Part shown: piece after piece, positions 1 to 64,000 of the stretch
How positions within the stretch are numbered: position 1 is the stretch's first letter
Layout of the letters: every line of letters begins with the position of its first letter
From: a phage
Reading direction: 5' to 3' (one strand)
Sequence record: NC_100372.1
DNA length: 64,000 nucleotides
Notes under the pieces: generated by a model
Database searches by the model: none
Seen by the model: only the letters and a program-made list of their open reading frames with translations
Told to the model about the DNA's origin: nothing
Made by a program: the position numbers and the translations under genes

Positions 1-159
1 GCCAATGAAGGGCCGACACTACCCATAATAAGTAATAAATTTAAAACATGGTACTTAGGATCTAGTATATTCTACATAAGTTAAGTATATGTACTTTAGT
101 ACCATAAGTACTAGATCTTTTATTTTTTATTATTTAGTTATTTTAGTTATATTCTTTAT

Positions 160-243
160 GTGTCCGTATCACGGACAGTTAGTGTCCGTATTACGGGCAA
201 ATGTGTCCGCGTGACGGACAGTAGTGTCCGTATCACGGACAGT
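160..243. repeat. Four tandem ~21 bp repeats, each built on the palindrome GTCCGT-N3-ACGGAC, at about 21-bp spacing (starts 160, 182, 203, 224); copies 1 and 4 identical
   Basis: Read directly: gtgtccgtatcacggacagt at 160 and 224, variants gtccgtattacgggc (184-198) and gtccgcgtgacggac (205-219). AT-rich tract 121-159 immediately upstream. Confidence 0.8.
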
Positions 244-316
244 TACTAACCTCTGTTCCATAGTGAACATAAAACATACAAATCCTTATAGTACAGATGT
301 TTAAGTTTTTACTGGT

Positions 317-667
317 CTAACCAGTTGTTGACATTCGAATAACTTCTTCTGGTGGCAAAACTTTGGAAAATGTGCATCTTTTACCTCTCCCTTGTGTGGA
401 TATTTCAACCACTCCTGCACATTCTAAAGTTTTAACGCACGCTGCTGCTTTTGTTTTCTTTATCCCAACATCTGCTGCAATTTTCCTTGTGCTGGGTGTG
501 AAGCGTAAATTTTCTCCAAGCTTATACCAGTTGTGCAGGTAGCAGTATACGATCTTGTCATATAAGTCAAGAACAACAACCTCCCCAGTTGTGTCATTCA
601 AAACTTTTGACATAGACAGTATTTCAAGGGGGACTTTAAGATATAGCAGCTTATCCCCATCTTTCAT
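317..667 (-). CDS. Small putative winged-helix DNA-binding protein
   Basis: 116-aa ORF; helix-turn-helix-like segment STRKIAADVGIKKTKAAACVKTLE; last gene of the minus-strand operon; true start may be internal. Confidence 0.4.
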   Translation of the reverse strand: MKDGDKLLYLKVPLEILSMSKVLNDTTGEVVVLDLYDKIVYCYLHNWYKLGENLRFTPSTRKIAADVGIKKTKAAACVKTLECAGVVEISTQGRGKRCTFSKVLPPEEVIRMSTTG

Positions 668-714
668 ATCTCCTGATTCTCCTTGTGTGGCAATTTTCTT
701 TAAAATAGCAGGGA

Positions 715-1269
715 TTACTCCCCGCTGTCAATAGCAAGACTCATTGCAATACGGTATGCCTCTTCTAATGGTAAGAGTCTCCCCCACACATCCCAACCGA
801 CATCAAACTGCCTGCCAAACAACTGCTGTGTGGTTCCGTGAGCATGACCGAACAGTTGGACTGATCCGTGAGGCTTTCTGTTCCACTTTGCAAACTGGTA
901 ATGGCTCATACAGATCAAATTCTTGTTGTGGCGAAGCTCGTAATAATCTACAACCTCATGACCGAACTCTTTCATAATTCTGACAGTCGTCCTTGTGTCA
1001 TGGTTACCACGAACAAGAATAATATGTCCGTTCAACATATTTAGAACATCTGGAAGCAATTTGTTGATATTCTTATCATTAGTGCACGCAATATCCCCCA
1101 AGTGAAACACAGTGTCTGCAGGTGACACAACAGAGTTCCACTTGGTGATGATTCCCGCATTCATACTGTCAAGATTGTGATCATACTGAGATCTGTGTTT
1201 TTGACATGAGTCGAACTCCATTACCCGCTGGTGGAGAAAGTGTGTGTCGCTTGTTACAAAGTATTTCAT
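715..1269 (-). CDS. Calcineurin-like metallophosphoesterase
   Basis: Motifs in order DTHF (DxH), GDIACTND (GDxxD), GNHD, GHAH. Start trimmed to the Met of MKYFVTSDTHF because the longest ORF overlaps the upstream gene. Confidence 0.7.
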   Translation of the reverse strand: MKYFVTSDTHFLHQRVMEFDSCQKHRSQYDHNLDSMNAGIITKWNSVVSPADTVFHLGDIACTNDKNINKLLPDVLNMLNGHIILVRGNHDTRTTVRIMKEFGHEVVDYYELRHNKNLICMSHYQFAKWNRKPHGSVQLFGHAHGTTQQLFGRQFDVGWDVWGRLLPLEEAYRIAMSLAIDSGE

Positions 1270-1276
1270 ACATTCC

Positions 1277-1687
1277 TCATTTAAGTTTAATGCAGTTTTT
1301 AAGCTGGCGTTCCATACGATCCACAACCCTGTCTGGAACATCATGAATGCTTTTATTACCATGGCGGTTTTCAACCACGATCACGGTATAACTATATCCA
1401 TGACTGATCGCCATGTCAATATATTCTTGCACATATTTTTCTTTTGTAAACGTATTACTTACCACGATACGGTCGTAGCCCATACGCATCATATCTTCTA
1501 CGTTATCTTTGCACCATTTTGCTGCAAGTGTTACTTTACTTGCATCCCAATTGTAATTGCCGTCATCGTCGTACCAGAACATATCGTTCTCAAAATGTGG
1601 ATACAGACCTTCTAAAGATAGCGCATTTGCCAGTGTTGATTTGCCAGACCCTGGTAGACCACGCACGATATATAGCATTTTAGACAT
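1277..1687 (-). CDS. P-loop kinase, polynucleotide 5'-kinase-like
   Basis: Walker A GLPGSGKST at the N-terminus, plus VVSNTFTKEK and VPDRVVDRM segments resembling the T4 Pnk kinase domain as recalled. Start taken at MSKMLYIVRG with a GGAGAG RBS. Confidence 0.55.
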   Translation of the reverse strand: MSKMLYIVRGLPGSGKSTLANALSLEGLYPHFENDMFWYDDDGNYNWDASKVTLAAKWCKDNVEDMMRMGYDRIVVSNTFTKEKYVQEYIDMAISHGYSYTVIVVENRHGNKSIHDVPDRVVDRMERQLKNCIKLK

Positions 1688-1708
1688 AGTAACTCTCCGT
1701 TTTAATTT

Positions 1709-1777
1709 TAATGATAGTATACCTAACTGTTTTGTTAATTTCAAGTGTTGACACCAAGTTATTTGTGTGGCAGGATA
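1709..1777. promoter_or_regulatory. Divergent promoter region between the minus operon and the plus block
   Basis: Minus strand: TTGAAA, 17-nt spacer, TATACT (plus coordinates 1716-1743). Plus strand: TTGACA at 1748-1753 with a weak -10. Confidence 0.35.
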
Positions 1778-1787
1778 AAGGGACAAA

Positions 1788-2723
1788 ATGACAAATGAGG
1801 AATGTATAATGAAGTATTTTAATGCAGACAACCTAGTTGACAAAGGTCTTGTAACCAGCAGATATTACCCGGATCTTGGGTTAAAGATCTATAAATATGC
1901 CAGAAAAGTATTCTACAACAATTTATGGCATTTGTCTCCTCGTTTGCTGGAGTGCCGAGGCATTGTTGTCGGTAATGAAGGAAATGTTGTGGCATGGCCC
2001 TTCACAAAAGTGTTTAACTTGGGAGAAAATTCCACCAACCTGCCTGACAATAAACTTGTGACGGCGGTAGAGAAAAAGAACGGATTCCTTGGTGTGGTAT
2101 CATCTCATAAAGGTGAACTATTGTTCTCAACAACCGGGTCTCTTGATTCTCCATATTGTAACCTCGCAAAGGAAACAATCCAGGAGCAATGTGGTAATTT
2201 AGATCTTATCAAGAGGGTTATGGGCCATGAAAACATGACATTCATGTTTGAAATTTGTCACCCTTCAGATCCGCATATTGTTCAGGAAGATCATGGCGCA
2301 TATTTGATAGGTTGCAGATATAATGATTCTGGAATAATGCTACCAGAAGCAGCTTTAGATGGGATTGCCAAATACCTTGGTGCAAAACGTCCTCACACTG
2401 TGCGTGAAATTCCGTTCAGCTATGCAAAAGAATTAGCTGCAGAAACAAGAGGTGAAGGGTATATGATTCGTAAGCCTTACTACCCTTATGATCTGCAGCT
2501 GAAGATCAAGTCTCCATACTATTTGGCACGGAAGGCCGTAATGAGGGGTAAAGCTTGGAAGATTTGGGATGATGATATCTTTAAACGTGTTGACGAAGAG
2601 TTTTACGGCATGGTAAACTTCATTCGTAGAAACTACACAGAAGATGTGTGGAATTGCCTCCTGGAGCAGGAACGACGTGAGATACTTGACTGCTATTTCC
2701 ACAACGAGGACTATATGCAATGA
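1788..2723 (+). CDS. ATP-dependent nucleic acid ligase (covalent nucleotidyltransferase), RNA ligase-like
   Basis: Motif I-like EKKNGF (Kx[DN]G), motif IV-like GEGYMIRKP, motif V-like LKIKSPYY; 311 aa; divergent from the kinase/phosphoesterase pair. Confidence 0.5.
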   Translation: MTNEECIMKYFNADNLVDKGLVTSRYYPDLGLKIYKYARKVFYNNLWHLSPRLLECRGIVVGNEGNVVAWPFTKVFNLGENSTNLPDNKLVTAVEKKNGFLGVVSSHKGELLFSTTGSLDSPYCNLAKETIQEQCGNLDLIKRVMGHENMTFMFEICHPSDPHIVQEDHGAYLIGCRYNDSGIMLPEAALDGIAKYLGAKRPHTVREIPFSYAKELAAETRGEGYMIRKPYYPYDLQLKIKSPYYLARKAVMRGKAWKIWDDDIFKRVDEEFYGMVNFIRRNYTEDVWNCLLEQERREILDCYFHNEDYMQ

Positions 2724-3070
2724 AGAAGTTGATTGTGTGGCTGGATGACTTGAGAGATCCGTCAAATTATGGGCTCCCAGATGCTCTTTGGCTAAAGAAT
2801 TCCTCTGAGTTTATGGATTTTATTAACGATAAGGGAAAGCTCTACAGGCGCGTTTCTGAGTGGCACATGGACAACGACCTTGGAGAGGTATTTGAAGGGT
2901 ACGATTGCCTATCTATGCTGGAGGAAAAATTTGTATTTGGTAAGCCTCCTGTAGTTGACAACGTGAAGATTTTCGTGCATACTTCTAACCCATCAGCTGC
3001 TCGTAAATTCATGCTTGCTGCTGACTCGTTTAAAAAGTTTGGAATAGAGATTAAACAAAACATCTACTGA
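2720..3070 (+). CDS. Hypothetical protein
   Basis: 116-aa ORF overlapping the upstream stop (ATGA-type coupling), same strand as neighbours. Confidence 0.4.
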   Translation: MKKLIVWLDDLRDPSNYGLPDALWLKNSSEFMDFINDKGKLYRRVSEWHMDNDLGEVFEGYDCLSMLEEKFVFGKPPVVDNVKIFVHTSNPSAARKFMLAADSFKKFGIEIKQNIY

Positions 3071-3078
3071 GGACACTT

Positions 3079-3840
3079 ATGCGACGACTGATCATTATCT
3101 CCGGTGCTGGTTTGAGCGCTGAATCTGGTATCCCAACTTTCCGATCTGGTGGCACTGCAATGTGGGAGAATTTCAGCATCGATGAGGTGTGTAACATCCA
3201 CACCTTTGCCAAGAACTATTATAAGGTTCATGACTTTTACAATGCACGGCGTGTAGCTCTGGGCAGTGTTGATCCTAACCTTGCACATCTCCGGATCGCT
3301 GAATGGTATTCCCGCTGGTCTGGTCGCGTGATCAACCTGACAACCAATGTAGATGATTTGCTGGAGCGTGCTGGTGTAAAACATGAAGATATTTTACATG
3401 TCCACGGATATTTGCCAGAAATAGTCTACGAGGATGATGAAGGGAGTAACGTCATTAAAGACATTGGATACTCTGAGGTAGATGCAAGCAAGTATACTTG
3501 GGTTAAGCCTAATGTCGTGTTCTTCGGAGAAGTAGCTCCAAAGTATACAGACATGTATGACCTGTTGACTTCTCTGACGAGCAATGATATGGTTATCCTT
3601 GTAGGGTGCTCCAACACAGTTATCAATTTTAACTGGGAGCTATTCCCTGCCTGTAATAAGGGGACCAAACTGCTGATCGTTAACAAATACGACTCACAGC
3701 ATTTAGGGGAGAATGGCATTTCACGTAGTGACATTTACCAGTATGAGGATCGCGGCATCCCAGTTTGGTTTAACGGGGCTGTTGACGCTTTCTCTGATAA
3801 AACATTCATTGACATCGTAGAAAACTTTATGGAACTGTAA
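3079..3840 (+). CDS. Sir2-family NAD-dependent deacylase / ADP-ribosyltransferase-like protein
   Basis: Canonical sirtuin N-terminal motif GAGLSAESGIPTFR; 253 aa. Confidence 0.85.
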   Translation: MRRLIIISGAGLSAESGIPTFRSGGTAMWENFSIDEVCNIHTFAKNYYKVHDFYNARRVALGSVDPNLAHLRIAEWYSRWSGRVINLTTNVDDLLERAGVKHEDILHVHGYLPEIVYEDDEGSNVIKDIGYSEVDASKYTWVKPNVVFFGEVAPKYTDMYDLLTSLTSNDMVILVGCSNTVINFNWELFPACNKGTKLLIVNKYDSQHLGENGISRSDIYQYEDRGIPVWFNGAVDAFSDKTFIDIVENFMEL

Positions 3841-3854
3841 GCGGAGGCCTTTTA

Positions 3855-4568
3855 ATGCTGAATACTAAACTGATTGACAACTTGGAAAAACTGTCTCAGC
3901 CTGAAAACTACCTTTGGTCTGCCAACTGGGTGGAAAATTGGAACCGTGTAGCAGCTAAAGTGAAAAAATCATACACACCATTCGAACTTCAGCTGAGTTT
4001 CATTGAGGAAGAGTTCAATGAAGTTTTGGAAGAGTTGGAGAAAGGTGATGGTGGGGATCATCTCCTAAAAGAGGCCTGCGATCTTCACGTTGTCACAAGT
4101 TATGCCGCTTATCTTGTTAACGATAACCATGAAAAGTGGTCAAACCTGTTTGATAATCCGCGAGGTCTTAAGTTTAAGATCGGTGAATTTTATGATACAC
4201 TGATCGCTGCGAAAAATACCTCTAAGCAAAGAGCGTCTGCTTACCGCTTAGCAGAGTTGTCGACAGCTTTGCTGTTCCAGCTTCGCGGTGATGTGTGCGG
4301 GATGATGCGGAAGGTTCTAAAATCTAATGACAGCAAGTTTGCACGCGTCAACCATCTGCGGTATTCACACGGTGCCAGTGCAGATATGCCTGCTGAACAA
4401 CTTATCGAGTTGGAGATTAAAGATCTTGAGCGACGCTTTGATGGTCGCTATGAAGGTTTTGTTGCTAAAGAAGAATTCTACAACGGAAATAAAGTTATCA
4501 TATTCCTCGACAGTAAAGGTAAGATTATGAAGCCTTCAAGCTTCAAGGATGTAACAGAATATATTTAA
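3855..4568 (+). CDS. Hypothetical protein, possible MazG-like nucleotide pyrophosphohydrolase fold
   Basis: Acidic helical segment IEEEFNEVLEELEKGDGGDHLLKEACDL resembles the MazG/HisE EExxE...D metal-binding pattern; weak. Confidence 0.4.
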   Translation: MLNTKLIDNLEKLSQPENYLWSANWVENWNRVAAKVKKSYTPFELQLSFIEEEFNEVLEELEKGDGGDHLLKEACDLHVVTSYAAYLVNDNHEKWSNLFDNPRGLKFKIGEFYDTLIAAKNTSKQRASAYRLAELSTALLFQLRGDVCGMMRKVLKSNDSKFARVNHLRYSHGASADMPAEQLIELEIKDLERRFDGRYEGFVAKEEFYNGNKVIIFLDSKGKIMKPSSFKDVTEYI

Positions 4569-4574
4569 TAACAT

Positions 4575-4603
4575 AGCCGGGGCGATCCCGGCTTTACTTG
4601 TTT
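4575..4603 (+). terminator. Candidate intrinsic terminator
   Basis: Stem agccggg / cccggct with loop gcgat, followed by ttacttgttt, just after the stop at 4566-4568. Confidence 0.5.
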
Positions 4604-4632
4604 AGGAAAGTATGCAAGTGAGGTAGAAAGTT

Positions 4633-4941
4633 ATGTACAAGCACTCCAGAGATCTTGAAAACGATGCTGTGTTTGGGGATCAGATGAAAGAATTGGTTAA
4701 ACTTATAGGTAGGATAGAGGATAAGTTTGACACTAAGATCTACATCGACAGCAAAGTATTCAACCACAAAATATGGACAAATCTGTGTGTTGGACTGCAT
4801 GGAGATAAAGATGTGGTAAATTTAGTTGTAATTAAGTTCATAGTGTGGCAGAATAAAACTATAAATTATTACGATCCGCACCTGCTTGTTTACCCGATAA
4901 AAGACCTATTAGAGAAGGAGGACTGCAATGCTGTTATTTAA
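4633..4941 (+). CDS. Hypothetical protein
   Basis: 102-aa ORF in the plus-strand block. Confidence 0.35.
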   Translation: MYKHSRDLENDAVFGDQMKELVKLIGRIEDKFDTKIYIDSKVFNHKIWTNLCVGLHGDKDVVNLVVIKFIVWQNKTINYYDPHLLVYPIKDLLEKEDCNAVI

Positions 4942-5197
4942 TCTTGCTAAACCTGTAGAAGCACACCAGTTTGACGGAAGCTCTTCATCAGTATCTGATC
5001 TGCAACGGTGGATTGATACAGGTGTGTTTACACCGTCACCTGTTCGGACCAGAGATATTCTTCGCATGTGTGAGCTTGTCGAGCCGTTTGGTAACCTGGT
5101 CTTGTACCAAGGGGATTGGTTAGTTGACTTTATGGGAGACTGGTTGGTAATGAGCAAAGAAGAGATGTTTAAAATTTTTAAGGAAGAGGCTGAGTAA
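4928..5197 (+). CDS. Hypothetical protein
   Basis: 89-aa ORF, overlaps neighbours by a few nt. Confidence 0.35.
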   Translation: MLLFNLAKPVEAHQFDGSSSSVSDLQRWIDTGVFTPSPVRTRDILRMCELVEPFGNLVLYQGDWLVDFMGDWLVMSKEEMFKIFKEEAE

Positions 5198-6480
5198 TGC
5201 ATCAGATCAAAACAACACTGTACGCACTGAACAAAGATGGCAGCTACCAACAGTGGAAAGTATTCACGGATGGTGATAAGGTTATTGTAGAGTTTGGCAA
5301 GCTTGATGGTAAACTGCAATACAAAGAGACGATCTGCACACCTAAGAACGTGGGTCGTGCCAATGAAACTACAGCTGAGCAACAGGCTGAGCTGGAAGCG
5401 ATCAGTAAGTGGGAAAAACAAGTCCGTCTGGGGTATGTTGAAAATATGGAAGATTGCGAGCAGGGTGTTGACCTTTTACCCATGCTGGTGCATGACTACC
5501 TGAAGCGTGGAAAGGCACTTAAATTACCTTGCTGGATCTTGCGTAAGTTAGATGGCCTTCGTCTACTGGTTGTTTTCCAAAACGGTGAGCCTAAATTTAT
5601 TTCCCGTGGTAATAAGTCCTACCCTATTCAAGGAAAGCTTCTGGAGCAACTTCGTTCTTTCCACTTCACCACCGGGATTAAACAGCTCGACGGAGAGATC
5701 TATATTCATGGTCTGCCTCTGCAGAAAATAGTGTCTCTTGCTAAACGTTGGCGCACACAGGAAGAGATTCAGGCCGAGATCGATAAAGACTACGAGGCAG
5801 ATAAAAAACGCCGTCATGCCGCAATTAAGGCAGGCTTATCAACATACAAAAACTTCAATAAGGTAGATATTCCTGTTGATGTTGAGCCTGTTCGTGATGA
5901 TTTGCGTTACGGAGGGTACTGTAGCTATGACTTAGAGTATCATATTTTCGACATCCCTAGTGACAAGGTATGGTGGGATCCGGAAACAGAATCTGGACGA
6001 TGCAAGGATCTTATGGATGCAGAAGATACCATTACCACTCTGATGCTTGACCATATCAAGGTTGTTGACGCAGAGCTTGCGTACACAGTTGATCATTGCG
6101 AAGAATCTGTTGGTGTATTCATGTCCGAAGGATATGAAGGTACTATCATGCGTAACTTCTGTGGTAAATACGAATACGGTCAGCGAACATCTGAAGCATT
6201 GAAATGGAAAAAGTTCAACGATGCTGAGGTGAAAGTTATTGACGTTGAGAAAGATAAGAATGATGAAGGTGTTCTTATCTGTGTTGACAAGGAAGGTATC
6301 GTTGTTAAAATGAAGATGAAAGGTACGCACGAGGAGCGTAGCTATGACAGGATGCAGGAAATGATCGGCAAGTTTGTCACCTTCAAATATCAAGCAAGGA
6401 CAGAAGACAACAACTACCAATTCCCTGTCGGCATCTGCGTCCGAAATGTTAACCCAGACACTTGGGAGGTTCTGGAATGA
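5197..6480 (+). CDS. ATP-dependent DNA ligase
   Basis: Motif I KLDGLR (KxDGxR) in ILRKLDGLRLLVV; 427 aa. Confidence 0.7.
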   Translation: MHQIKTTLYALNKDGSYQQWKVFTDGDKVIVEFGKLDGKLQYKETICTPKNVGRANETTAEQQAELEAISKWEKQVRLGYVENMEDCEQGVDLLPMLVHDYLKRGKALKLPCWILRKLDGLRLLVVFQNGEPKFISRGNKSYPIQGKLLEQLRSFHFTTGIKQLDGEIYIHGLPLQKIVSLAKRWRTQEEIQAEIDKDYEADKKRRHAAIKAGLSTYKNFNKVDIPVDVEPVRDDLRYGGYCSYDLEYHIFDIPSDKVWWDPETESGRCKDLMDAEDTITTLMLDHIKVVDAELAYTVDHCEESVGVFMSEGYEGTIMRNFCGKYEYGQRTSEALKWKKFNDAEVKVIDVEKDKNDEGVLICVDKEGIVVKMKMKGTHEERSYDRMQEMIGKFVTFKYQARTEDNNYQFPVGICVRNVNPDTWEVLE

Positions 6481-6604
6481 TGTAGGAAGGTTTAGTAGGT
6501 AACGGTAGCCAATTGAATGATGGTTTTTCAATTGGCACCTGCATAACCACATTATGCAGTGTTGTTGATCGGGTTAGTTATGAGTAAATTGGAGAGTATG
6601 AAAA

Positions 6605-7075
6605 ATGAAACTTGATAAAAATGTTCAACGAAAAGCTTTCTTGGATATGATCGCATATTCAGAAGGTACAGATAACGGTAGACAACCTACCAAGGATCGG
6701 GGCTATGATGTCATAGTCGGTGGCAAGCTGTTTAGCGATTACAGCAAGCATCCGGGTGTGTACGTTAAGCTAAATGCTAAACTTACCTCCTCTGCTGCGG
6801 GGCGCTACCAAGTTTTGGAGAAGTTTGCTAAACACTATATGAAACAGTTAGGATTACCAGATTTTGGCCCTGCCAGTCAGGATAAGATCGCACTACAATT
6901 GATCCGTGAGTGCAAGGCGCTCGATGATATTGATGAAGGTCGTATTCATCAGGCCATCCATCTTTGCAGATCCCGATGGGCAAGCCTTCCTGGTGCAGGG
7001 TACGGTCAGCATGAACAGAAGATTGAGAAGTTGATCGAGGTGTTTAAAAAGGCAGGCGGCATTGTCCTAGATTAA
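6605..7075 (+). CDS. Lytic transglycosylase endolysin, phage lambda R-like
   Basis: Strong full-length similarity to lambda R as recalled from memory: QRKAFLDMIAYSEGTDNGRQ, GYDVIVGG, AGRYQ, WASLPGAGYGQHEQK, KAGG. Confidence 0.85.
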   Translation: MKLDKNVQRKAFLDMIAYSEGTDNGRQPTKDRGYDVIVGGKLFSDYSKHPGVYVKLNAKLTSSAAGRYQVLEKFAKHYMKQLGLPDFGPASQDKIALQLIRECKALDDIDEGRIHQAIHLCRSRWASLPGAGYGQHEQKIEKLIEVFKKAGGIVLD

Positions 7076-7138
7076 TCATTGACATGACCACATGGACGTG
7101 GTATTGTTACCTAGTAAAATGTTAAGAAGGGTTTAACC

Positions 7139-7345
7139 ATGAAAGATTTTCTGTTGGCAATTTTGTTCATGGCAGCATGTCTGGCCTGTGGTGTCGTGTT
7201 TGCAGGTGAAACAGCGTATCTTGTCGATGTATATCGGGACAATGGTAAACGTATTTGCCTTTATGAAACAAGCCAAGGTGAGCTCTACGAGCTTGTTAAA
7301 CAAGGCGAGGCTGGATCTTGTCCTCGGACTCACTTCTTCGAATAA
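7139..7345 (+). CDS. Small lipoprotein
   Basis: Hydrophobic N-terminus with lipobox-like LAC/G (MKDFLLAILFMAACLACG); 68 aa; two further Cys (C40, C61) in the mature part. Confidence 0.45.
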   Translation: MKDFLLAILFMAACLACGVVFAGETAYLVDVYRDNGKRICLYETSQGELYELVKQGEAGSCPRTHFFE

Positions 7346-7356
7346 GGTTGGTAGTA

Positions 7357-7574
7357 TGGCTTTAGAAGGCACTGATTATATTCACGATTACCGTGGGAGT
7401 GCAGTGTATGTGGGCGATACTGTTGCAGTATACTACGGTTATGGTTCCCTAGAAACAGCGAAGGTCATACAGATCAAGAATGACCGTGCTAAGCTTGAAG
7501 TTTATTACTCTAATGGTGAAAGATCGATTTCTAAGTGGAAAGATGGTCATTGTATGGTCAAATTGGAGGGCTGA
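7357..7574 (+). CDS. Hypothetical protein
   Basis: Start chosen at MALEGTDY with an upstream AAGG RBS; the longer track ORF 7188-7574 overlaps the lipoprotein gene. Confidence 0.4.
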
Positions 7575-8038
7575 TGGAAGACGGACGTTTAATGAAGTCT
7601 GAACGCAGGCTTATTGTGCAGCTGATCCCAGAAACAGCTTGGTATAATAATCTCCGAAACGCTGTGAAGAAGAGTGAGTGGGATAAGATCCGTAAGAAGT
7701 GCTACAGAGAAGCCAACTATACTTGTGAGGTGTGCGGCGGTAAAGGCAGCAAACATCCGGTGGAGTGTCATGAACTTTACACTTTCGAAGAGGGAGTGAT
7801 CCGGCTTGTCGGACTGATAGCGTTGTGCCCAGATTGTCACACATCGGTGCATCCTGGGTTAGCAAATATCCGTGGAAAGTATGCTCAGGCAGTTAATCAG
7901 TTGGCTAAGGTGAATAAGATCACCAAGGGTATGGCAGAGGCCTATTACCGAGACTGCTTTGCAGAATGGCGGGAGCTTAGCAAAGTTCCTGAATGGAGAA
8001 CTGACTTTTCGTGGATAGAGGGTTACCTTGATGGCTAA
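7574..8038 (+). CDS. Putative HNH-type nuclease
   Basis: Cys/His pattern CEVCGG...ECHELY...LCPDCHTSVH; start at MEDGRLMKS overlapping the upstream stop (tgATGg). Confidence 0.4.
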   Translation: MEDGRLMKSERRLIVQLIPETAWYNNLRNAVKKSEWDKIRKKCYREANYTCEVCGGKGSKHPVECHELYTFEEGVIRLVGLIALCPDCHTSVHPGLANIRGKYAQAVNQLAKVNKITKGMAEAYYRDCFAEWRELSKVPEWRTDFSWIEGYLDG

Positions 8039-8321
8039 GAAACCTGTAAAAGAGAAATTTGATAAGACAGCTTTTGTATTCGATACACCTCTGGACGACA
8101 TTATTAGAGGTATGCAAGCACTGTATCGAAAGGCTGAATCTGAGCAGTTGTCTGAATCAGAACTTTACTGGCTTGGTTGGTGGGAGTTAAACCTGCCTAA
8201 AGCTGAAAGTTCTTGTCTGAGAACTGTTAAAACGTGCGCCCAAGAAAACGCCGCACTTGGAATCTACCACAAAAGGAAAAGATCAACAAAAAGCTCTCCA
8301 AGAAAGACTAAAAAGTCTTGA
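8028..8321 (+). CDS. Hypothetical protein with basic C-terminus
   Basis: 97-aa ORF ending in HKRKRSTKSSPRKTKKS. Confidence 0.35.
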   Translation: MMAKKPVKEKFDKTAFVFDTPLDDIIRGMQALYRKAESEQLSESELYWLGWWELNLPKAESSCLRTVKTCAQENAALGIYHKRKRSTKSSPRKTKKS

Positions 8322-8347
8322 CAAAAGTGCTATTAATCTGATATTAT
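8318..8347 (+). promoter_or_regulatory. Sigma70-like promoter
   Basis: TTGACA at 8318-8323, 17-18 nt spacer, ATATTA/TATTAT at 8341-8347; AGGAG RBS and ATG at 8381 downstream. Confidence 0.6.
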
Positions 8348-8380
8348 CAGTCAGATATTTATAAACTAGGAGAACTAGAC

Positions 8381-8689
8381 ATGCTTAAAATTTTTATTGT
8401 TGAAGATAAAGATATTGTCCAGTTGTATGCAAACGAGAATCATAAAGGTATGATCCTGAAGAAGGCAAGCAACCTTCATGAAAACACCATTCAACCTGGC
8501 GATGTAATTAAGATCTGTGGCTATCTGATACCAGACTCCTTGATGAAAATAACCCACCACTGGGGGTCTAATCCGTTCCTTTTTGAAAAATATTGGGATG
8601 TTGAGTCGCTTATTGCAGAGAGTGATGATGCATTCCATTACAGCATCCAACCATCTTGCAGAGTAACTAACAGGAGGGTCTTTGAGTAG
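8381..8689 (+). CDS. Hypothetical protein
   Basis: 102-aa ORF directly downstream of the promoter and RBS. Confidence 0.45.
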   Translation: MLKIFIVEDKDIVQLYANENHKGMILKKASNLHENTIQPGDVIKICGYLIPDSLMKITHHWGSNPFLFEKYWDVESLIAESDDAFHYSIQPSCRVTNRRVFE

Positions 8690-9821
8690 AGAATATCCGC
8701 TTATTGAGTCCATAGATTGTCTAGCTGATCTTCTTGAACCTGACGCTATAGTTTATTATGACTTCGATCAGGTTGCATACCAAGCTGCAGCAAGCTGTGA
8801 AAAAAGGACAATTGAGGTAACACATAAAGCCTCCGGACGTAAGAAGGTGTTTAAAACACGAACAGAGTTTTGGGGGAGGCAGAAGAACGCAGTTGGCGGC
8901 TGGTTAAAGGCTGAGAACACCAACCGTGAAGCTGCATGTAAAAAAGCTGGCAAGGAGTTTATTCCGTGGACACGAGAAGATTTCGATGTCTTGGATATCC
9001 AAACCCCTGATCCTGTAGAGAACTGCTTGCACACAATTAAGTGTAAAGCTAATGCAGTCCTTAACTATCTCGGTATTCCTGAAGATCGGTGCGTAGGGGT
9101 GCTTGGAGGAACAGGCAATTTCAGACTAGATCTTCCCATGCCGGAACGATATAAAGCCAACCGTAACAATACTCTTCGACCACTGTTGCTTGAAGATGCA
9201 AGACAGTATCTACAAAAGCAATATAACGCTCAAGTGATCAACGGTATTGAAGCTGACGACTGGTTAGCTATCCAGCAATTTGAAGGTTGGAACCACTACC
9301 AGAAAACAGGAAAGTTCAACAAGTTTATTATCTCTATAGATAAGGACCAGCGAACACTTCCTGGGCTTGTATTCGATCCGATGAGGAACGATAAAGGTGA
9401 TTTTGTAAGAGAGACACCTATGCTCATTGATAACGGTATGGGTAACATATTCATGAAACCAAACGGCGATGTTGGTGGGTATGGAATGTTGTTCTTCGGT
9501 TATCAAATGCTGTGTGGTGACTCGGCTGACAATATTAAGCCTTACCAAGGGCTTATTGGTAAAGGAAAGTTTGGAGATGCATCTGCATTCTCCTTACTGT
9601 CTCAGTGCAGCACACCGAAAGAGATGTGGTTAGCAATTATTGATCAGTATAAAAAATGGTTTCCGAAAGGTGCCGTTAAGTATACTGATTTCAATGGTAT
9701 CGACCGTAGGATTTCCGTAGGCCAGTGGATGAGTATAATTTTTGACTGTTTGTATATGAAGCGAACATTCAATGATCAAACAAAACTTGTTAACGTTCTT
9801 AGAAATGTTGGAGCAATTTGA
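8682..9821 (+). CDS. Flap endonuclease / 5'-3' exonuclease (FEN, RNase H-like)
   Basis: FEN signature NGIEADDWLAI and helix-hairpin-helix region CGDSADNIKPYQGLIGKGK; 379 aa. Confidence 0.7.
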   Translation: MSREYPLIESIDCLADLLEPDAIVYYDFDQVAYQAAASCEKRTIEVTHKASGRKKVFKTRTEFWGRQKNAVGGWLKAENTNREAACKKAGKEFIPWTREDFDVLDIQTPDPVENCLHTIKCKANAVLNYLGIPEDRCVGVLGGTGNFRLDLPMPERYKANRNNTLRPLLLEDARQYLQKQYNAQVINGIEADDWLAIQQFEGWNHYQKTGKFNKFIISIDKDQRTLPGLVFDPMRNDKGDFVRETPMLIDNGMGNIFMKPNGDVGGYGMLFFGYQMLCGDSADNIKPYQGLIGKGKFGDASAFSLLSQCSTPKEMWLAIIDQYKKWFPKGAVKYTDFNGIDRRISVGQWMSIIFDCLYMKRTFNDQTKLVNVLRNVGAI

Positions 9822-10144
9822 TGACTAAAAATTCTGTAGATAATGCAATTATGGAAGCTGTTTTTGAGGATGATCATACAACAGGGACCCTTAAAACAAA
9901 AAATACATTTATTGTTGCTACAGGTATGTGGCGGTTGTATGAAGATGACACTATTGCATACATCCTGTATACTGATGATTACGCAGATGATCGTGTATGG
10001 TCTGCTGTTTTAAAAGAAGATTGCGAGCTGATTGAGGGCGAGCGGTTATGCATGTTTACCAGCGTGGAAACAGACGTTAAGCTTTGCTCTCTTGTGCTAT
10101 TCAAAGACAAAGCTTATTCTCCAGATGAAGAGGAAACAGCATGA
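9818..10144 (+). CDS. Hypothetical protein
   Basis: 108-aa acidic ORF, translationally coupled on both sides. Confidence 0.4.
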   Translation: MMTKNSVDNAIMEAVFEDDHTTGTLKTKNTFIVATGMWRLYEDDTIAYILYTDDYADDRVWSAVLKEDCELIEGERLCMFTSVETDVKLCSLVLFKDKAYSPDEEETA

Positions 10145-10770
10145 GAGAAAGACTGCTGTCTATAGACCAGTCTCTTACCCACACAGCCTGTGTTGTATGG
10201 GACGATGGTAAGCCTGTTCATAAGATTGTGTTACGCACACAAAGCTCATCTGCAAAAGAGAAGAAACCAGGGACGGTTTCTTTTGCAACAGCTGCTGAGC
10301 GTATTGACTGGATCTGCAAACAGGTTAGATATTATATCCACACGCACGGAGTCGATACTGTGGTTATGGAAGGGCTTTCCTTTGGATCGCGAGGTGATGC
10401 CACACGTGAGCTGGCTGGGTTGTTTTACGGTCTTGAAGTTATGCTTTGGGATGCTTTAGCAGATTGTGAAAATGACGGCCTGTTTAAGGTTCACACAGTG
10501 ACACCAACAACTGCCAAAAAGTTTGCTCGTAGTCATCTTCCTGAAGAACTTGCTTTTGAGGAGAAGAAAAAGCTTGACAAAAGGACAGGTAAAGAGCATA
10601 CTGTGAAGAAACCTGTTACGATGGATAAAAAGTTGATGGTTAAGGCCTGCGAAGTATCTGAACCCGGGTTCCTGGATGGGATCAACTTGGTACAAGGTAA
10701 GGCCGATCTCGCAGATGCTTATTGGATAGGCAGGGCGCATCTGGAGGGATTATCGCAAAGCGTAAAATAA
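10141..10770 (+). CDS. Putative RNase H-fold nuclease (RuvC/YqgF-like)
   Basis: N-terminal LLSIDQSLTHTACVVW (Asp-containing strand), later VVMEGLSFGS and DLADAYWIGRAH; tentative. Confidence 0.4.
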   Translation: MRERLLSIDQSLTHTACVVWDDGKPVHKIVLRTQSSSAKEKKPGTVSFATAAERIDWICKQVRYYIHTHGVDTVVMEGLSFGSRGDATRELAGLFYGLEVMLWDALADCENDGLFKVHTVTPTTAKKFARSHLPEELAFEEKKKLDKRTGKEHTVKKPVTMDKKLMVKACEVSEPGFLDGINLVQGKADLADAYWIGRAHLEGLSQSVK

Positions 10771-11327
10771 GAAAGAAAGCTGTCAAAGCCCCCGTTCATA
10801 GCGGGTGGCTAAAAGATTCTAAGGACATAGCTAACTTTCGGAAAGAATTGTCAGAAGAGCAGGATGGTCTTGATCCGATCTTGTGCGAACCACTTCGTAA
10901 GCCTTGTTTAGATCATGATCATCTGACTGGTCGTTGCAGGGGTGTTTTGTCCCAATGCACTAATACCTTTGAGGGGTATGTGCTTAAATACTGGATGAAA
11001 TACTGTAACGAGTATACAGATTGCAGTTTATCAGAGGCGTTACGCCGGATGGCTGACTATCTGGAGAAAGACTACAGCGACTTCCCGCTCCACAAAAACT
11101 ACAGAGATGATATGACAAAGTTCTTGAGGAGATGCTCTAAAGCTACGATTATTGCACGTGCAGAATCAGATCTCGGTCTTGTCATTAATTCAGAGTATAC
11201 CAAGCATGAGGCTATTGAGGCCTACATGCAGGAGTTTATAAAGAAAACTGAGGAGAGAGATTTCTATGGGGACGAAAAAGGTATTCAATCCTTGCGATTC
11301 AGTTCTGATCAGGATGAAATACCGTAA
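10722..11327 (+). CDS. Endonuclease VII-like junction-resolving enzyme (T4 gp49-like)
   Basis: CLDHDHLTGRCRGVLSQCTNTFEG and YLEKDYSD match the recalled T4 endo VII segments HLDHDH...GKVRGLLCNLCN...YLKSDY. Confidence 0.7.
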   Translation: MDRQGASGGIIAKRKIRKKAVKAPVHSGWLKDSKDIANFRKELSEEQDGLDPILCEPLRKPCLDHDHLTGRCRGVLSQCTNTFEGYVLKYWMKYCNEYTDCSLSEALRRMADYLEKDYSDFPLHKNYRDDMTKFLRRCSKATIIARAESDLGLVINSEYTKHEAIEAYMQEFIKKTEERDFYGDEKGIQSLRFSSDQDEIP

Positions 11328-11487
11328 CTGGAAAGGTGTTGTTGCAGATCGCTGCGTTACTGAGCCTAATTTATGGTTTGGCTCTACAGAGTATCATAAA
11401 GAAGAGCAGTGGTTGATGCATGCATTTGACGTAGATAAGGGCGAATACCGTGACTTCGCTTTAAAAGACATTCTTCAGTTTTACTAA
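11266..11487 (+). CDS. Hypothetical protein
   Basis: 73-aa ORF; overlaps the end of the endonuclease VII gene in another frame, start uncertain. Confidence 0.3.
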   Translation: MGTKKVFNPCDSVLIRMKYRNWKGVVADRCVTEPNLWFGSTEYHKEEQWLMHAFDVDKGEYRDFALKDILQFY

Positions 11488-11499
11488 GGAATCTTAACG

Positions 11500-12483
11500 A
11501 TGATGACAAAGTTAACTCTTGAGCAAATTTTAACACTAAAGCAACAGGGATACACTAATAGACAAATTGCTCGTGAATTTTTAGGGCGTGAGTCGCGTGA
11601 GAGCTGGATCCGACTACAGCTTAAACGTGCACAAGAGAATATGTCAGAGATTGTAGGAGAGGCAACGGAGCGCTTCCTTGAAGAACACAAAGGCGCTAAA
11701 GTTTGGGTGTATGATACAGAGACATCCCCAACAAACGGCTGGTTCTTTGGGCACTATAAGACCAACATTCAAACCTGCGGTATTGAAATTATGCCTTATA
11801 TGCTAACTTTCGCAGGTAAATGGTTAGACAGCCCTAGTGTGGTCGACTGTGCTCTTCCTGATTACAAAATGTGGGGCGAGGATATCCACAACGATCTTGA
11901 ACTGATTCAAGATTTGTGGTATTATCTGGATAAATGTGATGTTGCAGTAGCGCACAACTCTGGTTTTGACTGTGGATGGGCCAACCAACGATTTGCATTT
12001 CACGGTTTACCACCAACAAGTCCATACAAAGAGGTTGACACCCTCAAGATGATTAAAAAGGCATTCCGTTTGAATGCAAACACGTTAGAGTATGCATGTA
12101 AATACTTCCAACTGGCCCGACAGAAGCTGATTGACCACACATTTGAAATGTGGATCAAGTGTGTTCATGGTGATCTTGAGGCGTTTAAACAGATGCGGGA
12201 GTATAATGTTGGGGACATCTTGTCTCTTGAAGGCCTGTATTTGCTGGCGCGTCCGTTTGCTAAGCAGCACCCTAACATGTCGTTGTACTACCAAGATGAG
12301 GAGTCAAAAGTTCGTTGCCCACGTTGTGGTGGAGAACACCTTCACGAGGAAGAAGCTTTGGCGTATACTCAGCTGAGTGCATTTAAAACATACCGCTGCG
12401 AAGGTTGTGGATCTGTTGTTCGTGATCGTAACAACATCCGTACTAGGGAAGAGATGAAAAACACCCTTATTCAGATAATCTAA
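11500..12483 (+). CDS. DEDD-family 3'-5' exonuclease with N-terminal HTH and C-terminal zinc ribbon
   Basis: Exo motifs VWVYDTETSP (DxE), VAVAHNSGFDCGW, YNVGD; N-terminal QQGYTNRQIAREF; C-terminal CPRCGG...CEGCG. Confidence 0.6.
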   Translation: MMTKLTLEQILTLKQQGYTNRQIAREFLGRESRESWIRLQLKRAQENMSEIVGEATERFLEEHKGAKVWVYDTETSPTNGWFFGHYKTNIQTCGIEIMPYMLTFAGKWLDSPSVVDCALPDYKMWGEDIHNDLELIQDLWYYLDKCDVAVAHNSGFDCGWANQRFAFHGLPPTSPYKEVDTLKMIKKAFRLNANTLEYACKYFQLARQKLIDHTFEMWIKCVHGDLEAFKQMREYNVGDILSLEGLYLLARPFAKQHPNMSLYYQDEESKVRCPRCGGEHLHEEEALAYTQLSAFKTYRCEGCGSVVRDRNNIRTREEMKNTLIQII

Positions 12484-12498
12484 CAAATAGAGGGAGGC

Positions 12499-13335
12499 TT
12501 GCGCCTCCCTTTTCCTTTTGGAGGCACTTTGAGCAAGAAAGAGTCCAACGACAAATATTACACAGACCCCGAGTATGCAGAATATCTTGTTGGTAAAGTA
12601 AAAGGTAAGTATGGGAATTGTGCATACGTTGAGCCTTCTGCTGGAAAGGGTTCTTTTTCAAAACTATTTTCAGAGATACTGTCGTATGATTTGGTACCAG
12701 ATCCTGAATTTGAAGGCCCAACCCCGTGTATTAAGGCAAACTTCTTAGAGGTGTACCCCAAGGCCGATGTATTCATAGGTAATCCTCCATTCGGCAAAAA
12801 TTCGTCTTTAGCTTGCAAGTTCTTTAACCACTGTGCATCATTGCTAGAGCCTGGTGGAGCTATAGCCTTCATCTTGCCACGGACTTTTGAAAAAATATTT
12901 TTTGCAAACAAACTGGACATGTCGATGCACCTTATTTACAGCGAAAGGTGCCCCAAGAACTCGTTTTTACTTAACGGCAAACCTTATGACGTGCCATGTG
13001 TTTTCCAAATTTGGGAGAAAAAGGTGTGCAATAGGGACCCTGTAGAGATCGGGGAGAATAAGTTATTTTCTTTTAGCACACCGGACGATTACGACTTCTG
13101 TATAAGACGTGTTGGGTATAATGCTGGGAAAGTATTGGGAGAGGATGACCCAAAATCTGAAGAATCAACATATTTCATAAAATCTTTAGTTGATGGTGTT
13201 GACAGAGTGTTTGCTGAGTGCTATTCTTCTTTTCAAGAAGAAGCAGGTAAGACTGCTGGAATGAAGAGTATAGGCAAGAAAGAACTACAATACATTTTGG
13301 AGACCAGGTATGATCAAAAGTATAGACTTGACTAA
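12499..13335 (+). CDS. N6-adenine DNA methyltransferase, gamma-class-like, orphan
   Basis: YYTDPEYAEY (YYTP-like), SAM motif VEPSAGKGSF, catalytic motif IV FIGNPPFGK. Confidence 0.7.
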   Translation: MRLPFPFGGTLSKKESNDKYYTDPEYAEYLVGKVKGKYGNCAYVEPSAGKGSFSKLFSEILSYDLVPDPEFEGPTPCIKANFLEVYPKADVFIGNPPFGKNSSLACKFFNHCASLLEPGGAIAFILPRTFEKIFFANKLDMSMHLIYSERCPKNSFLLNGKPYDVPCVFQIWEKKVCNRDPVEIGENKLFSFSTPDDYDFCIRRVGYNAGKVLGEDDPKSEESTYFIKSLVDGVDRVFAECYSSFQEEAGKTAGMKSIGKKELQYILETRYDQKYRLD

Positions 13336-13768
13336 AGAGCTTACTGATGCAAAAGCTTTTGGTGAGACAGCTGTGCAAAGGGGGCAGGCTATGGGGCTGG
13401 CACTACCTTTTGTCTTAAAAGAGCATTTTACAGATTTTCAGCTTATCCGTGGTGAAAAGGGGATGCTTATTCTGGAGCATAAGCTGAGTAAGAAACGTTA
13501 TAAAGTTGTTTTTAATTCTAAAGCTCCAACAAAACTTGGATTCAGAACTTACAATCTCAACCCTTCTTATACTAAGGGTGTTGGAAGAGTGGAACAGCAA
13601 CATCTCAGTGCTAGAGCTTCTTTAGCCCCTTTGATGCTAAATTTCTCAGGTGTTGCTTTGGGATACCTGGATAAGAAAAGAGTTCTTCATGTTCGTTTTA
13701 CAGACTTCGTAACGCTTTTAGCTAACAACGAAGTAGATGAAAAGGGACGTGTAAAAACAAACTTCTAA
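13310..13768 (+). CDS. Hypothetical protein
   Basis: 152-aa ORF. Confidence 0.4.
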   Translation: MIKSIDLTKELTDAKAFGETAVQRGQAMGLALPFVLKEHFTDFQLIRGEKGMLILEHKLSKKRYKVVFNSKAPTKLGFRTYNLNPSYTKGVGRVEQQHLSARASLAPLMLNFSGVALGYLDKKRVLHVRFTDFVTLLANNEVDEKGRVKTNF

Positions 13769-13783
13769 TAACGTGCAGTATGA

Positions 13784-13987
13784 TTGGAGACCGCAATGAC
13801 ACCAGAGTTAACAATTCCAGACAGCTTTTCAGAAAGCTTTATCCCAGAAATGATGAAGAAGATGCAATCACTGCTTGATCAGATTGAGGAGGCTGTTTGG
13901 GAAGACGATGCTGTAGTAGCTAACGAGCTGGTAGATAAGTGTAAAAGTATTATTGATGCAATTGAAGAATACCACGGAGGTTTTTAA
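13784..13987 (+). CDS. Hypothetical small acidic protein
   Basis: 67-aa ORF, coupled to the downstream gene (TAATGG). Confidence 0.35.
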   Translation: METAMTPELTIPDSFSESFIPEMMKKMQSLLDQIEEAVWEDDAVVANELVDKCKSIIDAIEEYHGGF

Positions 13988-14589
13988 TGGATATTATTGT
14001 TCTTAATGCTCCACCAAGTTCTGGAAAAGACCATATCGCAGATCTTTTGTTGGAAGCCATTCCAAACTCGCATCACCGCGAGGTAAAGGAAATGCTATTC
14101 AGTGTGGCAATTAAGGCAGCGGGTATTTCACCACAGTTGTGGAATGCACTCTATGATCGCCGCTACAAAGAAGAACCGTGCCCGTTCTTAATGATAGACG
14201 GCAAGCATGTTTCTCCGCGAGAATGGATGATCCATTGTAGTGAAAATCTGATTAAACCTATCTTTGGTGAAGACGCTTTCGGTAAGGCCGCAGTCGCATC
14301 CTTGAAGAAAGATTTCCCTGAAGGTAAAGGGGTTGTTGTTTACTCCGATGGTGGCTTCAAAGAGGAGCTGGCATGCCTTGGCGAGTACGCATACAGCACA
14401 GGTGGCGATCTTCTACTGTTCCGTATCCACCGTGCAGGATATGATTGGGGAAATGATTCCAGAACTTACCTTAGCCTAGAGAAGAACGGGATAAAAGGTA
14501 TCGAGTTTGATGTTGTTAACCCTGAGGGGTCTCCTTGGGAGTGCGCATCTGAGATTGTGTGCAAGTATATTGATGCTAAAGAGGTCTGA
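13987..14589 (+). CDS. Deoxynucleoside monophosphate kinase-like P-loop protein
   Basis: N-terminal MDIIVLNAPPSSGKD, resembling T4 gp1 dNMP kinase MKLIFLSGVKRSGKD as recalled. Confidence 0.5.
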   Translation: MDIIVLNAPPSSGKDHIADLLLEAIPNSHHREVKEMLFSVAIKAAGISPQLWNALYDRRYKEEPCPFLMIDGKHVSPREWMIHCSENLIKPIFGEDAFGKAAVASLKKDFPEGKGVVVYSDGGFKEELACLGEYAYSTGGDLLLFRIHRAGYDWGNDSRTYLSLEKNGIKGIEFDVVNPEGSPWECASEIVCKYIDAKEV

Positions 14590-14594
14590 GAACA

Positions 14595-15188
14595 ATGCTG
14601 ATCGGAATTGATGTAGATTTAACACTGGTAGACTCAGGAACAGCATGGTGGGAGTGGCTAGAGCGTTTATATGGTCCAGCCAGCAAGACAGTCGCTAAAC
14701 CTTCTAACGGACTGATGTATTACGATCTGTCAAAGTATTGGCCTGATCGCCCCAAAGAAAACATCATAGGGCCTTTTGATTTCTGGAGTGACCCGTTCCT
14801 CTACGACTTTCTTAAGCCTGAAGAGGGGGCTATTGAGGTTATGAAAGATTTGGTGGCTCGTGGTCACAAGCTTGCATTTATCTCTGTATGCAAGAAAGGT
14901 CACCTTGCATCTAAATCAAGGTTCTTAAAGCGTTGGACCAGCGATTTTATGGATCTGGACGATCACACCCAGGGTCACGGCTTCTACGCCACACATTTCA
15001 AAGGTAATGTGGCTGTAGATGTTATAATTGACGACAGACATGAATACCTGAACCAATTCGCTTCACGCCCTGAAGTTATTAAAATCTTAAAAGACACTCC
15101 TTATGAGCAATTCGAGGAGTTGAAGGTCAGTGTTGACTATACCACCAATAGTTGGTATAAAATAGGAAAGTTTTTAGAAGGTATTTGA
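14595..15188 (+). CDS. HAD-superfamily phosphatase, 5'(3')-deoxyribonucleotidase-like
   Basis: HAD motif I IGIDVDLTLVD (DxDxT) at the N-terminus; 197 aa. Confidence 0.5.
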   Translation: MLIGIDVDLTLVDSGTAWWEWLERLYGPASKTVAKPSNGLMYYDLSKYWPDRPKENIIGPFDFWSDPFLYDFLKPEEGAIEVMKDLVARGHKLAFISVCKKGHLASKSRFLKRWTSDFMDLDDHTQGHGFYATHFKGNVAVDVIIDDRHEYLNQFASRPEVIKILKDTPYEQFEELKVSVDYTTNSWYKIGKFLEGI

Positions 15189-15189
15189 A

Positions 15190-15390
15190 ATGGGCAGATG
15201 TTCTAAAGGTGGCGATCCTGTAGTCAGATACGGTGACTGGCTAGAGGTATATGATCTTGGAGGTAAGCTAGTGTATGCCTCCAGGATCACCCAAGACATG
15301 TGCTCTGATATGTTTAACAGATACCTTGCATTTAAGGCCAACATAAACCCAGACGAAATTTCCAAAATTAAAACAAGGAGAGCTAAATAA
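15190..15390 (+). CDS. Hypothetical protein
   Basis: 66-aa ORF with an upstream RBS. Confidence 0.35.
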   Translation: MGRCSKGGDPVVRYGDWLEVYDLGGKLVYASRITQDMCSDMFNRYLAFKANINPDEISKIKTRRAK

Positions 15391-16373
15391 TGCTAAAACT
15401 GTGCACTGCAAAGATTATTGCCGACAGCATTTCCGAGAAAGGTAAGCGTATCACCACTTTTGAGCTAGAGTATCCTCGAATTATTCACTCAGAGCTTATG
15501 ACACATCGAGTGTTCAGCCGAAACGCCATGTCTTCTCGTGCAGTTCCTGTCGGTAAGATGCTACAGCAGATCGTGGAGAATCCGGCAATGCCAGTTCGCT
15601 TCGGTGTAAATAAGCGAGGGATGGAAGATGGTGGGGAACACGATCAAAAGATCCGTGTAGAGTATACCGACATGGAGTTAACTCCTGAAGAGTTTTGGAA
15701 AGAAGCTGCAAAAAACGCCGCGTGGCATGCAGAGAAGTTCGCCCTTGCTGGTTACCATAAGCAAGTATGTAATCGCTTAGTGGAGCCGTTTCAGCGCATG
15801 AAAACAGTTGTAACAAGCACCGAGTGGAATAATTTTTTCCATCTGCGTTGCTGGCACGATGCTGATCCTACGATTCAGATGCTGGCTAATTGTATGTGGG
15901 ATGCTCTTATGAATAGCACTCCTGAAACCCTTAAACCAGGCCAATGGCACACCCCATATGTAGAGCACGTTTATTTGGACGGTGAGTTTAACTATGCCGT
16001 GCGTGACACAGAAGGGAAGCTATGCATTCTCGATACTGGAGAAGCTCTATCTATTAGTGCGAGCTGCTGTGCACAAGTATCTTATCGCAATATTGACAGC
16101 ACGTTTGAAAAAGCAGATAGTGTGGCTAAAAAATTGATTGGTGGGGATCGTATTCATGCAAGCCCTTACGAGCACCAGGCGACACCTATGGATCACGATA
16201 ATGCAATGGAACGTTTAAACTACTACCTGTCTTCATGTGAAATCACACAAGATAGTTGTGTTTGGCAGGAAGGTGTAACCCATCAAGACCGTGATGGTAA
16301 ATTCTGGTCTGCCAACTTTTGTGGGTGGGTTCAGCACAGACAGTTGCTTAATAACCACTTCATGAAAGGGTAA
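15390..16373 (+). CDS. thyX: Flavin-dependent thymidylate synthase ThyX
   Basis: ThyX signature in THRVFSRNAMSSR (xHRxxSxxxxSxR; first Arg replaced by Thr); 327 aa. Confidence 0.7.
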   Translation: MLKLCTAKIIADSISEKGKRITTFELEYPRIIHSELMTHRVFSRNAMSSRAVPVGKMLQQIVENPAMPVRFGVNKRGMEDGGEHDQKIRVEYTDMELTPEEFWKEAAKNAAWHAEKFALAGYHKQVCNRLVEPFQRMKTVVTSTEWNNFFHLRCWHDADPTIQMLANCMWDALMNSTPETLKPGQWHTPYVEHVYLDGEFNYAVRDTEGKLCILDTGEALSISASCCAQVSYRNIDSTFEKADSVAKKLIGGDRIHASPYEHQATPMDHDNAMERLNYYLSSCEITQDSCVWQEGVTHQDRDGKFWSANFCGWVQHRQLLNNHFMKG

Positions 16374-16374
16374 G

Positions 16375-16400
16375 CCTATCACAGCGATAGGTAACTTTTG
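16375..16400 (+). terminator. Hairpin after thyX (weak terminator)
   Basis: cctatc-acagc-gatagg followed by taacttttg. Confidence 0.4.
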
Positions 16401-16402
16401 TG

Positions 16403-16431
16403 TTGACTAATAGCATTAGATAATCTATAAT
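16403..16431 (+). promoter_or_regulatory. Consensus sigma70-like promoter
   Basis: TTGACT 16403-16408, 17-nt spacer, TATAAT 16426-16431. Confidence 0.7.
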
Positions 16432-16471
16432 AGTGGCTCACTTTGTTGGTGAGCCAGAAAGGGAGACAGAT

Positions 16472-16933
16472 ATGAGTGATGTTATGATTCCTAAAAAGAC
16501 ATTTATTTCAGTTACTTTAGATTTCCTATCTACCGTTCCTGGGTTTAACGTTCGCACACGAAACGGTCTTCGAGCTGCACTCTTTGCCGTAGGGTTTGAT
16601 TTAAAAAATATTGATGTTCTTCGTGGAAAAAACGTTAGATGCAAAAATAAACCAACTCATTATCGAAAGGCCGATGTATTTGCTGGTGTCATGCGTGCAG
16701 ACTTTAGATACCCACAAATGTATAATGGTGTAGATATTCTAGATGTAGATAAAGCACCCGGTGAGACAATGCTTGTTCAAGATCTTCCGTATGATATCCC
16801 CGTAGAGGATCGTGTCAATGTAAGAAAGTATACAAAACAATCTGAAAAGGCTGAAGATATTCATATTGTTGATGAACCTTTCAATTTTGAAGATCTGCAT
16901 CGCCTGGAAAAATTATTCGGTATTGAAAGCTAA
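16472..16933 (+). CDS. Hypothetical protein
   Basis: Start at MSDVMIPKK with an AGGGAG RBS; downstream of the consensus promoter. Confidence 0.4.
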   Translation: MSDVMIPKKTFISVTLDFLSTVPGFNVRTRNGLRAALFAVGFDLKNIDVLRGKNVRCKNKPTHYRKADVFAGVMRADFRYPQMYNGVDILDVDKAPGETMLVQDLPYDIPVEDRVNVRKYTKQSEKAEDIHIVDEPFNFEDLHRLEKLFGIES

Positions 16934-16943
16934 GGTGGTGAAG

Positions 16944-17174
16944 ATGAGTCATAACTCCAAGTGGAAGGATCTTGGTTTTGCAAGTCGGGCAGAATATGTT
17001 GGTTGGCTTTGGTTCAATGGCCTGACAAACGATATTAAAATGTATGATGATGTTTATTATGACGAGTATACAGGTAAAATTATAAATATCTCTGTAGAAG
17101 AGGATACCTTTACCCAACAAGATACTGATACCTGCCTTGATAAATACGTTGATGAAGTGGAGGAAGCAAATTGA
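16944..17174 (+). CDS. Hypothetical protein
   Basis: Start at MSHNSKWKD with an AAGGTGG RBS; overlaps the nrdA start. Confidence 0.4.
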   Translation: MSHNSKWKDLGFASRAEYVGWLWFNGLTNDIKMYDDVYYDEYTGKIINISVEEDTFTQQDTDTCLDKYVDEVEEAN

Positions 17175-19486
17175 TCACCAAGGTAATTAAAAGCAACGGA
17201 TGTGAAGTAGCATTCGATCCGGAACGTTTAAATAAGGCAGCTATTTTCGGTGACGACGGTAACGGCAATTGGTCACATATTGCACTTGATGCATACAAAC
17301 GGCTGTATGATGGATGCACAACCAAAGAAGTTAACCAAGCTATTATAGACTCCTGTGTTAGCCGTAAGGACGAAGCACATTCTCGTATGGCTGGTCGTGT
17401 TCTTATCGGTCAGATTTATAAAGAGGCTTTTGGAGGATTCACAAAGATCCCTTCCTTACCATCATTTTACAATACCATGGTTGATAAAGGGTATTGGGAG
17501 GATATGGGCTATAGCTTTACCGAGTTAAACACTTTAGACACTGTTATTGATCACAGTAAAGACCTTGGTTATGGCTATGCAGTCCTTAAACAGTTTCGAG
17601 ACAAATACGGGATCAAGGATACTCTTAAAGACACCCTGTTCGAATCTCCACAGATGATGTTTATGGGGATAGCGATGGCTGTCATGAAAAATATGCCGAA
17701 AGAACGCCGTATTGACGATGTTGTAAAATTATACACTTATCTGTCAGACTTAAAGATCAATGCCCCGACACCGTACTTAAACGGTCTACGCACAGGCAAG
17801 ACAGGGTATGCATCTTGTTGTGTAATAAAAGCTGACGATACAGCAAAATCTATTGGTGTGGCACGTGAAGTTGCATACACAATGACGGTTAACCAAGCAG
17901 GTATTGGCTACTATTTATCATCAAGATCTGCAGGTGATGGTGTTCGTGGTAACACTATTAAACATATGGGCAAGATTCCATATTATCGAGGTATTGATGC
18001 TGGAGTTAAGGAGAACAGACAACAATCACGTGGCGGTTCTGCAACAGTATCATTCCTTGCACTGGACCCGCAGATTGATGAGCTAATCCGTTTGAGAAAC
18101 CCTATGACTGTTGCTTCAAAAAGAATCAACACCATGGACTACTCTATAGGTATTAATAGGTCGTTTATCAACCGTGTGGCTAAGAATTTAGATTGGATGC
18201 TTGTTTCTTATAAGCACGCTCCTCAACTGCATGAGGGTATCTTCACCATGTCTATGGAGGAGTTTGATGCAGAGGTTGATCGTATCGCTAAAGATGACAG
18301 TATTCCTAAAACATGGATCCGAGCTAGAGATCTTGCTGTTGAGCTGATCACTCAGCGTACCGAGGTTGGAAGGCTGTACGTATACTGGACAGATGAGATG
18401 AATAGACATACACCTTTTAAAGATGTAATCTATTCAAGTAACCTGTGTGCAGAAATAGCCCTCCCGACAAAAGGCTATTCAGATATGCGTAATATCTTCA
18501 AGTACGATGTTGATGATGGCGAAGTTGCATTGTGCTTCCTGTCATCTCTTGTAGCCGGAAGGGTTACCCCAGAGGAGTATGAGGATGTTGCATACTACAC
18601 GGTGCTTATGATTGACAATGTTATGGAAATCATGACATATCCGTATGAAAATATGGAGAGCACTGTTAAAAAACGCAGATCCATTGGGGTTGGCCTTACT
18701 AATGTTGCACATTTTATTGCCAGCCACAAGGTTACTTACGGATCTCCTGAAAGTAAACAGCTTGTTCACGATCTTGCAGAACTTCACAGCTACAGCTTGC
18801 ATAAGGCAAGTTTACGATTGGCAAAAGAGCGTGGTGTCTGTGAGTGGATGCATAAAACAAAATACCCGGAGGGTTGGTTACCAATCGACACCTATAACAA
18901 AGAGGTCGATAGTGTGGTGAAAGATCCTTCTCTTAAGCAGGATTGGGAAGGGTTACGTAAAGAAATCATTGAAAATGGTGGGCTACGTAATAGCGTTCTT
19001 GAAGCATATATGCCTAATGAAAGCTCTTCGCTGGCAACAAACACCACTAACGGGGTTTATCCTGTCCGTGAACACATTATCTTTAAAAAGTCACCACAAG
19101 GGCAGGTGCTGTTTATCGTTCCTGAATATGATGAACTGAAAGAGTATTATACCTCGGCTTGGGACGTTGATACTAGCGACATGATTGATATGTATGCTGT
19201 GATTCAAAAATTCACAGGACAGGCAATCAGTGCTGACCTATATATTGATTACACCAAGTTGAAAGATGGTAAAATTTCAATGAAAGAGCAGCTGGGGTAT
19301 CTTATCCGTGCTACTAAATTCGGGATGAAGACATGGTATTACTTAAACTCTCGGGTTGGTGCTGGTGACTCTTTGACAGAGGAGCTTCACGCGAAGAAAC
19401 AGGCTGAAGATGAAACCAGAAAGAACTATCCTTTGATTGCAGATAGTTCAGTTGAAGATCCGTATTGCGAAAGTTGTGCACTGTAA
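17171..19486 (+). CDS. nrdA: Ribonucleotide reductase class Ia large subunit
   Basis: 771 aa, N-terminal ATP-cone (VIKSNGCEVAFDPERLNKA), C-terminal redox Cys pair CESCAL. Confidence 0.9.
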   Translation: MITKVIKSNGCEVAFDPERLNKAAIFGDDGNGNWSHIALDAYKRLYDGCTTKEVNQAIIDSCVSRKDEAHSRMAGRVLIGQIYKEAFGGFTKIPSLPSFYNTMVDKGYWEDMGYSFTELNTLDTVIDHSKDLGYGYAVLKQFRDKYGIKDTLKDTLFESPQMMFMGIAMAVMKNMPKERRIDDVVKLYTYLSDLKINAPTPYLNGLRTGKTGYASCCVIKADDTAKSIGVAREVAYTMTVNQAGIGYYLSSRSAGDGVRGNTIKHMGKIPYYRGIDAGVKENRQQSRGGSATVSFLALDPQIDELIRLRNPMTVASKRINTMDYSIGINRSFINRVAKNLDWMLVSYKHAPQLHEGIFTMSMEEFDAEVDRIAKDDSIPKTWIRARDLAVELITQRTEVGRLYVYWTDEMNRHTPFKDVIYSSNLCAEIALPTKGYSDMRNIFKYDVDDGEVALCFLSSLVAGRVTPEEYEDVAYYTVLMIDNVMEIMTYPYENMESTVKKRRSIGVGLTNVAHFIASHKVTYGSPESKQLVHDLAELHSYSLHKASLRLAKERGVCEWMHKTKYPEGWLPIDTYNKEVDSVVKDPSLKQDWEGLRKEIIENGGLRNSVLEAYMPNESSSLATNTTNGVYPVREHIIFKKSPQGQVLFIVPEYDELKEYYTSAWDVDTSDMIDMYAVIQKFTGQAISADLYIDYTKLKDGKISMKEQLGYLIRATKFGMKTWYYLNSRVGAGDSLTEELHAKKQAEDETRKNYPLIADSSVEDPYCESCAL

Positions 19487-19492
19487 TTTAAA

Positions 19493-19513
19493 AAGGGGCT
19501 TCGGCCCCATTTT
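19493..19513 (+). terminator. Intrinsic terminator between nrdA and nrdB
   Basis: ggggc-ttcg-gcccc followed by atttta; A-run upstream. Confidence 0.55.
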
Positions 19514-19525
19514 AGAGGTAGAATA

Positions 19526-20614
19526 ATGGCTGTATTTAATACTGAGAACACTGCTCATAAAACTGGTGATTATCCGCTGTTTTTAGGACAGCAGATGGGG
19601 ATGTACGACTCTATTAACAAAAAGTACCCACAGCTGTTTGAACTATACAAAAAACAAAAAGAACAAGATTGGGCAGAGGACGAAGTAGATTTGTCACAGT
19701 CTATTTCGGATTTCGTAACATGCTCAAAGTCAACTTACGATGTAATGGTGCAGACACTGATGTGGCAATGGGAGGCAGACAGTGTTGCAGCAAGATCTAT
19801 CATTTGTCTGTTTTCACCATTTATCACTAATAGTGAACTTTTCACCTTGTTGATGAAGCAGTCTGAGATCGAGGTTCTTCATGCACTAACTTACTCAGAG
19901 ATTGTTAGACAATGCCTTCCTAATGCTCGTGAGATTATAGAAGAGATTCAGGAAAACCAGAACGTGCTAAGCAGGTCTGGAGTTATTGTCAAATATATGC
20001 AAGAGCTTGAGGTTATTGGTGCAAAATACCGACTGGATCCTTCCAGTGTTGAAGAAGATGTTGTACGGAAATGTATCCTTAGAGCACTTTTTGCACTTTT
20101 AGCTCTAGAGAGTATTGAGTTTATTGCAAGTTTTGCATGTACGTTCGCAGTAGCTGAGCAAGGTATTTTTGTTCAAGTTGCACAACTCGTTCAAAAAATT
20201 ATGCTTGATGAGATGCTGCATTCGAAAGGTGATTTTGCTATCATCGATATCCTGCTTGATGATCCTACATGGGAGCAAAGCTTTCTTGAGATTAAGGGAG
20301 AGTTAAAAGAGATTCTTGACGAAGTACGGATCAAGGAGTACGGTTGGAGTGACTATATTTTCAGCGAAGGAAGGGCGATTATAGGGCTTAACTCACCATT
20401 ACTTAAAGAATGGGTTGACTATAACTGTTCACCGATTTATGATTACTATAACATCGACAAAGACTTTGTGCCGCCAACAAAAGACCCGTTACCGTTTATG
20501 CAGGTGTGGATGAAACCTTCACTGCAACAGACGGCTAACCAGGAAATGTCTAACACCGACTATCGCGTCAACACAACTGTTAATGACGCTGAAGAAGAAA
20601 TTTGGGAGTTTTAA
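19526..20614 (+). CDS. nrdB: Ribonucleotide reductase class Ia small subunit
   Basis: 362 aa; ferritin-like ExxH segment DEMLHSKG; position after nrdA. Confidence 0.85.
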   Translation: MAVFNTENTAHKTGDYPLFLGQQMGMYDSINKKYPQLFELYKKQKEQDWAEDEVDLSQSISDFVTCSKSTYDVMVQTLMWQWEADSVAARSIICLFSPFITNSELFTLLMKQSEIEVLHALTYSEIVRQCLPNAREIIEEIQENQNVLSRSGVIVKYMQELEVIGAKYRLDPSSVEEDVVRKCILRALFALLALESIEFIASFACTFAVAEQGIFVQVAQLVQKIMLDEMLHSKGDFAIIDILLDDPTWEQSFLEIKGELKEILDEVRIKEYGWSDYIFSEGRAIIGLNSPLLKEWVDYNCSPIYDYYNIDKDFVPPTKDPLPFMQVWMKPSLQQTANQEMSNTDYRVNTTVNDAEEEIWEF

Positions 20615-20617
20615 TAT

Positions 20618-20896
20618 ATGAGCTGTGAAAAATCTTTTTTCATTATCATCTACGGTAAGGATAACTGCCCACATTGTGTAAGAGCAAAAGAATTTGCAGC
20701 AAGCAAAGGTATACCTTTCGTATACAAGACGCTCGGTGAAGGATACACAAAAGAAGAGCTTATTGAGAAGTGTAGTCCATTTGTTCCCAGAACGTTGCCT
20801 CAGATCTTCTTGGAAAGCAACCTTGATAGTGTCCACATAGGTGGTGCTGACGATTTCATCTCTTTTGTTAAGAATGGTTTTGGAGAGAAAAAGTGA
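20618..20896 (+). CDS. Glutaredoxin-like redoxin (RNR hydrogen donor)
   Basis: Active-site CPHC in YGKDNCPHCVRAKEF; 92 aa. Confidence 0.75.
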   Translation: MSCEKSFFIIIYGKDNCPHCVRAKEFAASKGIPFVYKTLGEGYTKEELIEKCSPFVPRTLPQIFLESNLDSVHIGGADDFISFVKNGFGEKK

Positions 20897-23016
20897 AAGT
20901 TGTAAAACGGGACGGTAGAGAAGAGGTCTATAACGGAGTTAAGGTAATCAAGGCGGCAGAGTCCGCCTTACTTGAGTCTGGGCATACTGAAGAAGAAGCT
21001 TACCGGATCGCTTGTGCGATTAATGAAGTTGTTGCCAACAATCTACCAACCGACCAGTGCACGATCTCTGTAAAAAATATCCATATCCTTGTTGAAGATG
21101 CTCTTATGGATATGGGTTTAAAATGTGCAGCCAGAGAATATATCCAGTATAGACAGACAAGAGATAATAACAGAGAGGCAGGTGGAAAACTGCTTGCAGA
21201 TATTAGTGGCTTCTTGGATCGAACTTGTGATGAATTTACAAAAGAAAACGCAAATAAGCCCACTAATCATGTACATACTCATCGTGACCTGCTTGCAGGT
21301 ATCCTTAGCAAACACCTTGCATCAACACAGATACTGCCAGATCGTGTCTCCGAAGAGCACAACAAGGGATTCATCCATGTGCATGATCTTGACTATCTGA
21401 TCAGTCCGTTAACAAACTGCTGTTTGGTGAATTATCCGGATATGCTGGAAAACGGATTCAACATTGGCAACGCCCATGTCAGTAAGCCGAAGTCAATAGG
21501 GGTTGCAACAACAATCCTCAGCCAAATCTCTAGTGCAGTAGCTAGTGCTCAATATGGTGGTCAGACCATGAGCCATATTGATCATTATCTGGCGCAGTAT
21601 GCTGAAGCAACCTATGAGAAGAATCTTAAATTTTGTCAGGAACATTGGTTGCCGGATGCTGAGACTGTTGCAATGCAAATGACGGATAAAGACGTGTTTG
21701 ATAGTATGCAAACTTTGCTATACCAAATCAATACGTTAACTTCTGTCAACGGGCAAACCCCATTCATCACATTAAGTTTAGGACTGGATACCTCAATCTT
21801 TGGTAGAATGATTACCAAAAACTACCTGAAAGTCCACAAAATGGGTCTTGGTGAAGAACGTATCACACCTGTGTTCCCTAAGGTGCTGTTCTTCCTGGAG
21901 GAGGGTATCAACATGAACCCCGGGGATCCTAACTATGATTTGAAACGATTAGCTCTGGAATGCTCTGCAGAGCGGATTTATCCTGACTTCGTATCTGTAC
22001 CACTAAATAGAAAAGTGACAGGTTCAACAGAAGGTAATGTCACAAGCATGGGTTGCCGGAGTTTTCTTAGCAAATACAATGACTTGGAAACAGGAGAGGA
22101 GAAATACCTTGGCAGATTTAACTTAGGTGTTGTTAGCCTTAACCTACCAATGATTGCGGCAAAAGCTAAAACGGAAGGTGTTGATTTCTTTGCAGTTCTT
22201 GACGAGTACTTGGATCTGGCATACGAGGCTCATCTTGTAAGGGTTAACCGTCTAAAAGGAACAAAGGCAGGGCAGAACCCCATCATGTGGTGTGAAGGAG
22301 CTCTTGCTCGCCTGGATCCTGAAGAGAGTATTGATAAACTCTTCTATGACGGGTATGCTTCCATAAGTATTGGATATATTGGTGTGTATGAAACCTGCCA
22401 GATTTTAGGCAGAGAGGGAGACAAGTCCTTAGCTCTTGGGATCCTTCAGCACATGAAAGACGCTTGTGATCGGTACAAAAAAGAAAGTGGTCTGGCATTC
22501 AGCTTGTACGGCACTCCTTCAGAGAGCTTGTGCTATAAGGCTGCAACATGTCTAGATCGTGAATATCCTGAAGTGTTGAAGCACGAGCACGAATACCTTA
22601 CCAACAGTTTCCACCAGCCCGTGTGGATCAATAGCTCACCTTTTGACAAGTGGAAGTATGAGGAAGGTTTTGCTATGATCTCTTCTGGCGGTAACATTGG
22701 ATACATAGAAACACCTAACCTGAAAAACAACCTGGATGCTTTGGAATCCCTTGTCGATTTCGGGTATAAACACATTATGTATTTTGGTATTAACCAACCT
22801 GTGGATAAATGTCTTAAGTGCGGATTCTCTGGTGAGTTCAGTGCAACAGCTAAAGGCTTTGTATGCCCAGAGTGCGGAAACCATGAAGAGGGAACGATCA
22901 GTGTGATTAGACGTGTATCTGGGTATCTGTCCAGTCCAAACTCCCGACCTTACAACAAAGGTAAGCAAGCGGAAGTTATAGAACGGGTTAAGCACTACGG
23001 CAGCTGTGGTTGCTGA
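20893..23016 (+). CDS. nrdD: Anaerobic ribonucleoside-triphosphate reductase (class III)
   Basis: 707 aa; N-terminal ATP-cone; C-terminal zinc site CLKCGF...CPECG; glycyl-radical motif RRVSGYL. Confidence 0.9.
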   Translation: MKVVKRDGREEVYNGVKVIKAAESALLESGHTEEEAYRIACAINEVVANNLPTDQCTISVKNIHILVEDALMDMGLKCAAREYIQYRQTRDNNREAGGKLLADISGFLDRTCDEFTKENANKPTNHVHTHRDLLAGILSKHLASTQILPDRVSEEHNKGFIHVHDLDYLISPLTNCCLVNYPDMLENGFNIGNAHVSKPKSIGVATTILSQISSAVASAQYGGQTMSHIDHYLAQYAEATYEKNLKFCQEHWLPDAETVAMQMTDKDVFDSMQTLLYQINTLTSVNGQTPFITLSLGLDTSIFGRMITKNYLKVHKMGLGEERITPVFPKVLFFLEEGINMNPGDPNYDLKRLALECSAERIYPDFVSVPLNRKVTGSTEGNVTSMGCRSFLSKYNDLETGEEKYLGRFNLGVVSLNLPMIAAKAKTEGVDFFAVLDEYLDLAYEAHLVRVNRLKGTKAGQNPIMWCEGALARLDPEESIDKLFYDGYASISIGYIGVYETCQILGREGDKSLALGILQHMKDACDRYKKESGLAFSLYGTPSESLCYKAATCLDREYPEVLKHEHEYLTNSFHQPVWINSSPFDKWKYEEGFAMISSGGNIGYIETPNLKNNLDALESLVDFGYKHIMYFGINQPVDKCLKCGFSGEFSATAKGFVCPECGNHEEGTISVIRRVSGYLSSPNSRPYNKGKQAEVIERVKHYGSCGC

Positions 23017-23079
23017 TACTTGACAAAAGCCACAAGGATGTGGCATATTGTTGTTACACAGTAAACTAGGAGGTGCAGT

Positions 23080-23196
23080 ATGTCGTCAGGTATTTATAAA
23101 ATTTGCAAGTGTGGTTGTCATTGCAATCTTCGTTGGTGCAAGGCACTGGATGATTTTATTTGGCATTGTCCTAAATGTGATGCGGAGTACTTATGA
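23080..23196 (+). CDS. Cys-rich 38-aa micro-protein (MSSGIYKICKCGCHCNLRWCKALDDFIWHCPKCDAEYL), putative zinc ribbon
   Basis: AGGAGG RBS 7 nt upstream; stop overlaps the nrdG start (ttATGA); not in the ORF track because it is under 60 aa. Confidence 0.35.
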   Translation: MSSGIYKICKCGCHCNLRWCKALDDFIWHCPKCDAEYL

Positions 23197-23666
23197 ATAT
23201 TGTCGGATACACAGAAATATCCTACACCGAAGGGCCAGGTCTCAGGACGGCCTTGTGGGTATCTGGGTGCCCACACGCTTGTCCTGGTTGCTTTAATCAA
23301 GCATTTTGGTCCAAAGATAAGGGAAGAGAATTCACCGAAGAAGATTTGCAGAGAATTTTGTCAGATTTGGACAATGAATCTATATGCGGTATTTCTTTGC
23401 TTGGTGGAGAGCCTTTGGCTACGTATAATGAGCCCGGTATTATTAAACTTATGAGGAGAATTAAGGAAAAGTTTGGTGACAAGAAAACTATTCTTGTGTA
23501 TACTGGGTTCACATTTGAGCATATCTCTAGTGATGTTCTTGAGCTGGCTGATATCATCATTGATGGCAAGTATGTAAAAGATTTACCAACAAAGAAACCA
23601 TTCCGAGGCAGCGATAACCAAAGAATGTTTAAAAAGGTAGCAGGCGGTTGGGTTCAGGTTGACTAA
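23193..23666 (+). CDS. nrdG: Anaerobic RNR activating enzyme (radical SAM)
   Basis: Cluster motif CPHACPGC (CxxxCxxC) near the N-terminus; 157 aa. Confidence 0.85.
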   Translation: MNIVGYTEISYTEGPGLRTALWVSGCPHACPGCFNQAFWSKDKGREFTEEDLQRILSDLDNESICGISLLGGEPLATYNEPGIIKLMRRIKEKFGDKKTILVYTGFTFEHISSDVLELADIIIDGKYVKDLPTKKPFRGSDNQRMFKKVAGGWVQVD

Positions 23667-23669
23667 TCG

Positions 23670-23699
23670 TTGACAAAGCTTTGGTAAGTTGGTTATAAT
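23670..23699 (+). promoter_or_regulatory. Sigma70-like promoter
   Basis: TTGACA 23670-23675, 18-nt spacer, TATAAT 23694-23699. Confidence 0.6.
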
Positions 23700-23728
23700 T
23701 ATCGTAATGAAAGCAGAGGAGGTGCCAA

Positions 23729-23842
23729 ATGGCTAAAAAAGCCTTGAAGAAGGCGTACAAGAAAGAGATTGCGCTTGAGCTTAAGAAAAAACACAAGCGT
23801 GAAAAGAAATATCATGAAGATGAAGAGGGGGTGCAGCAGTGA
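23729..23842 (+). CDS. Lysine-rich 37-aa peptide (MAKKALKKAYKKEIALELKKKHKREKKYHEDEEGVQQ)
   Basis: GAGGAGG RBS upstream; overlaps the GTG start of the next ORF; below the ORF-track threshold. Confidence 0.3.
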   Translation: MAKKALKKAYKKEIALELKKKHKREKKYHEDEEGVQQ

Positions 23843-24189
23843 CACAAGAGCGTATTGATTTAGCCAGTAAGTTTGTAGATCTCATTTTGCCACGGTTGGT
23901 TACTCAACATGCAGACGCTATTTCTACCAATCTTGATGGCTTACGCCTAATGCTGAACCGAACAGATGACCCACGTATTCGGGCCGATTTAGAGGCCTCT
24001 GCCAACAAACTGGAAAAGTTCTTGCAAGTAGACACGCAAGAAGCCTTGCACAAGATTATGGTGGAAGGTTTCTCTAAAGAATTCACCGTTAAAGAGCTTA
24101 AGGAGCTGATCCGCCAAGAAGAGATGAATATCCGAGTTCAGGCTGTTGCAAGCAGCATGGAAGCGGCTATTGAAAAACTGTTGCAGTAA
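23839..24189 (+). CDS. Hypothetical coiled-coil protein
   Basis: 116-aa ORF (track start is a non-ATG codon), helical/charged composition. Confidence 0.4.
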   Translation: MTQERIDLASKFVDLILPRLVTQHADAISTNLDGLRLMLNRTDDPRIRADLEASANKLEKFLQVDTQEALHKIMVEGFSKEFTVKELKELIRQEEMNIRVQAVASSMEAAIEKLLQ

Positions 24190-24227
24190 AAGTCCTTGAC
24201 ACATCTCAATCTGAAAGGAGTCCCAAC

Positions 24228-25016
24228 ATGGGTCGAGCTAAAGAAACAAAACGCATGCGTGATGAAGCCAGAGAGGCTCGCAAATCTGATCGCCTGCGTA
24301 AGGCTGCTGAGAAATTTGCTGACGAACGAGAGCACACAGCTCCAGCTCTCCGACCAATGAACAAAAAGCAGCAAAAGTATCTTGATTATCTAGGATCGCG
24401 TAAGATTATTATTGTAAACGGTGTGTTTGGATCCGGTAAGACATTCATGGCATCCGCATATGCAGGTGATCTTTTGCGTAAGAACGAGATTGATAAGATC
24501 ATTGTTGCACGCCCTTACGTTCAGACAGGAAAGACTTCAGGGTTTAAACCTGGAAACGCAATGCAGAAACTGTGGCCCTATCTCCGAAGCATGATGGACA
24601 CGATTTGTCGTCGTGTTGGCAAAGGTGCTTTTGCCGCAATGCTGGGAGATGGTCAGAACAGTCGTATCGAGATCTGTGAAGTTGAAAGCATTCGTGGTCG
24701 TAGTTTCGATGAGCGATGCTTTGTCCTAATTGACGAGGCACAGCAAACTAACCCTGAAGAGATGTTGTCAATTATCACAAGGATCTCTGATCAGGCCACA
24801 CTTGTAATCATGGGTGATAATAGCCAACGTGACATCCCTGGTAAGTCTGGGCTTGCATGGGTAACGGATTTCTTTACTCGTCATCCAGATCCTGAGGTTG
24901 GGATGATTAGCTTTGATAGCCCAGATGATGTTGTTCGTTCTGGATTGGGCCGTCAGATTGCACTCAATCTTATTAAGGATCGTGCAAATCATATTTGGAC
25001 ACCTGTTTCCGAGTAA
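24228..25016 (+). CDS. phoH: PhoH-like ATPase
   Basis: Walker A NGVFGSGKTF; 262 aa. Confidence 0.8.
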   Translation: MGRAKETKRMRDEAREARKSDRLRKAAEKFADEREHTAPALRPMNKKQQKYLDYLGSRKIIIVNGVFGSGKTFMASAYAGDLLRKNEIDKIIVARPYVQTGKTSGFKPGNAMQKLWPYLRSMMDTICRRVGKGAFAAMLGDGQNSRIEICEVESIRGRSFDERCFVLIDEAQQTNPEEMLSIITRISDQATLVIMGDNSQRDIPGKSGLAWVTDFFTRHPDPEVGMISFDSPDDVVRSGLGRQIALNLIKDRANHIWTPVSE

Positions 25017-25021
25017 TACAA

Positions 25022-25042
25022 AAGGGTGGTTATTCCACCCTT
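25022..25042 (+). terminator. Hairpin after phoH
   Basis: aagggtgg-ttatt-ccaccctt; weak U tract. Confidence 0.4.
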
Positions 25043-25060
25043 AAATATCTAAAACAATTA

Positions 25061-25089
25061 TTGACAAACAGATAAGTTTTAGGTATTAT
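25061..25089 (+). promoter_or_regulatory. Sigma70-like promoter
   Basis: TTGACA 25061-25066, 17-nt spacer, TATTAT 25084-25089. Confidence 0.6.
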
Positions 25090-25114
25090 CGAACAAAACA
25101 AGGAGAATGACAGT

Positions 25115-25426
25115 ATGGCTACAATACAAGAGAGACTGAATAAGATATACTGCCTATTTGTCTATAACGGTGAGACAATTTTGGCAAACAAAGGATACAA
25201 GAATGTGTGGATTAAGGACAGCGGTGGTAACATAATCAACTTGGCGCTACTACGTGAGCGAAGACACCGATTCTTCACTGAGTCCCGTGTTATTGAAAGC
25301 AACACATTTTACAGAACAGGGGATAAAGTAATTGTTGACAATGACACGTGGTATGTGGTAGACTGGCAATCGTTGACCTGTGATGCTTCTGACAATTGTA
25401 AGTATTCCATGGTAATTGCTAAATAA
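25115..25426 (+). CDS. Hypothetical protein
   Basis: 103-aa ORF with an AAGGAG RBS. Confidence 0.4.
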   Translation: MATIQERLNKIYCLFVYNGETILANKGYKNVWIKDSGGNIINLALLRERRHRFFTESRVIESNTFYRTGDKVIVDNDTWYVVDWQSLTCDASDNCKYSMVIAK

Positions 25427-25487
25427 AGGCAAATGAGAATCAGGTTTAAATAGATCGCTTTTAACTTTCCAACATTAAGGACCTCAC

Positions 25488-26537
25488 ATGAATTTAACAC
25501 CTCGCAGCACCATGGTACACGGCATGAAAGAAAAACAGAACGGCTTCGAACCGATGAGTAATAAAATGTTTGGTATGCCTGGTGGTATTATGGAAACATA
25601 CAGCTACCCAACGCCAGTTGTTGACCACGTGCTTTATATTGACGATCTTGATGATTTGCAGGATCATATGTCCCGTTTGCAAACAATTCGTATGGCACGG
25701 CCGGAAGAAAGTATCCGTGTAATTGTTAACAGCCCTGGTGGTTGCGTCCACATTGCTATGGCGTATTTGCAGGCATTCCGCGAGTCTCAGGCAAGCGTTG
25801 TTGTACACGCTGAAGGGATGTGCTGCTCAGCAGGAACAATCTTATGGCTGGGTTGCAAAGAACGAACTGTGGCTCCGGACACAGAGTTTATGTTCCACTA
25901 CTATCAAGGTGGCACCTATGGCAACGGTGTGAACATGAATACTCAGGTCAACTACTGGAAGAAACGTTTTGAACGCCTGATCGAAAAATACTACGGTGGG
26001 GTTCTGACAGAAGATGAGATCGCATCCATCACGGCTGGTGGAGAAGTGTGGTTGGATGGAGAAGAGCTGGCAGCTCGAACTGGTGCTATCATTCTGGACG
26101 ATGAAAACATTCAGCGCATTCAGAATGGGCAGAAACCGAAAAAGCTTTTGGCAAAAAGTGATGAAGAAGGTGTGCTAGGCGAAGCAGGCCTGCCAGAGAT
26201 TCACCAATGCACATCTCTGGACGAGCTGGTCCATGCTGTTGAGTCTGCAAAAGTAAATGGTATGAAAGGTGATGTTCACACTGTGTTCCTGAATCTGCAG
26301 ATGGAGAGTGGTGAGACCGTTAAGATTGCACTGGGTGAGATTACCTCGGAAGATCTGCAGCGATTCTCTGTGGTAGAGCTTCAGGACATTTTGTCCCAAT
26401 TGAAAACCACCCTGAACGGAGGTGAAGAAGTTCAGGTTAAAGATAAGACCCGCAAGCGTCTGGTGGACAATATTATTAAAACAGCAAAAGAGCTCAATGA
26501 AAAAATCCTGGGCGCAGGAATTGTCGAAGAAGCTTAA
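25488..26537 (+). CDS. ClpP-family serine protease-like protein with long C-terminal extension
   Basis: ClpP-like core with the Ser in EGMCCSAGTILWLG; 349 aa versus roughly 200 for ClpP; start may be internal. Confidence 0.6.
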   Translation: MNLTPRSTMVHGMKEKQNGFEPMSNKMFGMPGGIMETYSYPTPVVDHVLYIDDLDDLQDHMSRLQTIRMARPEESIRVIVNSPGGCVHIAMAYLQAFRESQASVVVHAEGMCCSAGTILWLGCKERTVAPDTEFMFHYYQGGTYGNGVNMNTQVNYWKKRFERLIEKYYGGVLTEDEIASITAGGEVWLDGEELAARTGAIILDDENIQRIQNGQKPKKLLAKSDEEGVLGEAGLPEIHQCTSLDELVHAVESAKVNGMKGDVHTVFLNLQMESGETVKIALGEITSEDLQRFSVVELQDILSQLKTTLNGGEEVQVKDKTRKRLVDNIIKTAKELNEKILGAGIVEEA

Positions 26538-26548
26538 ACATTAATCTT

Positions 26549-26574
26549 AAAGCCCTCTTCGGAGGGCTTTTATG
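26549..26574 (+). terminator. Intrinsic terminator
   Basis: aaagccctc-ttcg-gagggcttt followed by tat. Confidence 0.7.
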
Positions 26575-26588
26575 ATCTGGAGATTTGC

Positions 26589-27122
26589 ATGACTTGTGCT
26601 AGAAAACCTGACGAACAACGTAACGCCTATGATGAATATGTGACACCAGAGTGGTGTGCAGAAGGGTTGTATGACCTCATTCCGTTCCCAGAAGATTGGA
26701 CCTATTTGGAGCCTTGCAGGAATAGCGCCTCAGGTGTGTTCTACTCCCGTATGCCGTTAGGATCTGCATGGGGAGAAATCCAAGAAGGTGTTGACTATCT
26801 GAATACGGAATACAACCATGTTGACTGTATTATCACCAACCCGCCGTACAGCCTGGCTCGTGAGTTTGTGGACAAGGCGTTGAAAGATGCCGACGTAGTT
26901 ATTATGCTTTTGCGTCTTAATTTTCTGGAAAGCAAGGCCAGATTTGAATGGTGGCTTGATAATGCCCCTACCACTGTGATCACAATATCTAAGCGTCCAT
27001 CATTCCAATCGAATGGCAGAACTGACGGGCAAGCATATGCATATTTTGTGTGGGACAAGAAGAACCGTTTAGACCTACCACCATTTATGTGGTTGGCACC
27101 TCCGGAGGCAGACTTGAAATGA
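26589..27122 (+). CDS. Small phage Dam-like N6-adenine DNA methyltransferase, orphan
   Basis: Catalytic motif CIITNPPYSL; 177 aa. Confidence 0.65.
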   Translation: MTCARKPDEQRNAYDEYVTPEWCAEGLYDLIPFPEDWTYLEPCRNSASGVFYSRMPLGSAWGEIQEGVDYLNTEYNHVDCIITNPPYSLAREFVDKALKDADVVIMLLRLNFLESKARFEWWLDNAPTTVITISKRPSFQSNGRTDGQAYAYFVWDKKNRLDLPPFMWLAPPEADLK

Positions 27123-27403
27123 AAATGAGTGCTAAGGACAAGTTGCACCAGTTAGCGCTAAAACGTCCTGTAACTCTCCCTGACGAGCTTAACTCCATTT
27201 ATGATGCGATTGTAGGGGAGATACAAAATAAGGCGTTAGCAGGCTTTCTGGGATGCGGATTTTCGATAAATCTTCCATCACACCTCTCAGACTACTTCCC
27301 ACACATCGTTGGGGATTTGAGGGCAGGAGGTCTGCAGGTGGATGTTGTTGGCATCTCCCCGGAGAAAAATAACACAGTTGCCTACTTGACAGTGACCTGG
27401 TAG
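27119..27403 (+). CDS. Hypothetical protein
   Basis: Start at MKMSAKDK overlapping the methyltransferase stop (aATGa). Confidence 0.4.
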   Translation: MKMSAKDKLHQLALKRPVTLPDELNSIYDAIVGEIQNKALAGFLGCGFSINLPSHLSDYFPHIVGDLRAGGLQVDVVGISPEKNNTVAYLTVTW

Positions 27404-27412
27404 TAGTGTATT

Positions 27413-27679
27413 TTGTTTTCAACAAGAGGGGGGTCATCTATGTATAAGTCATTTTCAATTTACTCAAGACAGGCAAAACACTACACAGAGATTCTGATCA
27501 CTCAGAAAAAATCTGTGGAAGGTGAGTGGGAATATCATCATAAAATGTTGCGTCCAGACTGGGTTTTTGATAGGCTTATTGCTATGATCCCTCTTGGAGA
27601 AGTATACCCTCTGACAGGTCATAGGGATGCTTGGGATTTAATTGACTATATAGATTCATTTAAGGAGCCTAGATTATGA
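27413..27679 (+). CDS. Hypothetical protein
   Basis: 88-aa ORF. Confidence 0.35.
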   Translation: MFSTRGGSSMYKSFSIYSRQAKHYTEILITQKKSVEGEWEYHHKMLRPDWVFDRLIAMIPLGEVYPLTGHRDAWDLIDYIDSFKEPRL

Positions 27680-28074
27680 AGATTGAGATTACTGAAGAAG
27701 GTAAGAAAGTCTCTGGTAACTATGCAACAGTTATCCGTGATGTAATGTTCGAAGTCACTAAGATTGGCACATCCAAGGTTGGTCAAACGGTGAGTGTGCA
27801 AGGTAATATCACCGCAGGAGAGAAGATATTCATCGTGATAAAAGGCCAGGATCCTGTAGAAGGGACAGTTGGACGTGGTGGATACTTGTGTATCTCTGAA
27901 GAGCCTCGCATGCTAGTTGCTGATAACTCCACAGGTAAAAAGCGAGTATGTAACACGGACGAGGTGATGATTATCTATCCAGTCAACCCGGATGATCCGG
28001 CAACATGGATTGTGGGAAATGAAATCTTCTCTTTAGAAGAGCTATCCTTCCCAGCTCCGCGATCTGTTCAGTAA
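27676..28074 (+). CDS. Hypothetical protein (MKIEIT... N-terminus)
   Basis: 132-aa ORF; N-terminal MKIEITEEGKK pattern recurs in other genes of this block. Confidence 0.4.
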   Translation: MKIEITEEGKKVSGNYATVIRDVMFEVTKIGTSKVGQTVSVQGNITAGEKIFIVIKGQDPVEGTVGRGGYLCISEEPRMLVADNSTGKKRVCNTDEVMIIYPVNPDDPATWIVGNEIFSLEELSFPAPRSVQ

Positions 28075-28113
28075 TAATTTATCTTGCCAGGGACGGCAAA
28101 AGCAGGAGGTAGC

Positions 28114-28347
28114 ATGAAAGTTAAATTTCTTACAGATTTAGGGTACCCTTCCTTGGTTGACTGCGTTGGTAAAATTGTGGAAGCAAAACGGCTATCTGCA
28201 AACGATAATGTTGTCATGGTTAAGGGAAAAGATTTACTAGCTGCAGGTGCAGAGTCTGGCAGGATCTCTCCTGACTATACGTATTACCTGTCTTTAAGTA
28301 ATCTACCAGAACGAGGCGGCAAAGGCCTTGAAGTTGTGGAGGAGTGA
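28114..28347 (+). CDS. Small acidic protein, paralog family A
   Basis: MKVKFLTDLG...KGKDLLAAGAE...LEVVEE; paralogous to 31772, 31986, 33496 and 34933. Confidence 0.45.
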   Translation: MKVKFLTDLGYPSLVDCVGKIVEAKRLSANDNVVMVKGKDLLAAGAESGRISPDYTYYLSLSNLPERGGKGLEVVEE

Positions 28348-28889
28348 CAGGTATGCTTCTGATTAACTGGGAAGACCTCTATGGGGACAAAGACCCTGTT
28401 GCGTTTGTTGATCGTAGGTGGAGGTACACTGAAGAACAACTGGCTGCAAAAAATTTAACTGCAAAACGCAGAAAGATCATCCAGTGCAAGTACAAATACG
28501 CACAGTTTGCTGCAAAAGTGTCTCCACAAATCGAGAGTTTTGTACTTAAATTGTATGACGAGTACCTCAAATTCAAATTGGATTTTGTACAGGTATACCG
28601 TGCACAGGTACGTCCAGATACCAACATCTGTAGATGGAAGGTTGTTTGTGATGGTAAAGATTTGCCGCTCAGTTTGACAATTGAGTGGCGTTGGGGGTAT
28701 CATGAGTGCGGTTTGTATGATATTTGGGATGTCATTGTAGATCCTGCTAAGTACCTGAACACAGAGGAGCTGGAATATATCAATAAGGTTATTCTAGATA
28801 TGTTTTTCAGCTACACCCATGAAAACTCTGAGAAAGAACGGGATAATTTTCTTGACACCCTCGGCAACCACCTGCAGTGTACAATTTAA
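28344..28889 (+). CDS. Hypothetical protein
   Basis: 181-aa ORF. Confidence 0.4.
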   Translation: MTGMLLINWEDLYGDKDPVAFVDRRWRYTEEQLAAKNLTAKRRKIIQCKYKYAQFAAKVSPQIESFVLKLYDEYLKFKLDFVQVYRAQVRPDTNICRWKVVCDGKDLPLSLTIEWRWGYHECGLYDIWDVIVDPAKYLNTEELEYINKVILDMFFSYTHENSEKERDNFLDTLGNHLQCTI

Positions 28890-28907
28890 CCTACAAAGGA
28901 GGAGCCA

Positions 28908-29144
28908 ATGAGTATAGATGCTGTGCTGATAGGTTACCTGGTAGTAGCTGTTATAACAGCAGTAATCTTGGCAGGTATATGCATCGTGTCTACACGAAGG
29001 GTGAAGTTTGATGATTTTATCACCATCATCACTGCTGCGCCCTTTTGGCCTGTTGTTATCTTCATCGTAATAATGTGCCTAGTTGATTACCACAAGAATA
29101 TCCGTAAGGAGAAAAAGGAGAGTAGGGATGGATACCGCACCTAA
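28908..29144 (+). CDS. Small membrane protein (two predicted TM helices)
   Basis: VLIGYLVVAVITAVILAGICIV and IITAAPFWPVVIFIVIMCLV; GGAG RBS. Confidence 0.4.
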   Translation: MSIDAVLIGYLVVAVITAVILAGICIVSTRRVKFDDFITIITAAPFWPVVIFIVIMCLVDYHKNIRKEKKESRDGYRT

Positions 29145-29280
29145 AACTGTTTATACTGTTCTTAAAGAGATTGCGTTCTACGCAGATCTTAGCCGGGCAC
29201 CTTTATGGGAAAAGAATATGTATTTAAAATGGTGCGTGAAATTAGGGGGGCCTTCTAATGTTTCAAGCCATGTTTATTGA
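29128..29280 (+). CDS. Hypothetical small protein
   Basis: Start at MDTAPKTVY within the longer track ORF 29083-29280. Confidence 0.3.
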   Translation: MDTAPKTVYTVLKEIAFYADLSRAPLWEKNMYLKWCVKLGGPSNVSSHVY

Positions 29281-29546
29281 AATGCTCTCTGGGGTATTAC
29301 TGCTGGTAGCCATTTTGGGTGGCGCGGCACTGATGTATAATTATCTTGAAAAAGGGGACAGTAATGACAAAAAAATAAATCCTTAGAACAGGCTGAAAAC
29401 CTTCTCCACGAGCTGGTAAAGGAGTGGAAAGTTGAATACTCAGATTTTAATGCAAGAGAGGGGGAAGATTATTGGCCTACAGAGCGCTCAGAGGGAGAGT
29501 GGTATCAAGATTTCATAGAATGGCTATATCAGACGTGCGATGAGGG

Positions 29547-30008
29547 GTGACGATGTTTGTTAAATATGTAAAAACGTGCCTCAACAACCTTGGTAGAGAG
29601 CATTGGTACACACTGCTTGAAAAAGGAGAAATTTTAACAAAATCTGGAAAGATAACTTTGATACCTTTGGACGATAAAGACCCGTCACTACTTGTCATAG
29701 ATGATTACGTTACAGGTGTGTCGTACGAGGTATCTGTGGAGAGGTTAATACGCAGATCTGGAGGTCCTTATGACCGAAGAGAGTATGTTTTCGATTCCGT
29801 TACAGAGAAGGAAGATCCGTCCCTAATGTTTAGAATGGTAATCAGGGATATGAAATCATCTATAAATAGGATCGTAAAGGACATTAAGGAGCCTTTTAGG
29901 GTAAAAGTTAATAAGTTTTTTGATTCTAAGATCAACATACTCACCGTTGTGCTAGGCGTAATTCAACTTCTGTTAATTTTGCACTATTTTGAACTGTTGT
30001 TTAAGTAA
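29547..30008 (+). CDS. Hypothetical protein with C-terminal TM helix
   Basis: 153-aa ORF; C-terminal ILTVVLGVIQLLLILHYF. Confidence 0.4.
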   Translation: MTMFVKYVKTCLNNLGREHWYTLLEKGEILTKSGKITLIPLDDKDPSLLVIDDYVTGVSYEVSVERLIRRSGGPYDRREYVFDSVTEKEDPSLMFRMVIRDMKSSINRIVKDIKEPFRVKVNKFFDSKINILTVVLGVIQLLLILHYFELLFK

Positions 30009-30068
30009 TGTGCATTATGGCACAAAGGATGTGCCATAATTAAATAAACTAAGAAAGAGGTAGAGAGA

Positions 30069-30416
30069 ATGTCAAAGATTAAATCGATATTAATGTGGGT
30101 GGCTGTTGTAGCTTTTGTAGGATACTGGACTTGGGAAACTGAATTAAAAGATATTGGGTATACCAGCCTTGAGAGCAAGGCGTGCATTGGCATAACCGAT
30201 GCATTCAGGCAGAATGCTATGGATCACGAATGTGTCGATGCAGATATAGATGAGAAACTGTCTAAGGACAAAGATTTTTACCATGGTCATGCCTTGCTTG
30301 ATAGTGGTGACACTGTGGAATTCTGGTCGTGGTTCCGTGAAGATGGGACAATAAAGACAGCAGTAAAGATTTCCAACAAAGAGTTGATGCTGTTGCAGCA
30401 GAAGGAGGTGCAATGA
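30069..30416 (+). CDS. Hypothetical protein with N-terminal TM/signal anchor
   Basis: N-terminal ILMWVAVVAFVGYWTW; 115 aa. Confidence 0.4.
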   Translation: MSKIKSILMWVAVVAFVGYWTWETELKDIGYTSLESKACIGITDAFRQNAMDHECVDADIDEKLSKDKDFYHGHALLDSGDTVEFWSWFREDGTIKTAVKISNKELMLLQQKEVQ

Positions 30417-30700
30417 TCTGGATATCCTACGCTGATGGCACCATGCTGTATACTGCAGGTACTAGATATGAAGTTAAGGAGGACGATAAAAAATTTATCG
30501 TAAAAACATTTGACAAGGACGACAACCTTTTGCTAGAATTGACTTACAAGGTTGGGGATGTATCTAGCATCCAATTAGATTGCGGTCATAAAGATAACCC
30601 GCTCAAGAAACCTGGGGTAGGTAAAGCTTCAGAAGAACGCCTGTCTCGTATTGCAGAAAGCGTTTCTGCACAAAAATCTAAAAAGGGGACTAGAAAATGA
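30413..30700 (+). CDS. Hypothetical protein
   Basis: 95-aa ORF, coupled. Confidence 0.4.
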   Translation: MIWISYADGTMLYTAGTRYEVKEDDKKFIVKTFDKDDNLLLELTYKVGDVSSIQLDCGHKDNPLKKPGVGKASEERLSRIAESVSAQKSKKGTRK

Positions 30701-30891
30701 AAAACTTACATTTTAACACTTATTACTACAACACTTTGAATGATTTGTATTATATTGTTCGAAGTAAAAATCCTGAAACAGTCCTATTCTGCCGCGAACC
30801 TTTCAAAGGAGAGGAAGTGGAGTCTGAGATGAATGTTAGCCAGATTACCTCTTTGTTGCTCTCAGGTGCAATGGAAGAAGCAATATTCTAA
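30697..30891 (+). CDS. Hypothetical protein
   Basis: 64-aa ORF, coupled. Confidence 0.35.
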   Translation: MKNLHFNTYYYNTLNDLYYIVRSKNPETVLFCREPFKGEEVESEMNVSQITSLLLSGAMEEAIF

Positions 30892-30909
30892 ACCAGGCGG
30901 GAGGGTTTT

Positions 30910-31095
30910 ATGAAGCACTATTGTCTGTCTGGTAGGATGGGGGTGGATTGTGATTGGGTTTTCTTAAAACTTGTCAGCGTTCGAGAGTCCATCCCAGAGG
31001 AAGAGCAAGAAAGTGAGCTGATGTCATGGATCAACTATTACGGCAACACTTTCCGGCATGTCAAAATGGAAGAGCTGCCAAACGAGGCTGATTGA
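30910..31095 (+). CDS. Hypothetical protein
   Basis: 61-aa ORF. Confidence 0.35.
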   Translation: MKHYCLSGRMGVDCDWVFLKLVSVRESIPEEEQESELMSWINYYGNTFRHVKMEELPNEAD

Positions 31096-31190
31096 TTATG
31101 GTCGCATCAATATTAACGTTTATGGGTGGCGTGGCATTCGGATTCATTCTTTGTCTGTTTATAGTTATCATGGCTATGCGAGGCTGAATT

Positions 31191-31475
31191 ATGAAACTGT
31201 TCGAGTGGTTTAAAAAGTTTAAATACCAGGCTGTTGCTGTATCGAAATGGACCGTCCGCTGGGTGGACGATGATGGAACACAAATTCCCGGTGATCAGGA
31301 TACCGGATACTGGGTTATGATGGAGAACGGATTTGGGAAAAGGAAGTTTAAATGTGTTGGTGCTCCTACTCTTTTAAATGTTAGAAGTGTGCCAGGGTAC
31401 AGCACTATGGTTGTTTGGGAGCTATCCGGTGTTCCTCCTGCTAATGTGCAATATCTGCCAAACCCAGAAAAATAA
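31191..31475 (+). CDS. Hypothetical protein
   Basis: 94-aa ORF. Confidence 0.4.
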   Translation: MKLFEWFKKFKYQAVAVSKWTVRWVDDDGTQIPGDQDTGYWVMMENGFGKRKFKCVGAPTLLNVRSVPGYSTMVVWELSGVPPANVQYLPNPEK

Positions 31476-31487
31476 AAGGAGAAGATA

Positions 31488-31772
31488 ATGAGCAATGGTG
31501 TTAGCAATAGTGCTGCAGAGTTTAAAGTGATCTGTAAAGGAACTTATTGGATAGTGAAACAGAAAGTGTACCTATTCGGTTTCATACCGTTTTGGCAGAG
31601 ATTTTGCTGGGGAGCTAACGAGCTTAAGAGATACGCAACCAAGGCTATGGCACTTATTGGTATAGCTGAATACATTGCTGCCAGGGACAGAGAGGGTAAA
31701 ACTTGTTACTACACTGCTGACGAGATTCGTAACAGTGTTTACGTTCCACAACCGCCCGATGGAGACCGCTGA
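31488..31772 (+). CDS. Hypothetical protein
   Basis: 94-aa ORF with an AGGAG RBS. Confidence 0.4.
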   Translation: MSNGVSNSAAEFKVICKGTYWIVKQKVYLFGFIPFWQRFCWGANELKRYATKAMALIGIAEYIAARDREGKTCYYTADEIRNSVYVPQPPDGDR

Positions 31773-31996
31773 TGAAAGTTAAAGTTTTAGATTCAAGCTT
31801 CTATATTGGTCAGGAGCCCTTAGTGGGGAAAGTGTTTACCGCTATCCCTAACGAAGATTATCCTGACCTTCTAAAAATAAAAGGTGCAGATCTTATTGCC
31901 GCTGGTGCATCCCAGGAATGCTTTGACAGTCAGTGGACCTACAACTTTGCCCTAGGAGAGGATGTGGAGATAGTGGAGGACGATCATGAAGGTTAA
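31772..31996 (+). CDS. Small acidic protein, paralog family A
   Basis: MKVKVLDSSFYIGQEPLVGKV...IKGADLIAAGAS...EIVEDDHEG. Confidence 0.45.
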   Translation: MKVKVLDSSFYIGQEPLVGKVFTAIPNEDYPDLLKIKGADLIAAGASQECFDSQWTYNFALGEDVEIVEDDHEG

Positions 31997-32240
31997 AATT
32001 CTTGACTCTAACGTCTACTTGGGACAATCCTTCCTGAAAGGAAAGGTAGTACCTGCTGTATACTTCGAAGGGTTGCCGTGGGACGATCCTGTGCGGCAAA
32101 ATCACAGCCATGTAGGCCACAATGTGGTGTTCATCTTGGGATCAGACCTGATCGCGGCTGGTGCCCCGGAATATTATTTCGGAGAGGACTCGTATTATGC
32201 CTTTGGGGCAGGGTCAGATGCAGATATTTTAGAGCTGTGA
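31986..32240 (+). CDS. Small acidic protein, paralog family A
   Basis: MKVKILDSNVYLGQSFLKGKV...GSDLIAAGAP...ADILEL; adjacent tandem copy. Confidence 0.45.
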   Translation: MKVKILDSNVYLGQSFLKGKVVPAVYFEGLPWDDPVRQNHSHVGHNVVFILGSDLIAAGAPEYYFGEDSYYAFGAGSDADILEL

Positions 32241-32252
32241 TGGGGAACTGTT

Positions 32253-32651
32253 GTGAAAAATAAACTGTTCAAAGTTACAATGAAAATTCGCGGAGCTTGG
32301 AGCGTAAAGCAAGGGCGTATCCCCGAATTTGAGAAAGACTTCTACGTAGTCTCCACCTCGGAGGAGGCTGCATGCTGGCAGGCTGGCTATGCCTATGCAA
32401 GAACCTGGTACGAAGGATACCAGACTGGAGGCTATGACGGAGAAATTGTCAGTAAGGGTGTGGAAGAAATTAATGTGTTGACAAGTGAAAAAGTTTTTGT
32501 TATAGTGCATCCAGATTCCAGAGTGAAGCATTACTGGAATGCCAGAACAAAAACCTGGACACCGTTTGCAGATTCTGCTACACCACTTTTAAACCAGAAA
32601 GCTCTTGACTCTGCCCCAAGCTATGGGGTTGTTGAAGAAAAGATAAGCTGA
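32253..32651 (+). CDS. Hypothetical protein, paralog family B
   Basis: Paralogous to 34458-34853 (VHPDSRVKHYWNARTKTWTP versus MRHPHSNIAYYWDVLNNEWTP). Confidence 0.45.
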   Translation: MKNKLFKVTMKIRGAWSVKQGRIPEFEKDFYVVSTSEEAACWQAGYAYARTWYEGYQTGGYDGEIVSKGVEEINVLTSEKVFVIVHPDSRVKHYWNARTKTWTPFADSATPLLNQKALDSAPSYGVVEEKIS

Positions 32652-32668
32652 AATAGTGGGGTGCTTAC

Positions 32669-32959
32669 ATGATGGATTTAGTTTTGGACGCTGATAACAC
32701 CGGATCGTTTAAAAAAGATGGTGTAATAAGCATGGACCAATCCTGCGATGTCAAGATTGACTCAAAATGGACCTACAAGTTTGACGGTGAGATCTTCGCA
32801 AATGATGAGAAGGTCGTGGATGCTGTAGCCATTTTAAACGCTTTAGGGTATGACCCTGTGAACTCATTGATCAAGGATCCTGTTGAGTTTGCAGAGTATG
32901 TTCGTAAAATGGCAGATCTTGCAGTAGATATTTTAAAAACTATCGACAACAAGTTGTAA
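32669..32959 (+). CDS. Hypothetical protein
   Basis: 96-aa ORF. Confidence 0.4.
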   Translation: MMDLVLDADNTGSFKKDGVISMDQSCDVKIDSKWTYKFDGEIFANDEKVVDAVAILNALGYDPVNSLIKDPVEFAEYVRKMADLAVDILKTIDNKL

Positions 32960-33040
32960 AAACTGTTGACACAACGCTTCAGATTTAGTATCATTGTTTT
33001 CAAAGAGGGGTTGGTCCCTCTTCTTTAAAAGGAACACATT

Positions 33041-33358
33041 ATGCAAATTGAAATCACTGGCAACGTAGAGATCACTGAAGGTATGGTGTCTTTCATTTCC
33101 AACAAAATGTCCAAGCTGGAGCGTTTGCACCCCTCTGCCAACTATGCACGTGTGAGTGTAAAAGTTGAAAATGATCACCAGGAAGTTATGGCTTTCATTT
33201 TTGACACTTCTGGAAAAGAAGTTATCGCCAAAGCTAAAGGTAGTGATGCTTACGAGGCAACTGACCGTATGGTAGATGTTGCAGCACGCCAGTTGGCTAA
33301 GTGTGGTGGAAAGAAAGGTAAGGGAAAAGGCAAAGTAAAGATTGACTTTTTAGATTAA
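33041..33358 (+). CDS. hpf: Ribosome hibernation promoting factor / RaiA-family homolog
   Basis: MQIEITGNVEITEG...KLE...VSVKVE...AKGSDAYEATDRMVDVAARQLAK aligns with recalled E. coli HPF (MQLNITGNNVEITEA...KLEQ...KVE...AEGQDMYAAIDGLIDKLARQLTK); Lys/Gly-rich C-terminal tail. Confidence 0.7.
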   Translation: MQIEITGNVEITEGMVSFISNKMSKLERLHPSANYARVSVKVENDHQEVMAFIFDTSGKEVIAKAKGSDAYEATDRMVDVAARQLAKCGGKKGKGKGKVKIDFLD

Positions 33359-33495
33359 GGTGCTACAATGGGCACGATTAAGAAATTAATCCCAAATGTA
33401 GAGATTGCATGCTTTGAAATTATGTTTGCAATCGCAGTTGTAGTTAATGTGTTAGGTTACGGCTATTAATATCAAATAATTGAGGAGACCTCTAA

Positions 33496-33765
33496 ATGAA
33501 AATTAAATTATTCCAAACTGAGCTGGCAGACAAAAACTGTGGACTGGTTGAAGGCATGATCGTTGAAGCACAACCAGTTGACTACATGAAGGTGGTTCGT
33601 GATGCCCTGGGTGAAGGTTTTGATCTGATGGAGCCAGCTCTGCGAGAAGATGTCATCGAAATGGCTAAAAAGCACACACCGGAAGGTTTGGTAGTGTTTG
33701 TTGCTCCAGGTAATGGAGAGGAGTTGATTGTAACTCCGGATGTGTATGAGGTTGTAGAAGAGTAA
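33496..33765 (+). CDS. Small acidic protein, paralog family A
   Basis: MKIKLFQTEL...YEVVEE. Confidence 0.45.
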   Translation: MKIKLFQTELADKNCGLVEGMIVEAQPVDYMKVVRDALGEGFDLMEPALREDVIEMAKKHTPEGLVVFVAPGNGEELIVTPDVYEVVEE

Positions 33766-33857
33766 TCCTGCTTGGGTTGGAATACTTTCCTCGACAAGAA
33801 AGGTTTATAATTATTTGTGGGAAAGGAATCCCCATCTCTTACCAGAGGTGATACTAT

Positions 33858-34121
33858 ATGATTGTTTATTTTAAAACTTCAGGTGGATACCCTGATTCTC
33901 AAAGCTTGATTGGAAAAACGTGCACAGCATACTCACCTCTTGATGAGGAGGTAAGTGGTATCCTACGAGATATGTATCGGATTGATCCACAAGAAGCTTT
34001 TGATCAAAACCTTGTATTTGTCAAGGGATCAGACATAAAGTCTTTGGGGGCATTCCCTGAAGCAGATGATGATGCTGTTTATTCGTTTATGACACCTTTT
34101 GAAGCTATGGTTGTGGGGTAA
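33858..34121 (+). CDS. Hypothetical small acidic protein
   Basis: 87-aa ORF. Confidence 0.4.
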   Translation: MIVYFKTSGGYPDSQSLIGKTCTAYSPLDEEVSGILRDMYRIDPQEAFDQNLVFVKGSDIKSLGAFPEADDDAVYSFMTPFEAMVVG

Positions 34122-34125
34122 GAAT

Positions 34126-34458
34126 ATGAAAGTACGCTTTATTGGTGAAACAATTCCTGTGCATCTCCGGTCTCCTGAAGACTCTGCAGATCTTGCATCT
34201 CAAAAGGCGAGAGGGTATGATAAGAAAGTGATCTCAAGCAATGTAGAGCTTGAGGCCACCAGTCTGCCTGACCCAGCTGCATTCTTCAATCATTATGGCT
34301 ACTATTTTAGCAATCTGATGAATATTGGTGAGCTTGTGTTTATTAGTGGTGGAGAGATAGTTAGCAAGCTTGGTGGAGATCCGGATATCTTTCATGAAAC
34401 CTGTCCTTTTGCATTTGTGGTGGGTTCAGATGTGGAAGTTATTGAGGAGGTTCGGTAA
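34126..34458 (+). CDS. Hypothetical small acidic protein
   Basis: Start at MKVRFIGETIP; C-terminus EVIEEVR resembles family A. Confidence 0.4.
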   Translation: MKVRFIGETIPVHLRSPEDSADLASQKARGYDKKVISSNVELEATSLPDPAAFFNHYGYYFSNLMNIGELVFISGGEIVSKLGGDPDIFHETCPFAFVVGSDVEVIEEVR

Positions 34459-34853
34459 TGGTAAGTCTATACCGTGTTGAGTATAGCTCGGATACTGTAT
34501 ACAACGTAAGAAGCAAAGATCGCAGTGATAGAGTGCAAGAAATGTATGTTCTTGCAGATAGTCCGTTATCTGCAGCGTTCAAGGCAGGAGCTCTTGCATC
34601 TCGTTGGAAATTTGAGGGTGGATCTTTCTATGAAGAAACCCTCGAAGATTCTGTTGTTATTTCTTCTGTAGAGGTTTCAACCGACTACGAAGGGAAAAAG
34701 TTCGTAATGCGGCACCCACACAGCAACATTGCGTACTACTGGGATGTTCTGAACAATGAGTGGACCCCTGATCTTCAGAAGGCCACTGTTCTAACCCCAT
34801 TCCTGGCAGATAAGTTCCCACCAGAAGGTAATTTATCTGCACTGTTTCAGTAA
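34458..34853 (+). CDS. Hypothetical protein, paralog family B
   Basis: Paralogous to 32253-32651. Confidence 0.45.
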   Translation: MVSLYRVEYSSDTVYNVRSKDRSDRVQEMYVLADSPLSAAFKAGALASRWKFEGGSFYEETLEDSVVISSVEVSTDYEGKKFVMRHPHSNIAYYWDVLNNEWTPDLQKATVLTPFLADKFPPEGNLSALFQ

Positions 34854-34862
34854 TTTTATGCC

Positions 34863-34900
34863 ACACAGGTGTTGACAACACCAACCCTGTGTGCAATAAT
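34863..34900 (+). promoter_or_regulatory. Promoter with embedded inverted repeat (operator-like)
   Basis: TTGACA 34872-34877, 17-nt spacer, AATAAT 34895-34900; inverted repeat cacacagg (34863-34870) / cctgtgtg (34886-34893) brackets the -35. Confidence 0.45.
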
Positions 34901-34932
34901 ACCTTCATCTTAACAAGATAGGAGACCGACTG

Positions 34933-35190
34933 ATGAAGATTAAATTGAAAAACCTTGAAACGGCAGAGATTCAGGAAGGTGTTGATTTCCGTTCTAAAGA
35001 TGGAGACATCCTAGAGGCGAATGTCCCGACATATAAGTTGATTAAAGGTTTTGGCAACGTTCCGGAGGAGGATATTACAGACATTCTTATGATGTTGATC
35101 CTTGACGGGACTGTGTTTGTAGGTGAAGGTGAGAACGCTATTGCAATCCCGAGCCATTTTTATGAAGTAGTTGACGAAGAGGTGCTGTAA
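34933..35190 (+). CDS. Small acidic protein, paralog family A
   Basis: MKIKLKNLET...YEVVDEEVL. Confidence 0.45.
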   Translation: MKIKLKNLETAEIQEGVDFRSKDGDILEANVPTYKLIKGFGNVPEEDITDILMMLILDGTVFVGEGENAIAIPSHFYEVVDEEVL

Positions 35191-35541
35191 ATGAAAGTAG
35201 AGATCACAGGTTTTGATATGAATGCGGTTCCGGAAGATATTTTAGCTAAACTCCCGGAAGGTTTTAGTAACGGTGTTGTGGTGGATGCTGTCCCTCCTAC
35301 CAAAGACATTCTGCTGCAGTATGGTGTAGCAGAGGAGGATGTCGATAAAGTTCTTACAATGATGGCAATCGACCGTGTTGTCGTTGTTAAAGGTCTTGAA
35401 GGTTTTGATGACGATCCTCTGATTATTCGTGGTGATGACTATCGCATCATCGACAACGAAGGCCAAGAGTTCTACGAACCTTCTGCTGAAGATGTTCTTA
35501 ACTTACTACTGGAAGCAGGCACCGAAGAGGAGGAAGAATAA
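35191..35541 (+). CDS. Hypothetical small acidic protein
   Basis: MKVEITGFDM...; 116 aa. Confidence 0.4.
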   Translation: MKVEITGFDMNAVPEDILAKLPEGFSNGVVVDAVPPTKDILLQYGVAEEDVDKVLTMMAIDRVVVVKGLEGFDDDPLIIRGDDYRIIDNEGQEFYEPSAEDVLNLLLEAGTEEEEE

Positions 35542-35870
35542 TGAAAATTGATCCGTTACTGAAGGCTCGTGCAGAAAAAGCATACACTATCAAGCTGACC
35601 TCTCTGGTCCCTACTTGTCATCCGGATGTAGGTTGGCCTGAAGGCCTGGTAGAGGGGACTGTAACAGCTGCATACCTTCCTAACATCAAATACCTCATGG
35701 AGATCTTGGAGATGGATGAGGAAACTGCAGAACAGTTCCAGTTAGACATGAAACAAAGTGGGACTCTGGTTATTCACGGGTGGTATAATACTAAAGATGC
35801 AGAAGATCCTCTGGTAACTTCTAATCTGGCATATGAAATCTTAGGACCTTTGAACTTGGGGGAAGATTAA
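35541..35870 (+). CDS. Hypothetical protein
   Basis: 109-aa ORF, coupled. Confidence 0.4.
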   Translation: MKIDPLLKARAEKAYTIKLTSLVPTCHPDVGWPEGLVEGTVTAAYLPNIKYLMEILEMDEETAEQFQLDMKQSGTLVIHGWYNTKDAEDPLVTSNLAYEILGPLNLGED

Positions 35871-36157
35871 TGAAAGATTTGGTCAAGATCAAGATTAAAG
35901 ATACCAATGGAGAACTCAGCCATTTTGGAATTAACGATGGTGACGAGCTGGTCGCCCACCTGCCTACCAAGGAAGTTGTAAGCAAGGCTGTTGCCGGAGA
36001 AGAAGATGCAATGCAGGCTGCTGGTGTGGATGAAAACTATGTAGCCATGTGCATGTGCCGAGATCAGGTTGTTCTGTATAAAGCGTATCGACCAAATGGA
36101 GCACCTGAGTGGCTTGTTTTCCGACCCGAAGGGTATGAAATTTTAGAGACACTATGA
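35870..36157 (+). CDS. Hypothetical small acidic protein
   Basis: 95-aa ORF, coupled. Confidence 0.4.
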   Translation: MKDLVKIKIKDTNGELSHFGINDGDELVAHLPTKEVVSKAVAGEEDAMQAAGVDENYVAMCMCRDQVVLYKAYRPNGAPEWLVFRPEGYEILETL

Positions 36158-36246
36158 TAAATCTTGCCAAGGTTGCAATGGCACTGCTAATTATTTGCTG
36201 GATAGTGACCTTGGCACTATGTCTTGTATTTCATTAAGGGGGCTGT

Positions 36247-36510
36247 ATGAACATCTTGGTGTGGGTTGTGGCAGTGGCGTTTGTTGCGTGCCTCTCTTGT
36301 TGGGTTGCTGTGAGGATTTCTATAGCCACTCTTCGGAAATTAGGGTTCTCAGAGTGGGATATTAATATCCTTTCTTTTCGCAATGAGACAATCTCAGCCG
36401 CCCTGCTGTGCAAGAGGTTTAAGTGGGAACCTTGTGAGGTCATGAACTATCTAAGAACAGGGGATATTCCTGAGAGATTTAAAAAAGTTCTTGACGGCAA
36501 AGACAAATGA
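36247..36510 (+). CDS. Hypothetical protein with N-terminal TM helix
   Basis: MNILVWVVAVAFVACLSCWVAV; 87 aa. Confidence 0.35.
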   Translation: MNILVWVVAVAFVACLSCWVAVRISIATLRKLGFSEWDINILSFRNETISAALLCKRFKWEPCEVMNYLRTGDIPERFKKVLDGKDK

Positions 36511-36665
36511 TAGTATAGTGACTAACAAGAGGTGAGGAATGACTGATTTTACTGAAGCTTTAATGATGGCCTTATCTGTTTTAGCGCTATCGGTGTGTTT
36601 TGGAGCGTTATTCACATCTCTGGTTAGAGTTTTACATACCATATTATCACCCAAGGAGCACAGTA

Positions 36666-36916
36666 ATGACGAAGATTGACTTAAATGCTGGCGACCATTT
36701 GTTGTCAAATGCATCGGGGATTATCTTGGATTCACAATCGGCAACACTTACGAGGCGGTAGTGGCGAAGGTTTATCATGATAAAGTCCTCAGCCTTGTGT
36801 TTGACTGTGATGATGACGGAGATGACCGTTACGTCTGTGAGGTGCTGGCACGTGACGATAGTGAAGACCAGAAATTCCTGGTTATTGAACTGAACGGTAT
36901 TTTTGTAGAACGTTAA
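36666..36916 (+). pseudogene. Possible frameshifted or non-ATG-initiated member of the small acidic protein family
   Basis: ATG at 36666 opens a 31-codon frame (MTKIDLNAGD...); a family-like sequence (...VYHDKVLSLVFDCDDDGDDRYVCEVLARDDSEDQKFLVIELNGIFVER) continues in a different frame to the stop at 36914-36916 with no in-frame ATG. Confidence 0.25.
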
Positions 36917-36944
36917 TTTAAAACAATATAAGGAGACTCTTACT

Positions 36945-37250
36945 ATGGCTAAATCTAAAGTTGAACTGTTCACCTCTCTGCCTTCTGACACTGCAGAGCG
37001 TGATCGCCTCCGTAAAACAATTGAAGAGCTGGTGGAACTTCAGCTTCAGATTAAAGATCTGAAAGACGCTATCAAGGATATTATTCTTGTCGAGAAACAG
37101 GATCATCTGTATTCTCCTAAGTTTATCAAGTCATTGGTGGCTACCGAATTCGATATCCGCTACGAAGCTGAAAAACGTCGAGCTAAAATCGAAGAAGAGG
37201 TTGAGCACATGTCTGAAGCAGACATTCTGTTCAAACGCTCTGCAGAATAA
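36945..37250 (+). CDS. Hypothetical protein
   Basis: 101-aa ORF with an AAGGAG RBS. Confidence 0.45.
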   Translation: MAKSKVELFTSLPSDTAERDRLRKTIEELVELQLQIKDLKDAIKDIILVEKQDHLYSPKFIKSLVATEFDIRYEAEKRRAKIEEEVEHMSEADILFKRSAE

Positions 37251-37267
37251 CAACGAGGAGGGGTCTT

Positions 37268-37289
37268 GGCCCCTATTTTTACTATCTAT
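37268..37289 (+). terminator. Intrinsic terminator
   Basis: aggggt-cttg-gcccct followed by attttta. Confidence 0.7.
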
Positions 37290-37303
37290 GGAGAAGATCA
37301 GAA

Positions 37304-37630
37304 ATGCTAATGCCGATTACTGTAAAAGAGCTAAATGAACGTGATGCAGGGGGCCTGTGGCCTGCACGGAAAATACGCTGCGTTTATATGAAAGAGAATC
37401 TTGAGCACCTTGATCAGCAGATTGCGGTTGGTGATATTTTCGAAGTTCTCTATTCTAATCGTCGCAACTGGGAAACCATTCAACCTTCCGGTTTTGTTCT
37501 TGCCAGACTTGATACTGGAGAAGTGATTATCCCCGGGCTGGATATTGTCTTCGAAATTATCCAGGAGTGGGATCCTGATAAGATTAAATATGAAGAGTTA
37601 TTCGGTGAAGGTATTATCAAGCCTGTGTGA
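37304..37630 (+). CDS. Hypothetical protein
   Basis: 108-aa ORF. Confidence 0.4.
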   Translation: MLMPITVKELNERDAGGLWPARKIRCVYMKENLEHLDQQIAVGDIFEVLYSNRRNWETIQPSGFVLARLDTGEVIIPGLDIVFEIIQEWDPDKIKYEELFGEGIIKPV

Positions 37631-37638
37631 GGTGGATT

Positions 37639-37938
37639 ATGTCTACAACGACAGCTAAATACTCCTATATGCCAGCAACCTCAGCAGAAATAGACTTCAG
37701 TTTCGATGTGTTTCCATTGTTTGAGATAGTCCTGGCATACCCAACAATTCTATCTACTCCTGAATCACTTGTACCTGTTAAGTTGCAGAACGCTATGCAT
37801 TCCATGCACTACAACAATAAATGTAGGCACAGATGGTGTCAAGACGAGGAAAAAGATCTGGAGAGTTTGAAAGATTTTGACAGTCACCTTTTGACACCTT
37901 TTAGTTACTCAAACCTAGACAAACCCTCATGGGTATAG
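37639..37938 (+). CDS. Hypothetical protein
   Basis: Start at MSTTTAKYS with a GAGGTGG RBS. Confidence 0.4.
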   Translation: MSTTTAKYSYMPATSAEIDFSFDVFPLFEIVLAYPTILSTPESLVPVKLQNAMHSMHYNNKCRHRWCQDEEKDLESLKDFDSHLLTPFSYSNLDKPSWV

Positions 37939-37962
37939 CAAAATATCAAATTTAAGGCACCT

Positions 37963-37990
37963 AGGACGCTCTGTGGCGTCCTTTTCTTTA
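37963..37990 (+). terminator. Intrinsic terminator
   Basis: aggacgc-tctgtg-gcgtcct followed by tttcttta. Confidence 0.7.
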
Positions 37991-38151
37991 TCTGGTGCAC
38001 GATTCCATACCTTAGACAATTAATCTCCTTACAGAGCGTTTAAAGGCATCCTACAAACAACTCTCTATTTCGAGCGTAGCGAGAACGCACGCCCGTTTTG
38101 ACCCAAATCACCATACGCTCGGATTTTAACCAAACCCTCGCGGTGTTTCTG

Positions 38152-38180
38152 TTGACACATTACCGCTCCTGTGATAATAT
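38152..38180 (+). promoter_or_regulatory. Sigma70-like promoter
   Basis: TTGACA 38152-38157; -10 candidates GATAAT 38173-38178 or TAATAT 38175-38180. Confidence 0.45.
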
Positions 38181-38200
38181 CCACACATCGTTTGAAGAAT

Positions 38201-38293
38201 ATGGGATACACAATGAAAACATTGTCAGAGGTTTTAGTGGTGATCCTGATGATCATTGCGTCCATAGCGGCTGTTGCCGGAATATGCTTATAG
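38201..38293 (+). CDS. Hydrophobic 30-aa micro-protein (MGYTMKTLSEVLVVILMIIASIAAVAGICL)
   Basis: Single predicted TM helix; downstream of the 38152 promoter; below the ORF-track threshold; speculative. Confidence 0.3.
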   Translation: MGYTMKTLSEVLVVILMIIASIAAVAGICL

Positions 38294-38368
38294 CATCGAC
38301 ACGTTCCAGCCATATGTCGATAAAGTCTTATTTTTTAAACATGTTGCCGGAATACTCACGGGTGGAAC

Positions 38369-38554
38369 ATGACCAACACACATGCATCTACAGAAACATC
38401 TGAAGGAGTGACAGAGGAAAACTTCAATTCTGAGGATTCTCTATCTCCGTCCCAGGTGGACCCTGAGGCTGATGACCTAACGTGGGAGGATATCATAGCC
38501 ATCTGGTTCTCTATTATGCCTGAGCACGAAGAGTTCAGAGGTGGGAGACTATGA
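38369..38554 (+). CDS. Hypothetical small acidic protein
   Basis: 61-aa ORF. Confidence 0.35.
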   Translation: MTNTHASTETSEGVTEENFNSEDSLSPSQVDPEADDLTWEDIIAIWFSIMPEHEEFRGGRL

Positions 38555-38674
38555 AGCACCGAGCCCACATAAGTTTATCATGCTAAAGCATGGCCTGAAG
38601 GGGCAAACGTGCATAATTCCATCGTATTGGAACGTATAAACCCCGTTCACACTCTCATTTCCAGAGGAGATTTC

Positions 38675-38890
38675 ATGAAAATAGAAATATTTGGTGGGGC
38701 TGACAACACTCGTGGCCTGATTTACCTTGAATTCGATGAATCTTACCTGCCAGAGGTGTTAAATATAGATGCTGTTGCGGAAGCCCTTGATGTAGACCCT
38801 AAAGATCTCTACTCCCGTGCTGAGATTGATGGTTGGGAAGAGACTCTGAACATTGATTTCAGTGAAGTAGTAGATGAACCTTTGGACTGA
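38675..38890 (+). CDS. Hypothetical small acidic protein (MKIEIFGG... N-terminus)
   Basis: Start at MKIEIFGGADNTRGL with a GAGGAG RBS; last gene of the plus-strand block. Confidence 0.45.
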   Translation: MKIEIFGGADNTRGLIYLEFDESYLPEVLNIDAVAEALDVDPKDLYSRAEIDGWEETLNIDFSEVVDEPLD

Positions 38891-40355
38891 CACACAAGTC
38901 TGCTTTGCAGGTTTAGCTGCTCAGCTAAGGTTCTGGAGTCACCTATAACATCTTCCAACTAAATTTCCTACCAACACAGTTACTTACCCACCACACATGA
39001 CTGTTTGCTTGTTTAGTGAGCAGTCATCCCTTGACATTCTTGCCTATCTTGATAAAATTAAGTTCTTCTCTTTTCTTTTACCGAGTAATTCGGGTTTTCT
39101 GTTCTCTTCGGTTTGAAGGGGTATGGAGATACACCTGAGTGAACAGGGTGAACAACCGAACCTTTAGCTATGGCATTAGCATGGCGAAGCGGACGGGTGA
39201 CGAAAGAGGGGCCGGAGGACACCAGTCACTGCCATATAGTATATGGGTGATAACCTGAAGAGTCTGAATAAGTGTTTAAGTACCAGTCAGAGGAAAAGGT
39301 GAATGGTAGCCGAAGGGGGAGGGGGGTTTCTTATATCTTTAATTTGTATACTTTATATACACTTGTAAACCAATTCAATTAGGATCTGTTTACCACACAA
39401 AGTGGATGGAGACAAATATCACCTATTAAACTTGAATTATTTATAGAAAATACCACAACACCGCTTAAGTCTTTGATTTTACACACAAATCTTACAAATA
39501 TCCTACCTCCATATTTAACATACTTGTAACATATTCCATATCCTACCTGCCTGATCAATTTACTCCCACCACATTCCCACATTTTCCCTGTCTGTACTAC
39601 CCCACCCCCGCCGGGAGTCCCGTCATATCTGGCTTTCCAGCAAATATCACACCCACAAATATCATCACCTGAAGAGGGTTTCATCCCATAATACCTGCCT
39701 TACCTGAAGAGCGCTTCATACACCACCTAAATTTTTTAATTGACCCCTCCCCGCCGCCGGAGAGGTTGGCTTTTCCCACACAGGCCTGAAGAGTCAGCCA
39801 GAAATATCTGAACAGGTCCAGTTATGCCCCGATTTTGTGCTTGTCCTACAGGAGTGCTGCCCTGTCAGGAGCCGGTAGCGACTGGAGTGCTGCCAGGCGG
39901 ACGGAATGGGAATACTTCTCATTTTTATAATAATTCTCAAATATCGAGGCAGTGAGGCAAATTAATAGGCCAGGCCGTTCACACAGTGGCACAACATTTG
40001 CAATCTATCTTGTGGGAGTGAATGAGAATACCTATCATTGTGAGAATGGTTATCATTACGGGCAATTTAACATAATACCTATTATGCGCACCACTGGCGA
40101 TACATACAGGGATTGATAACATGGGTTACTGTTTACGCACATAACAATTATATTTATTACTATTTGTGTGGGATATAGTTAGCAACCAATAGATTAGATA
40201 TTGACCTGCAGACTTCTGACCGTCCAGACGTCTAAACGCCCACACAACAAGGATTATACATACATTCCTGAATGTAAACAGGGCCGCAAAAAATGCTACC
40301 ATACCAGTTTGTAAATTTTTCATGCAGCACTTGACAAAGAGGAGAAAAACTTGTC

Positions 40356-40417
40356 TGACACAATGTGACAAAATTGCCACTTTTGACACTTTTACCTTTG
40401 ACACAATATGACACAAT
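40356..40417. repeat. Cluster of five TGACA(C/A)(A/T)(A/T)T repeats
   Basis: tgacacaat 40356, tgacaaaat 40366, tgacacttt 40384, tgacacaat 40399 and 40409; inside the ORF-free region. Confidence 0.6.
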
Positions 40418-40443
40418 AACGGCTGTTACTATTCCATATCTCA

Positions 40444-40503
40444 CTGTTTACGTATAGACTGTTTACGCCTGAATAGTTTACGCCCAAACTGTTTACACAG
40501 AGA
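40444..40503. repeat. Four tandem 15-bp repeats with core TGTTTACRC
   Basis: ctgtttacg 40444, ctgtttacg 40459, tagtttacg 40474, ctgtttaca 40489 (exact 15-bp period); extra copies at 40129, 40900 and 40943. Confidence 0.8.
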
Positions 40504-40510
40504 TGATAAG

Positions 40511-40750
40511 CCATGACATTCGTTTGCATGAAAACAATTAACAAGTTAATAATATATGACATAATATAAAAGCAGGGCAACTATTAGAAGATCTATAGTT
40601 GCCTTGCTTGTTATGTCATGATTAACTAAATACAAGGCAACTATGATCTGAATAATAGATTGCAGAAAAACTATCACGGGGGTGATTGTTACTGCTTTTA
40701 TATTATGTCGCGACTCCGTCGCGCCATGCCATTCGTTTGCATAGTTGCCT
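40511..40750. repeat. Nested dyad-symmetric element
   Basis: Perfect 18-bp inverted repeat gacataatataaaagcag (40558-40575) / ctgcttttatattatgtc (40692-40709); inner palindrome ggcaactat-N10-atagttgcc (40576-40603); GGCAACTAT again at 40636 and inverted at 40741; flanking direct repeat cattcgtttgcat (40517 and 40731); palindrome cgcgac-tcc-gtcgcg (40709-40723). Confidence 0.8.
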
Positions 40751-41357
40751 TATTGTTACAGGTAAAACAATTACATTATTAATTATTTCTTATCTTTCTC
40801 TTAGTCATCTAATGATTCCAGTCAGTATAGTAATGTACAGTAAACATTAGACGACTAAAGATTTCTCTGTGTATAATAACTTATCGTGACAATTTCGAAC
40901 TGTTTACGAAAAATGTTGACACCTGAGCTGATTTATGTTATGCAGTTTACACGAATAATTATTTTATGCAGGTATTGACTATTCCGTTATTCTGTGGTTG
41001 GAATAAATACTTTGCAGACTATAGAATGGCGTGCGTACGTGAATTCTGAGATCTGGCGGCTATAGTTATACTCGATTTTTCGCGTAGAACACGCTTTCGA
41101 TGCTGTGTAAGTGTATGACTTATAAAGATTTTTAGTTGTTGACAAGATATTGGAGATGTGCATCAGGTTAAAATTTGTGCAATAGCGGCATTACGTGCAC
41201 TTTTGGGAGAGAAAACGGGTAAAAATGGCCCTGCTACCACACAATGAAAGATTATGCAATGGTTATTTTCCATGTATATTTGTACAGTATGTGGGATTGA
41301 TGGCTAGTCAATTATTCCACTTGCCAGGTAGGGCCGTTTATGGTAGGAGAAGAGCAG

Positions 41358-41386
41358 ACAAAAAGAAAGGGGCCTTTAAGCCCCTT
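41358..41386 (-). terminator. Intrinsic terminator for the minus-strand block
   Basis: Plus-strand aaggggc-ctttaa-gcccctt; on the minus strand it is followed by tctttttgtc; sits just past the stop of 41405-41824. Confidence 0.65.
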
Positions 41387-41404
41387 GATAATTCAGTTAA
41401 GAAA

Positions 41405-41824
41405 TTATAATGATTCGTATATTTCAAAAATCCGATTTGCCAGGTCGTTACGGTAGCGGAATTTTTCATCGCGCTTGATCATTAAATCCTTATAGCCGTA
41501 CTCTTTAAGCACTTCATTAACTTTATAGCGGCATACCTGCATATTATCTTGAGCGTCACCAATAAACTTGTTGCTGTGGTGCATTGCTTTAATTTCTTCT
41601 TCCAGGACCAGGGCAACTACCCGGACCGGATCAAGCTGGTAGGCGGTAACATCTATGCGGCATTGTAGACGGCTTTTAACGTCTGCCACCGGATATACTG
41701 CAACCTCTTCCCCGTCAACATTGACAATAATTAGTTTACCATCGATTTCGAATCCTTTCGCCGCCGGACCGTGACAAAAAGCGTTATCAAAGCTATATGC
41801 CGGATTATCAGATTTAATGTTCAT
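41405..41824 (-). CDS. Hypothetical protein
   Basis: 139-aa ORF, last gene of the minus block. Confidence 0.45.
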   Translation of the reverse strand: MNIKSDNPAYSFDNAFCHGPAAKGFEIDGKLIIVNVDGEEVAVYPVADVKSRLQCRIDVTAYQLDPVRVVALVLEEEIKAMHHSNKFIGDAQDNMQVCRYKVNEVLKEYGYKDLMIKRDEKFRYRNDLANRIFEIYESL

Positions 41825-41968
41825 GGTGTTTTTACCTCTTAGTTAATTTTCTTACAACTTCCCTTCAAAAAAGAATATAGCAAAACTGCCGATCCCTGTC
41901 AACAAGGGATAGCATAATTTTTATGTGATCAAGGGGCTTTATCGCCCCTGACCATGCAACCTGTTGTA

Positions 41969-42232
41969 TTATTTGTTGCTCATCCAGTTTTCCCAAGCTG
42001 CCTGATAATCTGCCTCACTACGGCGGATCTCTTCTTGTTCTTCAAGCCGGATCTCTTCTTCCAGGTACCCCAAGATATCGGCTTTTTTGGTCTGGCGTAA
42101 CATCCAATCGTCTTTTTTGCGAGTAAAGATCTTGTACGCTTTCTCGCAAACTTCTTTTTTGCTACCTTTTTGGACTTCAAGAATTCTGTAAGCCATGTAC
42201 TGAACTAGTTTGAGCTGGTCAAGACGTTTCAT
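41969..42232 (-). CDS. Hypothetical protein
   Basis: 87-aa ORF. Confidence 0.4.
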   Translation of the reverse strand: MKRLDQLKLVQYMAYRILEVQKGSKKEVCEKAYKIFTRKKDDWMLRQTKKADILGYLEEEIRLEEQEEIRRSEADYQAAWENWMSNK

Positions 42233-42288
42233 GATGTTTTCCTCTTTATGTGGTTCGTTTCGATTAGTTGATAATATAGCATGAATTG

Positions 42289-42507
42289 CTATTTACTCAC
42301 AACAATATCGAAAACAAATTTTTCTTTGTTGTCAAAACTCACGTATCCGATTCGACCACGCAATCCCCGAGTAGTGCCGTATTCGTAACCATCAAGGCCT
42401 TTAACCTTCCAATCCGTACCCATTAAAACCGCATTATATTTCTGACCAACTACAAAAGCGCTACCAGTTGATTCAATGCAAACAACTTTAATTTTACGGG
42501 TTGCCAT
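42289..42507 (-). CDS. Hypothetical protein
   Basis: 72-aa ORF. Confidence 0.4.
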   Translation of the reverse strand: MATRKIKVVCIESTGSAFVVGQKYNAVLMGTDWKVKGLDGYEYGTTRGLRGRIGYVSFDNKEKFVFDIVVSK

Positions 42508-42569
42508 TTTCTTTCTCTCTTTTTGTGCGGTTCTGATTAGTGGGCCTTTTGGCCCGTGTCATTATCTTA

Positions 42570-42842
42570 TTACTTACGGCGGCAGAATTCAAGCGTTTTT
42601 AATTGATAATCTTCCTCAGCCTGAAGTACAACCGCCTCGATCATTTCGTTGGCATTGTTGAAGCCATACCCTTTAGCGAACTCGTCCGCACCACCTTCGT
42701 GATCATGTTCTGCGTTCATCGCTTCCACGAAATGGAATTCAAGATTATTGAGATAAGGGCTTGATGTTCCGTCCTCTTTTTCGATGAGATCCCAAATAGT
42801 ATTAAAACGTGATTCGACTTCTTGGTTAATCCAGCTTAACAT
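42570..42842 (-). CDS. Hypothetical acidic protein
   Basis: 90-aa ORF. Confidence 0.4.
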   Translation of the reverse strand: MLSWINQEVESRFNTIWDLIEKEDGTSSPYLNNLEFHFVEAMNAEHDHEGGADEFAKGYGFNNANEMIEAVVLQAEEDYQLKTLEFCRRK

Positions 42843-43054
42843 GGCGTTTTCCTCTCTTCTGGTTGTTGTGTGGGCACTTTTGCCCCTTCAAGATAAATGT
42901 TACCCCACCGCCTGGCAGGTGTCAACGGTTTTTATAGTTTTTTATATGACAGGCACCCCCGGTGATTGTCTCCCCCCGTCGCCAGGTGCCTGCCGTGAAA
43001 CAAGTATAACAAAAAACAGGACCATTACAAGCCCTGTTTTATGGTTTATAAAGA

Positions 43055-43246
43055 TTATATTTTTTCGCCTATATAGTCCGGTCGGTTTTTCTCTGTCATA
43101 CGCTTAAGCAATTCTTGCATGTTGCTTATGGCTTGCAGTGTATCCTCTTCAAGGGATGAATCGAGATAATCAGGATCATTCTTCACCTTGCAATGGTTAT
43201 GGTAACGTAGTACTGCCAGTACTTTTTTAACTTCTTCTGCTGTCAT
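43055..43246 (-). CDS. Hypothetical protein
   Basis: 63-aa ORF. Confidence 0.35.
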   Translation of the reverse strand: MTAEEVKKVLAVLRYHNHCKVKNDPDYLDSSLEEDTLQAISNMQELLKRMTEKNRPDYIGEKI

Positions 43247-43391
43247 TATTCCACCTAAAACAATGAGTTAATATATAACATTAGATCGCTGACTACCAGG
43301 ACAACACTGATCAGCACATACCTAACCATAAGGGGAAAGATCGCCAACATTGCCACCACGATCCCCATGGTAATAATTATCTTTCTCATGG

Positions 43392-43676
43392 TTAACGGTT
43401 CACGTAAGTTTTCCCGTTTACGGTTATCGGCAGATCCTCCAGGTCTGGATCTTCTTTAAGGTCGCGAGCAAGTTCACCGCACCGGACGCCCTCGAATCCG
43501 TAGTACTCTGTAGTGCCGTCCTTAAAAGTTTTTGCGGCAAGGCATAGGCGATAAGTAACCCCGATTTGATTGACGGCATGGATATCAGTTAGATCTACCT
43601 CTTTTGCCAACTCTTTAGCCATTACAGGCGCATTAAGTCCAACAACCAGGGCAACCACTGCGATCATCTTTTTCAT
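43392..43676 (-). CDS. Small secreted/periplasmic protein
   Basis: Signal-peptide-like N-terminus MKKMIAVVALVVGLNAPVMA followed by KE; two Cys in the mature part; 94 aa. Confidence 0.45.
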   Translation of the reverse strand: MKKMIAVVALVVGLNAPVMAKELAKEVDLTDIHAVNQIGVTYRLCLAAKTFKDGTTEYYGFEGVRCGELARDLKEDPDLEDLPITVNGKTYVNR

Positions 43677-43767
43677 TGTGTCTATCCTCTTTCTGCTACG
43701 TTTAAGGCGGCAGTAACCGCCTGTTTATGCTTTGTTGGTTAATTTTCGGGTATCTGTATAAATTAAA

Positions 43768-43983
43768 CTATGCTGTACGCTCAACTATAACAACGGCTTG
43801 AGGGATCTCACCTTCAACCACTATCAAGGCTTTTTTCTGCGTGATAGATATCTTTACCCGCTTCAGCGTGGCGGTAAAATCTTTCATTTCGTCACGTGGT
43901 GTTTTAGTGCAATACCAGATCTCAGGCTTGCCGATCTGCAAGTTGCGTAAAAATTCTGTTTTGCCTGTTTTGTTGGTGATCAT
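43768..43983 (-). CDS. Hypothetical protein
   Basis: 71-aa ORF. Confidence 0.35.
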   Translation of the reverse strand: MITNKTGKTEFLRNLQIGKPEIWYCTKTPRDEMKDFTATLKRVKISITQKKALIVVEGEIPQAVVIVERTA

Positions 43984-44039
43984 TTGCCCCTCTTTATTTT
44001 TTCATAATTTCAGGAGGGGCCTTTTCGGCCCCGCCAGGC

Positions 44040-44324
44040 TTATTTATTGATGGCGTGCAACGGGAAAGGTACGCCAGGTTGATAGATAACTTTTACAACC
44101 TCATCAGGGCAAAAGAAGTTGCAAAATTCACCGCAATAGGCTTCGTCTTCTTTTAGCTCTTCATCAACATACTCAAAAAAGTAGTCGATGCTTGGATAAT
44201 CCTGGCCGGGATTATAGTCGACCATTGTCAGGACTAGCTCAAGATCGTTGCGTAGGATATGCATACCAGCTTTTAAGTATTTGGCTTCCATTTCTACTAC
44301 ATCGCCAACGGTAACAATAGCCAT
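44040..44324 (-). CDS. Hypothetical protein
   Basis: 94-aa ORF. Confidence 0.4.
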   Translation of the reverse strand: MAIVTVGDVVEMEAKYLKAGMHILRNDLELVLTMVDYNPGQDYPSIDYFFEYVDEELKEDEAYCGEFCNFFCPDEVVKVIYQPGVPFPLHAINK

Positions 44325-44532
44325 GGTTTTAACTCCTATCTATCCGGTTAATGATTGGAGGCCTCACCGCCCCCCCCGACACCCTTTATTATCCATATTG
44401 TAGGACTTGATGCAAGTACTTCTTTAAAAAATTTTTAAGCGCCTTGGGGCCGCTGTAACGCCAAAATAATAAAGGCCATGCGGGTTGCATAGCCTTTAGA
44501 TGATTATATCGCTGTAGGCCCTGCTGGGGGCC

Positions 44533-44883
44533 TTATTTTGCATTATTTCCTATATTGCCGCTACGGTACCAGCGTTTACGGTGAAAATGGTAATAATCGC
44601 CATCGGCATTGAACATCAGATGGTTTTCAATAACCAGCTTACGAAGGTGGGCCGGATCTTGTTCCATTCTTGCCAGACTCTGGCGGCTGTTACGTAAGCG
44701 GATAAATTCCATATTCAGGCCGTTGATTGCAGCATGGATGTCAAAGTAACCACCTTTGAGACGTTCACGCATGGCGTTAATCTCAACACAATATACAGAT
44801 TTCTCACAAATCAAGGTATTAGCCAGGGCGCGGACCTGGGCAAGGGGGTTAAGCTCATTAAGGTAATATAGTTTTACTTTCAT
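44533..44883 (-). CDS. Hypothetical protein
   Basis: 116-aa ORF. Confidence 0.4.
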   Translation of the reverse strand: MKVKLYYLNELNPLAQVRALANTLICEKSVYCVEINAMRERLKGGYFDIHAAINGLNMEFIRLRNSRQSLARMEQDPAHLRKLVIENHLMFNADGDYYHFHRKRWYRSGNIGNNAK

Positions 44884-44900
44884 AAAATAACCTGCTGAAA

Positions 44901-45221
44901 CTAGTTTGAGAAAACATCGTTCACAATAGCGATCACAATGCCGTTCACCTTGTCACGGTCAACAATGCACAAATCGCCATAGATCATGTGGTAGTCTGGA
45001 TGATCTTTCACGGAATAATCAATGAGTGTTTTCTTATCGTCCAGCTTACTAACTTCCATTCTCATAACGATATGAGAATCATCAAAGGCATTATTCCGAA
45101 AAGTCATAACCTGACCGCCAGGGCACCCGGTGATCTCTACTTCCACGCCGTCTACGATCTGACCATCAAAGAAATAAAGATTATTAGCCTGGATAAACAT
45201 GATCATTACTCCTTTTTGCAC
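44901..45221 (-). CDS. Hypothetical protein
   Basis: 106-aa ORF; preceded on the minus strand by the 45-bp repeat element. Confidence 0.4.
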   Translation of the reverse strand: MQKGVMIMFIQANNLYFFDGQIVDGVEVEITGCPGGQVMTFRNNAFDDSHIVMRMEVSKLDDKKTLIDYSVKDHPDYHMIYGDLCIVDRDKVNGIVIAIVNDVFSN

Positions 45222-45244
45222 TGATTATTTTAACAGGGTTTAAA

Positions 45245-45289
45245 TTTACTTTATTGATGGCCCTGGAGTCAAGGCCATCTAAAAATAAA
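45245..45289. repeat. 45-bp direct repeat copy 1 with internal palindrome
   Basis: tttactttattgatggccctggagtcaaggccatctaaaaataaa; identical to 48988-49032; palindrome gatggcc-N10-ggccatc; the minus strand reads TTGACT inside the loop. Confidence 0.85.
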
Positions 45290-45291
45290 TT

Positions 45292-45492
45292 TTACAGGCC
45301 TACAATCTCTTTAATTCGTTTTACTGCTGCCTCAGCGCCTTGAGGGTAAAAATTATGGTAACCAATCACGCGGGTAATACTGATCGCCACTTGATGATCT
45401 TCATAATCGCCTTTGAAGATTTCTTGACCGTCAATCAGCACGGCAATTTTTTCTTCTTTTTTGAAGTTAATAACGCGGATATTGTTGCTCAT
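45292..45492 (-). CDS. Hypothetical protein
   Basis: Start at MSNNIRVINFKK within the longer track ORF 45292-45579. Confidence 0.4.
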   Translation of the reverse strand: MSNNIRVINFKKEEKIAVLIDGQEIFKGDYEDHQVAISITRVIGYHNFYPQGAEAAVKRIKEIVGL

Positions 45493-45971
45493 TTTGTTTC
45501 TCCTTTCTGGTCTTTGTGTTGGTGGGGATTGCTCCCCGTTGATTGTTATTATCCATATTTCCGGACCGGATTGCAACACCCTAGAAGAAAAATTTTTGAA
45601 AAAGTTAAGCCCCCAGGGATTGGGGGCCGTTATCAGTTACTTACAGCGATAAAGTACATCCCTACGCCTAACAATATTTCAAGGGCGATGATCTCAAGCC
45701 ATACCGTAACACGGCGCACCTTATCGGTGCGGGGCTTATCCTTGGGTGTCATCGTCTCCCCCTTTCCTCCTGTTAGCAGTGACGTGGTTTGCAATGGCCC
45801 CCAGGAGTATTATCACCACGCACATTACAAGAAAAATTATCTCTGTCGTTGTTCGATCCATTGTTATAAAATTCCTTAAGATCAGGCCTGAAAATAAAGC
45901 TTTCGTTATTGAATCCATCCCGCCAGGCGGCTGGCTTCAAATCTTCACTAAATGGATTAATTAACGTGGTA

Positions 45972-46343
45972 TTATTTAAACGGCTGGCCCACATATTTTC
46001 TATTCCTCTCAAATAAGCGATCCGCCTCAGTTAAACAAATCTCATGGGCGTGATCTCTGGTTTTAGCTTCATCGAAAACCTGTTGTGCAAGGCTGCAACG
46101 TAGGGAGACTGGAAGATCACTATAATAGGCGTTGACAAACGTTTGAGCGTCGTACAGGTCTGAAAATACTTTACCCTTTCTATTATTCCCCTTGTCAACA
46201 ATTGCAAGGATAACCAATACAATAGTTGCAACCACTCCCAGGAAGATAGATATAATAAACCATAAAAAGGCGGATCTACCCATCTTGCCAGCGATCCAGG
46301 CGTTAAACAAGGCAACTAATATAGCCAAAATAATAAATTCCAT
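45972..46343 (-). CDS. Membrane protein (two predicted TM helices)
   Basis: MEFIILAILVALFNAWIAG and FLWFIISIFLGVVATIVLVILAIV; start trimmed to MEFIIL. Confidence 0.4.
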   Translation of the reverse strand: MEFIILAILVALFNAWIAGKMGRSAFLWFIISIFLGVVATIVLVILAIVDKGNNRKGKVFSDLYDAQTFVNAYYSDLPVSLRCSLAQQVFDEAKTRDHAHEICLTEADRLFERNRKYVGQPFK

Positions 46344-46410
46344 TCTATGTACCTCTTTTACAGTTCTGATTAACAATAAGGCGGCAAATATGCCGCCGCC
46401 TGTTACCTGA

Positions 46411-46827
46411 TTAAAAATTATCGCCGTAAATCTTTCCGCTTTCTACCCATACCACCACGCGGGGCATACTATCCCACACATCTTGTTTTAGATTGAGCGA
46501 GTGCAGTTCTTCGGTGGTGCTCATACCGGGCACGGGCTGATTGTATACTGCAAAACGACCGCCTGCATAATCATAGGCCAGGGTTAAATCACACTGGATC
46601 ATCTTTTTGATCATGGCATTAAGCATAGCGTTAGCCGCGTACTGATCTCGTTTTAATGGCAACTCTTTAATCAGTTTGCGATAGTTTTCGATATGGTCGC
46701 ACACTGTTTCACGCGGAAGATCTTTCATATCTTCACGGAATGTAACCAGGTTAAACATAACGGTGTCAATAGCTTTAGTAGTGTTTTTCATGATGTTTTC
46801 CTCTTTGTTTTGTGGGAGGCAAGTCAT
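46411..46827 (-). CDS. Hypothetical protein
   Basis: 138-aa ORF. Confidence 0.4.
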   Translation of the reverse strand: MTCLPQNKEENIMKNTTKAIDTVMFNLVTFREDMKDLPRETVCDHIENYRKLIKELPLKRDQYAANAMLNAMIKKMIQCDLTLAYDYAGGRFAVYNQPVPGMSTTEELHSLNLKQDVWDSMPRVVVWVESGKIYGDNF

Positions 46828-46882
46828 CTCGCCCCCTTGAGTTTTAAATATAGCAGGTTTTTAGATTATTGCAACACTTTAT

Positions 46883-47506
46883 TTATGAAAAACTCATCTC
46901 ACCATATTCATCCACATCAAACCGCCAATCATTGGCTTCAATAAGGCCGATCAGGTTTTCGGTAGTAAACTGTTCAAGATAGGCCTCCTCCAGGTCTACA
47001 TAAACCTTGCGGGATAGCTCCCGTACCGTCTCGGTGATCAGCTCTTCCAGGTCTTCCACTTTGTTTTCTTGTTTGGCGGTCAGATCTAGCCAGGTGGTAT
47101 CAATGTATCCGCTTACAGTGTTTTCATGGCTGTAATGGCTGTACTTGTCGCGTTCAACACTGGCTGATAACTCGCCATCGTGCATTGTGCCGAACAAGTG
47201 ACGAATTGATCGGAACTTGGTCAGGGCCTTTACTTTACGCAAGAATTTTTCTAAATCCACGTTTTCAGCACTGATTGACGCGCCGTCACCCTGGCACCAA
47301 AAGCCGGACCAATGTACTTCGGTATCTTCAAGGCCGTACTCTGGAAAAACTTGTTCTTTATAATATTCAATTACACTTTCTGCGAAAAAATCCTCTCCGC
47401 TGTGTTCTTCTCTTTCGCGGACCATTTCAATAGCTTTTTCTTTTTGTTCGTCGGTCAGCACGTCGAAAGATAAATTGCAACCTGTGGTAATGTTAACGGT
47501 GGTCAT
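46883..47506 (-). CDS. Hypothetical acidic protein
   Basis: 207-aa ORF with an AGGAGA RBS. Confidence 0.45.
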   Translation of the reverse strand: MTTVNITTGCNLSFDVLTDEQKEKAIEMVREREEHSGEDFFAESVIEYYKEQVFPEYGLEDTEVHWSGFWCQGDGASISAENVDLEKFLRKVKALTKFRSIRHLFGTMHDGELSASVERDKYSHYSHENTVSGYIDTTWLDLTAKQENKVEDLEELITETVRELSRKVYVDLEEAYLEQFTTENLIGLIEANDWRFDVDEYGEMSFS

Positions 47507-47534
47507 GATATTTTCTCCTGTTTTCTTTATTAGT

Positions 47535-47591
47535 GGCGGGAAGTTTTCCCGCCTGTGTGTTTAATTATACTTATTGAGATTTACTTGTCAA
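47535..47591 (-). promoter_or_regulatory. Promoter-plus-leader-hairpin module (minus strand)
   Basis: Minus strand reads TTGACA (plus 47586-47591), 15-nt spacer, TATAAT (plus 47565-47570), then hairpin GGCGGGAA/TTCCCGCC (47535-47553), then RBS and the ATG at 47506. Confidence 0.45.
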
Positions 47592-47841
47592 CACTATTTT
47601 TTAAATTATTGTGGCGTAAAATGTTCAAGATCTCTTCAACGTCATCAACACGGCGGTAATTTTTAAACGCTACCAATTGCCCCATGATTTTAATCACTGG
47701 GCGGCCTTGCCAGTGCCCCTGGAGAAAGCGCGCCTTGACTTTATCGGTGGAGCTATCACGCCACCAAATGGCCTTGTTGTTGCAGTAGTAAAAATTATTC
47801 AGGACAACATCAACCTTATCAAAATTTTTTAATTTACGCAT
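47581..47841 (-). CDS. Hypothetical protein
   Basis: 86-aa ORF. Confidence 0.4.
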   Translation of the reverse strand: MRKLKNFDKVDVVLNNFYYCNNKAIWWRDSSTDKVKARFLQGHWQGRPVIKIMGQLVAFKNYRRVDDVEEILNILRHNNLKNSVDK

Positions 47842-48082
47842 GGCGTTTACTCCTTTCTCTCTTTGATGTGGTTAGTATAGCTAACCTGTTTAAGATGTCA
47901 AGCTTTAAATAAAATCACTGTCAATAATATTTTTAACGCCATAAAACGGCCCTGGGCGATGTTTTCAGGTTAAGAAAGGCGATTGCATAGGTGGGGGCCT
48001 TTTCGGCGCTTACAGGGCCAACCAGGGGCGCTATTCGTAGGATAGAAATAAAAAGCCCCGCACAATGGCGGGGCGTTGGTTG

Positions 48083-48304
48083 TTATTTGTCTTTATGGCG
48101 GTATCGTTCTGCCTGTCGTTCACGTTCCAAAAGTAGGCCAGGCAATTTACGATCATAATGATTTCGCCAGATCTTTCCAAATCTTTTTGGCTTATTTAGT
48201 TTATTGTTACGCTGGCGGCGTTCCGGCAGCTCTTCGGAATCATGAGATCGCTTTACAATCTTCTCAAAATTAATCTTCATATATTCCCCCCTTGCTAACT
48301 TCAA
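48083..48304 (-). CDS. Hypothetical basic protein
   Basis: 73-aa Arg/Lys-rich ORF. Confidence 0.35.
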   Translation of the reverse strand: MKLARGEYMKINFEKIVKRSHDSEELPERRQRNNKLNKPKRFGKIWRNHYDRKLPGLLLERERQAERYRHKDK

Positions 48305-48641
48305 TATTTGCCTGAATAGCCCGGATACGGCGCTTTATAACTTCCTGGTCTGTGTGATCGTATCCCCAAAAGTCTACAATTTTTGCGCCCCCCGCCTCCA
48401 GGCGGTATAGTGTTTCCTGCATCTTGTAAGCCGGGACCGGTCGCGGTGTTACTTGGTCACCTTCTTTATTTTTATACTTTATAATATAATCTTCGTTATC
48501 GTTGAATGCCCAAAATGGATATTTTGCAAGGGCGTTGCTTTCTTTTTCGTTCTTAGATTGGATCTTGTTTACAATTAAAGCCGTAGCAATAGCGCCGATA
48601 ATAAAACTTGCACCGCTGATCATGTTACTTTCTCCTTTCAT
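48270..48641 (-). CDS. Hypothetical protein with N-terminal TM helix
   Basis: MISGASFIIGAIATALIVNKI; 123 aa. Confidence 0.4.
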   Translation of the reverse strand: MKGESNMISGASFIIGAIATALIVNKIQSKNEKESNALAKYPFWAFNDNEDYIIKYKNKEGDQVTPRPVPAYKMQETLYRLEAGGAKIVDFWGYDHTDQEVIKRRIRAIQANIEVSKGGIYED

Positions 48642-48698
48642 GGTGTTAATAAATTATCTTTATAGATGGCCCTGCAGCCAGGACCACCGAAAAAATAA

Positions 48699-48944
48699 CT
48701 ATTTCACAATGCCCACAAAACAGATCCCGCCTTCCCCGACGTAGGCAATATCGGTCACTTTGTAGTCGGTTAAGATCTGTTTATTCAGATCATTAATAAA
48801 ATCGGTCATTGCGTTGGTGTAGTTGTCTTCCATGTCTAGGGAATAATCCCAGGTGTAAACCTTTTTACGTCCGAAGCCTTTAACAACAACACGGGCACCT
48901 TTGGTGTTGGTTGGTGCATAGTATTTAGTGATTAGTGCTGCCAT
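48699..48944 (-). CDS. Hypothetical protein
   Basis: 81-aa ORF; preceded on the minus strand by copy 2 of the 45-bp repeat. Confidence 0.4.
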   Translation of the reverse strand: MAALITKYYAPTNTKGARVVVKGFGRKKVYTWDYSLDMEDNYTNAMTDFINDLNKQILTDYKVTDIAYVGEGGICFVGIVK

Positions 48945-48987
48945 GGTTTTAACTCCTCTGTATTAGTTCAGTGTTAACAGTGTAAAG

Positions 48988-49032
48988 TTTACTTTATTGA
49001 TGGCCCTGGAGTCAAGGCCATCTAAAAATAAA
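48988..49032. repeat. 45-bp direct repeat copy 2 with internal palindrome
   Basis: Identical to 45245-45289; flanks also similar (taaa(t/g)tttact). Confidence 0.85.
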
Positions 49033-49033
49033 C

Positions 49034-49438
49034 TTAGTAAGTTTTCAGTACTTTACCGTCCAACCTGTCAAGCTGGATCTCGATAGCTGCAGAAAACCTA
49101 TTGTACACCACGTCGCCCATGGAATCCAACCAGTCTATGACGTTATACACCTGCTCTTTGTTCTTGCAGGTCCGGATCCGTTTCATGATGTAAGCCGGAT
49201 CAATATTGGTACTTTCGTTGGTGTTCCCCTGTACCTGATTTGCCGTATTAGTTACATCTTTAATGGCCTTTACCACCACCTGGAAGGGCTTTAAGGTGCC
49301 TTTTGCGTTCATCTCACGCGCTTTTGCGGCGCGGTTGTTATATGTTACACAACGGCGGCAAATGTTCACCAAATGCATGTCAATAATTTTTTCATCGTTT
49401 GCCAGTTCGTTCATGATGCGGCGTACGTTCTTATTCAT
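49034..49438 (-). CDS. Hypothetical protein
   Basis: 134-aa ORF. Confidence 0.4.
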   Translation of the reverse strand: MNKNVRRIMNELANDEKIIDMHLVNICRRCVTYNNRAAKAREMNAKGTLKPFQVVVKAIKDVTNTANQVQGNTNESTNIDPAYIMKRIRTCKNKEQVYNVIDWLDSMGDVVYNRFSAAIEIQLDRLDGKVLKTY

Positions 49439-49457
49439 GATCTTTTTCCTTTGTGTT

Positions 49458-49514
49458 GGCGGGAAACATTCCCGCCTTTTGTGACTAGTTTACTTGAATT
49501 TTGCAGCGTGTCAA
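49458..49514 (-). promoter_or_regulatory. Promoter-plus-leader-hairpin module (minus strand), second copy
   Basis: Hairpin GGCGGGA-aacat-TCCCGCC (49458-49476); minus strand TTGACA at plus 49509-49514; same architecture as 47535-47591. Confidence 0.4.
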
Positions 49515-49520
49515 CAATTT

Positions 49521-49919
49521 TTATTCGTGGGCGCATGTTACAATGTGCTTTTTATAGCCCAGGTGGTTAGCAAGTGCCGACAAAAACTCTTCTTCATAGA
49601 TCCAGCCGTTGGCAGTGATCCCCATAGCATTTAATGCGCTCTCAAGTGCTGCATTAGCTTTATCGTAACCGTGACCGCTCGCCTTCCCGCCAGTATAACC
49701 GTACTTATTGTTCTTGTTGTCGTGAATCCAAAAAACGCAGTATTGAGTGTTCCCGCTGGCGGCGGCATAATACCGGATCTCAGCTACTTCGTGCAAATTA
49801 TTGTCATCGTCCAGGCCCACCAGATTATAAGCCTTGTAAAATCCACGATCACGGCGGCAGTTCTTGACATCAGAAAAAGAAAAGTCCGCATTATCAAAAT
49901 TAAAGGTAGTGGTTTTCAT
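49521..49919 (-). CDS. Hypothetical protein
   Basis: 132-aa ORF. Confidence 0.4.
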   Translation of the reverse strand: MKTTTFNFDNADFSFSDVKNCRRDRGFYKAYNLVGLDDDNNLHEVAEIRYYAAASGNTQYCVFWIHDNKNNKYGYTGGKASGHGYDKANAALESALNAMGITANGWIYEEEFLSALANHLGYKKHIVTCAHE

Positions 49920-49983
49920 GATTTTATCCTCTTAGTGTCTTTTGTGCTTTTAGTGTATTTGGTGTCGGACTGTATGTCAATAC

Positions 49984-50181
49984 TTATTTTTTATTAAACC
50001 AGTGGTTGATCTGGCCTTTTGTCAGGGCGCAACGATTAAGCTGTTGCCGGGTATAGCTCTGACCGCGACGGAATTTATAAAGGCCTTGCCCGTTGTTGAT
50101 GGTTACGTCCACCTGGCAAATCATTTGATCGGTGACGGCCTGGCGAGTGTTGCGACGTACTTTAATTCCGTAGGCGTTCAT
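49984..50181 (-). CDS. Hypothetical protein
   Basis: 65-aa ORF. Confidence 0.35.
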   Translation of the reverse strand: MNAYGIKVRRNTRQAVTDQMICQVDVTINNGQGLYKFRRGQSYTRQQLNRCALTKGQINHWFNKK

Positions 50182-50264
50182 GATTTTTATCCTCTCTGTT
50201 AATTAGTGTGGTGTTGTTCACCTTGCGAGGATAAGAATAACAGAACTATCCGAGCTGTCAACCA

Positions 50265-50438
50265 TTAGTTAGAATTATTTTTTGGGCAGAATTCTCCAGC
50301 CGCCGCCCCTGCCAGGTTAACCATCATTTTTTCGTACTCTTCTTTATGTTCCAACGCTCCCGCCATAGCCTTTTCAACCAGGGCGATAGCCTCAGCGTCA
50401 TTAATCGCTACATTTCCAGGGATCCTATTACCTTTCAT
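50265..50438 (-). CDS. Hypothetical 57-aa protein (MKGNRIPGNVAINDAEAIALVEKAMAGALEHKEEYEKMMVNLAGAAAGEFCPKNNSN)
   Basis: AGGAGG RBS 7 nt upstream of the ATG (minus strand); first gene downstream of the 50.4-51.5 kb ORF-free region; below the ORF-track threshold. Confidence 0.4.
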   Translation of the reverse strand: MKGNRIPGNVAINDAEAIALVEKAMAGALEHKEEYEKMMVNLAGAAAGEFCPKNNSN

Positions 50439-50652
50439 TTTTGTACCTCCTCTTCAATTGTTACCTGCCCTGTAGCATAGGCCTACCAGGTTTGCAAGCT
50501 TTCACTCTCTCCTACCTGGTCAGTCAGGTCCTGCCAGGCTGGCCCCGCCAGGTTGCAGCGGTTGGTGTATTATGTTAGAAAAAATTTTTGAAGAAGTGTT
50601 GACAGCGGCCCCGCCAGGTGGCACAATATACCTATCGAAAGGACGGCAGGCA

Positions 50653-50845
50653 CCGGTGACGGGGGAGACAACCACCGGGGATGGGCGCTGCATAAAATGA
50701 GAACGGTTATCATTATCATTTAAAAATTTATGCAAAAAATCCTTGCTTTCTTTGTCCTGTGTGATACTATAATAACAAGCCGGGGCAACAGGGGCCGGGA
50801 GACAATCACCGGGGGTGCCCGTTATTCTGCAAACGAGAATGATTA
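50653..50845. repeat. Two copies of a roughly 60-bp composite element: GGGAGACAAYCACCGGGGRTG, about 15 nt, GAGAAYGRTTATCATT, then an A/T-rich tail
   Basis: Copy 1 at 50653-50710 (gggagacaaccaccggggatgg ... gagaacggttatcatt), copy 2 at 50787-50845 (gggagacaatcaccgggggtgc ... gagaatgattatcatt). Confidence 0.75.
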
Positions 50846-50980
50846 TCATTCAAAATTCTAAATGAGAACTTTTCGCATTTCATAAATTTAGTTAGCATGC
50901 TAATTACCTACCGTGACAATTCTATATAAAATAATACCTCCTTAAATATTTCCATATACAAATTTTAAAAATCCATTTCC

Positions 50981-51150
50981 GAAAACGAAAAATCGATTTC
51001 GTCCCCAAAAATTTCAGGTCGAGCTCCGGAACGATTTCCAGAAAATCTGATTCAGAAAACGAAAAACAGATCGAGTACTAAGAAATTTATCGAGAAAAAT
51101 TTTCAGAAAATTCAATCTTTGAAACGAAAAACAGATCGAGTACTGAGAGA
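50981..51150. repeat. Imperfect tandem direct repeats, about 66-74 bp period, core GAAAACGAAAAA(C/T)(A/C)GAT(C/T)
   Basis: gaaaacgaaaaatcgatttcg 50981, gaaaacgaaaaacagatcgagtact 51055, gaaacgaaaaacagatcgagtact 51121; ATCCATTT(T/C) also recurs at 50971, 51324, 51341 and 51396. Confidence 0.75.
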
Positions 51151-51386
51151 GATGTATCAAAACCTGCTGAGAATAATGGGTTTATTGTTATAAAGGGTCA
51201 AAGGTAAGCTGGGAAAGTTCCGGTAGAAGGGTGAGAGTATGTGCGGAAAATCTGGAATAGTAACTTAAAGTACGGTGCGAACGATAGAATGAGCAGCACA
51301 TCTTATCGCGCCTGTCTTGAAAAATCCATTTTAGTTTTCGATCCATTTTCTGATTTTCTAAGAATTTTAAAATATCCGGCTAGGTA

Positions 51387-51417
51387 AAATATCAAAAGGA
51401 GGAAATCCATTTTAGAA
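51387..51417 (-). terminator. Candidate terminator for minus-strand transcription entering the ORF-free region
   Basis: aaggagga-N15-tcctcctt; on the minus strand followed by ttgatatttta; large loop lowers confidence. Confidence 0.4.
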
Positions 51418-51455
51418 ATCCTCCTTATACTTGATGTGCCAGGGATTTTCAAGTA

Positions 51456-51785
51456 TCAACTGTCTTTGTTTTTAGGCTTGTGCATACGTAGAGGTATGGT
51501 CTTTATAACATTCCATCTGCCCAACCCCTCCCAGTTCCAATTGTGAGCGTGATACCCAGTTATGCATGCACTGCTGGCGTGATCATAAGCATAAGAGAAC
51601 GCTATGCGAACCAGGTGGGGCCAGTCCCTCCACGGCTGTGGACCGTAAGCCTTTCTCCAACACCGACACAAACTAATTGTCTCAAGAATAGGTAGAATAA
51701 CAAATCCATATACCGCCACCAAAATGGTAAGAGCAATGATTGTCAGGAATACATACCCTGCAGTTGAAATAATGATCTCTGTCAT
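51456..51785 (-). CDS. Membrane protein
   Basis: Hydrophobic N-terminal half (IISTAGYVFLTIIALTILVAVYGFVILPIL); 109 aa. Confidence 0.4.
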   Translation of the reverse strand: MTEIIISTAGYVFLTIIALTILVAVYGFVILPILETISLCRCWRKAYGPQPWRDWPHLVRIAFSYAYDHASSACITGYHAHNWNWEGLGRWNVIKTIPLRMHKPKNKDS

Positions 51786-51985
51786 TTGTCATCCCCTTTC
51801 TTACGGATATAGATGTGAGAGCCTGCTTGTACATAAATTTCCCGACCATCTTCTGCAAAGATGTGGAATACACGGTCGCCTTCGTATTCAATACGGGATA
51901 TCTTCATAACGGTCTTCCCACCCGGAATGCGGATCTCATCACCCACAGCAATGTTCCATGCAGATTTAAGCTTAAACATCTGCAC
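51782..51985 (-). CDS. Hypothetical protein
   Basis: 67-aa ORF, coupled. Confidence 0.4.
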   Translation of the reverse strand: MQMFKLKSAWNIAVGDEIRIPGGKTVMKISRIEYEGDRVFHIFAEDGREIYVQAGSHIYIRKKGDDK

Positions 51986-52217
51986 CCCCCTTTGGGAGCT
52001 CTAACTCTGGCATAGCCATATACGCCACGACAGGGTTGTAATCAAAGTAGAAATGACCGTTAATTATCCCAGTTTTGTGGGCATAGTCACCAGATCCTGC
52101 AAGAACAATCTCGCAAACTCCGAAATCCACCTCGCCATTCTCATCTGCCATGGCTACAATATACTTTCCTAGAGGCATGTTTTTAACGCCGTCTACAAAT
52201 GTCCACCCTTTGTTCAT
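51972..52217 (-). CDS. Hypothetical protein
   Basis: 81-aa ORF. Confidence 0.4.
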   Translation of the reverse strand: MNKGWTFVDGVKNMPLGKYIVAMADENGEVDFGVCEIVLAGSGDYAHKTGIINGHFYFDYNPVVAYMAMPELELPKGGADV

Positions 52218-52237
52218 ACTTTATCTCCTGCACTTTC

Positions 52238-52570
52238 TTAAGGTAACCAGTAAACAATTTCGCCTTTCAGTTCCATGTCGTTACCGACATAGATTTTCCA
52301 GCCATCCATTTTAGCCACTGCAGGAGTGAAGCCCGTAGAACCACTAACCTCTTTCCAAGTCCCGTAGTCAGGTTGCCAGATATAGAATCCACCTCCCTTG
52401 TCCCATGCTCCATATACCACATCGAGCAGGTTGCCCATTGCAACAATAGTAGGCCGTGGGAATAATACATCTACAGATGCGCCACAATTTCGGGTAGATT
52501 TTAAATTACAATCCCAAAAGATGTCTGCCAGTGTGGCGGCGATAGCTTTACGTCTTTCTAATGTTACCAT
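52238..52570 (-). CDS. Hypothetical protein
   Basis: 110-aa ORF. Confidence 0.4.
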   Translation of the reverse strand: MVTLERRKAIAATLADIFWDCNLKSTRNCGASVDVLFPRPTIVAMGNLLDVVYGAWDKGGGFYIWQPDYGTWKEVSGSTGFTPAVAKMDGWKIYVGNDMELKGEIVYWLP

Positions 52571-52580
52571 GGCACGATAC

Positions 52581-52772
52581 TCACTTGTTGTTAAGAAGTT
52601 CTAAAACTTTCTGTTTTACTTTATCAAGGTCTGTTGATTCAAAAATTGTGCGATATCCCCAACTTTGCCCATAGGAATAACTGCAATCCCCGTAACACCA
52701 TTGCTCAACTTGATAGTATTCAAGGAATGGGTGCTGTCTGACTATGATACCGTCTCGATTAAAAATTACCAT
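52581..52772 (-). CDS. Hypothetical protein
   Basis: 63-aa ORF. Confidence 0.35.
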   Translation of the reverse strand: MVIFNRDGIIVRQHPFLEYYQVEQWCYGDCSYSYGQSWGYRTIFESTDLDKVKQKVLELLNNK

Positions 52773-52835
52773 AATTTATCCCTCTCTGCTAGTCTATGTT
52801 TGTATTATATACTGCAGTTTTCAGATGTCAACCTT

Positions 52836-53030
52836 TTACAGGTTACTCCAGTATAATCGGCATTTACACTTCGGGCAATGAGGTTCTTTTATGTAATAAC
52901 CATCAGTCTTTGGAACACTTTTTGGTGCAGTTTTAAGATTGTACCGAGTAAAGCACCGGAAGCAGGTTACCTCTCCTACCTGTTGATCGTTTATCCACTC
53001 ACCAGAGTAAAGCTCTTTCTTGTTTCTCAT
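52836..53030 (-). CDS. Small zinc-ribbon protein
   Basis: CFRC...CPKCKC pattern; start at MRNKKELY with a GGGGAGAG RBS. Confidence 0.4.
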   Translation of the reverse strand: MRNKKELYSGEWINDQQVGEVTCFRCFTRYNLKTAPKSVPKTDGYYIKEPHCPKCKCRLYWSNL

Positions 53031-53281
53031 AATTCTCTCCCCAATCCTCTGCAATCTTATACCAGAATCTCCAGCCAGAAAGCACACGGGAACACTTTGA
53101 GGATTGAATCTTTACTAGGCTCGGAAGTTCTTTTTCCGTAGGGCAGGTAGAAATACCCTCCTGCAGATTCAAACATGGCTCCTTCTGTTGTATCTATCAC
53201 AGCTAGAATTAAGATTTTAGTCTCCATAGTGCTCCCCTGTCTTAATCGTTGTGGTGACTATACCACCTTAAAATATAGCTG

Positions 53282-53821
53282 TCAACACTCTTTGTACTCC
53301 ACCACGATAATATCTATATCAAAAGTGGCAAGGTTAATAATGTCCTCTACATGTTCCCACTTCAAACCGCCTATGCCGCACCCGATCTTAGGGATGTAGA
53401 ATGGTAAAATCGACCCCTCAAATACTTCATTGACTCGCTCAAAGCCTTTCAGTATTGAGAAATATTCAGCATTAGGCCCTGGGTAGAACTGAGTATACAG
53501 ATTTATTCCGTAGACAATACCTCTCGGAGATAAGTGCTCCCAGCGGGAGAACGCGCCCAGTTTACTTAGGCAACCGTGCATAGTCATTTTATCAGCTTCC
53601 AATGCTTGAGGGAACTCACGGGCAATCTGTTTTGCTACACCCTTACCCATTGTGTGGAAGCAGTTACAACCGTGGATCAGGTGACCATCACCGCTCTTAA
53701 AAAGGGAGATTAAATCTCCCTCTACAGTATCAATAATCACGATATTCCAGCTCCTCTTCCACAATTTCAAAAAACTCAGTCCAGCACTGTGGCATATTGG
53801 AGTTACCGAAGTGGCTTTCAT
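53282..53821 (-). CDS. Putative macro-domain (ADP-ribose binding/processing) protein
   Basis: VIIDTVEGDLISL, IHGCNCFHTMGKGVAKQIAREF and PKIGCGIGGL resemble the macro-domain GDIT...NAAN...GGGV...G-rich loop pattern; start uncertain (overlaps the upstream ORF). Confidence 0.45.
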   Translation of the reverse strand: MKATSVTPICHSAGLSFLKLWKRSWNIVIIDTVEGDLISLFKSGDGHLIHGCNCFHTMGKGVAKQIAREFPQALEADKMTMHGCLSKLGAFSRWEHLSPRGIVYGINLYTQFYPGPNAEYFSILKGFERVNEVFEGSILPFYIPKIGCGIGGLKWEHVEDIINLATFDIDIIVVEYKEC

Positions 53822-54155
53822 AGTAAAGGTTTTTACCGCTCGGAAGATAGAAATCTGTTACCTCATAAAATCCACAATCGTCGCACTCTCCCTCTTCAAA
53901 CTTGGCCTTAACCTTAATGCCGAGGAAGGTGAAAAGTTTATGGATATCTTCGGTCTCGAACTCCCAATTAATGTTGTTTTCCGCATCGGTGTAAAACTGG
54001 ATCAGTAGGCCATCATCCATTTTTCCAAAATATTCTGTGAAGTAGCTTCCTTCCCAGAAGTCTTTGTGACAAATAATATCCATGCGCTTGCCCATAATAA
54101 AGGTGTGGGCGTTTCGTGCATCGTCACGAATCAGTTTTGGCATTTCATAAATCAT
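53730..54155 (-). CDS. Hypothetical protein
   Basis: 141-aa ORF. Confidence 0.4.
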   Translation of the reverse strand: MIYEMPKLIRDDARNAHTFIMGKRMDIICHKDFWEGSYFTEYFGKMDDGLLIQFYTDAENNINWEFETEDIHKLFTFLGIKVKAKFEEGECDDCGFYEVTDFYLPSGKNLYYESHFGNSNMPQCWTEFFEIVEEELEYRDY

Positions 54156-54220
54156 CGTAGTTCTCCAGGATCAATAGGTGGTGCTACAGGAAGATCATAA
54201 AACATGGCGATCACATTCTC

Positions 54221-54418
54221 TTACGCAGGAATTGCTTCAAACAGGCCGTTATCGATACCATCCTTCAAGTAAAGATTATACTCTATGTCAGTATCTGTGT
54301 AAAGGGCAGCATCTAGCATTCTATCTGTGAGTCCATCCATTGGGTGGAGAAACCACCACCCACGCCAGTCAAAGTAACAACCTGGTGCATCTTCTCTCAC
54401 ACGGATTCGATAAATCAT
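54221..54418 (-). CDS. Hypothetical protein
   Basis: 65-aa ORF. Confidence 0.35.
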   Translation of the reverse strand: MIYRIRVREDAPGCYFDWRGWWFLHPMDGLTDRMLDAALYTDTDIEYNLYLKDGIDNGLFEAIPA

Positions 54419-54514
54419 GGGCAGTGGCCTCCTGTTAGTTACACATCCCAGTTTTCTTCGTTCATCACATCCTCCAGCTCAACAAGGTTATAATTGCACA
54501 CCTTACAACCCGTG

Positions 54515-54931
54515 TCAACAGAAAACTTCAACAAATTCTTCCACAGTTTTAATGTCATGGGAAAAAGGTTTGCGGCTATAACGGGCAATAGCACTGTCAA
54601 CCACCGCCCGGTACTCCAAATCTTCAGAATATTTCATGAAGCATTGCAACGTCTCTGGACAGATAGCCAGATAGCTCCACCACCCCTCTTCAGATTGGTA
54701 GTCAAATCCCATACTCTCTAGCCACGAAGCGTATACACCTGCACCTTCCAGCCAGTGAGTATTTTCATCAAGAAACTTGTTCACAGTCATGTGAGCTTCT
54801 AAGCATTTATCCAGCTCTTTTCCGTTAACCAGCCACGCACTGACAGTGGCGCATCCAAGATCCACAGATTGAGCTGATAGATTGTATTGGTCATAGTTCT
54901 CAGGTTTAACAATGATATCTTCTAATGTCAT
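54515..54931 (-). CDS. Hypothetical protein
   Basis: 138-aa ORF. Confidence 0.4.
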   Translation of the reverse strand: MTLEDIIVKPENYDQYNLSAQSVDLGCATVSAWLVNGKELDKCLEAHMTVNKFLDENTHWLEGAGVYASWLESMGFDYQSEEGWWSYLAICPETLQCFMKYSEDLEYRAVVDSAIARYSRKPFSHDIKTVEEFVEVFC

Positions 54932-54993
54932 TTTTCAGTCCTCTATATACAAAAATGCCCCACCCTTTCGGGTAGGGCTATGTTAACTAGATG

Positions 54994-56220
54994 TTAAAAA
55001 GGTATGTCATCATCAAAGGCGTACTGTGCCGGATTCTGATCCATCGGGTCGTCTTCCGCATCATCTACAGGAGGAGCGTCTACAGTGTTTTGCTGTGGGG
55101 CGGCTTCCTGTTTGGCAGCTTGAGGCTCTTGATGGTCAGTGGCTCCAGCACCGTTCTTGATCCAATCATACAACGGTTCAGCAAGATTAGTCAAGACATC
55201 TTTTGCCTCTGCAGTAATTGCTACTGCAAAATCATCAACTTTCGTTTTCTTGTCAATACGGCGACAAGCGTTCAATACCGCATTACCAACACTGGCACCT
55301 ACTTCATCTTCAGTTCGGTTAGTGGCTTGAGCGTACTCTTTCTTAAGCTCGATGGTGACCACGTGCAGTGTTTTAGCCACATCTAAAGGGCTGTCAATCT
55401 TAAACCCGCGATCCAGGATGATCTGCAATGCATTGATACTGTGCCCTGTCTCTACACCGATGGGGTCGTAAGAGGATTTACGCTTACCACCAGAACCTTG
55501 TGTACCGTTCTCTGCTTTAGGCGGGTAGGCCTTGAAGCCGCTGATAATATTCCCGGTGTCTTTGTCAACAATAGCTGCAACACGACCACCTACCACCAGG
55601 TCTTTAAGCTGCTCATCAGAGACAACCATAGCACCTTCACCAATCTTGTGATCATTGACAGTAACCACGTTGCCAACAATCTGAGTCACATCGCCATAGA
55701 TGCGTAAAACGTCCTGATTGGCATTCTGCTGAGGTTTCTGCTTCTGGCCTTGTGATTGTGCACCTTGTTGCTGTTTTTGCTGCTGAGTCGCTGCTGGAGC
55801 CTCTCCTGCACCCAGCTTGACCATCTTAGCCAGGGAGCCTTTGTAATAGGTCTTACCGTTATGCTCGTTTGCCTTCAAAGGGATATTTACGATCCATCCT
55901 GGCGTTACAGTTTCCCACTTGTCATCAATTTTAACAGAGACAGAGTCTTGATGACCCGGTTTAAGCAGCTTATCACCCATACTGATCCAAACTTCTTCAC
56001 CACCTTGAAGCAGGTTATCAGAGGAATCCAGTTCAGAAATCAGTAAAGAGATGGTGTGGCTGGATTCAATTTTCTTACCTTGCCACACAGTGGTTTTAAT
56101 ACCTGTTGTAGGATCAGCACCTTTGATAGGCTTGATGCTGACACGTTTAATCATGCCGTGAGCCAGTAAAACAGTTTCACGCGGATTCATCGGGTTAGCG
56201 AATTGTTGAATAACGCTCAT
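54994..56220 (-). CDS. SSB-like protein with bacterial SSB C-terminal tip
   Basis: C-terminus ...DDPMDQNPAQYAFDDDIPF matches the E. coli SSB tail (...MDFDDDIPF); Gln/Gly-rich linker; 408 aa; the N-terminal region is not obviously a canonical SSB OB fold. Confidence 0.55.
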   Translation of the reverse strand: MSVIQQFANPMNPRETVLLAHGMIKRVSIKPIKGADPTTGIKTTVWQGKKIESSHTISLLISELDSSDNLLQGGEEVWISMGDKLLKPGHQDSVSVKIDDKWETVTPGWIVNIPLKANEHNGKTYYKGSLAKMVKLGAGEAPAATQQQKQQQGAQSQGQKQKPQQNANQDVLRIYGDVTQIVGNVVTVNDHKIGEGAMVVSDEQLKDLVVGGRVAAIVDKDTGNIISGFKAYPPKAENGTQGSGGKRKSSYDPIGVETGHSINALQIILDRGFKIDSPLDVAKTLHVVTIELKKEYAQATNRTEDEVGASVGNAVLNACRRIDKKTKVDDFAVAITAEAKDVLTNLAEPLYDWIKNGAGATDHQEPQAAKQEAAPQQNTVDAPPVDDAEDDPMDQNPAQYAFDDDIPF

Positions 56221-56585
56221 TATTTATCTCCTTGTTCTTCGTTAGTGTTTGCCGTGTGTGCAAACCCTGCTTGAATTAATTTGTCCTGAACTTGAGCCAA
56301 CAGGCCCATTGCAAAACTTGTGGTCCCAGAGAGGGCCATCAGCATATCTCGTTGTTGAGCTACCCAACCTAAGGCATAGTCCAAACGACGATATTTTTCT
56401 TCTTCACGCAGAGCCTGGAATAATTGTTCAGCCTCTGGCTGTTGTGTAAGCTCCTGAAGTCTTCCCATGAAAGAAGAAAGCACTAGCAGAAGAGACACTT
56501 GATCTTTACTTAACCCTAAGAAAAATTCTTGAGGTTGTTCTTGCTCGTTCATCGCAACCGACGCTTGATCGTTCATTTGTTCCAT
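56220..56585 (-). CDS. Hypothetical protein
   Basis: Start trimmed to MEQMNDQAS with a GGAGA RBS; stop overlaps the SSB-like start. Confidence 0.4.
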   Translation of the reverse strand: MEQMNDQASVAMNEQEQPQEFFLGLSKDQVSLLLVLSSFMGRLQELTQQPEAEQLFQALREEEKYRRLDYALGWVAQQRDMLMALSGTTSFAMGLLAQVQDKLIQAGFAHTANTNEEQGDK

Positions 56586-56668
56586 TATGGAATCTCCGAT
56601 TTTATTTGAACAACATAGAAGGAGACACCATTTTAGCATCTCCTTCTGCAAATTACAACAGGTATTTG

Positions 56669-56914
56669 TTAGCCAATTACTTCGAAAGTACCCCAACTCC
56701 CGTTCAGCAGGCAGGTGATCGGATCACCATCATCGTCAATTATTTCAAAGTTTTCAACATCCAGAATATGGTCATCGAACACAATGCTCTTATCGCCACC
56801 ACCAGAAATAACAGCGTATTCCTTACCTTGTGTTAGGTTCTGGCAACCTTTGCCGCCGAAACCAACTTCAACACAACGTACTTTCTGTCCTGCGCGAGCA
56901 ACTACTCCAGCCAT
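56669..56914 (-). CDS. Hypothetical protein
   Basis: 81-aa ORF. Confidence 0.4.
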   Translation of the reverse strand: MAGVVARAGQKVRCVEVGFGGKGCQNLTQGKEYAVISGGGDKSIVFDDHILDVENFEIIDDDGDPITCLLNGSWGTFEVIG

Positions 56915-56931
56915 CTTAAGGTCTCCTGATA

Positions 56932-57252
56932 TTAATCGTCAAGTTCAAAATAGATTTTAACAGCTTCATCAAAGATTGGAATCCCGATGTTGTTGATAAG
57001 CTGCCAAACTACCATATCTTTTCCTGGATCTGGGAGAATGTCAACCTTTCTCCATGCGCTGTATATCCAGTTCGGACCGCCTTCTGCACTAACTGGTAGA
57101 TTTTCACCAGCTTCTTGTAAATACTTATACAGCAAAAGGTATTCTGGGTACTCTAGAACACTGTCCTCTGTAGTATATAGCAGTTCACGGTATACTTTCA
57201 AGAATCCTGTTGGGTTGATGTTTTCAGTCTTCATTTGCTGCTTCTCCTGCAT
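56932..57252 (-). CDS. Hypothetical protein
   Basis: 106-aa ORF. Confidence 0.4.
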   Translation of the reverse strand: MQEKQQMKTENINPTGFLKVYRELLYTTEDSVLEYPEYLLLYKYLQEAGENLPVSAEGGPNWIYSAWRKVDILPDPGKDMVVWQLINNIGIPIFDEAVKIYFELDD

Positions 57253-57628
57253 TCATCAGATCTGCCATAGCGTCACCAACGAAGAGGACAACCACGTCGT
57301 TGACAGCGTCAGCATCATCTTTATTGATGTTGCTGAATTTGGGGCACACTGCAATGACCATATAGACCCCGTTGCCCAACTGAACAGTGCGTGTAGTGCA
57401 CATTAGTGTGGTGCTTGTGCCTTCTTTAAAGGCAAATCCTTGCAGACGTTCTTCCAGAGAGTCACCTGTGGATTTCAACAAGGCAAGATCGCCCAATGCG
57501 TAGGTAGTGTCCTCATAGGTCAGTCCAGAGGTCAATGTTGCCTTTCCATCAGAAACTATAATAACCCCATCGGCACCGTCAAGCTCAGAGGCTTCAAAGA
57601 TATTAATATCCCAAATGTTTTTCATCAC
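57224..57628 (-). CDS. Hypothetical protein
   Basis: 134-aa ORF. Confidence 0.4.
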   Translation of the reverse strand: MMKNIWDINIFEASELDGADGVIIVSDGKATLTSGLTYEDTTYALGDLALLKSTGDSLEERLQGFAFKEGTSTTLMCTTRTVQLGNGVYMVIAVCPKFSNINKDDADAVNDVVVLFVGDAMADLMNAGEAANED

Positions 57629-57945
57629 GCTTCCTCGTCATCTAATGAGTTGAAGATTTCACCGAAGTATTCTAAGACTTCCAGCTCACGGGTGGTGCAG
57701 AAAACACAGTCCCCGTTGTCATCTTCGATAACGGCCTCTTTACCAAGAACATCCACTTCAAATTCGTCGTTTAACAGAACGGAACCTGTGTAAACTTTAT
57801 CTGCCGTGCAGTCCCGAAAAGCAGAGTCCTTCTCCAAGTAGTCTGGCTTAACCTTGGCTTTAATTCGTTGATATTGTTTGGTCATTGCTGTGGTCCCCTT
57901 TCGTTTTGATAGGGCCATTATATTAGGCCCTATCGCTATTGTCAA
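57625..57945 (-). CDS. Hypothetical protein, paralog family C
   Basis: AFRDCTADKVYTGS...DDNGDCVFCTTRELEV; paralogous to 57949-58203. Confidence 0.4.
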   Translation of the reverse strand: MTIAIGPNIMALSKRKGTTAMTKQYQRIKAKVKPDYLEKDSAFRDCTADKVYTGSVLLNDEFEVDVLGKEAVIEDDNGDCVFCTTRELEVLEYFGEIFNSLDDEEA

Positions 57946-57948
57946 GTA

Positions 57949-58203
57949 TTAATGCTCAGGTTTTACAAAAACTACTTCGTTAACAGTGCACCAGACAGAA
58001 TCTCCTTCATCATCTTTAAAGGTAAGACACTGGGCTGAGTTTTCCAACTCATCGAGCTCTTCTTGTGATAAATAGGTCCCTTCTTCCAGAAGAGCTTTTA
58101 CCAGAGGGTTCTCACAAAACTCTGCTTCATAAACTGTACCGATTGTGCAATCTTTAAAAGCTCGGTCATTTGCAACGCACTCTGGCTTCAAAGTGATTTT
58201 CAT
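57949..58203 (-). CDS. Hypothetical protein, paralog family C
   Basis: AFKDCTIGTVYEAE...DDEGDSVWCTVNEVVFV. Confidence 0.4.
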   Translation of the reverse strand: MKITLKPECVANDRAFKDCTIGTVYEAEFCENPLVKALLEEGTYLSQEELDELENSAQCLTFKDDEGDSVWCTVNEVVFVKPEH

Positions 58204-58279
58204 TTTAGCAGTCTCCTCAATTATTTAAAAATCAACTCTCTGTTTGTGTGGAGCATCTTATATCCAATCTTACTTCTTG

Positions 58280-58678
58280 TCAATGACTATTTTCAATCAT
58301 CCACACAGGGTCGAGGTAAATTTGTTGGCGTTTTGCCCAATGACAAACTTCATTGTACATCTGAATCTCTTTGTCTGTCAATTCACGAATAGGCTCATCT
58401 ATACCCTCATTTTTGTGGTAATCCCAGTCGGCATCGATTTCCCACAACCATGACTTACGATCTTCACGCTTACGCACACAAAAGTCCCCAGGACGGCCTG
58501 CCAGTGCATTTAAGAACTCGTTCTCCGCTCGCTCCTGAAGAATACTAAGGAGCAAAACGTTGGAGCATGACCGTAAAATATGCTTCAGCTCACAATCATC
58601 AATCTCAACTTCAATACGTTGCTTGACTGTGTGGGTACCTTTTACTAACATTCTACCTCCTCTATACAAACTCTGCAA
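58280..58678 (-). CDS. Hypothetical protein
   Basis: 132-aa ORF. Confidence 0.4.
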   Translation of the reverse strand: MQSLYRGGRMLVKGTHTVKQRIEVEIDDCELKHILRSCSNVLLLSILQERAENEFLNALAGRPGDFCVRKREDRKSWLWEIDADWDYHKNEGIDEPIRELTDKEIQMYNEVCHWAKRQQIYLDPVWMIENSH

Positions 58679-58856
58679 GGGTTGTGTTGTTCACCGCACC
58701 ACAGTAGATGGAATATCCCAACCCATTATGGTGCAGAAACCACGGCACACCTTGGTCATCCTTCACGTATACATCTCCATTTTCCGTGAAGGGCCAATAC
58801 TCTTCCCCAAGGGTAAAATACCTACTCATACCTTCAGCCAGATACTTTACTTTCAT
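58662..58856 (-). CDS. Hypothetical protein, paralog family D
   Basis: FTLGEEYWPF...DDQGVPWFLHHNGLGYSIY. Confidence 0.4.
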   Translation of the reverse strand: MKVKYLAEGMSRYFTLGEEYWPFTENGDVYVKDDQGVPWFLHHNGLGYSIYCGAVNNTTLAEFV

Positions 58857-59080
58857 AGATCCTCTTCAACAACTACAAACTTGGCAAGTAGGGTGGTCCC
58901 ATAGATATGATACTCACCATTTGCCAGATGGGAGATATACCAGGAGATACCGTCCTCGTCTTCGATCATATTGTTCCTGCGATCCTTATCGTAATAAACC
59001 TTGTAGACCTTACCTTCTTCAAAGAATGACAGGTCTGTCATCTTTTCTTCTACAAATGTAGCTTTAACCAAAGTTGTCAT
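58853..59080 (-). CDS. Hypothetical protein, paralog family D
   Basis: FFEEGKVYKVYY...EDEDGISWYISHLANGEYHIY. Confidence 0.4.
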   Translation of the reverse strand: MTTLVKATFVEEKMTDLSFFEEGKVYKVYYDKDRRNNMIEDEDGISWYISHLANGEYHIYGTTLLAKFVVVEEDL

Positions 59081-59451
59081 TGATCTGTCTCCTTCTTGTT
59101 GAGCCGGAACACTGCAATAATAGCATTTCCAAGATGCAGTGTCAAATCATTCCCCAGATACCATAACATTCCACGGTCATCTTTGATGAAAGGATAACAA
59201 TCCGGTGCTTTCCAGACATTATACACTTTGCCGACCTGAAAGAAATCAGGCCCTGTTGGAATTTTAGTACCGGGCCACACTTGAGACACCTGAACGCACT
59301 CTACCTGCATAATGACAGGGATAGTCATAGAAGTAAATGTTTTTGTTGGTTCTACTACCATAAAAGTCTCCTCTCTGTCTAACAACACTTCCGTGTGTTG
59401 ATAGTTTACATTAGTGACAATCGCCCCAGTTACGACCGCACAAGTATTCAC
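59077..59451 (-). CDS. Hypothetical protein, paralog family D with N-terminal extension
   Basis: FFQVGKVYNVW...DDRGMLWYLGNDLTLHLGN; the longest ORF overlaps the polymerase 3' end by 41 nt, so the true start may be internal (for example MVVEPTKTF). Confidence 0.35.
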   Translation of the reverse strand: MNTCAVVTGAIVTNVNYQHTEVLLDREETFMVVEPTKTFTSMTIPVIMQVECVQVSQVWPGTKIPTGPDFFQVGKVYNVWKAPDCYPFIKDDRGMLWYLGNDLTLHLGNAIIAVFRLNKKETDQ

Positions 59452-62188
59452 CTGTGATCTGGAACGGAACGCCCATCATTTTAGAAGCCTGCCAGAAGCA
59501 ATGCACCACCATTTCGCCCACAGGGCTCCAGATAAGTTCAAGCTTTCCGTCATCGTTCAAGATAGGATCGTATACCGTATTTCCGTCCTTGTCAACCACT
59601 TCGTTTCCGTCCTCATTTTTGCGTGCCTTTTTGTACTTATGACCGTCGAACACATGAAGTTTAGCCTCTTGTTGGGCTTTAAATGTTTCCAGCTCTTCAA
59701 TTGTGTCGAAGGTGTATACAGTTTTATACTTAGGGGTGTCAGGCACTTGAAGCTGATATTCGTCATGGTAATAAATAATACGACGAACACCTTCATCATA
59801 CCATCCACGCTTCACCATTTGGTGGTGCATGAGGATTCCGACCAAGTCGCACAACGATGCACCGCCATTTTGCTGATATGCATTAAGCAAAGAGTGTTTA
59901 GAGCGGGTCCAAATGGCATGCCCGTCAAAAGAGTAGATAAATTTCTTACCTGTTGCTTCCCAGAATTTCTCCAGATCCTCTTTGCGCCCCTTAAGACCTG
60001 GGTTGGCATCCCAGAGAGCATCAATTACTCTCTGCCCCAGTTCTGGAGAGATATCCAGCATATCTGCAACTTTATCTTTTTGTGCCCCATACATAACCCC
60101 ATACGTGATAGGTTTACCATCGTTACGAGACACCTCTCTACCTGCTACTTTTGTATATGCCTCAGCATTGTTTTGGTGCGCGTCCCCGTTACTTACAACA
60201 TCATAATACAGACCGTTGTCAAACTCAAAGGCACCCCAGGCCCCGATGAGCTGCTCTAAGTTGGACCCGTCAATACCGATCTCAAAGTATCCAGGAGGAA
60301 CACCCCACAGACTACGCATCTCTTTACCCATAACCACTTTAGGAGATGGTTTAGGCATGTTTGCACAAATACTATGTTTCTGTCTGGAAGTGTTTGTTAA
60401 TCCAGAACTTTTAGCAGGAAGCTTGTGGTCAATCTTCAAACGTGGATGATTAAGAAGACCAGTATCTACCTTATCTTCCTTGATTGGATCAAGGACCGAT
60501 CTGCGGTTTCGCAATGATAACCACAAAACGATATCTTTAGCCATCTCTCCGTTCAATTTTTCAAGATTCGGGCACAGGTGTCCAAACGTATCTTTCAGTT
60601 GCGGAGAAGTAATAAGCGCTCTGGCTTTTCTACGTATCTTCCCAAACACTTCCTTTTTAATCCTTTCTGAGTTAGGGAAGCTTCGGAACTTGTGCACGGT
60701 TGTCTGGAACTTAGCATCGGTTTTGTTCCAGAAGTTGATAATCAGGTCACAATACTCTGACTCTAAAAGCTCGTCCATATATGCATATACTCGTGCATCA
60801 ACATCTGCATCAGGTAGAGCTTTCTTCTTGCTGTCTTTAGTTACATCCTTAGTTCTCCACATTGTCGGAAGCCAACCAGCACTGATCAGGTATCGCTTAA
60901 TGTCGTCCTGGTTGCTGATTTTCATAGGTATCTTGCAGTCCGGCATTCGCTTCTGCTGTAGATCACTTATTGCCTGATCCATTAGCTCTTTAGGTAAAGG
61001 TTGTGGTGTGGAGGTGCCCTTAATATAGCCTCTCAAGAAATCAGCCATCTTATCGGGGTCTTTGCAGCCCATCTCTTCACACCATTTTATCCCCATCTTG
61101 CTGACATCTCCTGTGGAGGTAAATGCTCGCTTAGGCGGGGCTTTGAACTCTAAAGCGCTCATGTCCACAGGATAGCCAAGCTTATCTTTTAACCATTTCC
61201 AACCATTATTGGAGATTGTCCCATCTTGGTTAAACGGCTTTTCAGGGAACTTGGGCCGCTGAGACATTGACAACTCTTTTAAAGGAAGTTGAGGTTCAAC
61301 ACGATCAGCGATCTCTTTCATCCACGCATCGCAACGGTCCCGTAAAGCAATAGCCCCATCTATGTCGAAATACACCCCCTGTCGAGCCTGCAGCTCCATC
61401 AGAAAGTGCTGTAACATGCCTCGGCGTAATGCGTTCTTCCAGGTGATTTTCTTGAAGCCTTTCGGCTTCTCTTTGGCAGGATCGTACATAAAGTTCTGCA
61501 TGTCAGATTTGCCGTAGAATACACCTTTTGATTCCGCTACCAACTCCTTCCAGAGCAACTCCTGGATGATAACGTCCTCGAACACACGATCCACATACTT
61601 CCACAGAGGAAGCTCACGCCAGTCATCGATTTGAACTTTCTGGTTACCAAGGGCATAGCCCCATGCCATAAGGCCATGAGGTCCAACAGGTTGCATTTTC
61701 TTGGTAACTGGATTAAATACTGCGTCCGGACAACCTTTTGGCAAAGGGCGGTCAGGCCACAAGATTCGACTCATTGCTAACGTATCGAACAGATTAACCT
61801 GGTGGTCGTTGATAGTCCCCATGCATTTAGGATCACGGAACATATCAAAATGAATACCGGATAATCTCTCCATCAGCATAAAGTCGTAGCTGTAGCAGTT
61901 ATGACAGTTCAAAGCTGTAGGTGACCAGTCTGAGTTGCCTGTAAGCCAGCCTTCCAACTCTGAAAAATCTGCTATGCGAGCCTCAAAATCTGTATAAAGG
62001 GTCTTCTTTGCCAGAATGAAGTTCTTAGCTTTCTCCACATCCTCTTCAGAGTAGTGTGTGCGGTCATTTAGAGGAAGGAACAGCATAAAACGGTTCTTAT
62101 TCAGCTCTTTAAACAAACCGCAGTGATAATAAAGATCTGGGTCTTCCAGCAGGCCAGAGGCCTCAAAATCGAACGACCACATGCTCAT
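59411..62188 (-). CDS. Family A DNA polymerase with 3'-5' exonuclease domain
   Basis: Exo I FDFEASGL, Exo II HNCYSYDFMLM, motif B-like KPITYGVMYGAQ, motif C IIYYHDEYQL; 925 aa. Confidence 0.9.
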   Translation of the reverse strand: MSMWSFDFEASGLLEDPDLYYHCGLFKELNKNRFMLFLPLNDRTHYSEEDVEKAKNFILAKKTLYTDFEARIADFSELEGWLTGNSDWSPTALNCHNCYSYDFMLMERLSGIHFDMFRDPKCMGTINDHQVNLFDTLAMSRILWPDRPLPKGCPDAVFNPVTKKMQPVGPHGLMAWGYALGNQKVQIDDWRELPLWKYVDRVFEDVIIQELLWKELVAESKGVFYGKSDMQNFMYDPAKEKPKGFKKITWKNALRRGMLQHFLMELQARQGVYFDIDGAIALRDRCDAWMKEIADRVEPQLPLKELSMSQRPKFPEKPFNQDGTISNNGWKWLKDKLGYPVDMSALEFKAPPKRAFTSTGDVSKMGIKWCEEMGCKDPDKMADFLRGYIKGTSTPQPLPKELMDQAISDLQQKRMPDCKIPMKISNQDDIKRYLISAGWLPTMWRTKDVTKDSKKKALPDADVDARVYAYMDELLESEYCDLIINFWNKTDAKFQTTVHKFRSFPNSERIKKEVFGKIRRKARALITSPQLKDTFGHLCPNLEKLNGEMAKDIVLWLSLRNRRSVLDPIKEDKVDTGLLNHPRLKIDHKLPAKSSGLTNTSRQKHSICANMPKPSPKVVMGKEMRSLWGVPPGYFEIGIDGSNLEQLIGAWGAFEFDNGLYYDVVSNGDAHQNNAEAYTKVAGREVSRNDGKPITYGVMYGAQKDKVADMLDISPELGQRVIDALWDANPGLKGRKEDLEKFWEATGKKFIYSFDGHAIWTRSKHSLLNAYQQNGGASLCDLVGILMHHQMVKRGWYDEGVRRIIYYHDEYQLQVPDTPKYKTVYTFDTIEELETFKAQQEAKLHVFDGHKYKKARKNEDGNEVVDKDGNTVYDPILNDDGKLELIWSPVGEMVVHCFWQASKMMGVPFQITGEYLCGRNWGDCH

Positions 62189-62246
62189 ATACAGTTCTCC
62201 TTAAAGGGGAGGCGGTTGTACTACCCCTCCCACTCTTGGTTAAACA

Positions 62247-64000
62247 TTAAAAAGGTGTTTCGTCGTCTTCAAAACCAGGAACGTGGTTAGAGGACGGATC
62301 ATCATACTGAAGATCTTCCTGTGTGTCAACAGGGTTAACAGCAGGGGTTATAACCTTATCAGCCACAACCTTGCCCACAGGTGTTTCTACAACTGCATGC
62401 TCCTGATCCTCAAACATAGCCTGAGGTCTCCAAACAACCTCCCCACCTTCCCCATCTGTAAACATCTGCATTTCTTTGTCCCAGTACCAGTTGCTGGCAT
62501 CATGGAACTTGCCTGTGTGGGGATCCATAACTAGAGTGTCTGCAATACCTAAGGTTTTTGCTGGGCGGTTTTTAAGACCTACCAGTCGGACACGTCCACG
62601 GGAACGATCCACCATCTCCTCTGCCTCTACCCCGACAACCACCCAGCTAAGTTGCTCCAATCCGGCACTACCGCGAAGGTTCTCTTTTCGTACAGGGTAC
62701 CAGAAAGGTAACGGATTTCCATCCTTATCCTTCGGAGGTACAATCTCTGTGCGCTTCAGGTGAGCAATCACCAAGATAAACACATTAAACTGCTTACAGA
62801 ACGCGGCTAGTTGAGTCATAGCCATGTCAAGTTCTTTGCGCTCATCCTTAACATTAAGCCCTGAAATCACCATAGACAAGTGATCCAGCACAATGTAACG
62901 GCAGTGATACAGGCACACCATTTGTTTAAGCTTAGTGATCAGCTCATCTACAGGAATGGAGCCGAAATGCTTGAACACTTTGATTTTTCCGGCCTTGGCC
63001 CAAGATTGATGAATCTCAGCGTGCTCCTGATCGGTCAGGAACTGACTGGGGTCTTCAACAAACTCTTTAACATCAAACCCCAGCTGGTTAGCGTACAGAG
63101 AGTTGATTGCTTCCTCAGGATCCTCTTCAAGGTGAATCAGGCACAGGCGATCATCCTCTTCATAATCATCAGCTTTAGGGCATGTTGGATCCATCAAGTA
63201 TCTTGCAATGCAATGTTCCAGCTTCTTGGCTACAGTTGTTTTACCACCGCCAGACGGGCCTGTCAGCATCATCAAGGTGCCTTTGTGGAGTCCTTTCAGC
63301 ATCTTCTGCAGTTTAGGGAACTCTGCACTAATATCCACGCCATTGGAAGTCTTCTTACGAAGAGATTCAATGGAGAAGTCTTCTAAATCAGATACAGCAT
63401 CAGGCACATATTTGACTGGGTGACGGAACATGTTGACAATATCTTCCAGCTTTTTAGCCTTCAGCATGTCACGAATATCTTTTACACCATCAGGGTCGTT
63501 TACCTCACCTGGGTATTCCACGTGGTAAACGTTGTCAGCCATCAAAAATGCTGCGATATTATGCGTAGCTTCAACACCTTTGATAACGTGTTTTTGCTTC
63601 TCTACCTCGTTAGCTGCATCGTTGTCCATTGCAAGGACTACTGTTCCGTAGCTACGGATAAATTTCTCATTGTTCGCAAAAGTGTCTACGGCGTTTGCAC
63701 ACCCGCAGTTAATTCCGACAAAAGGCAGGCATGGTTTTCCTGCCAGATCACCGCCGTTGATAACTGCATCAATCCCATCCTGGACTTCTTTAGCCCACTG
63801 CTTCACCTTCGCCGGGGCTTTAGCATTGGTGAGAATTCCTTTTACTTGTACCTGATATGCAGCCTGCCACGCTGCAATAACATCTCCTTCCCCCTCACAA
63901 ACGTTAATCTGCTTGCGGTTGTTGGAGGATGCACACAGCTTTTGACCAAACATCTGGGAGTTGGCCTTTACTATGCCGACAACCGAGAAATGGCCCCTTT
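62247..64000 (-). CDS. Primase-helicase (TOPRIM plus DnaB/RecA-like helicase), probably 5'-partial at the window edge
   Basis: TOPRIM-like VCEGEGD and VVLAMDNDAAN; Walker A MLTGPSGGGKTTVAKK. First in-frame ATG at 63953, but the frame stays open (no stop) up to position 64000, so the N-terminus may lie outside the window. Confidence 0.75.
   Translation of the reverse strand, partial: RGHFSVVGIVKANSQMFGQKLCASSNNRKQINVCEGEGDVIAAWQAAYQVQVKGILTNAKAPAKVKQWAKEVQDGIDAVINGGDLAGKPCLPFVGINCGCANAVDTFANNEKFIRSYGTVVLAMDNDAANEVEKQKHVIKGVEATHNIAAFLMADNVYHVEYPGEVNDPDGVKDIRDMLKAKKLEDIVNMFRHPVKYVPDAVSDLEDFSIESLRKKTSNGVDISAEFPKLQKMLKGLHKGTLMMLTGPSGGGKTTVAKKLEHCIARYLMDPTCPKADDYEEDDRLCLIHLEEDPEEAINSLYANQLGFDVKEFVEDPSQFLTDQEHAEIHQSWAKAGKIKVFKHFGSIPVDELITKLKQMVCLYHCRYIVLDHLSMVISGLNVKDERKELDMAMTQLAAFCKQFNVFILVIAHLKRTEIVPPKDKDGNPLPFWYPVRKENLRGSAGLEQLSWVVVGVEAEEMVDRSRGRVRLVGLKNRPAKTLGIADTLVMDPHTGKFHDASNWYWDKEMQMFTDGEGGEVVWRPQAMFEDQEHAVVETPVGKVVADKVITPAVNPVDTQEDLQYDDPSSNHVPGFEDDETPF

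Follow-up and report, generated by a model that had tools for sequence, protein, structure and literature searches.

The two methyltransferase genes and their surroundings

Two genes for adenine-specific DNA methyltransferases, here termed ORF1 and ORF2, lie in the window analyzed, a stretch of 64,000 nucleotides (sequence record NC_100372.1) that stems from a Vequintavirus, an rV5/FV3-like E. coli phage, and is ~100% identical to phage ECP26. Both are located inside a replication/nucleotide-metabolism block, and the genes around them encode a DnaQ-like exonuclease, a dNMP kinase, ThyX, RNR, NrdD/G, PhoH and a ClpP-like protease. The features of the two loci are the following:

12489..12512, + strand: terminator-like hairpin with a 10-bp stem, 6 GC pairs and a T-rich tail
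12529..13335, + strand: ORF1, gamma-type N6-adenine DNA methyltransferase, 268 aa when read from its likely start
12631..12651, + strand: ORF1 motif I, SAM-binding loop EPSAGKG (aa 45)
12781..12792, + strand: ORF1 motif IV, catalytic NPPF (aa 95)
13310..13768, + strand: protein Y, 152 aa, phrog_9938, function not assigned, overlapping the end of ORF1 by 26 nt
26589..27122, + strand: ORF2, minimal N6-adenine DNA methyltransferase, 177 aa, no separate recognition domain
26793..26849, + strand: ORF2 segment with D69 (26793-26795), D79 (26823-26825), T83 (26835-26837) and NPPY (26838-26849)
27119..27403, + strand: 94-aa ORF, phrog_12158, function not assigned, overlapping the ORF2 stop codon (ATGA)

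ORF1 and ORF2 are genuine genes and not chance motif matches. Both were found exactly where the original prediction had placed them (12499-13335 and 26589-27122), and the motifs named there, YYTDP, EPSAGKG and NPPF in ORF1 and NPPY in ORF2, sit where claimed. More than 100 Vequintavirus records annotate the two as DNA (N6-adenine) methyltransferases, purifying selection on both is strong (comparison with phage Bas51 yields a dN/dS of 0.06 for ORF1 and of 0 for ORF2, the latter with 27 synonymous and 0 non-synonymous differences), and their AlphaFold models are confident (pLDDT 91 and 90, respectively). A (D/N/S)PP(Y/F) motif occurs in no further credible ORF of the window. Each is supported as a SAM-dependent N6-adenine DNA methylase, and neither has a recognizable restriction endonuclease next to it. 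The prediction as it stood is real but largely known, since methylation of every GATC in phage DNA has already been demonstrated for an enzyme with the same sequence as ORF2.

The true span of ORF1 is most likely 12529-13335. In the original prediction and in the ECP26 annotation the gene starts at a TTG codon at 12499 (278 aa). This codon falls in the loop of the strong hairpin behind the gene for the DnaQ-like exonuclease, the AlphaFold model shows disorder over residues 1-16, and the BASEL records place the start at the second TTG, at 12529, with a GGAGG 5 nt upstream; together these observations favor the shorter protein. ORF1 carries YYTDP at aa 20 and has the gamma-class order, with motif I before motif IV and then ~100 extra C-terminal residues, and E45, P46, G49, N95, P96, P97 and F98 are invariant in the family (49 homologues). 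The C-terminal ~100 aa after the catalytic core presumably form the target-recognition domain; fold searches of PDB and viral libraries returned no characterized match to this part and matched the catalytic domain only.

A common catalytic core and its bacterial relatives

The two enzymes had been described as unrelated, a view that has to be given up. An hhalign comparison of the ORF1 and ORF2 families gives 97.2% with E=3e-11 over 149 columns, the homology spans the whole catalytic core, and both proteins match the same region of phrog_799. ORF1 and ORF2 are distant homologues on a compact gamma-type core defined by an N-terminal Y-x-T-P, an EPxxGxG SAM loop and NPP[YF], ORF2 representing the catalytic core alone and ORF1 the core plus an extra C-terminal domain. 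In ORF2 the corresponding motifs are YVTPEW at aa 17, LEPC at aa 40 and NPPY at aa 84, and no further domain is inserted between motif I (aa 41) and motif IV (aa 84). The count of two methylases was likewise too low for the phage as a whole. Bas51 and ECP26 also have a Type III Mod-like adenine methylase (PF01555), and its gene and a Dcm-like gene lie 1-4 kb past the window end. Hence, the phage lineage carries three adenine methylases and a Dcm-like gene. The Bas51 orthologue of the Mod-like enzyme is bas51_0070, while ORF1 is 95.6% identical to bas51_0200.

ORF1 matches phrog_5172 (E=2.6e-125) and, over its full length, the REBASE-derived PADLOC MTase_II model PDLC03255 (E=5.9e-33; residues 8-253 of 268 aligned to model positions 2-249 of 269). 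It misses the cut-off of the Pfam Eco57I/TaqI-like family PF07669 (17.6 vs 25.3 bits), and a sequence search against solved structures returned marginal M.TaqI matches at best. Foldseek assigns the catalytic domain a probability of 1.0 to M.TaqI, CamA, M.BseCI and HsdM (E ~1e-6), with a TM of only ~0.4 because a single domain of ORF1 matches, and the Rossmann-type fold superposes on solved gamma-class enzymes. The family PF26055 (Mtase_EDM2), which appears in precomputed tables for some ORF1 homologues, was discarded after hmmscan on ORF1 and four homologues was negative.

Bacterial members of the ORF1 family point to the origin of the gene. Directly downstream of the methylase, 18 of 78 bacterial loci encode a conserved protein of ~200-220 aa, protein X, which matches the PADLOC REase_II model PDLC03460 (E=5e-11), and in one relative the pair also adjoins a Type I R-M locus. 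A homologue of protein X is absent from the phage, where the neighbors of ORF1 are the DnaQ-like exonuclease and protein Y; with no cognate nuclease alongside, the ORF1 locus is not a complete Type II R-M system. ORF1 thus probably descends from a Type II R-M methylase family, of which the phage has retained the methylase and not the nuclease.

Probable GATC methylation by ORF2

ORF2 matches phrog_799 'DNA methyltransferase' (E=5e-67); a sequence search against solved structures found nothing. It is identical in 177 of 177 aa to gp176 (bas51_0176) of Bas51, phage WalterGehring, an 'N6 adenine methyltransferase' described as the trigger of the retrons Asa1 and Squ1 (Nakamura et al., PLoS Biol 2025, PMC12548924). 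The gene mutated in that study was matched to ORF2 through its residue pattern and the Bas51 genome; D69, D79 and T83 occur together in ORF2 alone among the methylases. In Bas51 gp176, D69G, D79G and T83P each abolish retron triggering, and T83P also abolishes GATC methylation (PMC12548924). By nanopore sequencing, wild-type Bas51 has m6A at 1405 GATC, 509 GTAC and 576 other adenines, and the T83P mutant at 35, 511 and 349, respectively (PMC12548924), where a methylated adenine is one that passes a 60% methylation filter. The Bas51 genome contains 703 GATC sites (1406 adenines) and 258 GTAC sites (516 adenines), so both motifs are ~99-100% methylated. Given the identity to the Bas51 protein, ORF2 would methylate essentially every GATC adenine in replicating phage DNA.

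The designation of ORF2 as Dam-like, made in the original prediction, is therefore right for the activity and not for the family. The classical Dam family profile gave no match to ORF2 at E<=0.1, and under curated cut-offs ORF2 stays below PF05869 (19.2 vs 28.1 bits) and TIGR01712 (16.1 vs 97.05). ORF2 is solitary, flanked by the gene for the ClpP-like protease and by small ORFs in which neither Pfam nor PADLOC detects a nuclease. The 94-aa ORF stays beside ORF2 homologues in related genera, which have a common overall synteny.

Candidate writers of the GTAC mark

The GTAC count is kept in the T83P mutant, and GTAC methylation is thus independent of ORF2. No GTAC methylase is known from E. coli K-12, and this second mark of the virion DNA must therefore come from a phage enzyme. 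The retron study assigns GTAC to no gene (PMC12548924). Self-methylation at two motifs, as originally proposed, is accordingly seen for GATC and GTAC in the near-identical Bas51 (PMC12548924), with the ORF2 orthologue as the GATC enzyme; the role of ORF1 as the second writer is not secure, because the phage has a third adenine methylase. We see roughly even odds that the GTm6AC writer is ORF1 or the Type III Mod-like enzyme beyond the window. ORF1 is a candidate by elimination and architecture, as its layout matches that of a known GTAC enzyme, M.HpyAXII, a gamma-type, TaqI-like methylase making GTm6AC with motif IV at N87 (PMC2588503). M.PabI and M.CviQI are further GTAC-specific m6A methylases.

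That the Mod-like enzyme (the bas51_0070 orthologue) writes GTAC while ORF1 acts elsewhere in the DNA, possibly at some of the 349 other m6A sites, is a realistic if tentative possibility. This PF01555 enzyme is encoded by both Bas51 and ECP26, the lack of an assigned gene for GTAC leaves room for it (PMC12548924), and the methylated adenines outside GATC and GTAC that persist in T83P are in line with a further target. Beta-class enzymes too can recognize palindromes, which counts against assigning GTAC to ORF1. One of them is M.RsaI (GTAC). However, among solved structures the Mod-like enzyme comes closest to Type III Mod subunits (EcoP15I Mod, E=2e-24; 6k0w Mod, E=1e-28), whose usual targets are asymmetric sites methylated on one strand. 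The enzyme is found at >=90% identity in 88 phage records compared to 120 for ORF1, and the M.HpyAXII architecture is found in ORF1. Palindrome avoidance is uninformative on the target of the ORF1 family, because GTAC is depleted in both sets of bacterial loci, with and without nuclease X (O/E 0.77 and 0.69). In the literature searched, neither restriction digests nor methylomes of rV5-like phages were found. The analysis narrows the writer of the Bas51 GTm6AC mark (~99% of sites) to two genes.

Possible roles of the methylation

Our main reading, to which we assign a probability of roughly 75%, is that ORF1 and ORF2 are two solitary methylases with a common core, ORF2 acting on GATC and ORF1 being the GTAC candidate, and that their marks may protect the phage DNA, in line with the evasion of host restriction suggested in the original prediction. 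The phage would see to the marking of its DNA itself, since the enzymes of the host leave it unmarked. In the mutant lacking ORF2 activity only 35 of 1406 GATC adenines pass the 60% filter, so the host contribution is small, and host Dam contributes barely to phage GATC methylation. GATC and GTAC, and longer sites that include them such as KpnI GGTACC, would be shielded by these marks from methylation-sensitive nucleases, and the cost would be that retrons sense the methylase activity. Indeed, Bas51 gp176 triggers two retrons, Asa1 and Squ1, and hence abortive infection (PMC12548924), so that the documented consequence of ORF2 is a liability.

It is also conceivable, although we regard it as rather unlikely, that the methylation is real and its main role is not anti-restriction, serving instead as a mark for replication, repair, packaging control or gene regulation, for example by denying MutH the unmethylated GATC at which it nicks. 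The E. coli hosts have Dam activity of their own (Dam+), so natural hosts cannot harbor a GATC nuclease whose cutting m6A would block, which counts against a protective benefit of GATC marking. The Vequintavirinae were moreover found 'exceptionally susceptible' to the R-M systems tried in BASEL (PMC8594841), none of which cuts at GATC or GTAC. Point mutants of ORF2 reach 2-3-fold lower titers on a retron-free K-12 host (P<=0.001; PMC12548924), and the methylase genes lie within the replication module. Against such a role, the window has no significant GATC clustering that would hint at a regulatory or pac-like element, the ORF1 family derives from R-M systems, and GTAC is depleted in the window (O/E 0.63), unlike the prediction for fully relaxed selection and as expected under past pressure from GTAC nucleases.

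Protein Y, a conserved neighbor of ORF1-type methylases

Protein Y is tightly linked to ORF1-type methylases, adjacent or overlapping, in at least 7 phage lineages, and the linkage persists with differing flanking genes and in both gene orders. The protein is under strong purifying selection (dN/dS 0.025). Bacterial ORF1 relatives pair with the Type II nuclease rather than with protein Y. Given this conserved small partner, the label 'solitary' may be incomplete for ORF1.

One reading of these observations is that ORF1 and the overlapping Y form a phage R-M pair, in which Y is a small novel nuclease attacking unmethylated host DNA and ORF1 protects the GTAC (or other) sites of the phage, as in chloroviruses. 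The recurrent linkage, the strong conservation and the position of Y where bacterial relatives have their nuclease speak for such a pair. Nevertheless, we consider it very unlikely, since invariant acidic residues and a conserved (D/E)xK motif are lacking across the Y relatives, searches of Pfam, PDB, PADLOC and NCBIfam gave no match, and Y proteins of 132-152 aa are small for a nuclease. A likeness of Y to nuclease X seen by eye (KAFGE...D42...E56-H-K58) was rejected, as hhalign gives 0.3% with a single sequence or a profile and the residues concerned vary across Y relatives. A less far-reaching version would make Y an accessory or specificity subunit, of a kind not described before, that serves the methylase. 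Its linkage to these methylases, which recurs in phage genomes of unrelated context, gives a tangible pointer to a new methylase partner.

The (D/N)PP(Y/F) motif is not exclusive to DNA methylases and occurs also in m2G RNA methylases and HemK. That ORF1 modifies RNA (tRNA or rRNA) or another substrate instead of DNA is nonetheless hardly credible: its best Foldseek match is the tRNA m2G methylase TrmN, with Trm14, Trm5 (tRNA m1G37 methyltransferase) and a putative RNA methyltransferase also found, some homologues are named 'predicted RNA methylase' by JGI and one scores on the rRNA adenine dimethylase family, but the full length of ORF1 fits a REBASE-derived model of Type II DNA methylases, a Type II nuclease accompanies its relatives in bacteria, in one instance beside a Type I R-M locus, ORF1 is homologous to the proven DNA methylase ORF2, and the phage DNA has a methylation motif without an assigned writer.

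Comparison with known systems

With gamma-class enzymes of the M.TaqI/M.HpyAXII type, ORF1 shares Y-x-T-P, EPxxGxG, an NPPF ~40 residues further on and a C-terminal domain. M.TaqI aligns weakly in sequence and is among the Foldseek matches, and the GTm6AC enzyme M.HpyAXII, compared by layout alone, has motif IV at N87 compared to N85 in ORF1 when counted from 12529 (PMC2588503). These enzymes are larger (331-421 aa vs 268 aa), and the TaqI recognition domain has no detectable match in the C-terminal domain of ORF1. In the bacterial PDLC03255/PDLC03460 modules, whose methylase model ORF1 matches at full length, homologues with 32-43% identity carry the nuclease immediately downstream, whereas the phage has no nuclease homologue and the small protein Y takes the adjacent place.

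ORF2 has the product Gm6ATC and the solitary status in common with the alpha-class Dam of E. coli and T4, but differs in motif order, since motif IV comes straight after motif I instead of being set apart from it by a recognition domain. Phage Dam of the T1/HP1 type (PF05869/TIGR01712) has several traits in common with ORF2: like ORF2, these proteins have ~170 aa and an NPPY/DPPY core, are phage-borne and solitary, lack a separate recognition domain, and match weakly to the same profile region; ORF2 differs in that it stays below the cut-offs and belongs to the sister family phrog_799. The closest system is Bas51 gp176, which has the same neighbors, a ClpP-like gene upstream and the 94-aa ORF downstream, and shares D69, D79, T83 and NPPY; there is no difference at the protein level, and the activity was measured in Bas51. 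As a GATC-specific methylase of 177 aa, ORF2 may have practical interest as a minimal Dam-type enzyme.

Two related methyltransferases in a replication block

The window does encode two N6-adenine DNA methyltransferases; the original prediction is confirmed as an observation and partly right as an interpretation. Most of this is already known, as each gene carries an annotation and for one of them there is experimental characterisation. What remains of interest is the writer of the GTAC mark and a conserved small partner of the first enzyme. The genes concerned are the following.

12529-13335 (probable start), + strand: ORF1, gamma-type methyltransferase
13310-13768, + strand: protein Y, small and basic, 152 aa, phrog_9938, overlapping the end of ORF1
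15390-16373, + strand: ThyX, a single intact 327-aa ORF
20893-23016, + strand: NrdD, the anaerobic reductase, an uninterrupted 707-aa ORF
26589-27122, + strand: ORF2, minimal methyltransferase
27119-27403, + strand: 94-aa ORF, phrog_12158, overlapping the ORF2 stop codon (ATGA)
28353-28874, + strand: putative glycosidase, 1.2 kb downstream of ORF2, orthologue of bas51_0171 (97% identity)

Both reading frames predicted from the sequence, 12499-13335 and 26589-27122, were found with their motifs at exactly these positions. ORF1 matches phrog_5172 (E=2.6e-125) and ORF2 matches phrog_799 'DNA methyltransferase' (E=5e-67). Motif residues are invariant across 49 diverse homologues of ORF1 and 55 of ORF2, AlphaFold models are confident (pLDDT 91 and 90), and dN/dS against phage Bas51 is 0.06 and 0, respectively. 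The ORF1 gene stands as predicted, but probably not its start. The TTG at 12499 lies within the loop of a strong terminator-like hairpin (12489-12512) just 3' of the exonuclease gene, residues 1-16 are disordered in the AlphaFold model, and a second TTG at 12529, with GGAGG 5 nt upstream, is the annotated start in BASEL records. Thus, ORF1 most likely spans 12529-13335 and encodes 268 aa.

The two enzymes had been regarded as unrelated, which does not hold. Profile-profile comparison joins their families with 97.2% probability (E=3e-11, 149 columns; ORF1 residues 8-177 against ORF2 residues 5-160), both match one common region of phrog_799, and both show the gamma-type order of Y-x-T-P, an EPxxGxG-like loop and NPP[YF]. 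The solved gamma-class adenine methylases M.TaqI, CamA, M.BseCI and HsdM are fold matches of both, as are RNA adenine and guanine methylases of the same fold. ORF2 is no more than the catalytic core, which ORF1 extends by a C-terminal domain of ~100 aa; for this domain fold searches found no characterised structural match. The description of ORF2 as Dam-like is borne out by its activity, but not by family, since it has no match to the classical Dam family profile, and for the phage Dam families PF05869 and TIGR01712 its scores stay under the curated thresholds.

Both regions share ~99-100% DNA identity with Escherichia phage vB_EcoM-ECP26 and 93-98% with >100 other Vequintavirus (rV5/FV3-like) genomes. 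ORF1 and ORF2 lie on the + strand within a replication and nucleotide-metabolism block that contains a DnaQ-like exonuclease, dNMP kinase, ThyX, class I and class III ribonucleotide reductases, PhoH and a ClpP-like protease. The ECP26 record breaks ThyX into two CDS, and NrdD of Bas51, in contrast to the uninterrupted gene here, consists of two pieces joined around a homing-endonuclease gene, indicating that mobile-element content varies among close relatives. At ~38000-40600 both the sign of the GC skew and the coding strand change, which marks the border of divergent gene blocks; here, too, lies the longest stretch of the window without GATC (1037 bp, 39553-40590), although its size is about that expected by chance. 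Some 20-30 'Campylobacter phage' records (host C. jejuni) show 93-99% identity to these E. coli Vequintavirus genes, which suggests mislabelled or contaminant entries in the public collection.

ORF2 and the GATC mark

Mutations D69G, D79G and T83P in an 'N6 adenine methyltransferase' allow Bas51 to escape retrons Asa1 and Squ1 (Nakamura et al., PLoS Biol 2025, PMC12548924). By its locus tags, Bas51 is phage WalterGehring (MZ501111.1). D69, D79 and T83 occur together in just one of its four annotated methylases, bas51_0176, and ORF2 is identical to this protein at 177/177 residues. Judged by this identity, ORF2 is the enzyme already characterised. Native nanopore sequencing detected m6A at GATC in Bas51, nearly gone with T83P (PMC12548924). 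At a filter of >60% methylation, the source data list methylated adenines at GATC, GTAC and other sites as 1405, 509 and 576 in the wild type and 35, 511 and 349 in T83P (PMC12548924). The Bas51 genome holds 703 GATC sites (1406 adenines) and 258 GTAC sites (516 adenines), hence both motifs are ~99-100% methylated in virion DNA. In Bas51 the GATC mark needs the ORF2 orthologue and the GTAC mark does not; under the same filter, host Dam fully marks hardly any GATC site. The methyltransferase is reported to be toxic on expression in E. coli (PMC12548924).

The downstream glycosidase is also linked to retrons, as a premature stop (R87*) in bas51_0171 allows escape from Asa1 (PMC12548924). Within the window, GTAC sites cluster most densely inside the orthologue of this gene, at 28401-28700 (6 sites in 300 bp; corrected P ~0.007).

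Partners and relatives of ORF1

ORF1 matches the REBASE-derived Type II methyltransferase model PDLC03255 of PADLOC over its full length (E=5.9e-33), and relatives with 32-43% identity are common on bacterial chromosomes, including Sphingomonas, Rhodobacterales and Dehalococcoidia. At 18 of 78 loci the bacterial homologue is followed immediately 3', often with overlap, by a conserved protein of ~200-220 aa, here called nuclease X (for example L010:6805-7404 and L014:4785-5438, with 16 further bacterial loci in alignment A3). X matches the PADLOC Type II restriction-enzyme model PDLC03460 (E=5e-11) but nothing in Pfam, NCBIfam or PDB; alignment A3 shows invariant E16, D42 and K58 and a QRRLQCS block. 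Thus, the ORF1 family is a genuine Type II restriction-modification (R-M) methylase family. In L014 and L015 an IS1595 transposase directly precedes the methylase gene, and in L010 one lies a few kb from it, which suggests that methylase and X form a mobile compact R-M module.

The phage lacks a homologue of X. The designation of the methyltransferases as orphans is correct in that no recognisable restriction nuclease adjoins either gene, but the solitary status of ORF1 is qualified by the linked protein Y. An ordinary search confines protein Y to Vequintavirus; an exhaustive HMMER search recovered four remote relatives. In Phapecoctavirus the relative lies directly upstream of the ORF1 homologue, and further ones are immediate or overlapping neighbours of ORF1 homologues in marine and other phage-like contigs. 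Family members outside the window that accompany an ORF1-type methylase are located as follows.

L098:2060-2491; L017:3467-3997; L099:1504-1914; L102:662-1060; L103:2091-2501; L104:2119-2517

In at least seven phage lineages, a member of the family is next to an ORF1-type methylase gene or overlaps it; the remote relatives have 26-30% identity. Flanking genes vary by lineage and both gene orders occur, indicating that the linkage is specific to the methylase-Y pair. Searches of Pfam, PDB, PADLOC and NCBIfam gave no match to protein Y; its family shows a conserved PS[YFW][TQ]KGxGR block and no invariant acidic residues. An accessory methylase partner seems more likely than a nuclease. Some GenBank records label protein Y 'DNA N6-adenine methyltransferase' (e.g. 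phage ime, gene ime_34), apparently by annotation spill-over. Homologues of the 94-aa ORF (36-45% identity) still adjoin ORF2 homologues in related phage genera that infect Klebsiella, Salmonella and Erwinia, a linkage less informative than that of protein Y because these genomes are syntenic overall.

Purpose of the marks

Self-methylation at two motifs, as originally predicted, is shown for Bas51 at GATC and GTAC; its proposed purpose, evasion of restriction, is what we infer rather than observe. It is in line with the origin of the ORF1 family in R-M systems and with the scarcity of GTAC, which ranks second in depletion among the 4-bp palindromes of the window (O/E 0.63); KpnI-type sites, too, would fall under GTAC methylation. 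However, Vequintavirinae were 'exceptionally susceptible' to the R-M systems tested with BASEL (PMC8594841), none of which targets GATC or GTAC, GATC nucleases blocked by m6A are impossible in Dam+ hosts, and the sole demonstrated consequence of ORF2 is the triggering of retron abortive infection. Titres of Bas51 ORF2 mutants are 2-3-fold lower on a retron-free host (PMC12548924), which hints at some benefit apart from classical restriction.

The writer of the GTAC mark

E. coli K-12 is not known to have a GTAC methylase, and GTm6AC must therefore come from a phage enzyme. Two further methylase genes lie 1-4 kb past the 3' end of the window in Bas51 and ECP26.

ECP26 MK883717 11068-12411; Bas51 64456-65781: Mod-like PF01555 adenine methylase, 441-447 aa, nearest to Type III Mod subunits
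ECP26 MK883717 9000-9764; Bas51 67042-67806: gene annotated as 'Dcm-like' C5 methylase in Bas51, with no Pfam match

Thus, the methylase complement of the lineage is four genes and not the two predicted. ORF1 is a candidate for the GTAC methylase at about even odds, but not the sole one: the Mod-like gene could supply the mark instead. Against the latter speaks its kinship with Type III Mod subunits, which usually mark one strand of asymmetric sites. This kinship favours ORF1 circumstantially, together with its likeness to a known GTm6AC enzyme, M.HpyAXII, a gamma-type, TaqI-like methylase with motif IV at N87 (PMC2588503), whose layout ORF1 resembles.

Follow-up and report, generated by a model that had tools for sequence, protein, structure and literature searches.

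Several described systems bear comparison with the phage micro-protein considered here. Zinc ribbons, such as those of the Rpb9 and TFIIS C-termini, eL43, the Zn(Cys)4 site of NrdD, the haloarchaeal CPxCG proteins, and ZifS of T. thermophilus, resemble it in having two Cys "knuckles" flanking a β-hairpin, which is predicted in the case of the micro-protein. Its forms of 38-54 aa are also comparable in size to zinc ribbons and small zinc-finger micro-proteins. However, it differs from the zinc ribbons in having three extra conserved Cys (C13, C15, and C20) and in its first knuckle, which is CxC in the type present here and CxxC in forms of 41 and 54 aa. Another comparison is offered by YfaE, a small 2Fe-2S ferredoxin encoded in the nrdAB operon of E. 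coli, and by the rubredoxins. Like these, the micro-protein looks like a small Cys-rich redox or metal protein, it is encoded inside a ribonucleotide reductase (RNR) gene cluster, and it has a rubredoxin-like knuckle. However, no sequence similarity to them is detected, the micro-protein is about half the length of a rubredoxin, its Cys pattern and inter-knuckle spacing differ, and its distribution is not tied to RNR. Finally, the com gene of phage Mu encodes a small Cys4 zinc-finger protein and overlaps mom, whose translation Com activates. The micro-protein is likewise small and Cys-rich, and its gene overlaps the start of a downstream gene; unlike Com, it is encoded at a junction lacking stable or covarying RNA, it has no Pfam match, and its ORF is kept when uncoupled from the downstream gene.

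The nrdD-nrdG junction and its annotation

The window (the whole stretch of phage DNA analyzed, 64,000 nt, sequence record NC_100372.1) comes from a Vequintavirus, an rV5-like coliphage. Over the region from nrdD to nrdG (20893..23700), it shares 99.8% identity with Escherichia phage vB_EcoM-ECP26 and 90% or more with about 120 Vequintavirus (rV5-like) records. Locally, the genes follow the order nrdA, nrdB, glutaredoxin, nrdD, the mini-ORF encoding the micro-protein, nrdG, a 37-aa ORF, a 116-aa ORF, and phoH. The features of the junction are as follows.

20893..23016, + strand: nrdD, catalytic subunit of the class III RNR (PF13597, 2.7e-161; Gly_radical; ATP-cone)
within 20893..23016, + strand: NrdD's own C-terminal zinc ribbon, CxxC...CPxC
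23020..23049, + strand: candidate σ70-like promoter, TTGACA-18 nt-CATATT with TG before the -10 (consensus scan, 10/12 matches)
23029..23044, no strand assigned: 6-bp GC-rich hairpin GCCACA-AGGA-TGTGGC within the promoter spacer (terminator-like scan of both strands)
23068..23073, + strand: AGGAGG Shine-Dalgarno of the mini-ORF, 6 nt before its ATG (direct reading)
23080..23196, + strand: mini-ORF, a 38-aa, seven-Cys micro-protein of phrog_20137 (sequence, PHROG match, selection)
23184..23187, + strand: GGAG Shine-Dalgarno of nrdG, inside mini-ORF codons Ala35-Glu36 and 5 nt before the nrdG ATG
23193..23666, + strand: nrdG, 157-aa radical-SAM activase of the class III RNR (TIGR02491 equivalog, PF13353, PF04055)

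The mini-ORF begins with ATG and encodes MSSGIYKICKCGCHCNLRWCKALDDFIWHCPKCDAEYL (38 aa), which has Cys at positions 9, 11, 13, 15, 20, 30, and 33 and His at positions 14 and 29. Thus, an earlier note on this DNA, which credited the protein with nine Cys and two His, was right about the His; the Cys number seven. The same note correctly described an AGGAGG ribosome binding site and an overlap between the stop of the ORF and the start of nrdG: the TGA at 23194..23196 and the nrdG ATG at 23193..23195 share an ATGA (23193..23196). The assignment of nrdG itself is secure at the equivalog level (TIGR02491, 149.8 bits against a cutoff of 126.1; PF13353, 4.5e-43).

The earlier note considered the ORF to be unannotated, which is not the case. 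An identical protein is present in GenBank and UniRef (QDB73550.1 / A0A4Y5TVX8), on 74 contigs, under the name hypothetical or uncharacterized protein, and the micro-protein matches the phrog_20137 HMM (PHROGs v4) over its full length (E 4.6e-30, 104.4 bits, residues 1-38 on positions 1-38 of 38). The mini-ORF is therefore not new but already catalogued as a hypothetical protein. That it lies below ORF-calling thresholds holds for several records: it is omitted from the annotation of Murica, nimi, O157 typing phage 14, and ACG-C91, and the original rV5 annotation calls the +1 frame (ORF114) in its place. However, most records do annotate it, ECP26, JES2013, NHEP1, and YP-6 among them, so it does not uniformly escape ORF callers. 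A search of the literature yielded nothing on the mini-ORF, nor were transcript or proteomic data for it found.

Although phrog_20137 is the family of the micro-protein and carries the label "ribonucleotide reductase", the protein resembles no RNR subunit. Some depositors have named it after the adjoining gene, and the label looks to have been inherited from annotations of the neighboring gene, such as "putative anaerobic ribonucleoside-triphosphate reductase". Annotation pipelines carry this label into new phage annotations, for example those of NHEP1 and MiataMamis. The label "DNA ligase" given to the mini-protein family phrog_13972 likewise appears to be derived from a neighbor rather than from homology.

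The surroundings of the locus are polymorphic for homing endonucleases. In O157 typing phage 14, a 386-aa protein with DUF723/T5orf172 domains is encoded between nrdD and the mini-ORF (279..1439 of locus L005), and nrdD is split by HNH endonuclease genes in FV3, slur16, FFH2, and others. Over the locus, about 18 records of "Campylobacter phage" (MG0656xx; C. jejuni given as host) share at least 92% identity with rV5-like phages of E. coli, which suggests that these are mislabelled or contaminant assemblies. Just 3' of nrdG, the window contains a second micro-gene (23670..24189): a σ70 promoter with a perfect, 12/12 match to consensus (23670..23699) and then an AGGAGG precede a 37-aa, Lys-rich ORF (23729..23842; phrog_7670, of unannotated function), whose stop overlaps the start of the 116-aa ORF (phrog_7650) as GTGA. 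This Lys-rich protein is 97-100% conserved in the relatives checked.

Coding signature and distribution

The mini-ORF is a genuine gene under strong purifying selection at the protein level, with nearly every core residue fixed. In a comparison of ten distinct vequintavirus alleles, the frame of the mini-ORF has a pN/pS of 0.13 and the other two frames have 0.88 and 1.63; pairwise dN/dS lies between 0.04 and 0.2. The variable columns number 12, 4, and 24 of 36 at the first, second, and third codon positions, respectively; 24 of the 38 residues are invariant; and all length changes are in-frame, such as a three-codon insertion in O157 typing phage 14. A second lineage, represented by contigs of ~137 kb, encodes a 54-aa form with a K/E-rich, N-terminal extension of about 15 residues. 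Between this lineage and the mini-ORF, synonymous sites are saturated (17.3 of 19.7 changed) at a dN of 0.12. The core of the micro-protein is nevertheless 88% identical, compared with 53-57% for NrdG, 48-49% for PhoH, 33% for the 116-aa neighbor, and 76-86% for the NrdD C-terminus. Across 39 distinct variants, C9, C11, C13, C15, C30, and C33 are invariant, and C20 is replaced by Ser in one. In contrast, His14 (S, R, K, or E) and His29 (Y) both vary among homologues and are therefore unlikely to be metal ligands. An 82-aa ORF with a TTG start (23048..23296), which lies in the +1 frame used by rV5 ORF114 and overlaps both the mini-ORF and the nrdG start, was also considered and was rejected at a pN/pS of 0.88.

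Could the mini-ORF nonetheless be a chance ORF without a protein product, its Cys-richness a matter of composition? Counts of 7-9 Cys per 38 residues are also seen in antisense frames elsewhere in the window, and one relative has a nonsense codon in the ORF while another has a frameshift. Since the antisense frames are equally Cys-rich, Cys-richness alone is not beyond chance; it is conservation together with selection that makes the ORF real. The frame-specific selection, the 88% protein identity at saturated dS, the in-frame indels, the strong and conserved Shine-Dalgarno, and the presence of intact copies in about 120 records and hundreds of metagenomic contigs all speak against chance, and given the pattern of substitution we regard this reading as refuted and its probability as negligible. 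The conservation upstream of nrdG that the earlier note proposed to look for is likewise found: the arrangement with the ATGA overlap is kept in about 85 records, and disruptions of the ORF in close relatives are rare.

Phage nimi carries a natural nonsense allele, in which the TGC of Cys9 is TGA (1225..1227 of locus L013, MN850626) at an otherwise intact locus; this is possibly a natural knockout or a sequencing error. In phage Alma, a frameshift alters the last three codons. Together, these alleles indicate that phages can form plaques without the mini-ORF, at least under laboratory conditions.

The family is tiny and consists of one phage group (rV5-like, Vequintavirus-type) plus one transfer. 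By tblastn, the mini-ORF is found in about 120 vequintavirus records and in one podovirus, and it is present on hundreds of metagenomic contigs. An index of 5.8 billion proteins, queried with the 38-aa protein plus two native, upstream in-frame residues, yields nine clusters, and of 1.84 billion representatives searched exhaustively with a HMMER profile, only the two that belong to the family itself are matched. IMG/VR contributes three loci and metagenomes five, while 185,579 bacterial and archaeal genomes contain none.

The transferred copy resides in the SP6-like podovirus vB_EcoP_ACG-C91, a single phage represented by two records. This 36-aa form is 77% identical, retains all seven Cys, and has a dN/dS of 0.06. 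It lies between a nucleotide kinase gene and the gene for an ATP-dependent DNA ligase (PF01068/PF14743; 3998..4108 of locus L004), and it overlaps the ligase start as ATGA. The DNA similarity begins at the ATG of the mini-ORF and stops at the downstream start codon, and no RNR homologue was found in the ACG-C91 genome. Because the copy is known from a single phage, it could be recent and not yet decayed. A shared "MNI" at the start of NrdG and of the ACG-C91 ligase raised the idea of co-transfer, which was rejected: the N-terminus MNIFQF is native to the ligase in all Vectreviruses compared, including that of K1E, which lacks this ORF.

The same slot in other Vectreviruses is occupied by unrelated proteins. 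K1E (773..889 of locus L017) and ten other phages (11 records) encode there a 38-aa CxxC...CxxC protein, and vB_EcoP_B encodes a 57-aa protein without Cys (773..946 of locus L018). Thus, the kinase/ligase junction is hypervariable, with no fewer than three unrelated mini-ORFs (two Cys-rich and zinc-ribbon-like, all ATGA-coupled to the ligase gene), and it can be viewed as a cassette slot for small accessory genes. The K1E protein shares the slot, the length, and the ATGA coupling of the ACG-C91 copy, and its second and third ligand Cys have the 19-residue spacing of the 54-aa form (counted from the sequences). However, it has only four Cys and is an ORFan of 11 records; in a test for homology between the two, hhalign aligns only 8 columns (probability 37%).

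Predicted fold and expression signals

The invariant pattern of the micro-protein is K-x-C-K-(x)-C-G-C-x-C-N-L-R-W-C ... D-D-x-I-W-x-C-P-x-C-x-x-E-Y. Within it, the two knuckles, C9-x-C11-G (C-x-x-C-G in the 41- and 54-aa forms) and C30-P-x-C33, are unchanged in all 39 variants. AF2 models of the 38-aa and 53-aa forms (mean pLDDT 65 and 60, respectively) both contain strands at 16-20 and 25-30; a third strand, at 35-37, appears only in the 38-aa model, where the CPxC knuckle falls between the last two strands. Sequence and models together thus present the two knuckles, separated by a predicted β-hairpin, that characterize a zinc ribbon. About half of the top 20 Foldseek matches, all non-significant, are zinc-ribbon domains (Rpb9, a NUDIX N-terminal ribbon, ZifS), and a sequence search of the PDB, again with nothing significant, picks out the eL43 knuckle IWHCPKCG and a haloarchaeal "small CPxCG-related zinc finger protein" (E 0.17). 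Given the Cys pattern, the AF2 strands, and these ribbon-type matches, the micro-protein is read as probably a metal-stabilized, zinc-ribbon-like protein, with zinc as the most likely metal. The extra Cys may form a second or shared metal site, an assignment of ligands that we infer.

Neither solved structures nor Pfam families show a statistically significant resemblance to the micro-protein. It has no match at E ≤1 in Pfam and none in NCBIfam, and neither the 38-aa nor the 53-aa form matches the defense and anti-defense models of PADLOC-DB at E ≤10. For rubredoxin (PF00301) there is no Pfam match at E ≤1, and the knuckles are 18-19 residues apart versus about 29.

Expression of the mini-ORF would be served by signals in the 63-nt spacer that follows nrdD. 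The candidate σ70-like promoter there has the same sequence in rV5, whose depositors annotate similar σ70-type promoters nearby. The hairpin within the promoter spacer is a possible weak terminator after nrdD; it is not conserved in O157 typing phage 14 or at locus L006 (of the 54-aa lineage), where the spacer has other hairpins. The Shine-Dalgarno of the mini-ORF is AGGAGG at most of the vequintavirus loci read and TGAGG, AAGGAG, or AGGAGA at three. The internal GGAG is kept in all homologues of the mini-ORF and in ACG-C91 serves the ligase gene. As read from this arrangement, the stop/start overlap should couple translation of the mini-ORF to that of nrdG. No Rfam family matches the junction region, and shuffled controls fold more stably than the junction RNA (z = +2.1). 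Its consensus fold leaves the nrdG start codon unpaired and contains a single covarying pair. Together, these features argue against an unmasking of the start codon like that by Com.

Relation to nrdG and candidate roles

The position of the mini-ORF directly upstream of nrdG led the earlier note to propose a zinc-ribbon partner or metallochaperone for the anaerobic RNR. The zinc-ribbon-like Cys pattern stands; a dedicated partnership with RNR is not supported. In phi92, whose NrdD and NrdG are annotated as >83% similar to their PVP-SE1 counterparts, nrdD overlaps nrdG directly by 4 nt with no mini-ORF between them, so that the vequintavirus arrangement looks like an insertion into that junction. 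In rV5 and 32 other records (33 in total), an intact mini-ORF ends in TAA and is followed by ~385 bp with two small ORFs before nrdG. The nrdG allele of these 33 records is only 55% identical, whereas the micro-protein differs at just three variable positions. Overlapping junctions are, moreover, generic in this genome: 31 of the 75 same-strand junctions overlap (41%), 10 of them by exactly 4 nt. The association with nrdG thus looks positional rather than functional, although gene order next to nrdG has survived the saturation of synonymous sites between two lineages, for which a functional link, and not plain descent, could be responsible.

The ~385-bp insert (1318..1701 of rV5 locus L011, DQ832317; also at loci L020 and L022) contains a 34-aa ORF and a 78-aa ORF. 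The latter is annotated as "putative minor capsid protein" and has its own ATGA coupling to nrdG. In this arrangement, nrdG is a mosaic, in which the N-terminal half is very divergent and the C-terminus near-identical.

A dedicated accessory of the class III RNR might deliver or buffer metal (Zn for the NrdD ribbon, Fe/S for NrdG), act as a miniature, rubredoxin-like electron donor to the [4Fe-4S] cluster of NrdG, or, while the glycyl radical is generated, imitate the zinc ribbon of NrdD or dock with it. Such a role would fit a position between nrdD and nrdG that is maintained, with its overlap, in the ~85 records and in the divergent 54-aa lineage; the resemblance of the knuckles to the rubredoxin/zinc-ribbon pattern CxxCG...W-x-CPxC; and the precedent of YfaE. 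In addition, the ACG-C91 copy could act on the NrdDG of E. coli. However, NrdG homologues occur in 2,236 phage records, and the mini-ORF is absent from more than 2,100 of these other phage nrdG loci, phi92 included, so that the co-occurrence with nrdD/nrdG across phages that would mark such an accessory is not observed. The micro-protein is nearly unchanged (three substitutions) and uncoupled where it lies near the 55%-identical nrdG of the 33 records, and in the podovirus without RNR it sits beside a ligase gene. It has no match at E ≤1 to rubredoxin or any other Pfam family, and no Pfam or NCBIfam match at this threshold that would indicate homology to NrdD (PF13597) or NrdG (TIGR02491/PF13353). 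An origin from the C-terminal ribbon of NrdD was also considered: hhalign lines up both knuckles, but at a probability of 9% this was rejected as evidence of homology. Since the E. coli host has its own NrdDG, the idea of an RNR partner is weakened rather than refuted, and we judge a dedicated accessory to be unlikely. A role in cis, as a leader ORF or as a translational activator of the downstream gene (nrdG, or ligase in ACG-C91) in the manner of the Com zinc finger, is more doubtful still. The stop/start overlap and internal GGAG are conserved, in ACG-C91 as well, what was passed between phage families coincides exactly with the ORF as far as the downstream ATG, and Mu com provides a precedent. 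Yet the invariance of 24 of 38 residues, at a dN/dS of ~0.1, is more than a pure leader would require, and the ORF is intact though uncoupled in the 33 records with TAA and the 385-bp insert. The Com zinc-ribbon model was not matched, and no inhibitory RNA stem was found to cover the downstream start site: the protein matches no Pfam family, Com included, the junction matches nothing in Rfam, the junction RNA is less stable than its shuffles and has only one covarying pair, and the predicted structures leave the start codon unsequestered.

The direct adjacency of a short, Cys-rich peptide and a radical-SAM gene also brings to mind a RiPP precursor of the SCIFF/ranthipeptide type, modified by the neighboring enzyme. 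This reading fails because that neighbor is an equivalog-level, 157-aa NrdG with no SPASM auxiliary-cluster match in the Pfam scan and because ACG-C91 has the peptide without a match to the window's radical-SAM NrdG. Furthermore, the peptide has no NCBIfam match, and its conservation extends over its whole length with no division into leader and core; we consider a RiPP precursor extremely improbable.

The explanation that we favor, with moderate confidence, is that the mini-ORF encodes a genuine, 38-residue micro-protein of rV5-like phages, a metal-stabilized ribbon that functions as an autonomous binding module and not as a dedicated RNR subunit. It persists whether or not it adjoins nrdG. 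In such a protein, the N-terminal C-x(1-2)-C-G-C-x-C cluster and the C-terminal C-P-x-C knuckle would clamp a small, three-stranded sheet, and the six invariant Cys together with the nearly invariant Cys20 would make up one Cys4 site and, probably, another metal site that is partial or shared. The mini-ORF would be co-transcribed with nrdG from the σ70-like promoter in the nrdD-nrdG spacer, and ribosomes that finish at its TGA may re-initiate at the overlapping nrdG ATG, aided by the internal GGAG. Its position upstream of nrdG would have arisen when a small accessory gene was inserted into an ancestral nrdD/nrdG overlap junction. Since the micro-protein is also present in an SP6-like podovirus that lacks RNR, a target shared by both infections is the most parsimonious; our best guess is an E. 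coli host component or nucleic acid, bound by the micro-protein as a small module on its own rather than as a third subunit of the phage anaerobic RNR. A version in which the micro-protein is a third component of class III RNR, a metal- or electron-handling partner of NrdG or NrdD, and acts on both phage and host enzymes would explain its presence in an RNR-less podovirus of the same host; we think this distinctly unlikely.

As it stands, the micro-protein is an ordinary, uncharacterized phage ORFan and no discovery about RNR biology. The locus does flag an annotation problem, in that the PHROG label "ribonucleotide reductase" spreads without supporting homology. The mini-ORF has also evidently crossed between a myovirus lineage and an SP6-like podovirus, as a cassette that matches the ORF precisely in size. 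If characterized, its product would be one more functional phage micro-protein of less than 40 aa, with an unusually dense Cys pattern and a sequence that is almost fully constrained.

Follow-up and report, generated by a model that had tools for sequence, protein, structure and literature searches.

The gene at positions 25488 to 26537 of the window, the 64,000-nucleotide (nt) stretch of phage DNA analyzed here, encodes a ClpP-like protein in which the docking pocket for ClpX and ClpA appears, from sequence alignment, to have been lost through replacement by invariant charged residues or through deletion. The protein ends in a C-terminal domain that has no sequence or fold relative outside Vequintavirinae-type phages, and a role as the head-maturation enzyme is very improbable. 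The explanation that we favor, tentatively and with a likelihood that we put somewhat short of even, is that it is a non-morphogenetic ClpP-fold serine peptidase, independent of ClpX and ClpA, with a tethered C-terminal specificity domain.

The window derives from a Vequintavirus and has sequenced E. coli phages as 99.5% identical relatives. The gene is as follows:

25488..26537, + strand: ClpP-like protease gene, homolog of rV5 gp122 (open reading frame [ORF], Pfam, PHROG, megablast, rV5 Table S3)

The ORF listing gives 349 amino acids (aa) plus the stop codon, and a ribosome-binding site, AAGGA, lies 6 nt 5' of the ATG. The ORF corresponds to gp122 of phage rV5, an uncharacterized protein that is equal in length (349 aa) and already annotated in the same way, as "ClpP (ATP-dependent) protease subunit" (rV5 Table S3). 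By megablast the gene is present in 118 phage records, with a best match of 99.5%, and the protein shares 99.4% identity with a ClpP-like protein of phage 10C2. More widely, tblastn returned 946 records, which place a stand-alone ClpP-like protein in large lytic phages. Pfam CLP_protease (PF00574) matches residues 59 to 169 (E = 1.5e-12; 48.2 bits versus a cutoff of 20.2), and PHROG 5410 matches the full length, C-terminal domain included (E = 2e-154; residues 24 to 345 versus profile positions 4 to 322 of 323). The initial annotation, which had called a ClpP-like protease with its serine in GMCCSAG, is thus borne out by the ORF, by both profiles, and by the alignment of Ser114 described below. 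The PADLOC defense-system library gave no meaningful match for the gene. Literature on function, timing, and essentiality, including transcriptomes, CRISPRi-ART, and phage Tn-seq, does not cover it, and we found no published expression, knockout, biochemical, or interaction data for any member of the family.

The sequence predicts that the gene belongs to a two-gene unit, running from a σ70-type promoter through the gp121 and ClpP-like genes to a terminator, within an NrdAB/NrdDG/PhoH cluster. Its other elements are as follows:

25061..25089, + strand: σ70-type promoter-like site, TTGACA-17-TATTAT (promoter scan; 11 of 12 consensus positions)
25115..25426, + strand: upstream ORF of 103 aa, homolog of rV5 gp121 (ORF listing; PHROG 5456, unknown function, E = 1.5e-36)
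26552..26573, + strand: intrinsic terminator hairpin, GCCCTCTTCGGAGGGCTTTTAT (read in the sequence)

The first of these sites corresponds to the predicted rV5 promoter P121, and the hairpin is identical to rV5 t122 (PMC3606486 Table S4). Pfam gave no match for the gp121 homolog. In Seunavirus EspYZU15, the ClpP-like gene has weak gp121 homologs directly 5' of it (BLASTP, 2e-5 and 8e-5), and the order gp121-like gene, ClpP gene, methyltransferase gene is conserved in Seunavirus. The window yielded no Rfam or tRNA hits.

The gene had initially been placed among early or metabolic genes. As a description of gene content this stands: NrdA/B, glutaredoxin, NrdD, NrdG, and PhoH are encoded 5' of the gene, and a DNA methyltransferase is encoded 3' of it. 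However, only 3 kb further downstream, at 29547..30008 and in the same orientation, is the homolog of rV5 gp133, which encodes an abundant virion protein, so the region is not purely nonstructural. Promoters resembling the σ70 type are spread over the whole rV5 genome, so the type of promoter is no proof of early timing. A late signal 5' of the gene was considered as well and discarded, as the sole nearby match to the rV5 late-promoter motif TGGTAAAATA, a one-mismatch site at 25225 inside the gp121 ORF, is uninformative.

The first two parts of the protein and the residues of its putative active site are located as follows:

25488..25619, + strand: N-terminal region, residues 1 to 44 (family alignment, AlphaFold2)
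25620..26099, + strand: ClpP-fold core with handle helix, residues 45 to 204 (AlphaFold2, Foldseek, hhalign)
25827..25829, + strand: codon of Ser114, putative nucleophile in GMCCSAG (aligned to ClpP Ser97; invariant in 20 of 20 homologs)
25896..25898, + strand: codon of His137, putative general base in FMFH (aligned to ClpP His122; invariant in 20 of 20 homologs)
26043..26045, + strand: codon of Glu186, at the position of the ClpP triad Asp (alignment to PDB 9ndj_P)

The N-terminal region is predicted to be disordered, with AlphaFold2 pLDDT values below 50 at residues 6 to 42. Its first ~23 residues are genus specific, and it holds a conserved motif in which F28, G29, Y40, and P41 are invariant in the family alignment. 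The N-terminal gating loop of ClpP was neither recognizable nor alignable within residues 1 to 44 when hhalign was run against E. coli ClpP. In the core, pLDDT is ~90 or higher over most of the length and falls to 66 to 88 in the handle strand (residues 131 to 160). The modeled core matches ClpP structures in Foldseek (E of ~4e-10 to 3e-9; TM-score on the target, 0.55 to 0.73), and hhalign aligns it with E. coli ClpP at E = 9.5e-9. The handle region is retained (HYYQGGTYGNG versus HQPLGGYQGQ in ClpP). So is the NSPGG oxyanion motif, which is invariant across genera at 40 to 70% identity.

The acidic position of the triad is where the family departs from ClpP. Glu186 lies opposite the catalytic Asp of the solved ClpP chain PDB 9ndj_P, the best phmmer match; Glu thus takes the place of the triad Asp of canonical ClpP, in a stretch where the alignment with the E. 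coli protein leaves an uncertainty of 3 residues. Among 20 family members this position is Gln in 15, including the sister genera, and Glu in the other 5, and it is Asp in ICP1 gp211 and the KVP40 ClpP. The alignments point to Ser114-His137-Glu186 as the active site of a putative serine peptidase, whose catalytic activity we infer from these residues. Given the Gln found in most relatives, that activity could be low or regulated.

The docking pocket was mapped with hhalign onto a published residue list for the ADEP/IGF site of E. coli ClpP (bioRxiv 10.1101/2023.03.01.530711). In this mapping, which is based on an alignment at 19 to 26% identity, Y60, F82, I90, and M92 correspond to R77, E99, H107, and E109, respectively, and none of these four residues varies within the family. 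L114 corresponds to A129, while L48, F49, E51, and A52 fall within a 5-residue deletion that shortens helix B accordingly. Only V28, F30, Y62 (I79 here), and L189 (L203 here) have hydrophobic equivalents. F112, which we take to be a further pocket residue, maps to T127. With the pocket replaced or deleted, the "ATP-dependent" label is doubtful. The NCBIfam ClpP models score 14 to 39 bits versus cutoffs of 228 to 746, among them TIGR00493 (31.5 versus 308.6 bits) and NF001368 (35.9 versus 249).

Beyond the core, three further parts can be distinguished:

26100..26138, + strand: conserved post-core helix, residues 205 to 217 (alignment, AlphaFold2)
26139..26270, + strand: variable linker, residues 218 to 261 (AlphaFold2, alignment)
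26271..26534, + strand: family-specific C-terminal domain, residues 262 to 349 (model, sequence and fold searches)

The end of E. coli ClpP falls opposite residue 207, which leaves an extension of ~142 to 145 aa, in line with the roughly 150 residues first estimated. The extension had also been called acidic, and this stands only weakly: residues 205 to 349 hold 26 D+E versus 18 K+R (net charge, -8; pI 4.95), but the core is equally acidic (pI 4.86). The post-core helix comes right after L203, which corresponds to L189 in the ClpP pocket. Residues N207, I208, and G214 are invariant, P217 is kept in at least 90% of sequences, and the helix is modeled at residues 205 to 212 with a pLDDT of ~83 to 92. 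The linker measures 17 to 44 aa across the family, with a mean identity of 22% and many indels, and is predicted to be mostly disordered (pLDDT below 50 at residues 222 to 239 and 258 to 262).

The C-terminal domain (~85 aa) is predicted to consist of a β-hairpin and two long helices, in which F293, E297, and R322 are invariant. Modeled alone, it reaches a pLDDT of 81.8 and a pTM of 0.69, and the predicted structure is compact rather than an extended coiled coil. It aligns free of gaps yet evolves faster than the core (mean identity, 29% versus 62%), the pattern expected of a recognition module. A PDB profile search with this domain gave no sequence match (best E, at least 0.26), and a Foldseek search of the PDB gave none below E = 0.99, scaffold domains included. 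In BFVD a single match was found, to a 303-aa protein, and a profile search of 1.84 billion representatives returned five family members and two spurious repeat proteins. The latter (P0044, which is leucine rich, and P0045) consist of long tandem repeats and match the profile in four to five stretches each, so that their scores are inflated by repetition. A HeH, Rho-N, or SAP fold, suggested by the pattern F-x-V-x-E-L…R-x-x-L-I, was also considered and rejected, with no Pfam match at E ≤ 1 and no better PDB profile or Foldseek matches than those just given.

Our preferred explanation joins these observations as follows. The gp121 homolog and the ClpP-like gene would be cotranscribed from the σ70-type promoter to the intrinsic terminator, and the peptidase would most likely work in the cytoplasm of the infected cell, independently of the host's ClpX and ClpA unfoldases. 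We propose this independence because the apical IGF/IGL pocket seems to have been replaced by the invariant polar cluster R77, E99, H107, E109, and T127 or deleted. The chain would leave the core at the former apical docking surface, where the conserved helix sits, and a flexible linker of 17 to 44 residues would tether the fast-evolving, family-specific domain of 85 residues. This domain may substitute for the ATPase as the specificity element: it could gate the proteolytic ring, or it could bring to it a particular protein of host or phage origin or a partner such as gp121. Assembly into a ring, expression in the early or middle phase, recruitment by the C-terminal domain, and the identity of the targets are all elements that we infer. 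One property of ClpP counts against the proposal: a closed ring without an unfoldase degrades only peptides, which makes the handling of folded targets unclear.

A bolder version, which we think possible but unlikely, takes its analogy from acyldepsipeptide-activated ClpP. The protein would form an ATPase-independent, "deregulated" ring whose docking site is filled by its own post-core helix and whose orphan domain captures targets. In early or middle infection such a ring could contribute to host takeover by destroying a specific host factor or host proteins that are unfolded or nascent. The protein might also be the activity detected by the protease-sensing CBASS EcCdnG in Vequintavirinae. 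Bacterial CBASS systems reportedly detect phage protease activity and protect cells from Vequintavirinae, and the loop specificity of EcCdnG against these phages differs from that against T4 gp21.

A role outside the head, perhaps with host proteins as targets, had been raised in the initial annotation, together with the question of whether the structural genes elsewhere have a prohead protease of their own. They do. In Vequintavirus, the portal, an XkdF-type protease, the scaffold, a decoration protein, and the major capsid protein are encoded together elsewhere in the genome, and the protease gene lies between those for portal and scaffold (Pfam Peptidase_S78_2, E = 8.7e-18, a full-length match). 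His21 and Ser110 are, in our reading of its sequence, plausible catalytic residues. This head block occurs in 126 records, with an organism and host breakdown nearly the same as that of the 118 ClpP-like records, and is absent from the window. Of the two findings that would have refuted the initial reading, neither is seen: the ClpP-like gene does not adjoin portal or scaffold genes, and its extension resembles neither the Vequintavirus scaffold (BLASTP E = 0.37) nor any solved fold. A protease-scaffold fusion of the λ gpC/Nu3 type was rejected on these grounds and because the domain is compact. In rV5, gp122 is not among the 19 virion proteins found by mass spectrometry; prohead proteases often destroy themselves, so this absence is weak evidence. 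The separate XkdF-type protease, the distant homologs in replication clusters, and the lack of gp122 in virions agree with a function other than that of prohead protease.

We consider it improbable that the protein is a second head-maturation enzyme. Such an enzyme would be carried into the procapsid by its C-terminal domain and, in addition to the XkdF-like protein or in its place, would break down the scaffold or trim the portal or internal proteins. The best curated matches beyond its own family are indeed head-maturation models (NF045542 at E = 1.4e-16, and PHROG 1684, 94, and 133), but NF045542 is matched at 60.9 bits, below its cutoff of 120. A protease followed by a linker and a helical C-terminal domain resembles capsid-targeted proteases such as λ gpC/Nu3 and HK97 gp4; here, however, similarity to scaffold is absent and gp122 was not detected in virions. 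In virions, the N terminus of the rV5 major capsid protein is retained, as a peptide starting at residue 5 shows, so any rV5-type head protease acts on something besides a capsid-protein delta domain, and the enzyme that does so need not be the XkdF-type protein. A virion-protein gene also lies nearby. Against this, the gene is far from the head module, which already has its full-length XkdF/S78_2 match, and the KVP40 and ICP1 homologs are encoded in replication clusters.

It also seems quite unlikely that the protein is a weakly active or inactive ClpP-fold binder, for example a scaffold for gp121 or the methyltransferase, or one that inhibits a host protease or chaperone or serves as its decoy. 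The acidic triad position, Glu here and Gln in 15 of 20 relatives, speaks for this alternative, and there is a precedent in Listeria ClpP1, which has Asn at the triad position and is reportedly inactive alone. Protein-protein interaction is likewise suggested by the cluster of conserved surface residues and by the orphan status of the C-terminal domain. However, the invariance of Ser114, His137, and NSPGG at 40 to 70% identity would be hard to explain without catalysis, and the His could still be oriented by Gln or Glu.

Least probable is a genuine ATP-dependent ClpP subunit whose rings dock host ClpX or ClpA, possibly mixed with host ClpP, and redirect AAA+ proteolysis: the "ATP-dependent protease" annotations in databases and the retained ClpP fold, handle region, and NSPGG motif favor it, but the docking-pocket residues are charged and invariant or deleted, the gating loop is unrecognizable, scores fall far below the ClpP equivalog cutoffs, ~19 to 26% identity to E. 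coli ClpP makes mixed rings unlikely, and the docking face is where the bulky C-terminal extension leaves the core.

A ClpP-like protein that stands alone, encoded away from the head module, is found in hundreds of large lytic phages, in none of them with a known role. If the rV5-type protein does work without ClpX or ClpA and relies on a targeting domain of its own, it would be a compact, self-sufficient viral protease directed at cytoplasmic targets, and the routine label "ATP-dependent Clp protease" would be misleading in more than 100 genomes. Since O157 and other pathogenic E. coli are potential targets for treatment with rV5-like phages, the enzyme is worth understanding. Because these phages have two different proteases, which of them CBASS senses is directly testable.

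Compared with canonical ClpP (E. coli; MEROPS S14), the protein has the same α/β fold with a handle (Foldseek matches to 1yg6, 2fzs, and 6wr2 at E ~1e-9; target TM-score, 0.65 to 0.70), a nucleophilic Ser and a His at homologous positions, the NSPGG motif, and a Gly-rich handle strand. It differs in its low identity (~19% by Foldseek; 26% over 105 hhalign columns), in the change of the triad Asp to Glu (Gln in relatives), in the extra C-terminal extension of 145 aa, in the replacement of the docking pocket by R77, E99, H107, E109, and T127, and in the unrecognizable N-terminal gating loop.

The head-maturation proteases (NF045542; PHROG 1684, 94, and 133; the fusions NF045540) are likewise ClpP-fold phage proteases that work without an ATPase, and among curated models they include the best match beyond the protein's own family. 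Their C-terminal domains are often scaffold or capsid domains, neither of which the extension resembles, and in contrast to theirs the gene here lies outside the head module and scores 60.9 versus 120 bits. A ClpP-fold protease followed by a noncatalytic C-terminal domain is also the architecture of λ gpC/Nu3 and of SppA-type S49 peptidases. S49 enzymes use a Ser-Lys dyad, and λ gpC is encoded in the head module. Here, unlike in S49 peptidases, a Ser-His pair is conserved, and the SppA model matches marginally (E = 0.008; 14 bits).

Stand-alone ClpP-like proteins also occur in other large lytic phages (PHROG 1827; E = 2.3e-38), with core homology by hhalign to gp211 of Vibrio phage ICP1 (E = 4e-24) and the KVP40 ClpP (E = 1e-20). 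Our searches found no functional characterization of the ICP1, KVP40, or Pakpunavirus proteins in the literature and no gp121 homologs beside their genes. KVP40, a T4-type phage of the Straboviridae, presumably carries a T4 gp21-type head protease. ICP1 and KVP40 keep Asp at the triad position, unlike the protein here, and have charged C-terminal extensions of their own. Homology between the C-terminal domain and that of ICP1 gp211 was rejected (hhalign E = 0.097; probability, 0.6%), the layout alone being similar; the domain described here occurs in no phages but those of the Vequintavirinae type. What the ICP1, KVP40, and Pakpunavirus proteins share with the protein here is a Glu at the position of ClpP M92 and a comparable genomic setting: the ICP1 gp211 gene lies between NrdB/PhoH and DNA ligase, the KVP40 gene lies between frd and uvsX, and the Pakpunavirus "protease subunit" gene lies near dCMP deaminase and ligase. 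The protein is a variant of a known fold within an already annotated family.

The ClpP-like open reading frame (ORF) at 25488..26537 (+) encodes 349 amino acids, with an AAGGA ribosome-binding site 6 nt upstream of its ATG. Its closest DNA match is Escherichia phage vB_EcoM_10C2_SA_NWU (99.5% identity), and the 118 matching phage records are nearly all Vequintavirus (rV5/FV3-like myophages). The gene is rV5 gp122, listed as "ClpP (ATP-dependent) protease subunit" (349 aa, pI 5.0; PMC3606486 Table S3) and named "ClpP-like protease" in the BASEL phages. Pfam CLP_protease recognises residues 59-169 of the protein (E=1.5e-12, above the cut-off) and the PHROG 5410 match spans the full length (E=2e-154), so the resemblance to ClpP is real and far beyond chance. 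It forms its own family, PHROG 5410, which is already catalogued, as the gene is already annotated, and which falls inside a wider clade of non-head phage ClpP-like proteins; a tblastn search returned 946 phage records with such a gene. No functional study of it turned up in the literature searched.

Two sets of records carry doubtful labels. Eighteen 'Campylobacter phage' records (host C. jejuni, unannotated; MG065661, MG065674, MG065653 and others) carry the gene (protein identity 95-96%) together with the head module of Vequintavirus; they look like rV5-type phages of E. coli, and the host label is doubtful. In Klebsiella phage vB_Kpn_K45PH128C2 (OY978796.1 124559-132371), a plus-strand homologue (44% identity) is overlapped by minus-strand 'tail fiber' and 'tail spike' CDSs flagged pseudo or partial, and the annotation appears out of register with its own sequence.

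To divide the protein into parts, we combined an AlphaFold2 model (mean pLDDT 75.6) with an alignment of 20 homologues at 40-69% identity, drawn from Vequintavirus, Seunavirus, Erwinia and Cronobacter phages and metagenomes:

Residues 1-44: N-terminal region, predicted disordered, with a conserved motif; F28, G29, Y40 and P41 invariant (alignment and model)
Residues 45-204: ClpP core with handle helix; pLDDT mostly ~90 or more, 66-88 at residues 131-160 (model)
Residues 205-217: conserved helix; N207, I208 and G214 invariant, P217 in at least 90% (alignment and model)
Residues 218-261: variable linker, 17-44 aa across the family, mean identity 22%, mostly disordered (alignment and model)
Residues 262-349: C-terminal domain, conserved and almost without gaps; F293, E297 and R322 invariant (alignment)

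The last residue of E. coli ClpP aligns with residue 207, which makes the C-terminal extension ~145 aa, close to the 150 residues first estimated. It was described as acidic but is only mildly so (net -8, pI 4.95), and not beyond the core (pI 4.86).

The C-terminal domain, less conserved than the core (mean identity 29% versus 62%), is an orphan. Modelled alone, it forms a β-hairpin and two long helices (pLDDT 81.8, pTM 0.69). Neither its profile (best E=0.26) nor its fold (Foldseek, best E=0.99) matched the PDB, and its sole BFVD match by Foldseek was a 303-aa viral protein, very likely from the same family. Among 1.84 billion representative proteins, the profile picked out five proteins of the family, plus two spurious hits to repeat proteins. 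An HeH/Rho-N-like motif, our first idea, was unsupported. The domain is also not scaffold-like: it showed no similarity to the scaffold that the phage itself encodes (E=0.37).

The gene follows NrdA/B, glutaredoxin, NrdD, NrdG and PhoH, precedes a DNA methyltransferase, and lies in a compact two-gene unit with these other elements:

25061-25089: σ70-type promoter, TTGACA-17-TATTAT, equal to rV5 P121
25115-25426: gp121 homologue, 103-aa ORF (PHROG 5456, unknown function)
26552-26573: terminator hairpin, identical to rV5 t122

This genomic niche is conserved. Seunavirus EspYZU15 has PhoH, small ORFs, gp121-like ORFs, the ClpP-like gene and methyltransferase in that order; in ICP1, gp211 (326 aa) carries an acidic linker and a C-terminal domain of its own and has NrdB/PhoH to one side and DNA ligase to the other; in Pakpunavirus the homologues are close to dCMP deaminase and ligase, and in KVP40 ClpP is between frd and uvsX. 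KVP40 is a T4-type phage (Straboviridae) and presumably has a gp21-type head protease. The order PhoH, one to three small ORFs, ClpP-like gene is common to Vequintavirus, Seunavirus and, although it is unrelated, Vibrio phage ICP1 (window 24228-26537; comparison loci L005 2214-4912 and L007 1265-4421); it was not seen in KVP40 or Pakpunavirus. In Seunavirus, the gp121-type domain (V-x-V-D-x-x-T-x-Y-x-x-D-W) is tandem 5' of the gene (L007 2725-3490), in ORF135 and the C-terminal half of ORF136.

A 153-aa ORF at 29547-30008 (+), 3 kb 3' of the gene in an otherwise metabolic cluster, matches PHROG 7821 'virion structural protein' (E=2.8e-65) and is the homologue of rV5 gp133, among the predominant proteins in virion mass spectrometry. 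The metabolic half of the proposed "early/metabolic" setting therefore holds for NrdA/B, NrdD, NrdG and PhoH; given this gp133 gene and the σ70-like promoters reported genome-wide by the rV5 authors, early timing is something we infer.

Elsewhere in the window, nrdD (anaerobic ribonucleotide reductase) is a single ORF, 20893-23016 (+); in FV3 an HNH homing endonuclease splits the gene (L002 2607-5525). A gene-poor stretch of ~2.5 kb (~38850-41400), where the coding strand switches from + to - and GC falls to 0.379, corresponds to an unannotated gap in DrSchubert (L001 33364-35869) and probably to the box marked 'non-coding' on the genetic map of rV5; scans of it for tRNAs and Rfam families came up empty. 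The DrSchubert large terminase gene is annotated as two joined pieces (flag j2), and its span includes a putative ORF for a homing endonuclease.

Could the protein be a second head protease? The head module of Vequintavirus DrSchubert runs portal, "prohead protease", scaffold, decoration protein, major capsid protein, and Peptidase_S78_2 (XkdF) matches its 139-aa protease over the full length (E=8.7e-18), with His21 and Ser110 as plausible catalytic residues judging from the sequence. The initial annotation had proposed looking for such an enzyme among the structural genes; its presence between portal and scaffold, outside the window, upholds the view that the ClpP-like protein is not the prohead protease. 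The module, found in 126 records with nearly the organism and host breakdown of the 118, is absent from the window, so the ClpP-like gene does not adjoin portal or scaffold. Virion mass spectrometry of rV5 detected 19 proteins, gp122 not among them, though a self-destroying protease could escape detection; the major capsid protein retains its N-terminus in virions, since one peptide starts at residue 5. We regard a second head protease as improbable.

Ser114 (GMCCSAG) and His137 (FMFH), aligned to ClpP Ser97 and His122, are invariant in the family, which with the Pfam and PHROG matches bears out the core and serine initially described. At the catalytic-Asp position this protein has Glu186, 15 of 20 relatives have Gln, and ICP1 gp211 and KVP40 ClpP, which are further removed, have Asp; in this loop the register of the global alignment with E. 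coli ClpP is uncertain by 3 residues. This leaves a Ser-His pair with a non-canonical third residue. That residue would suit a binding-only pseudo-protease or decoy and the invariant pair an enzyme; we think the former comparably improbable.

Foldseek placed the core firmly among ClpP structures (E ~1e-9, TM-score on target 0.55-0.73, 16-22% identity). Using hhalign, we mapped onto it the ADEP/IGF-loop site of E. coli ClpP (residues from bioRxiv 10.1101/2023.03.01.530711):

Y60, F82, I90, M92: R77, E99, H107, E109, each invariant in the family
L114: A129
L48, F49, E51, A52: no equivalent, within a 5-residue deletion
V28, F30, Y62, L189: V48, Y50, I79, L203, hydrophobic equivalents retained

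As read from this low-identity alignment, the surface defining ATP-dependent ClpP is not kept. With the N-terminal gating loop of ClpP not alignable and NCBIfam ClpP models scoring 14-39 bits against cut-offs of 228-746, the "ATP-dependent" label is unsupported by sequence. A true ClpX/ClpA partner is the least probable reading, and very unlikely.

We tentatively favor, at somewhat under even odds, a non-morphogenetic ClpP-fold serine peptidase; this and the three less probable readings leave part of the probability unallotted. It would act in the cytoplasm without ClpX and ClpA. Because L203 corresponds to ClpP L189, the chain leaves the core at the former docking surface, where the conserved helix would sit; the flexible linker would tether the orphan domain, which, possibly with gp121, may provide target or partner recognition, or gating. 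The initial observation is thus confirmed and its interpretation supported in part, as to a non-head role; host proteins would be putative substrates.

EcCdnG, a protease-sensing CBASS operon, protects against the Vequintavirinae phages Bas48-59; mutating its activation loop can abolish T4 defence while Bas51 defence is unaffected, and its loop specificity towards Vequintavirinae differs from that for T4 gp21 (PMC12991175). Vequintavirus phages offer two candidate proteases for such sensing, XkdF-type and ClpP-like, a relevant lead to the latter's function.

Compared with known systems, the protein resembles canonical ClpP as a ClpP-fold self-compartmentalised peptidase that would presumably assemble into active rings, but falls outside that family on docking pocket, Asp position and model scores. 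It also falls outside the ClpP-related head-maturation proteases, on its sub-cut-off scores, its location, and the separate head protease that would make it redundant.
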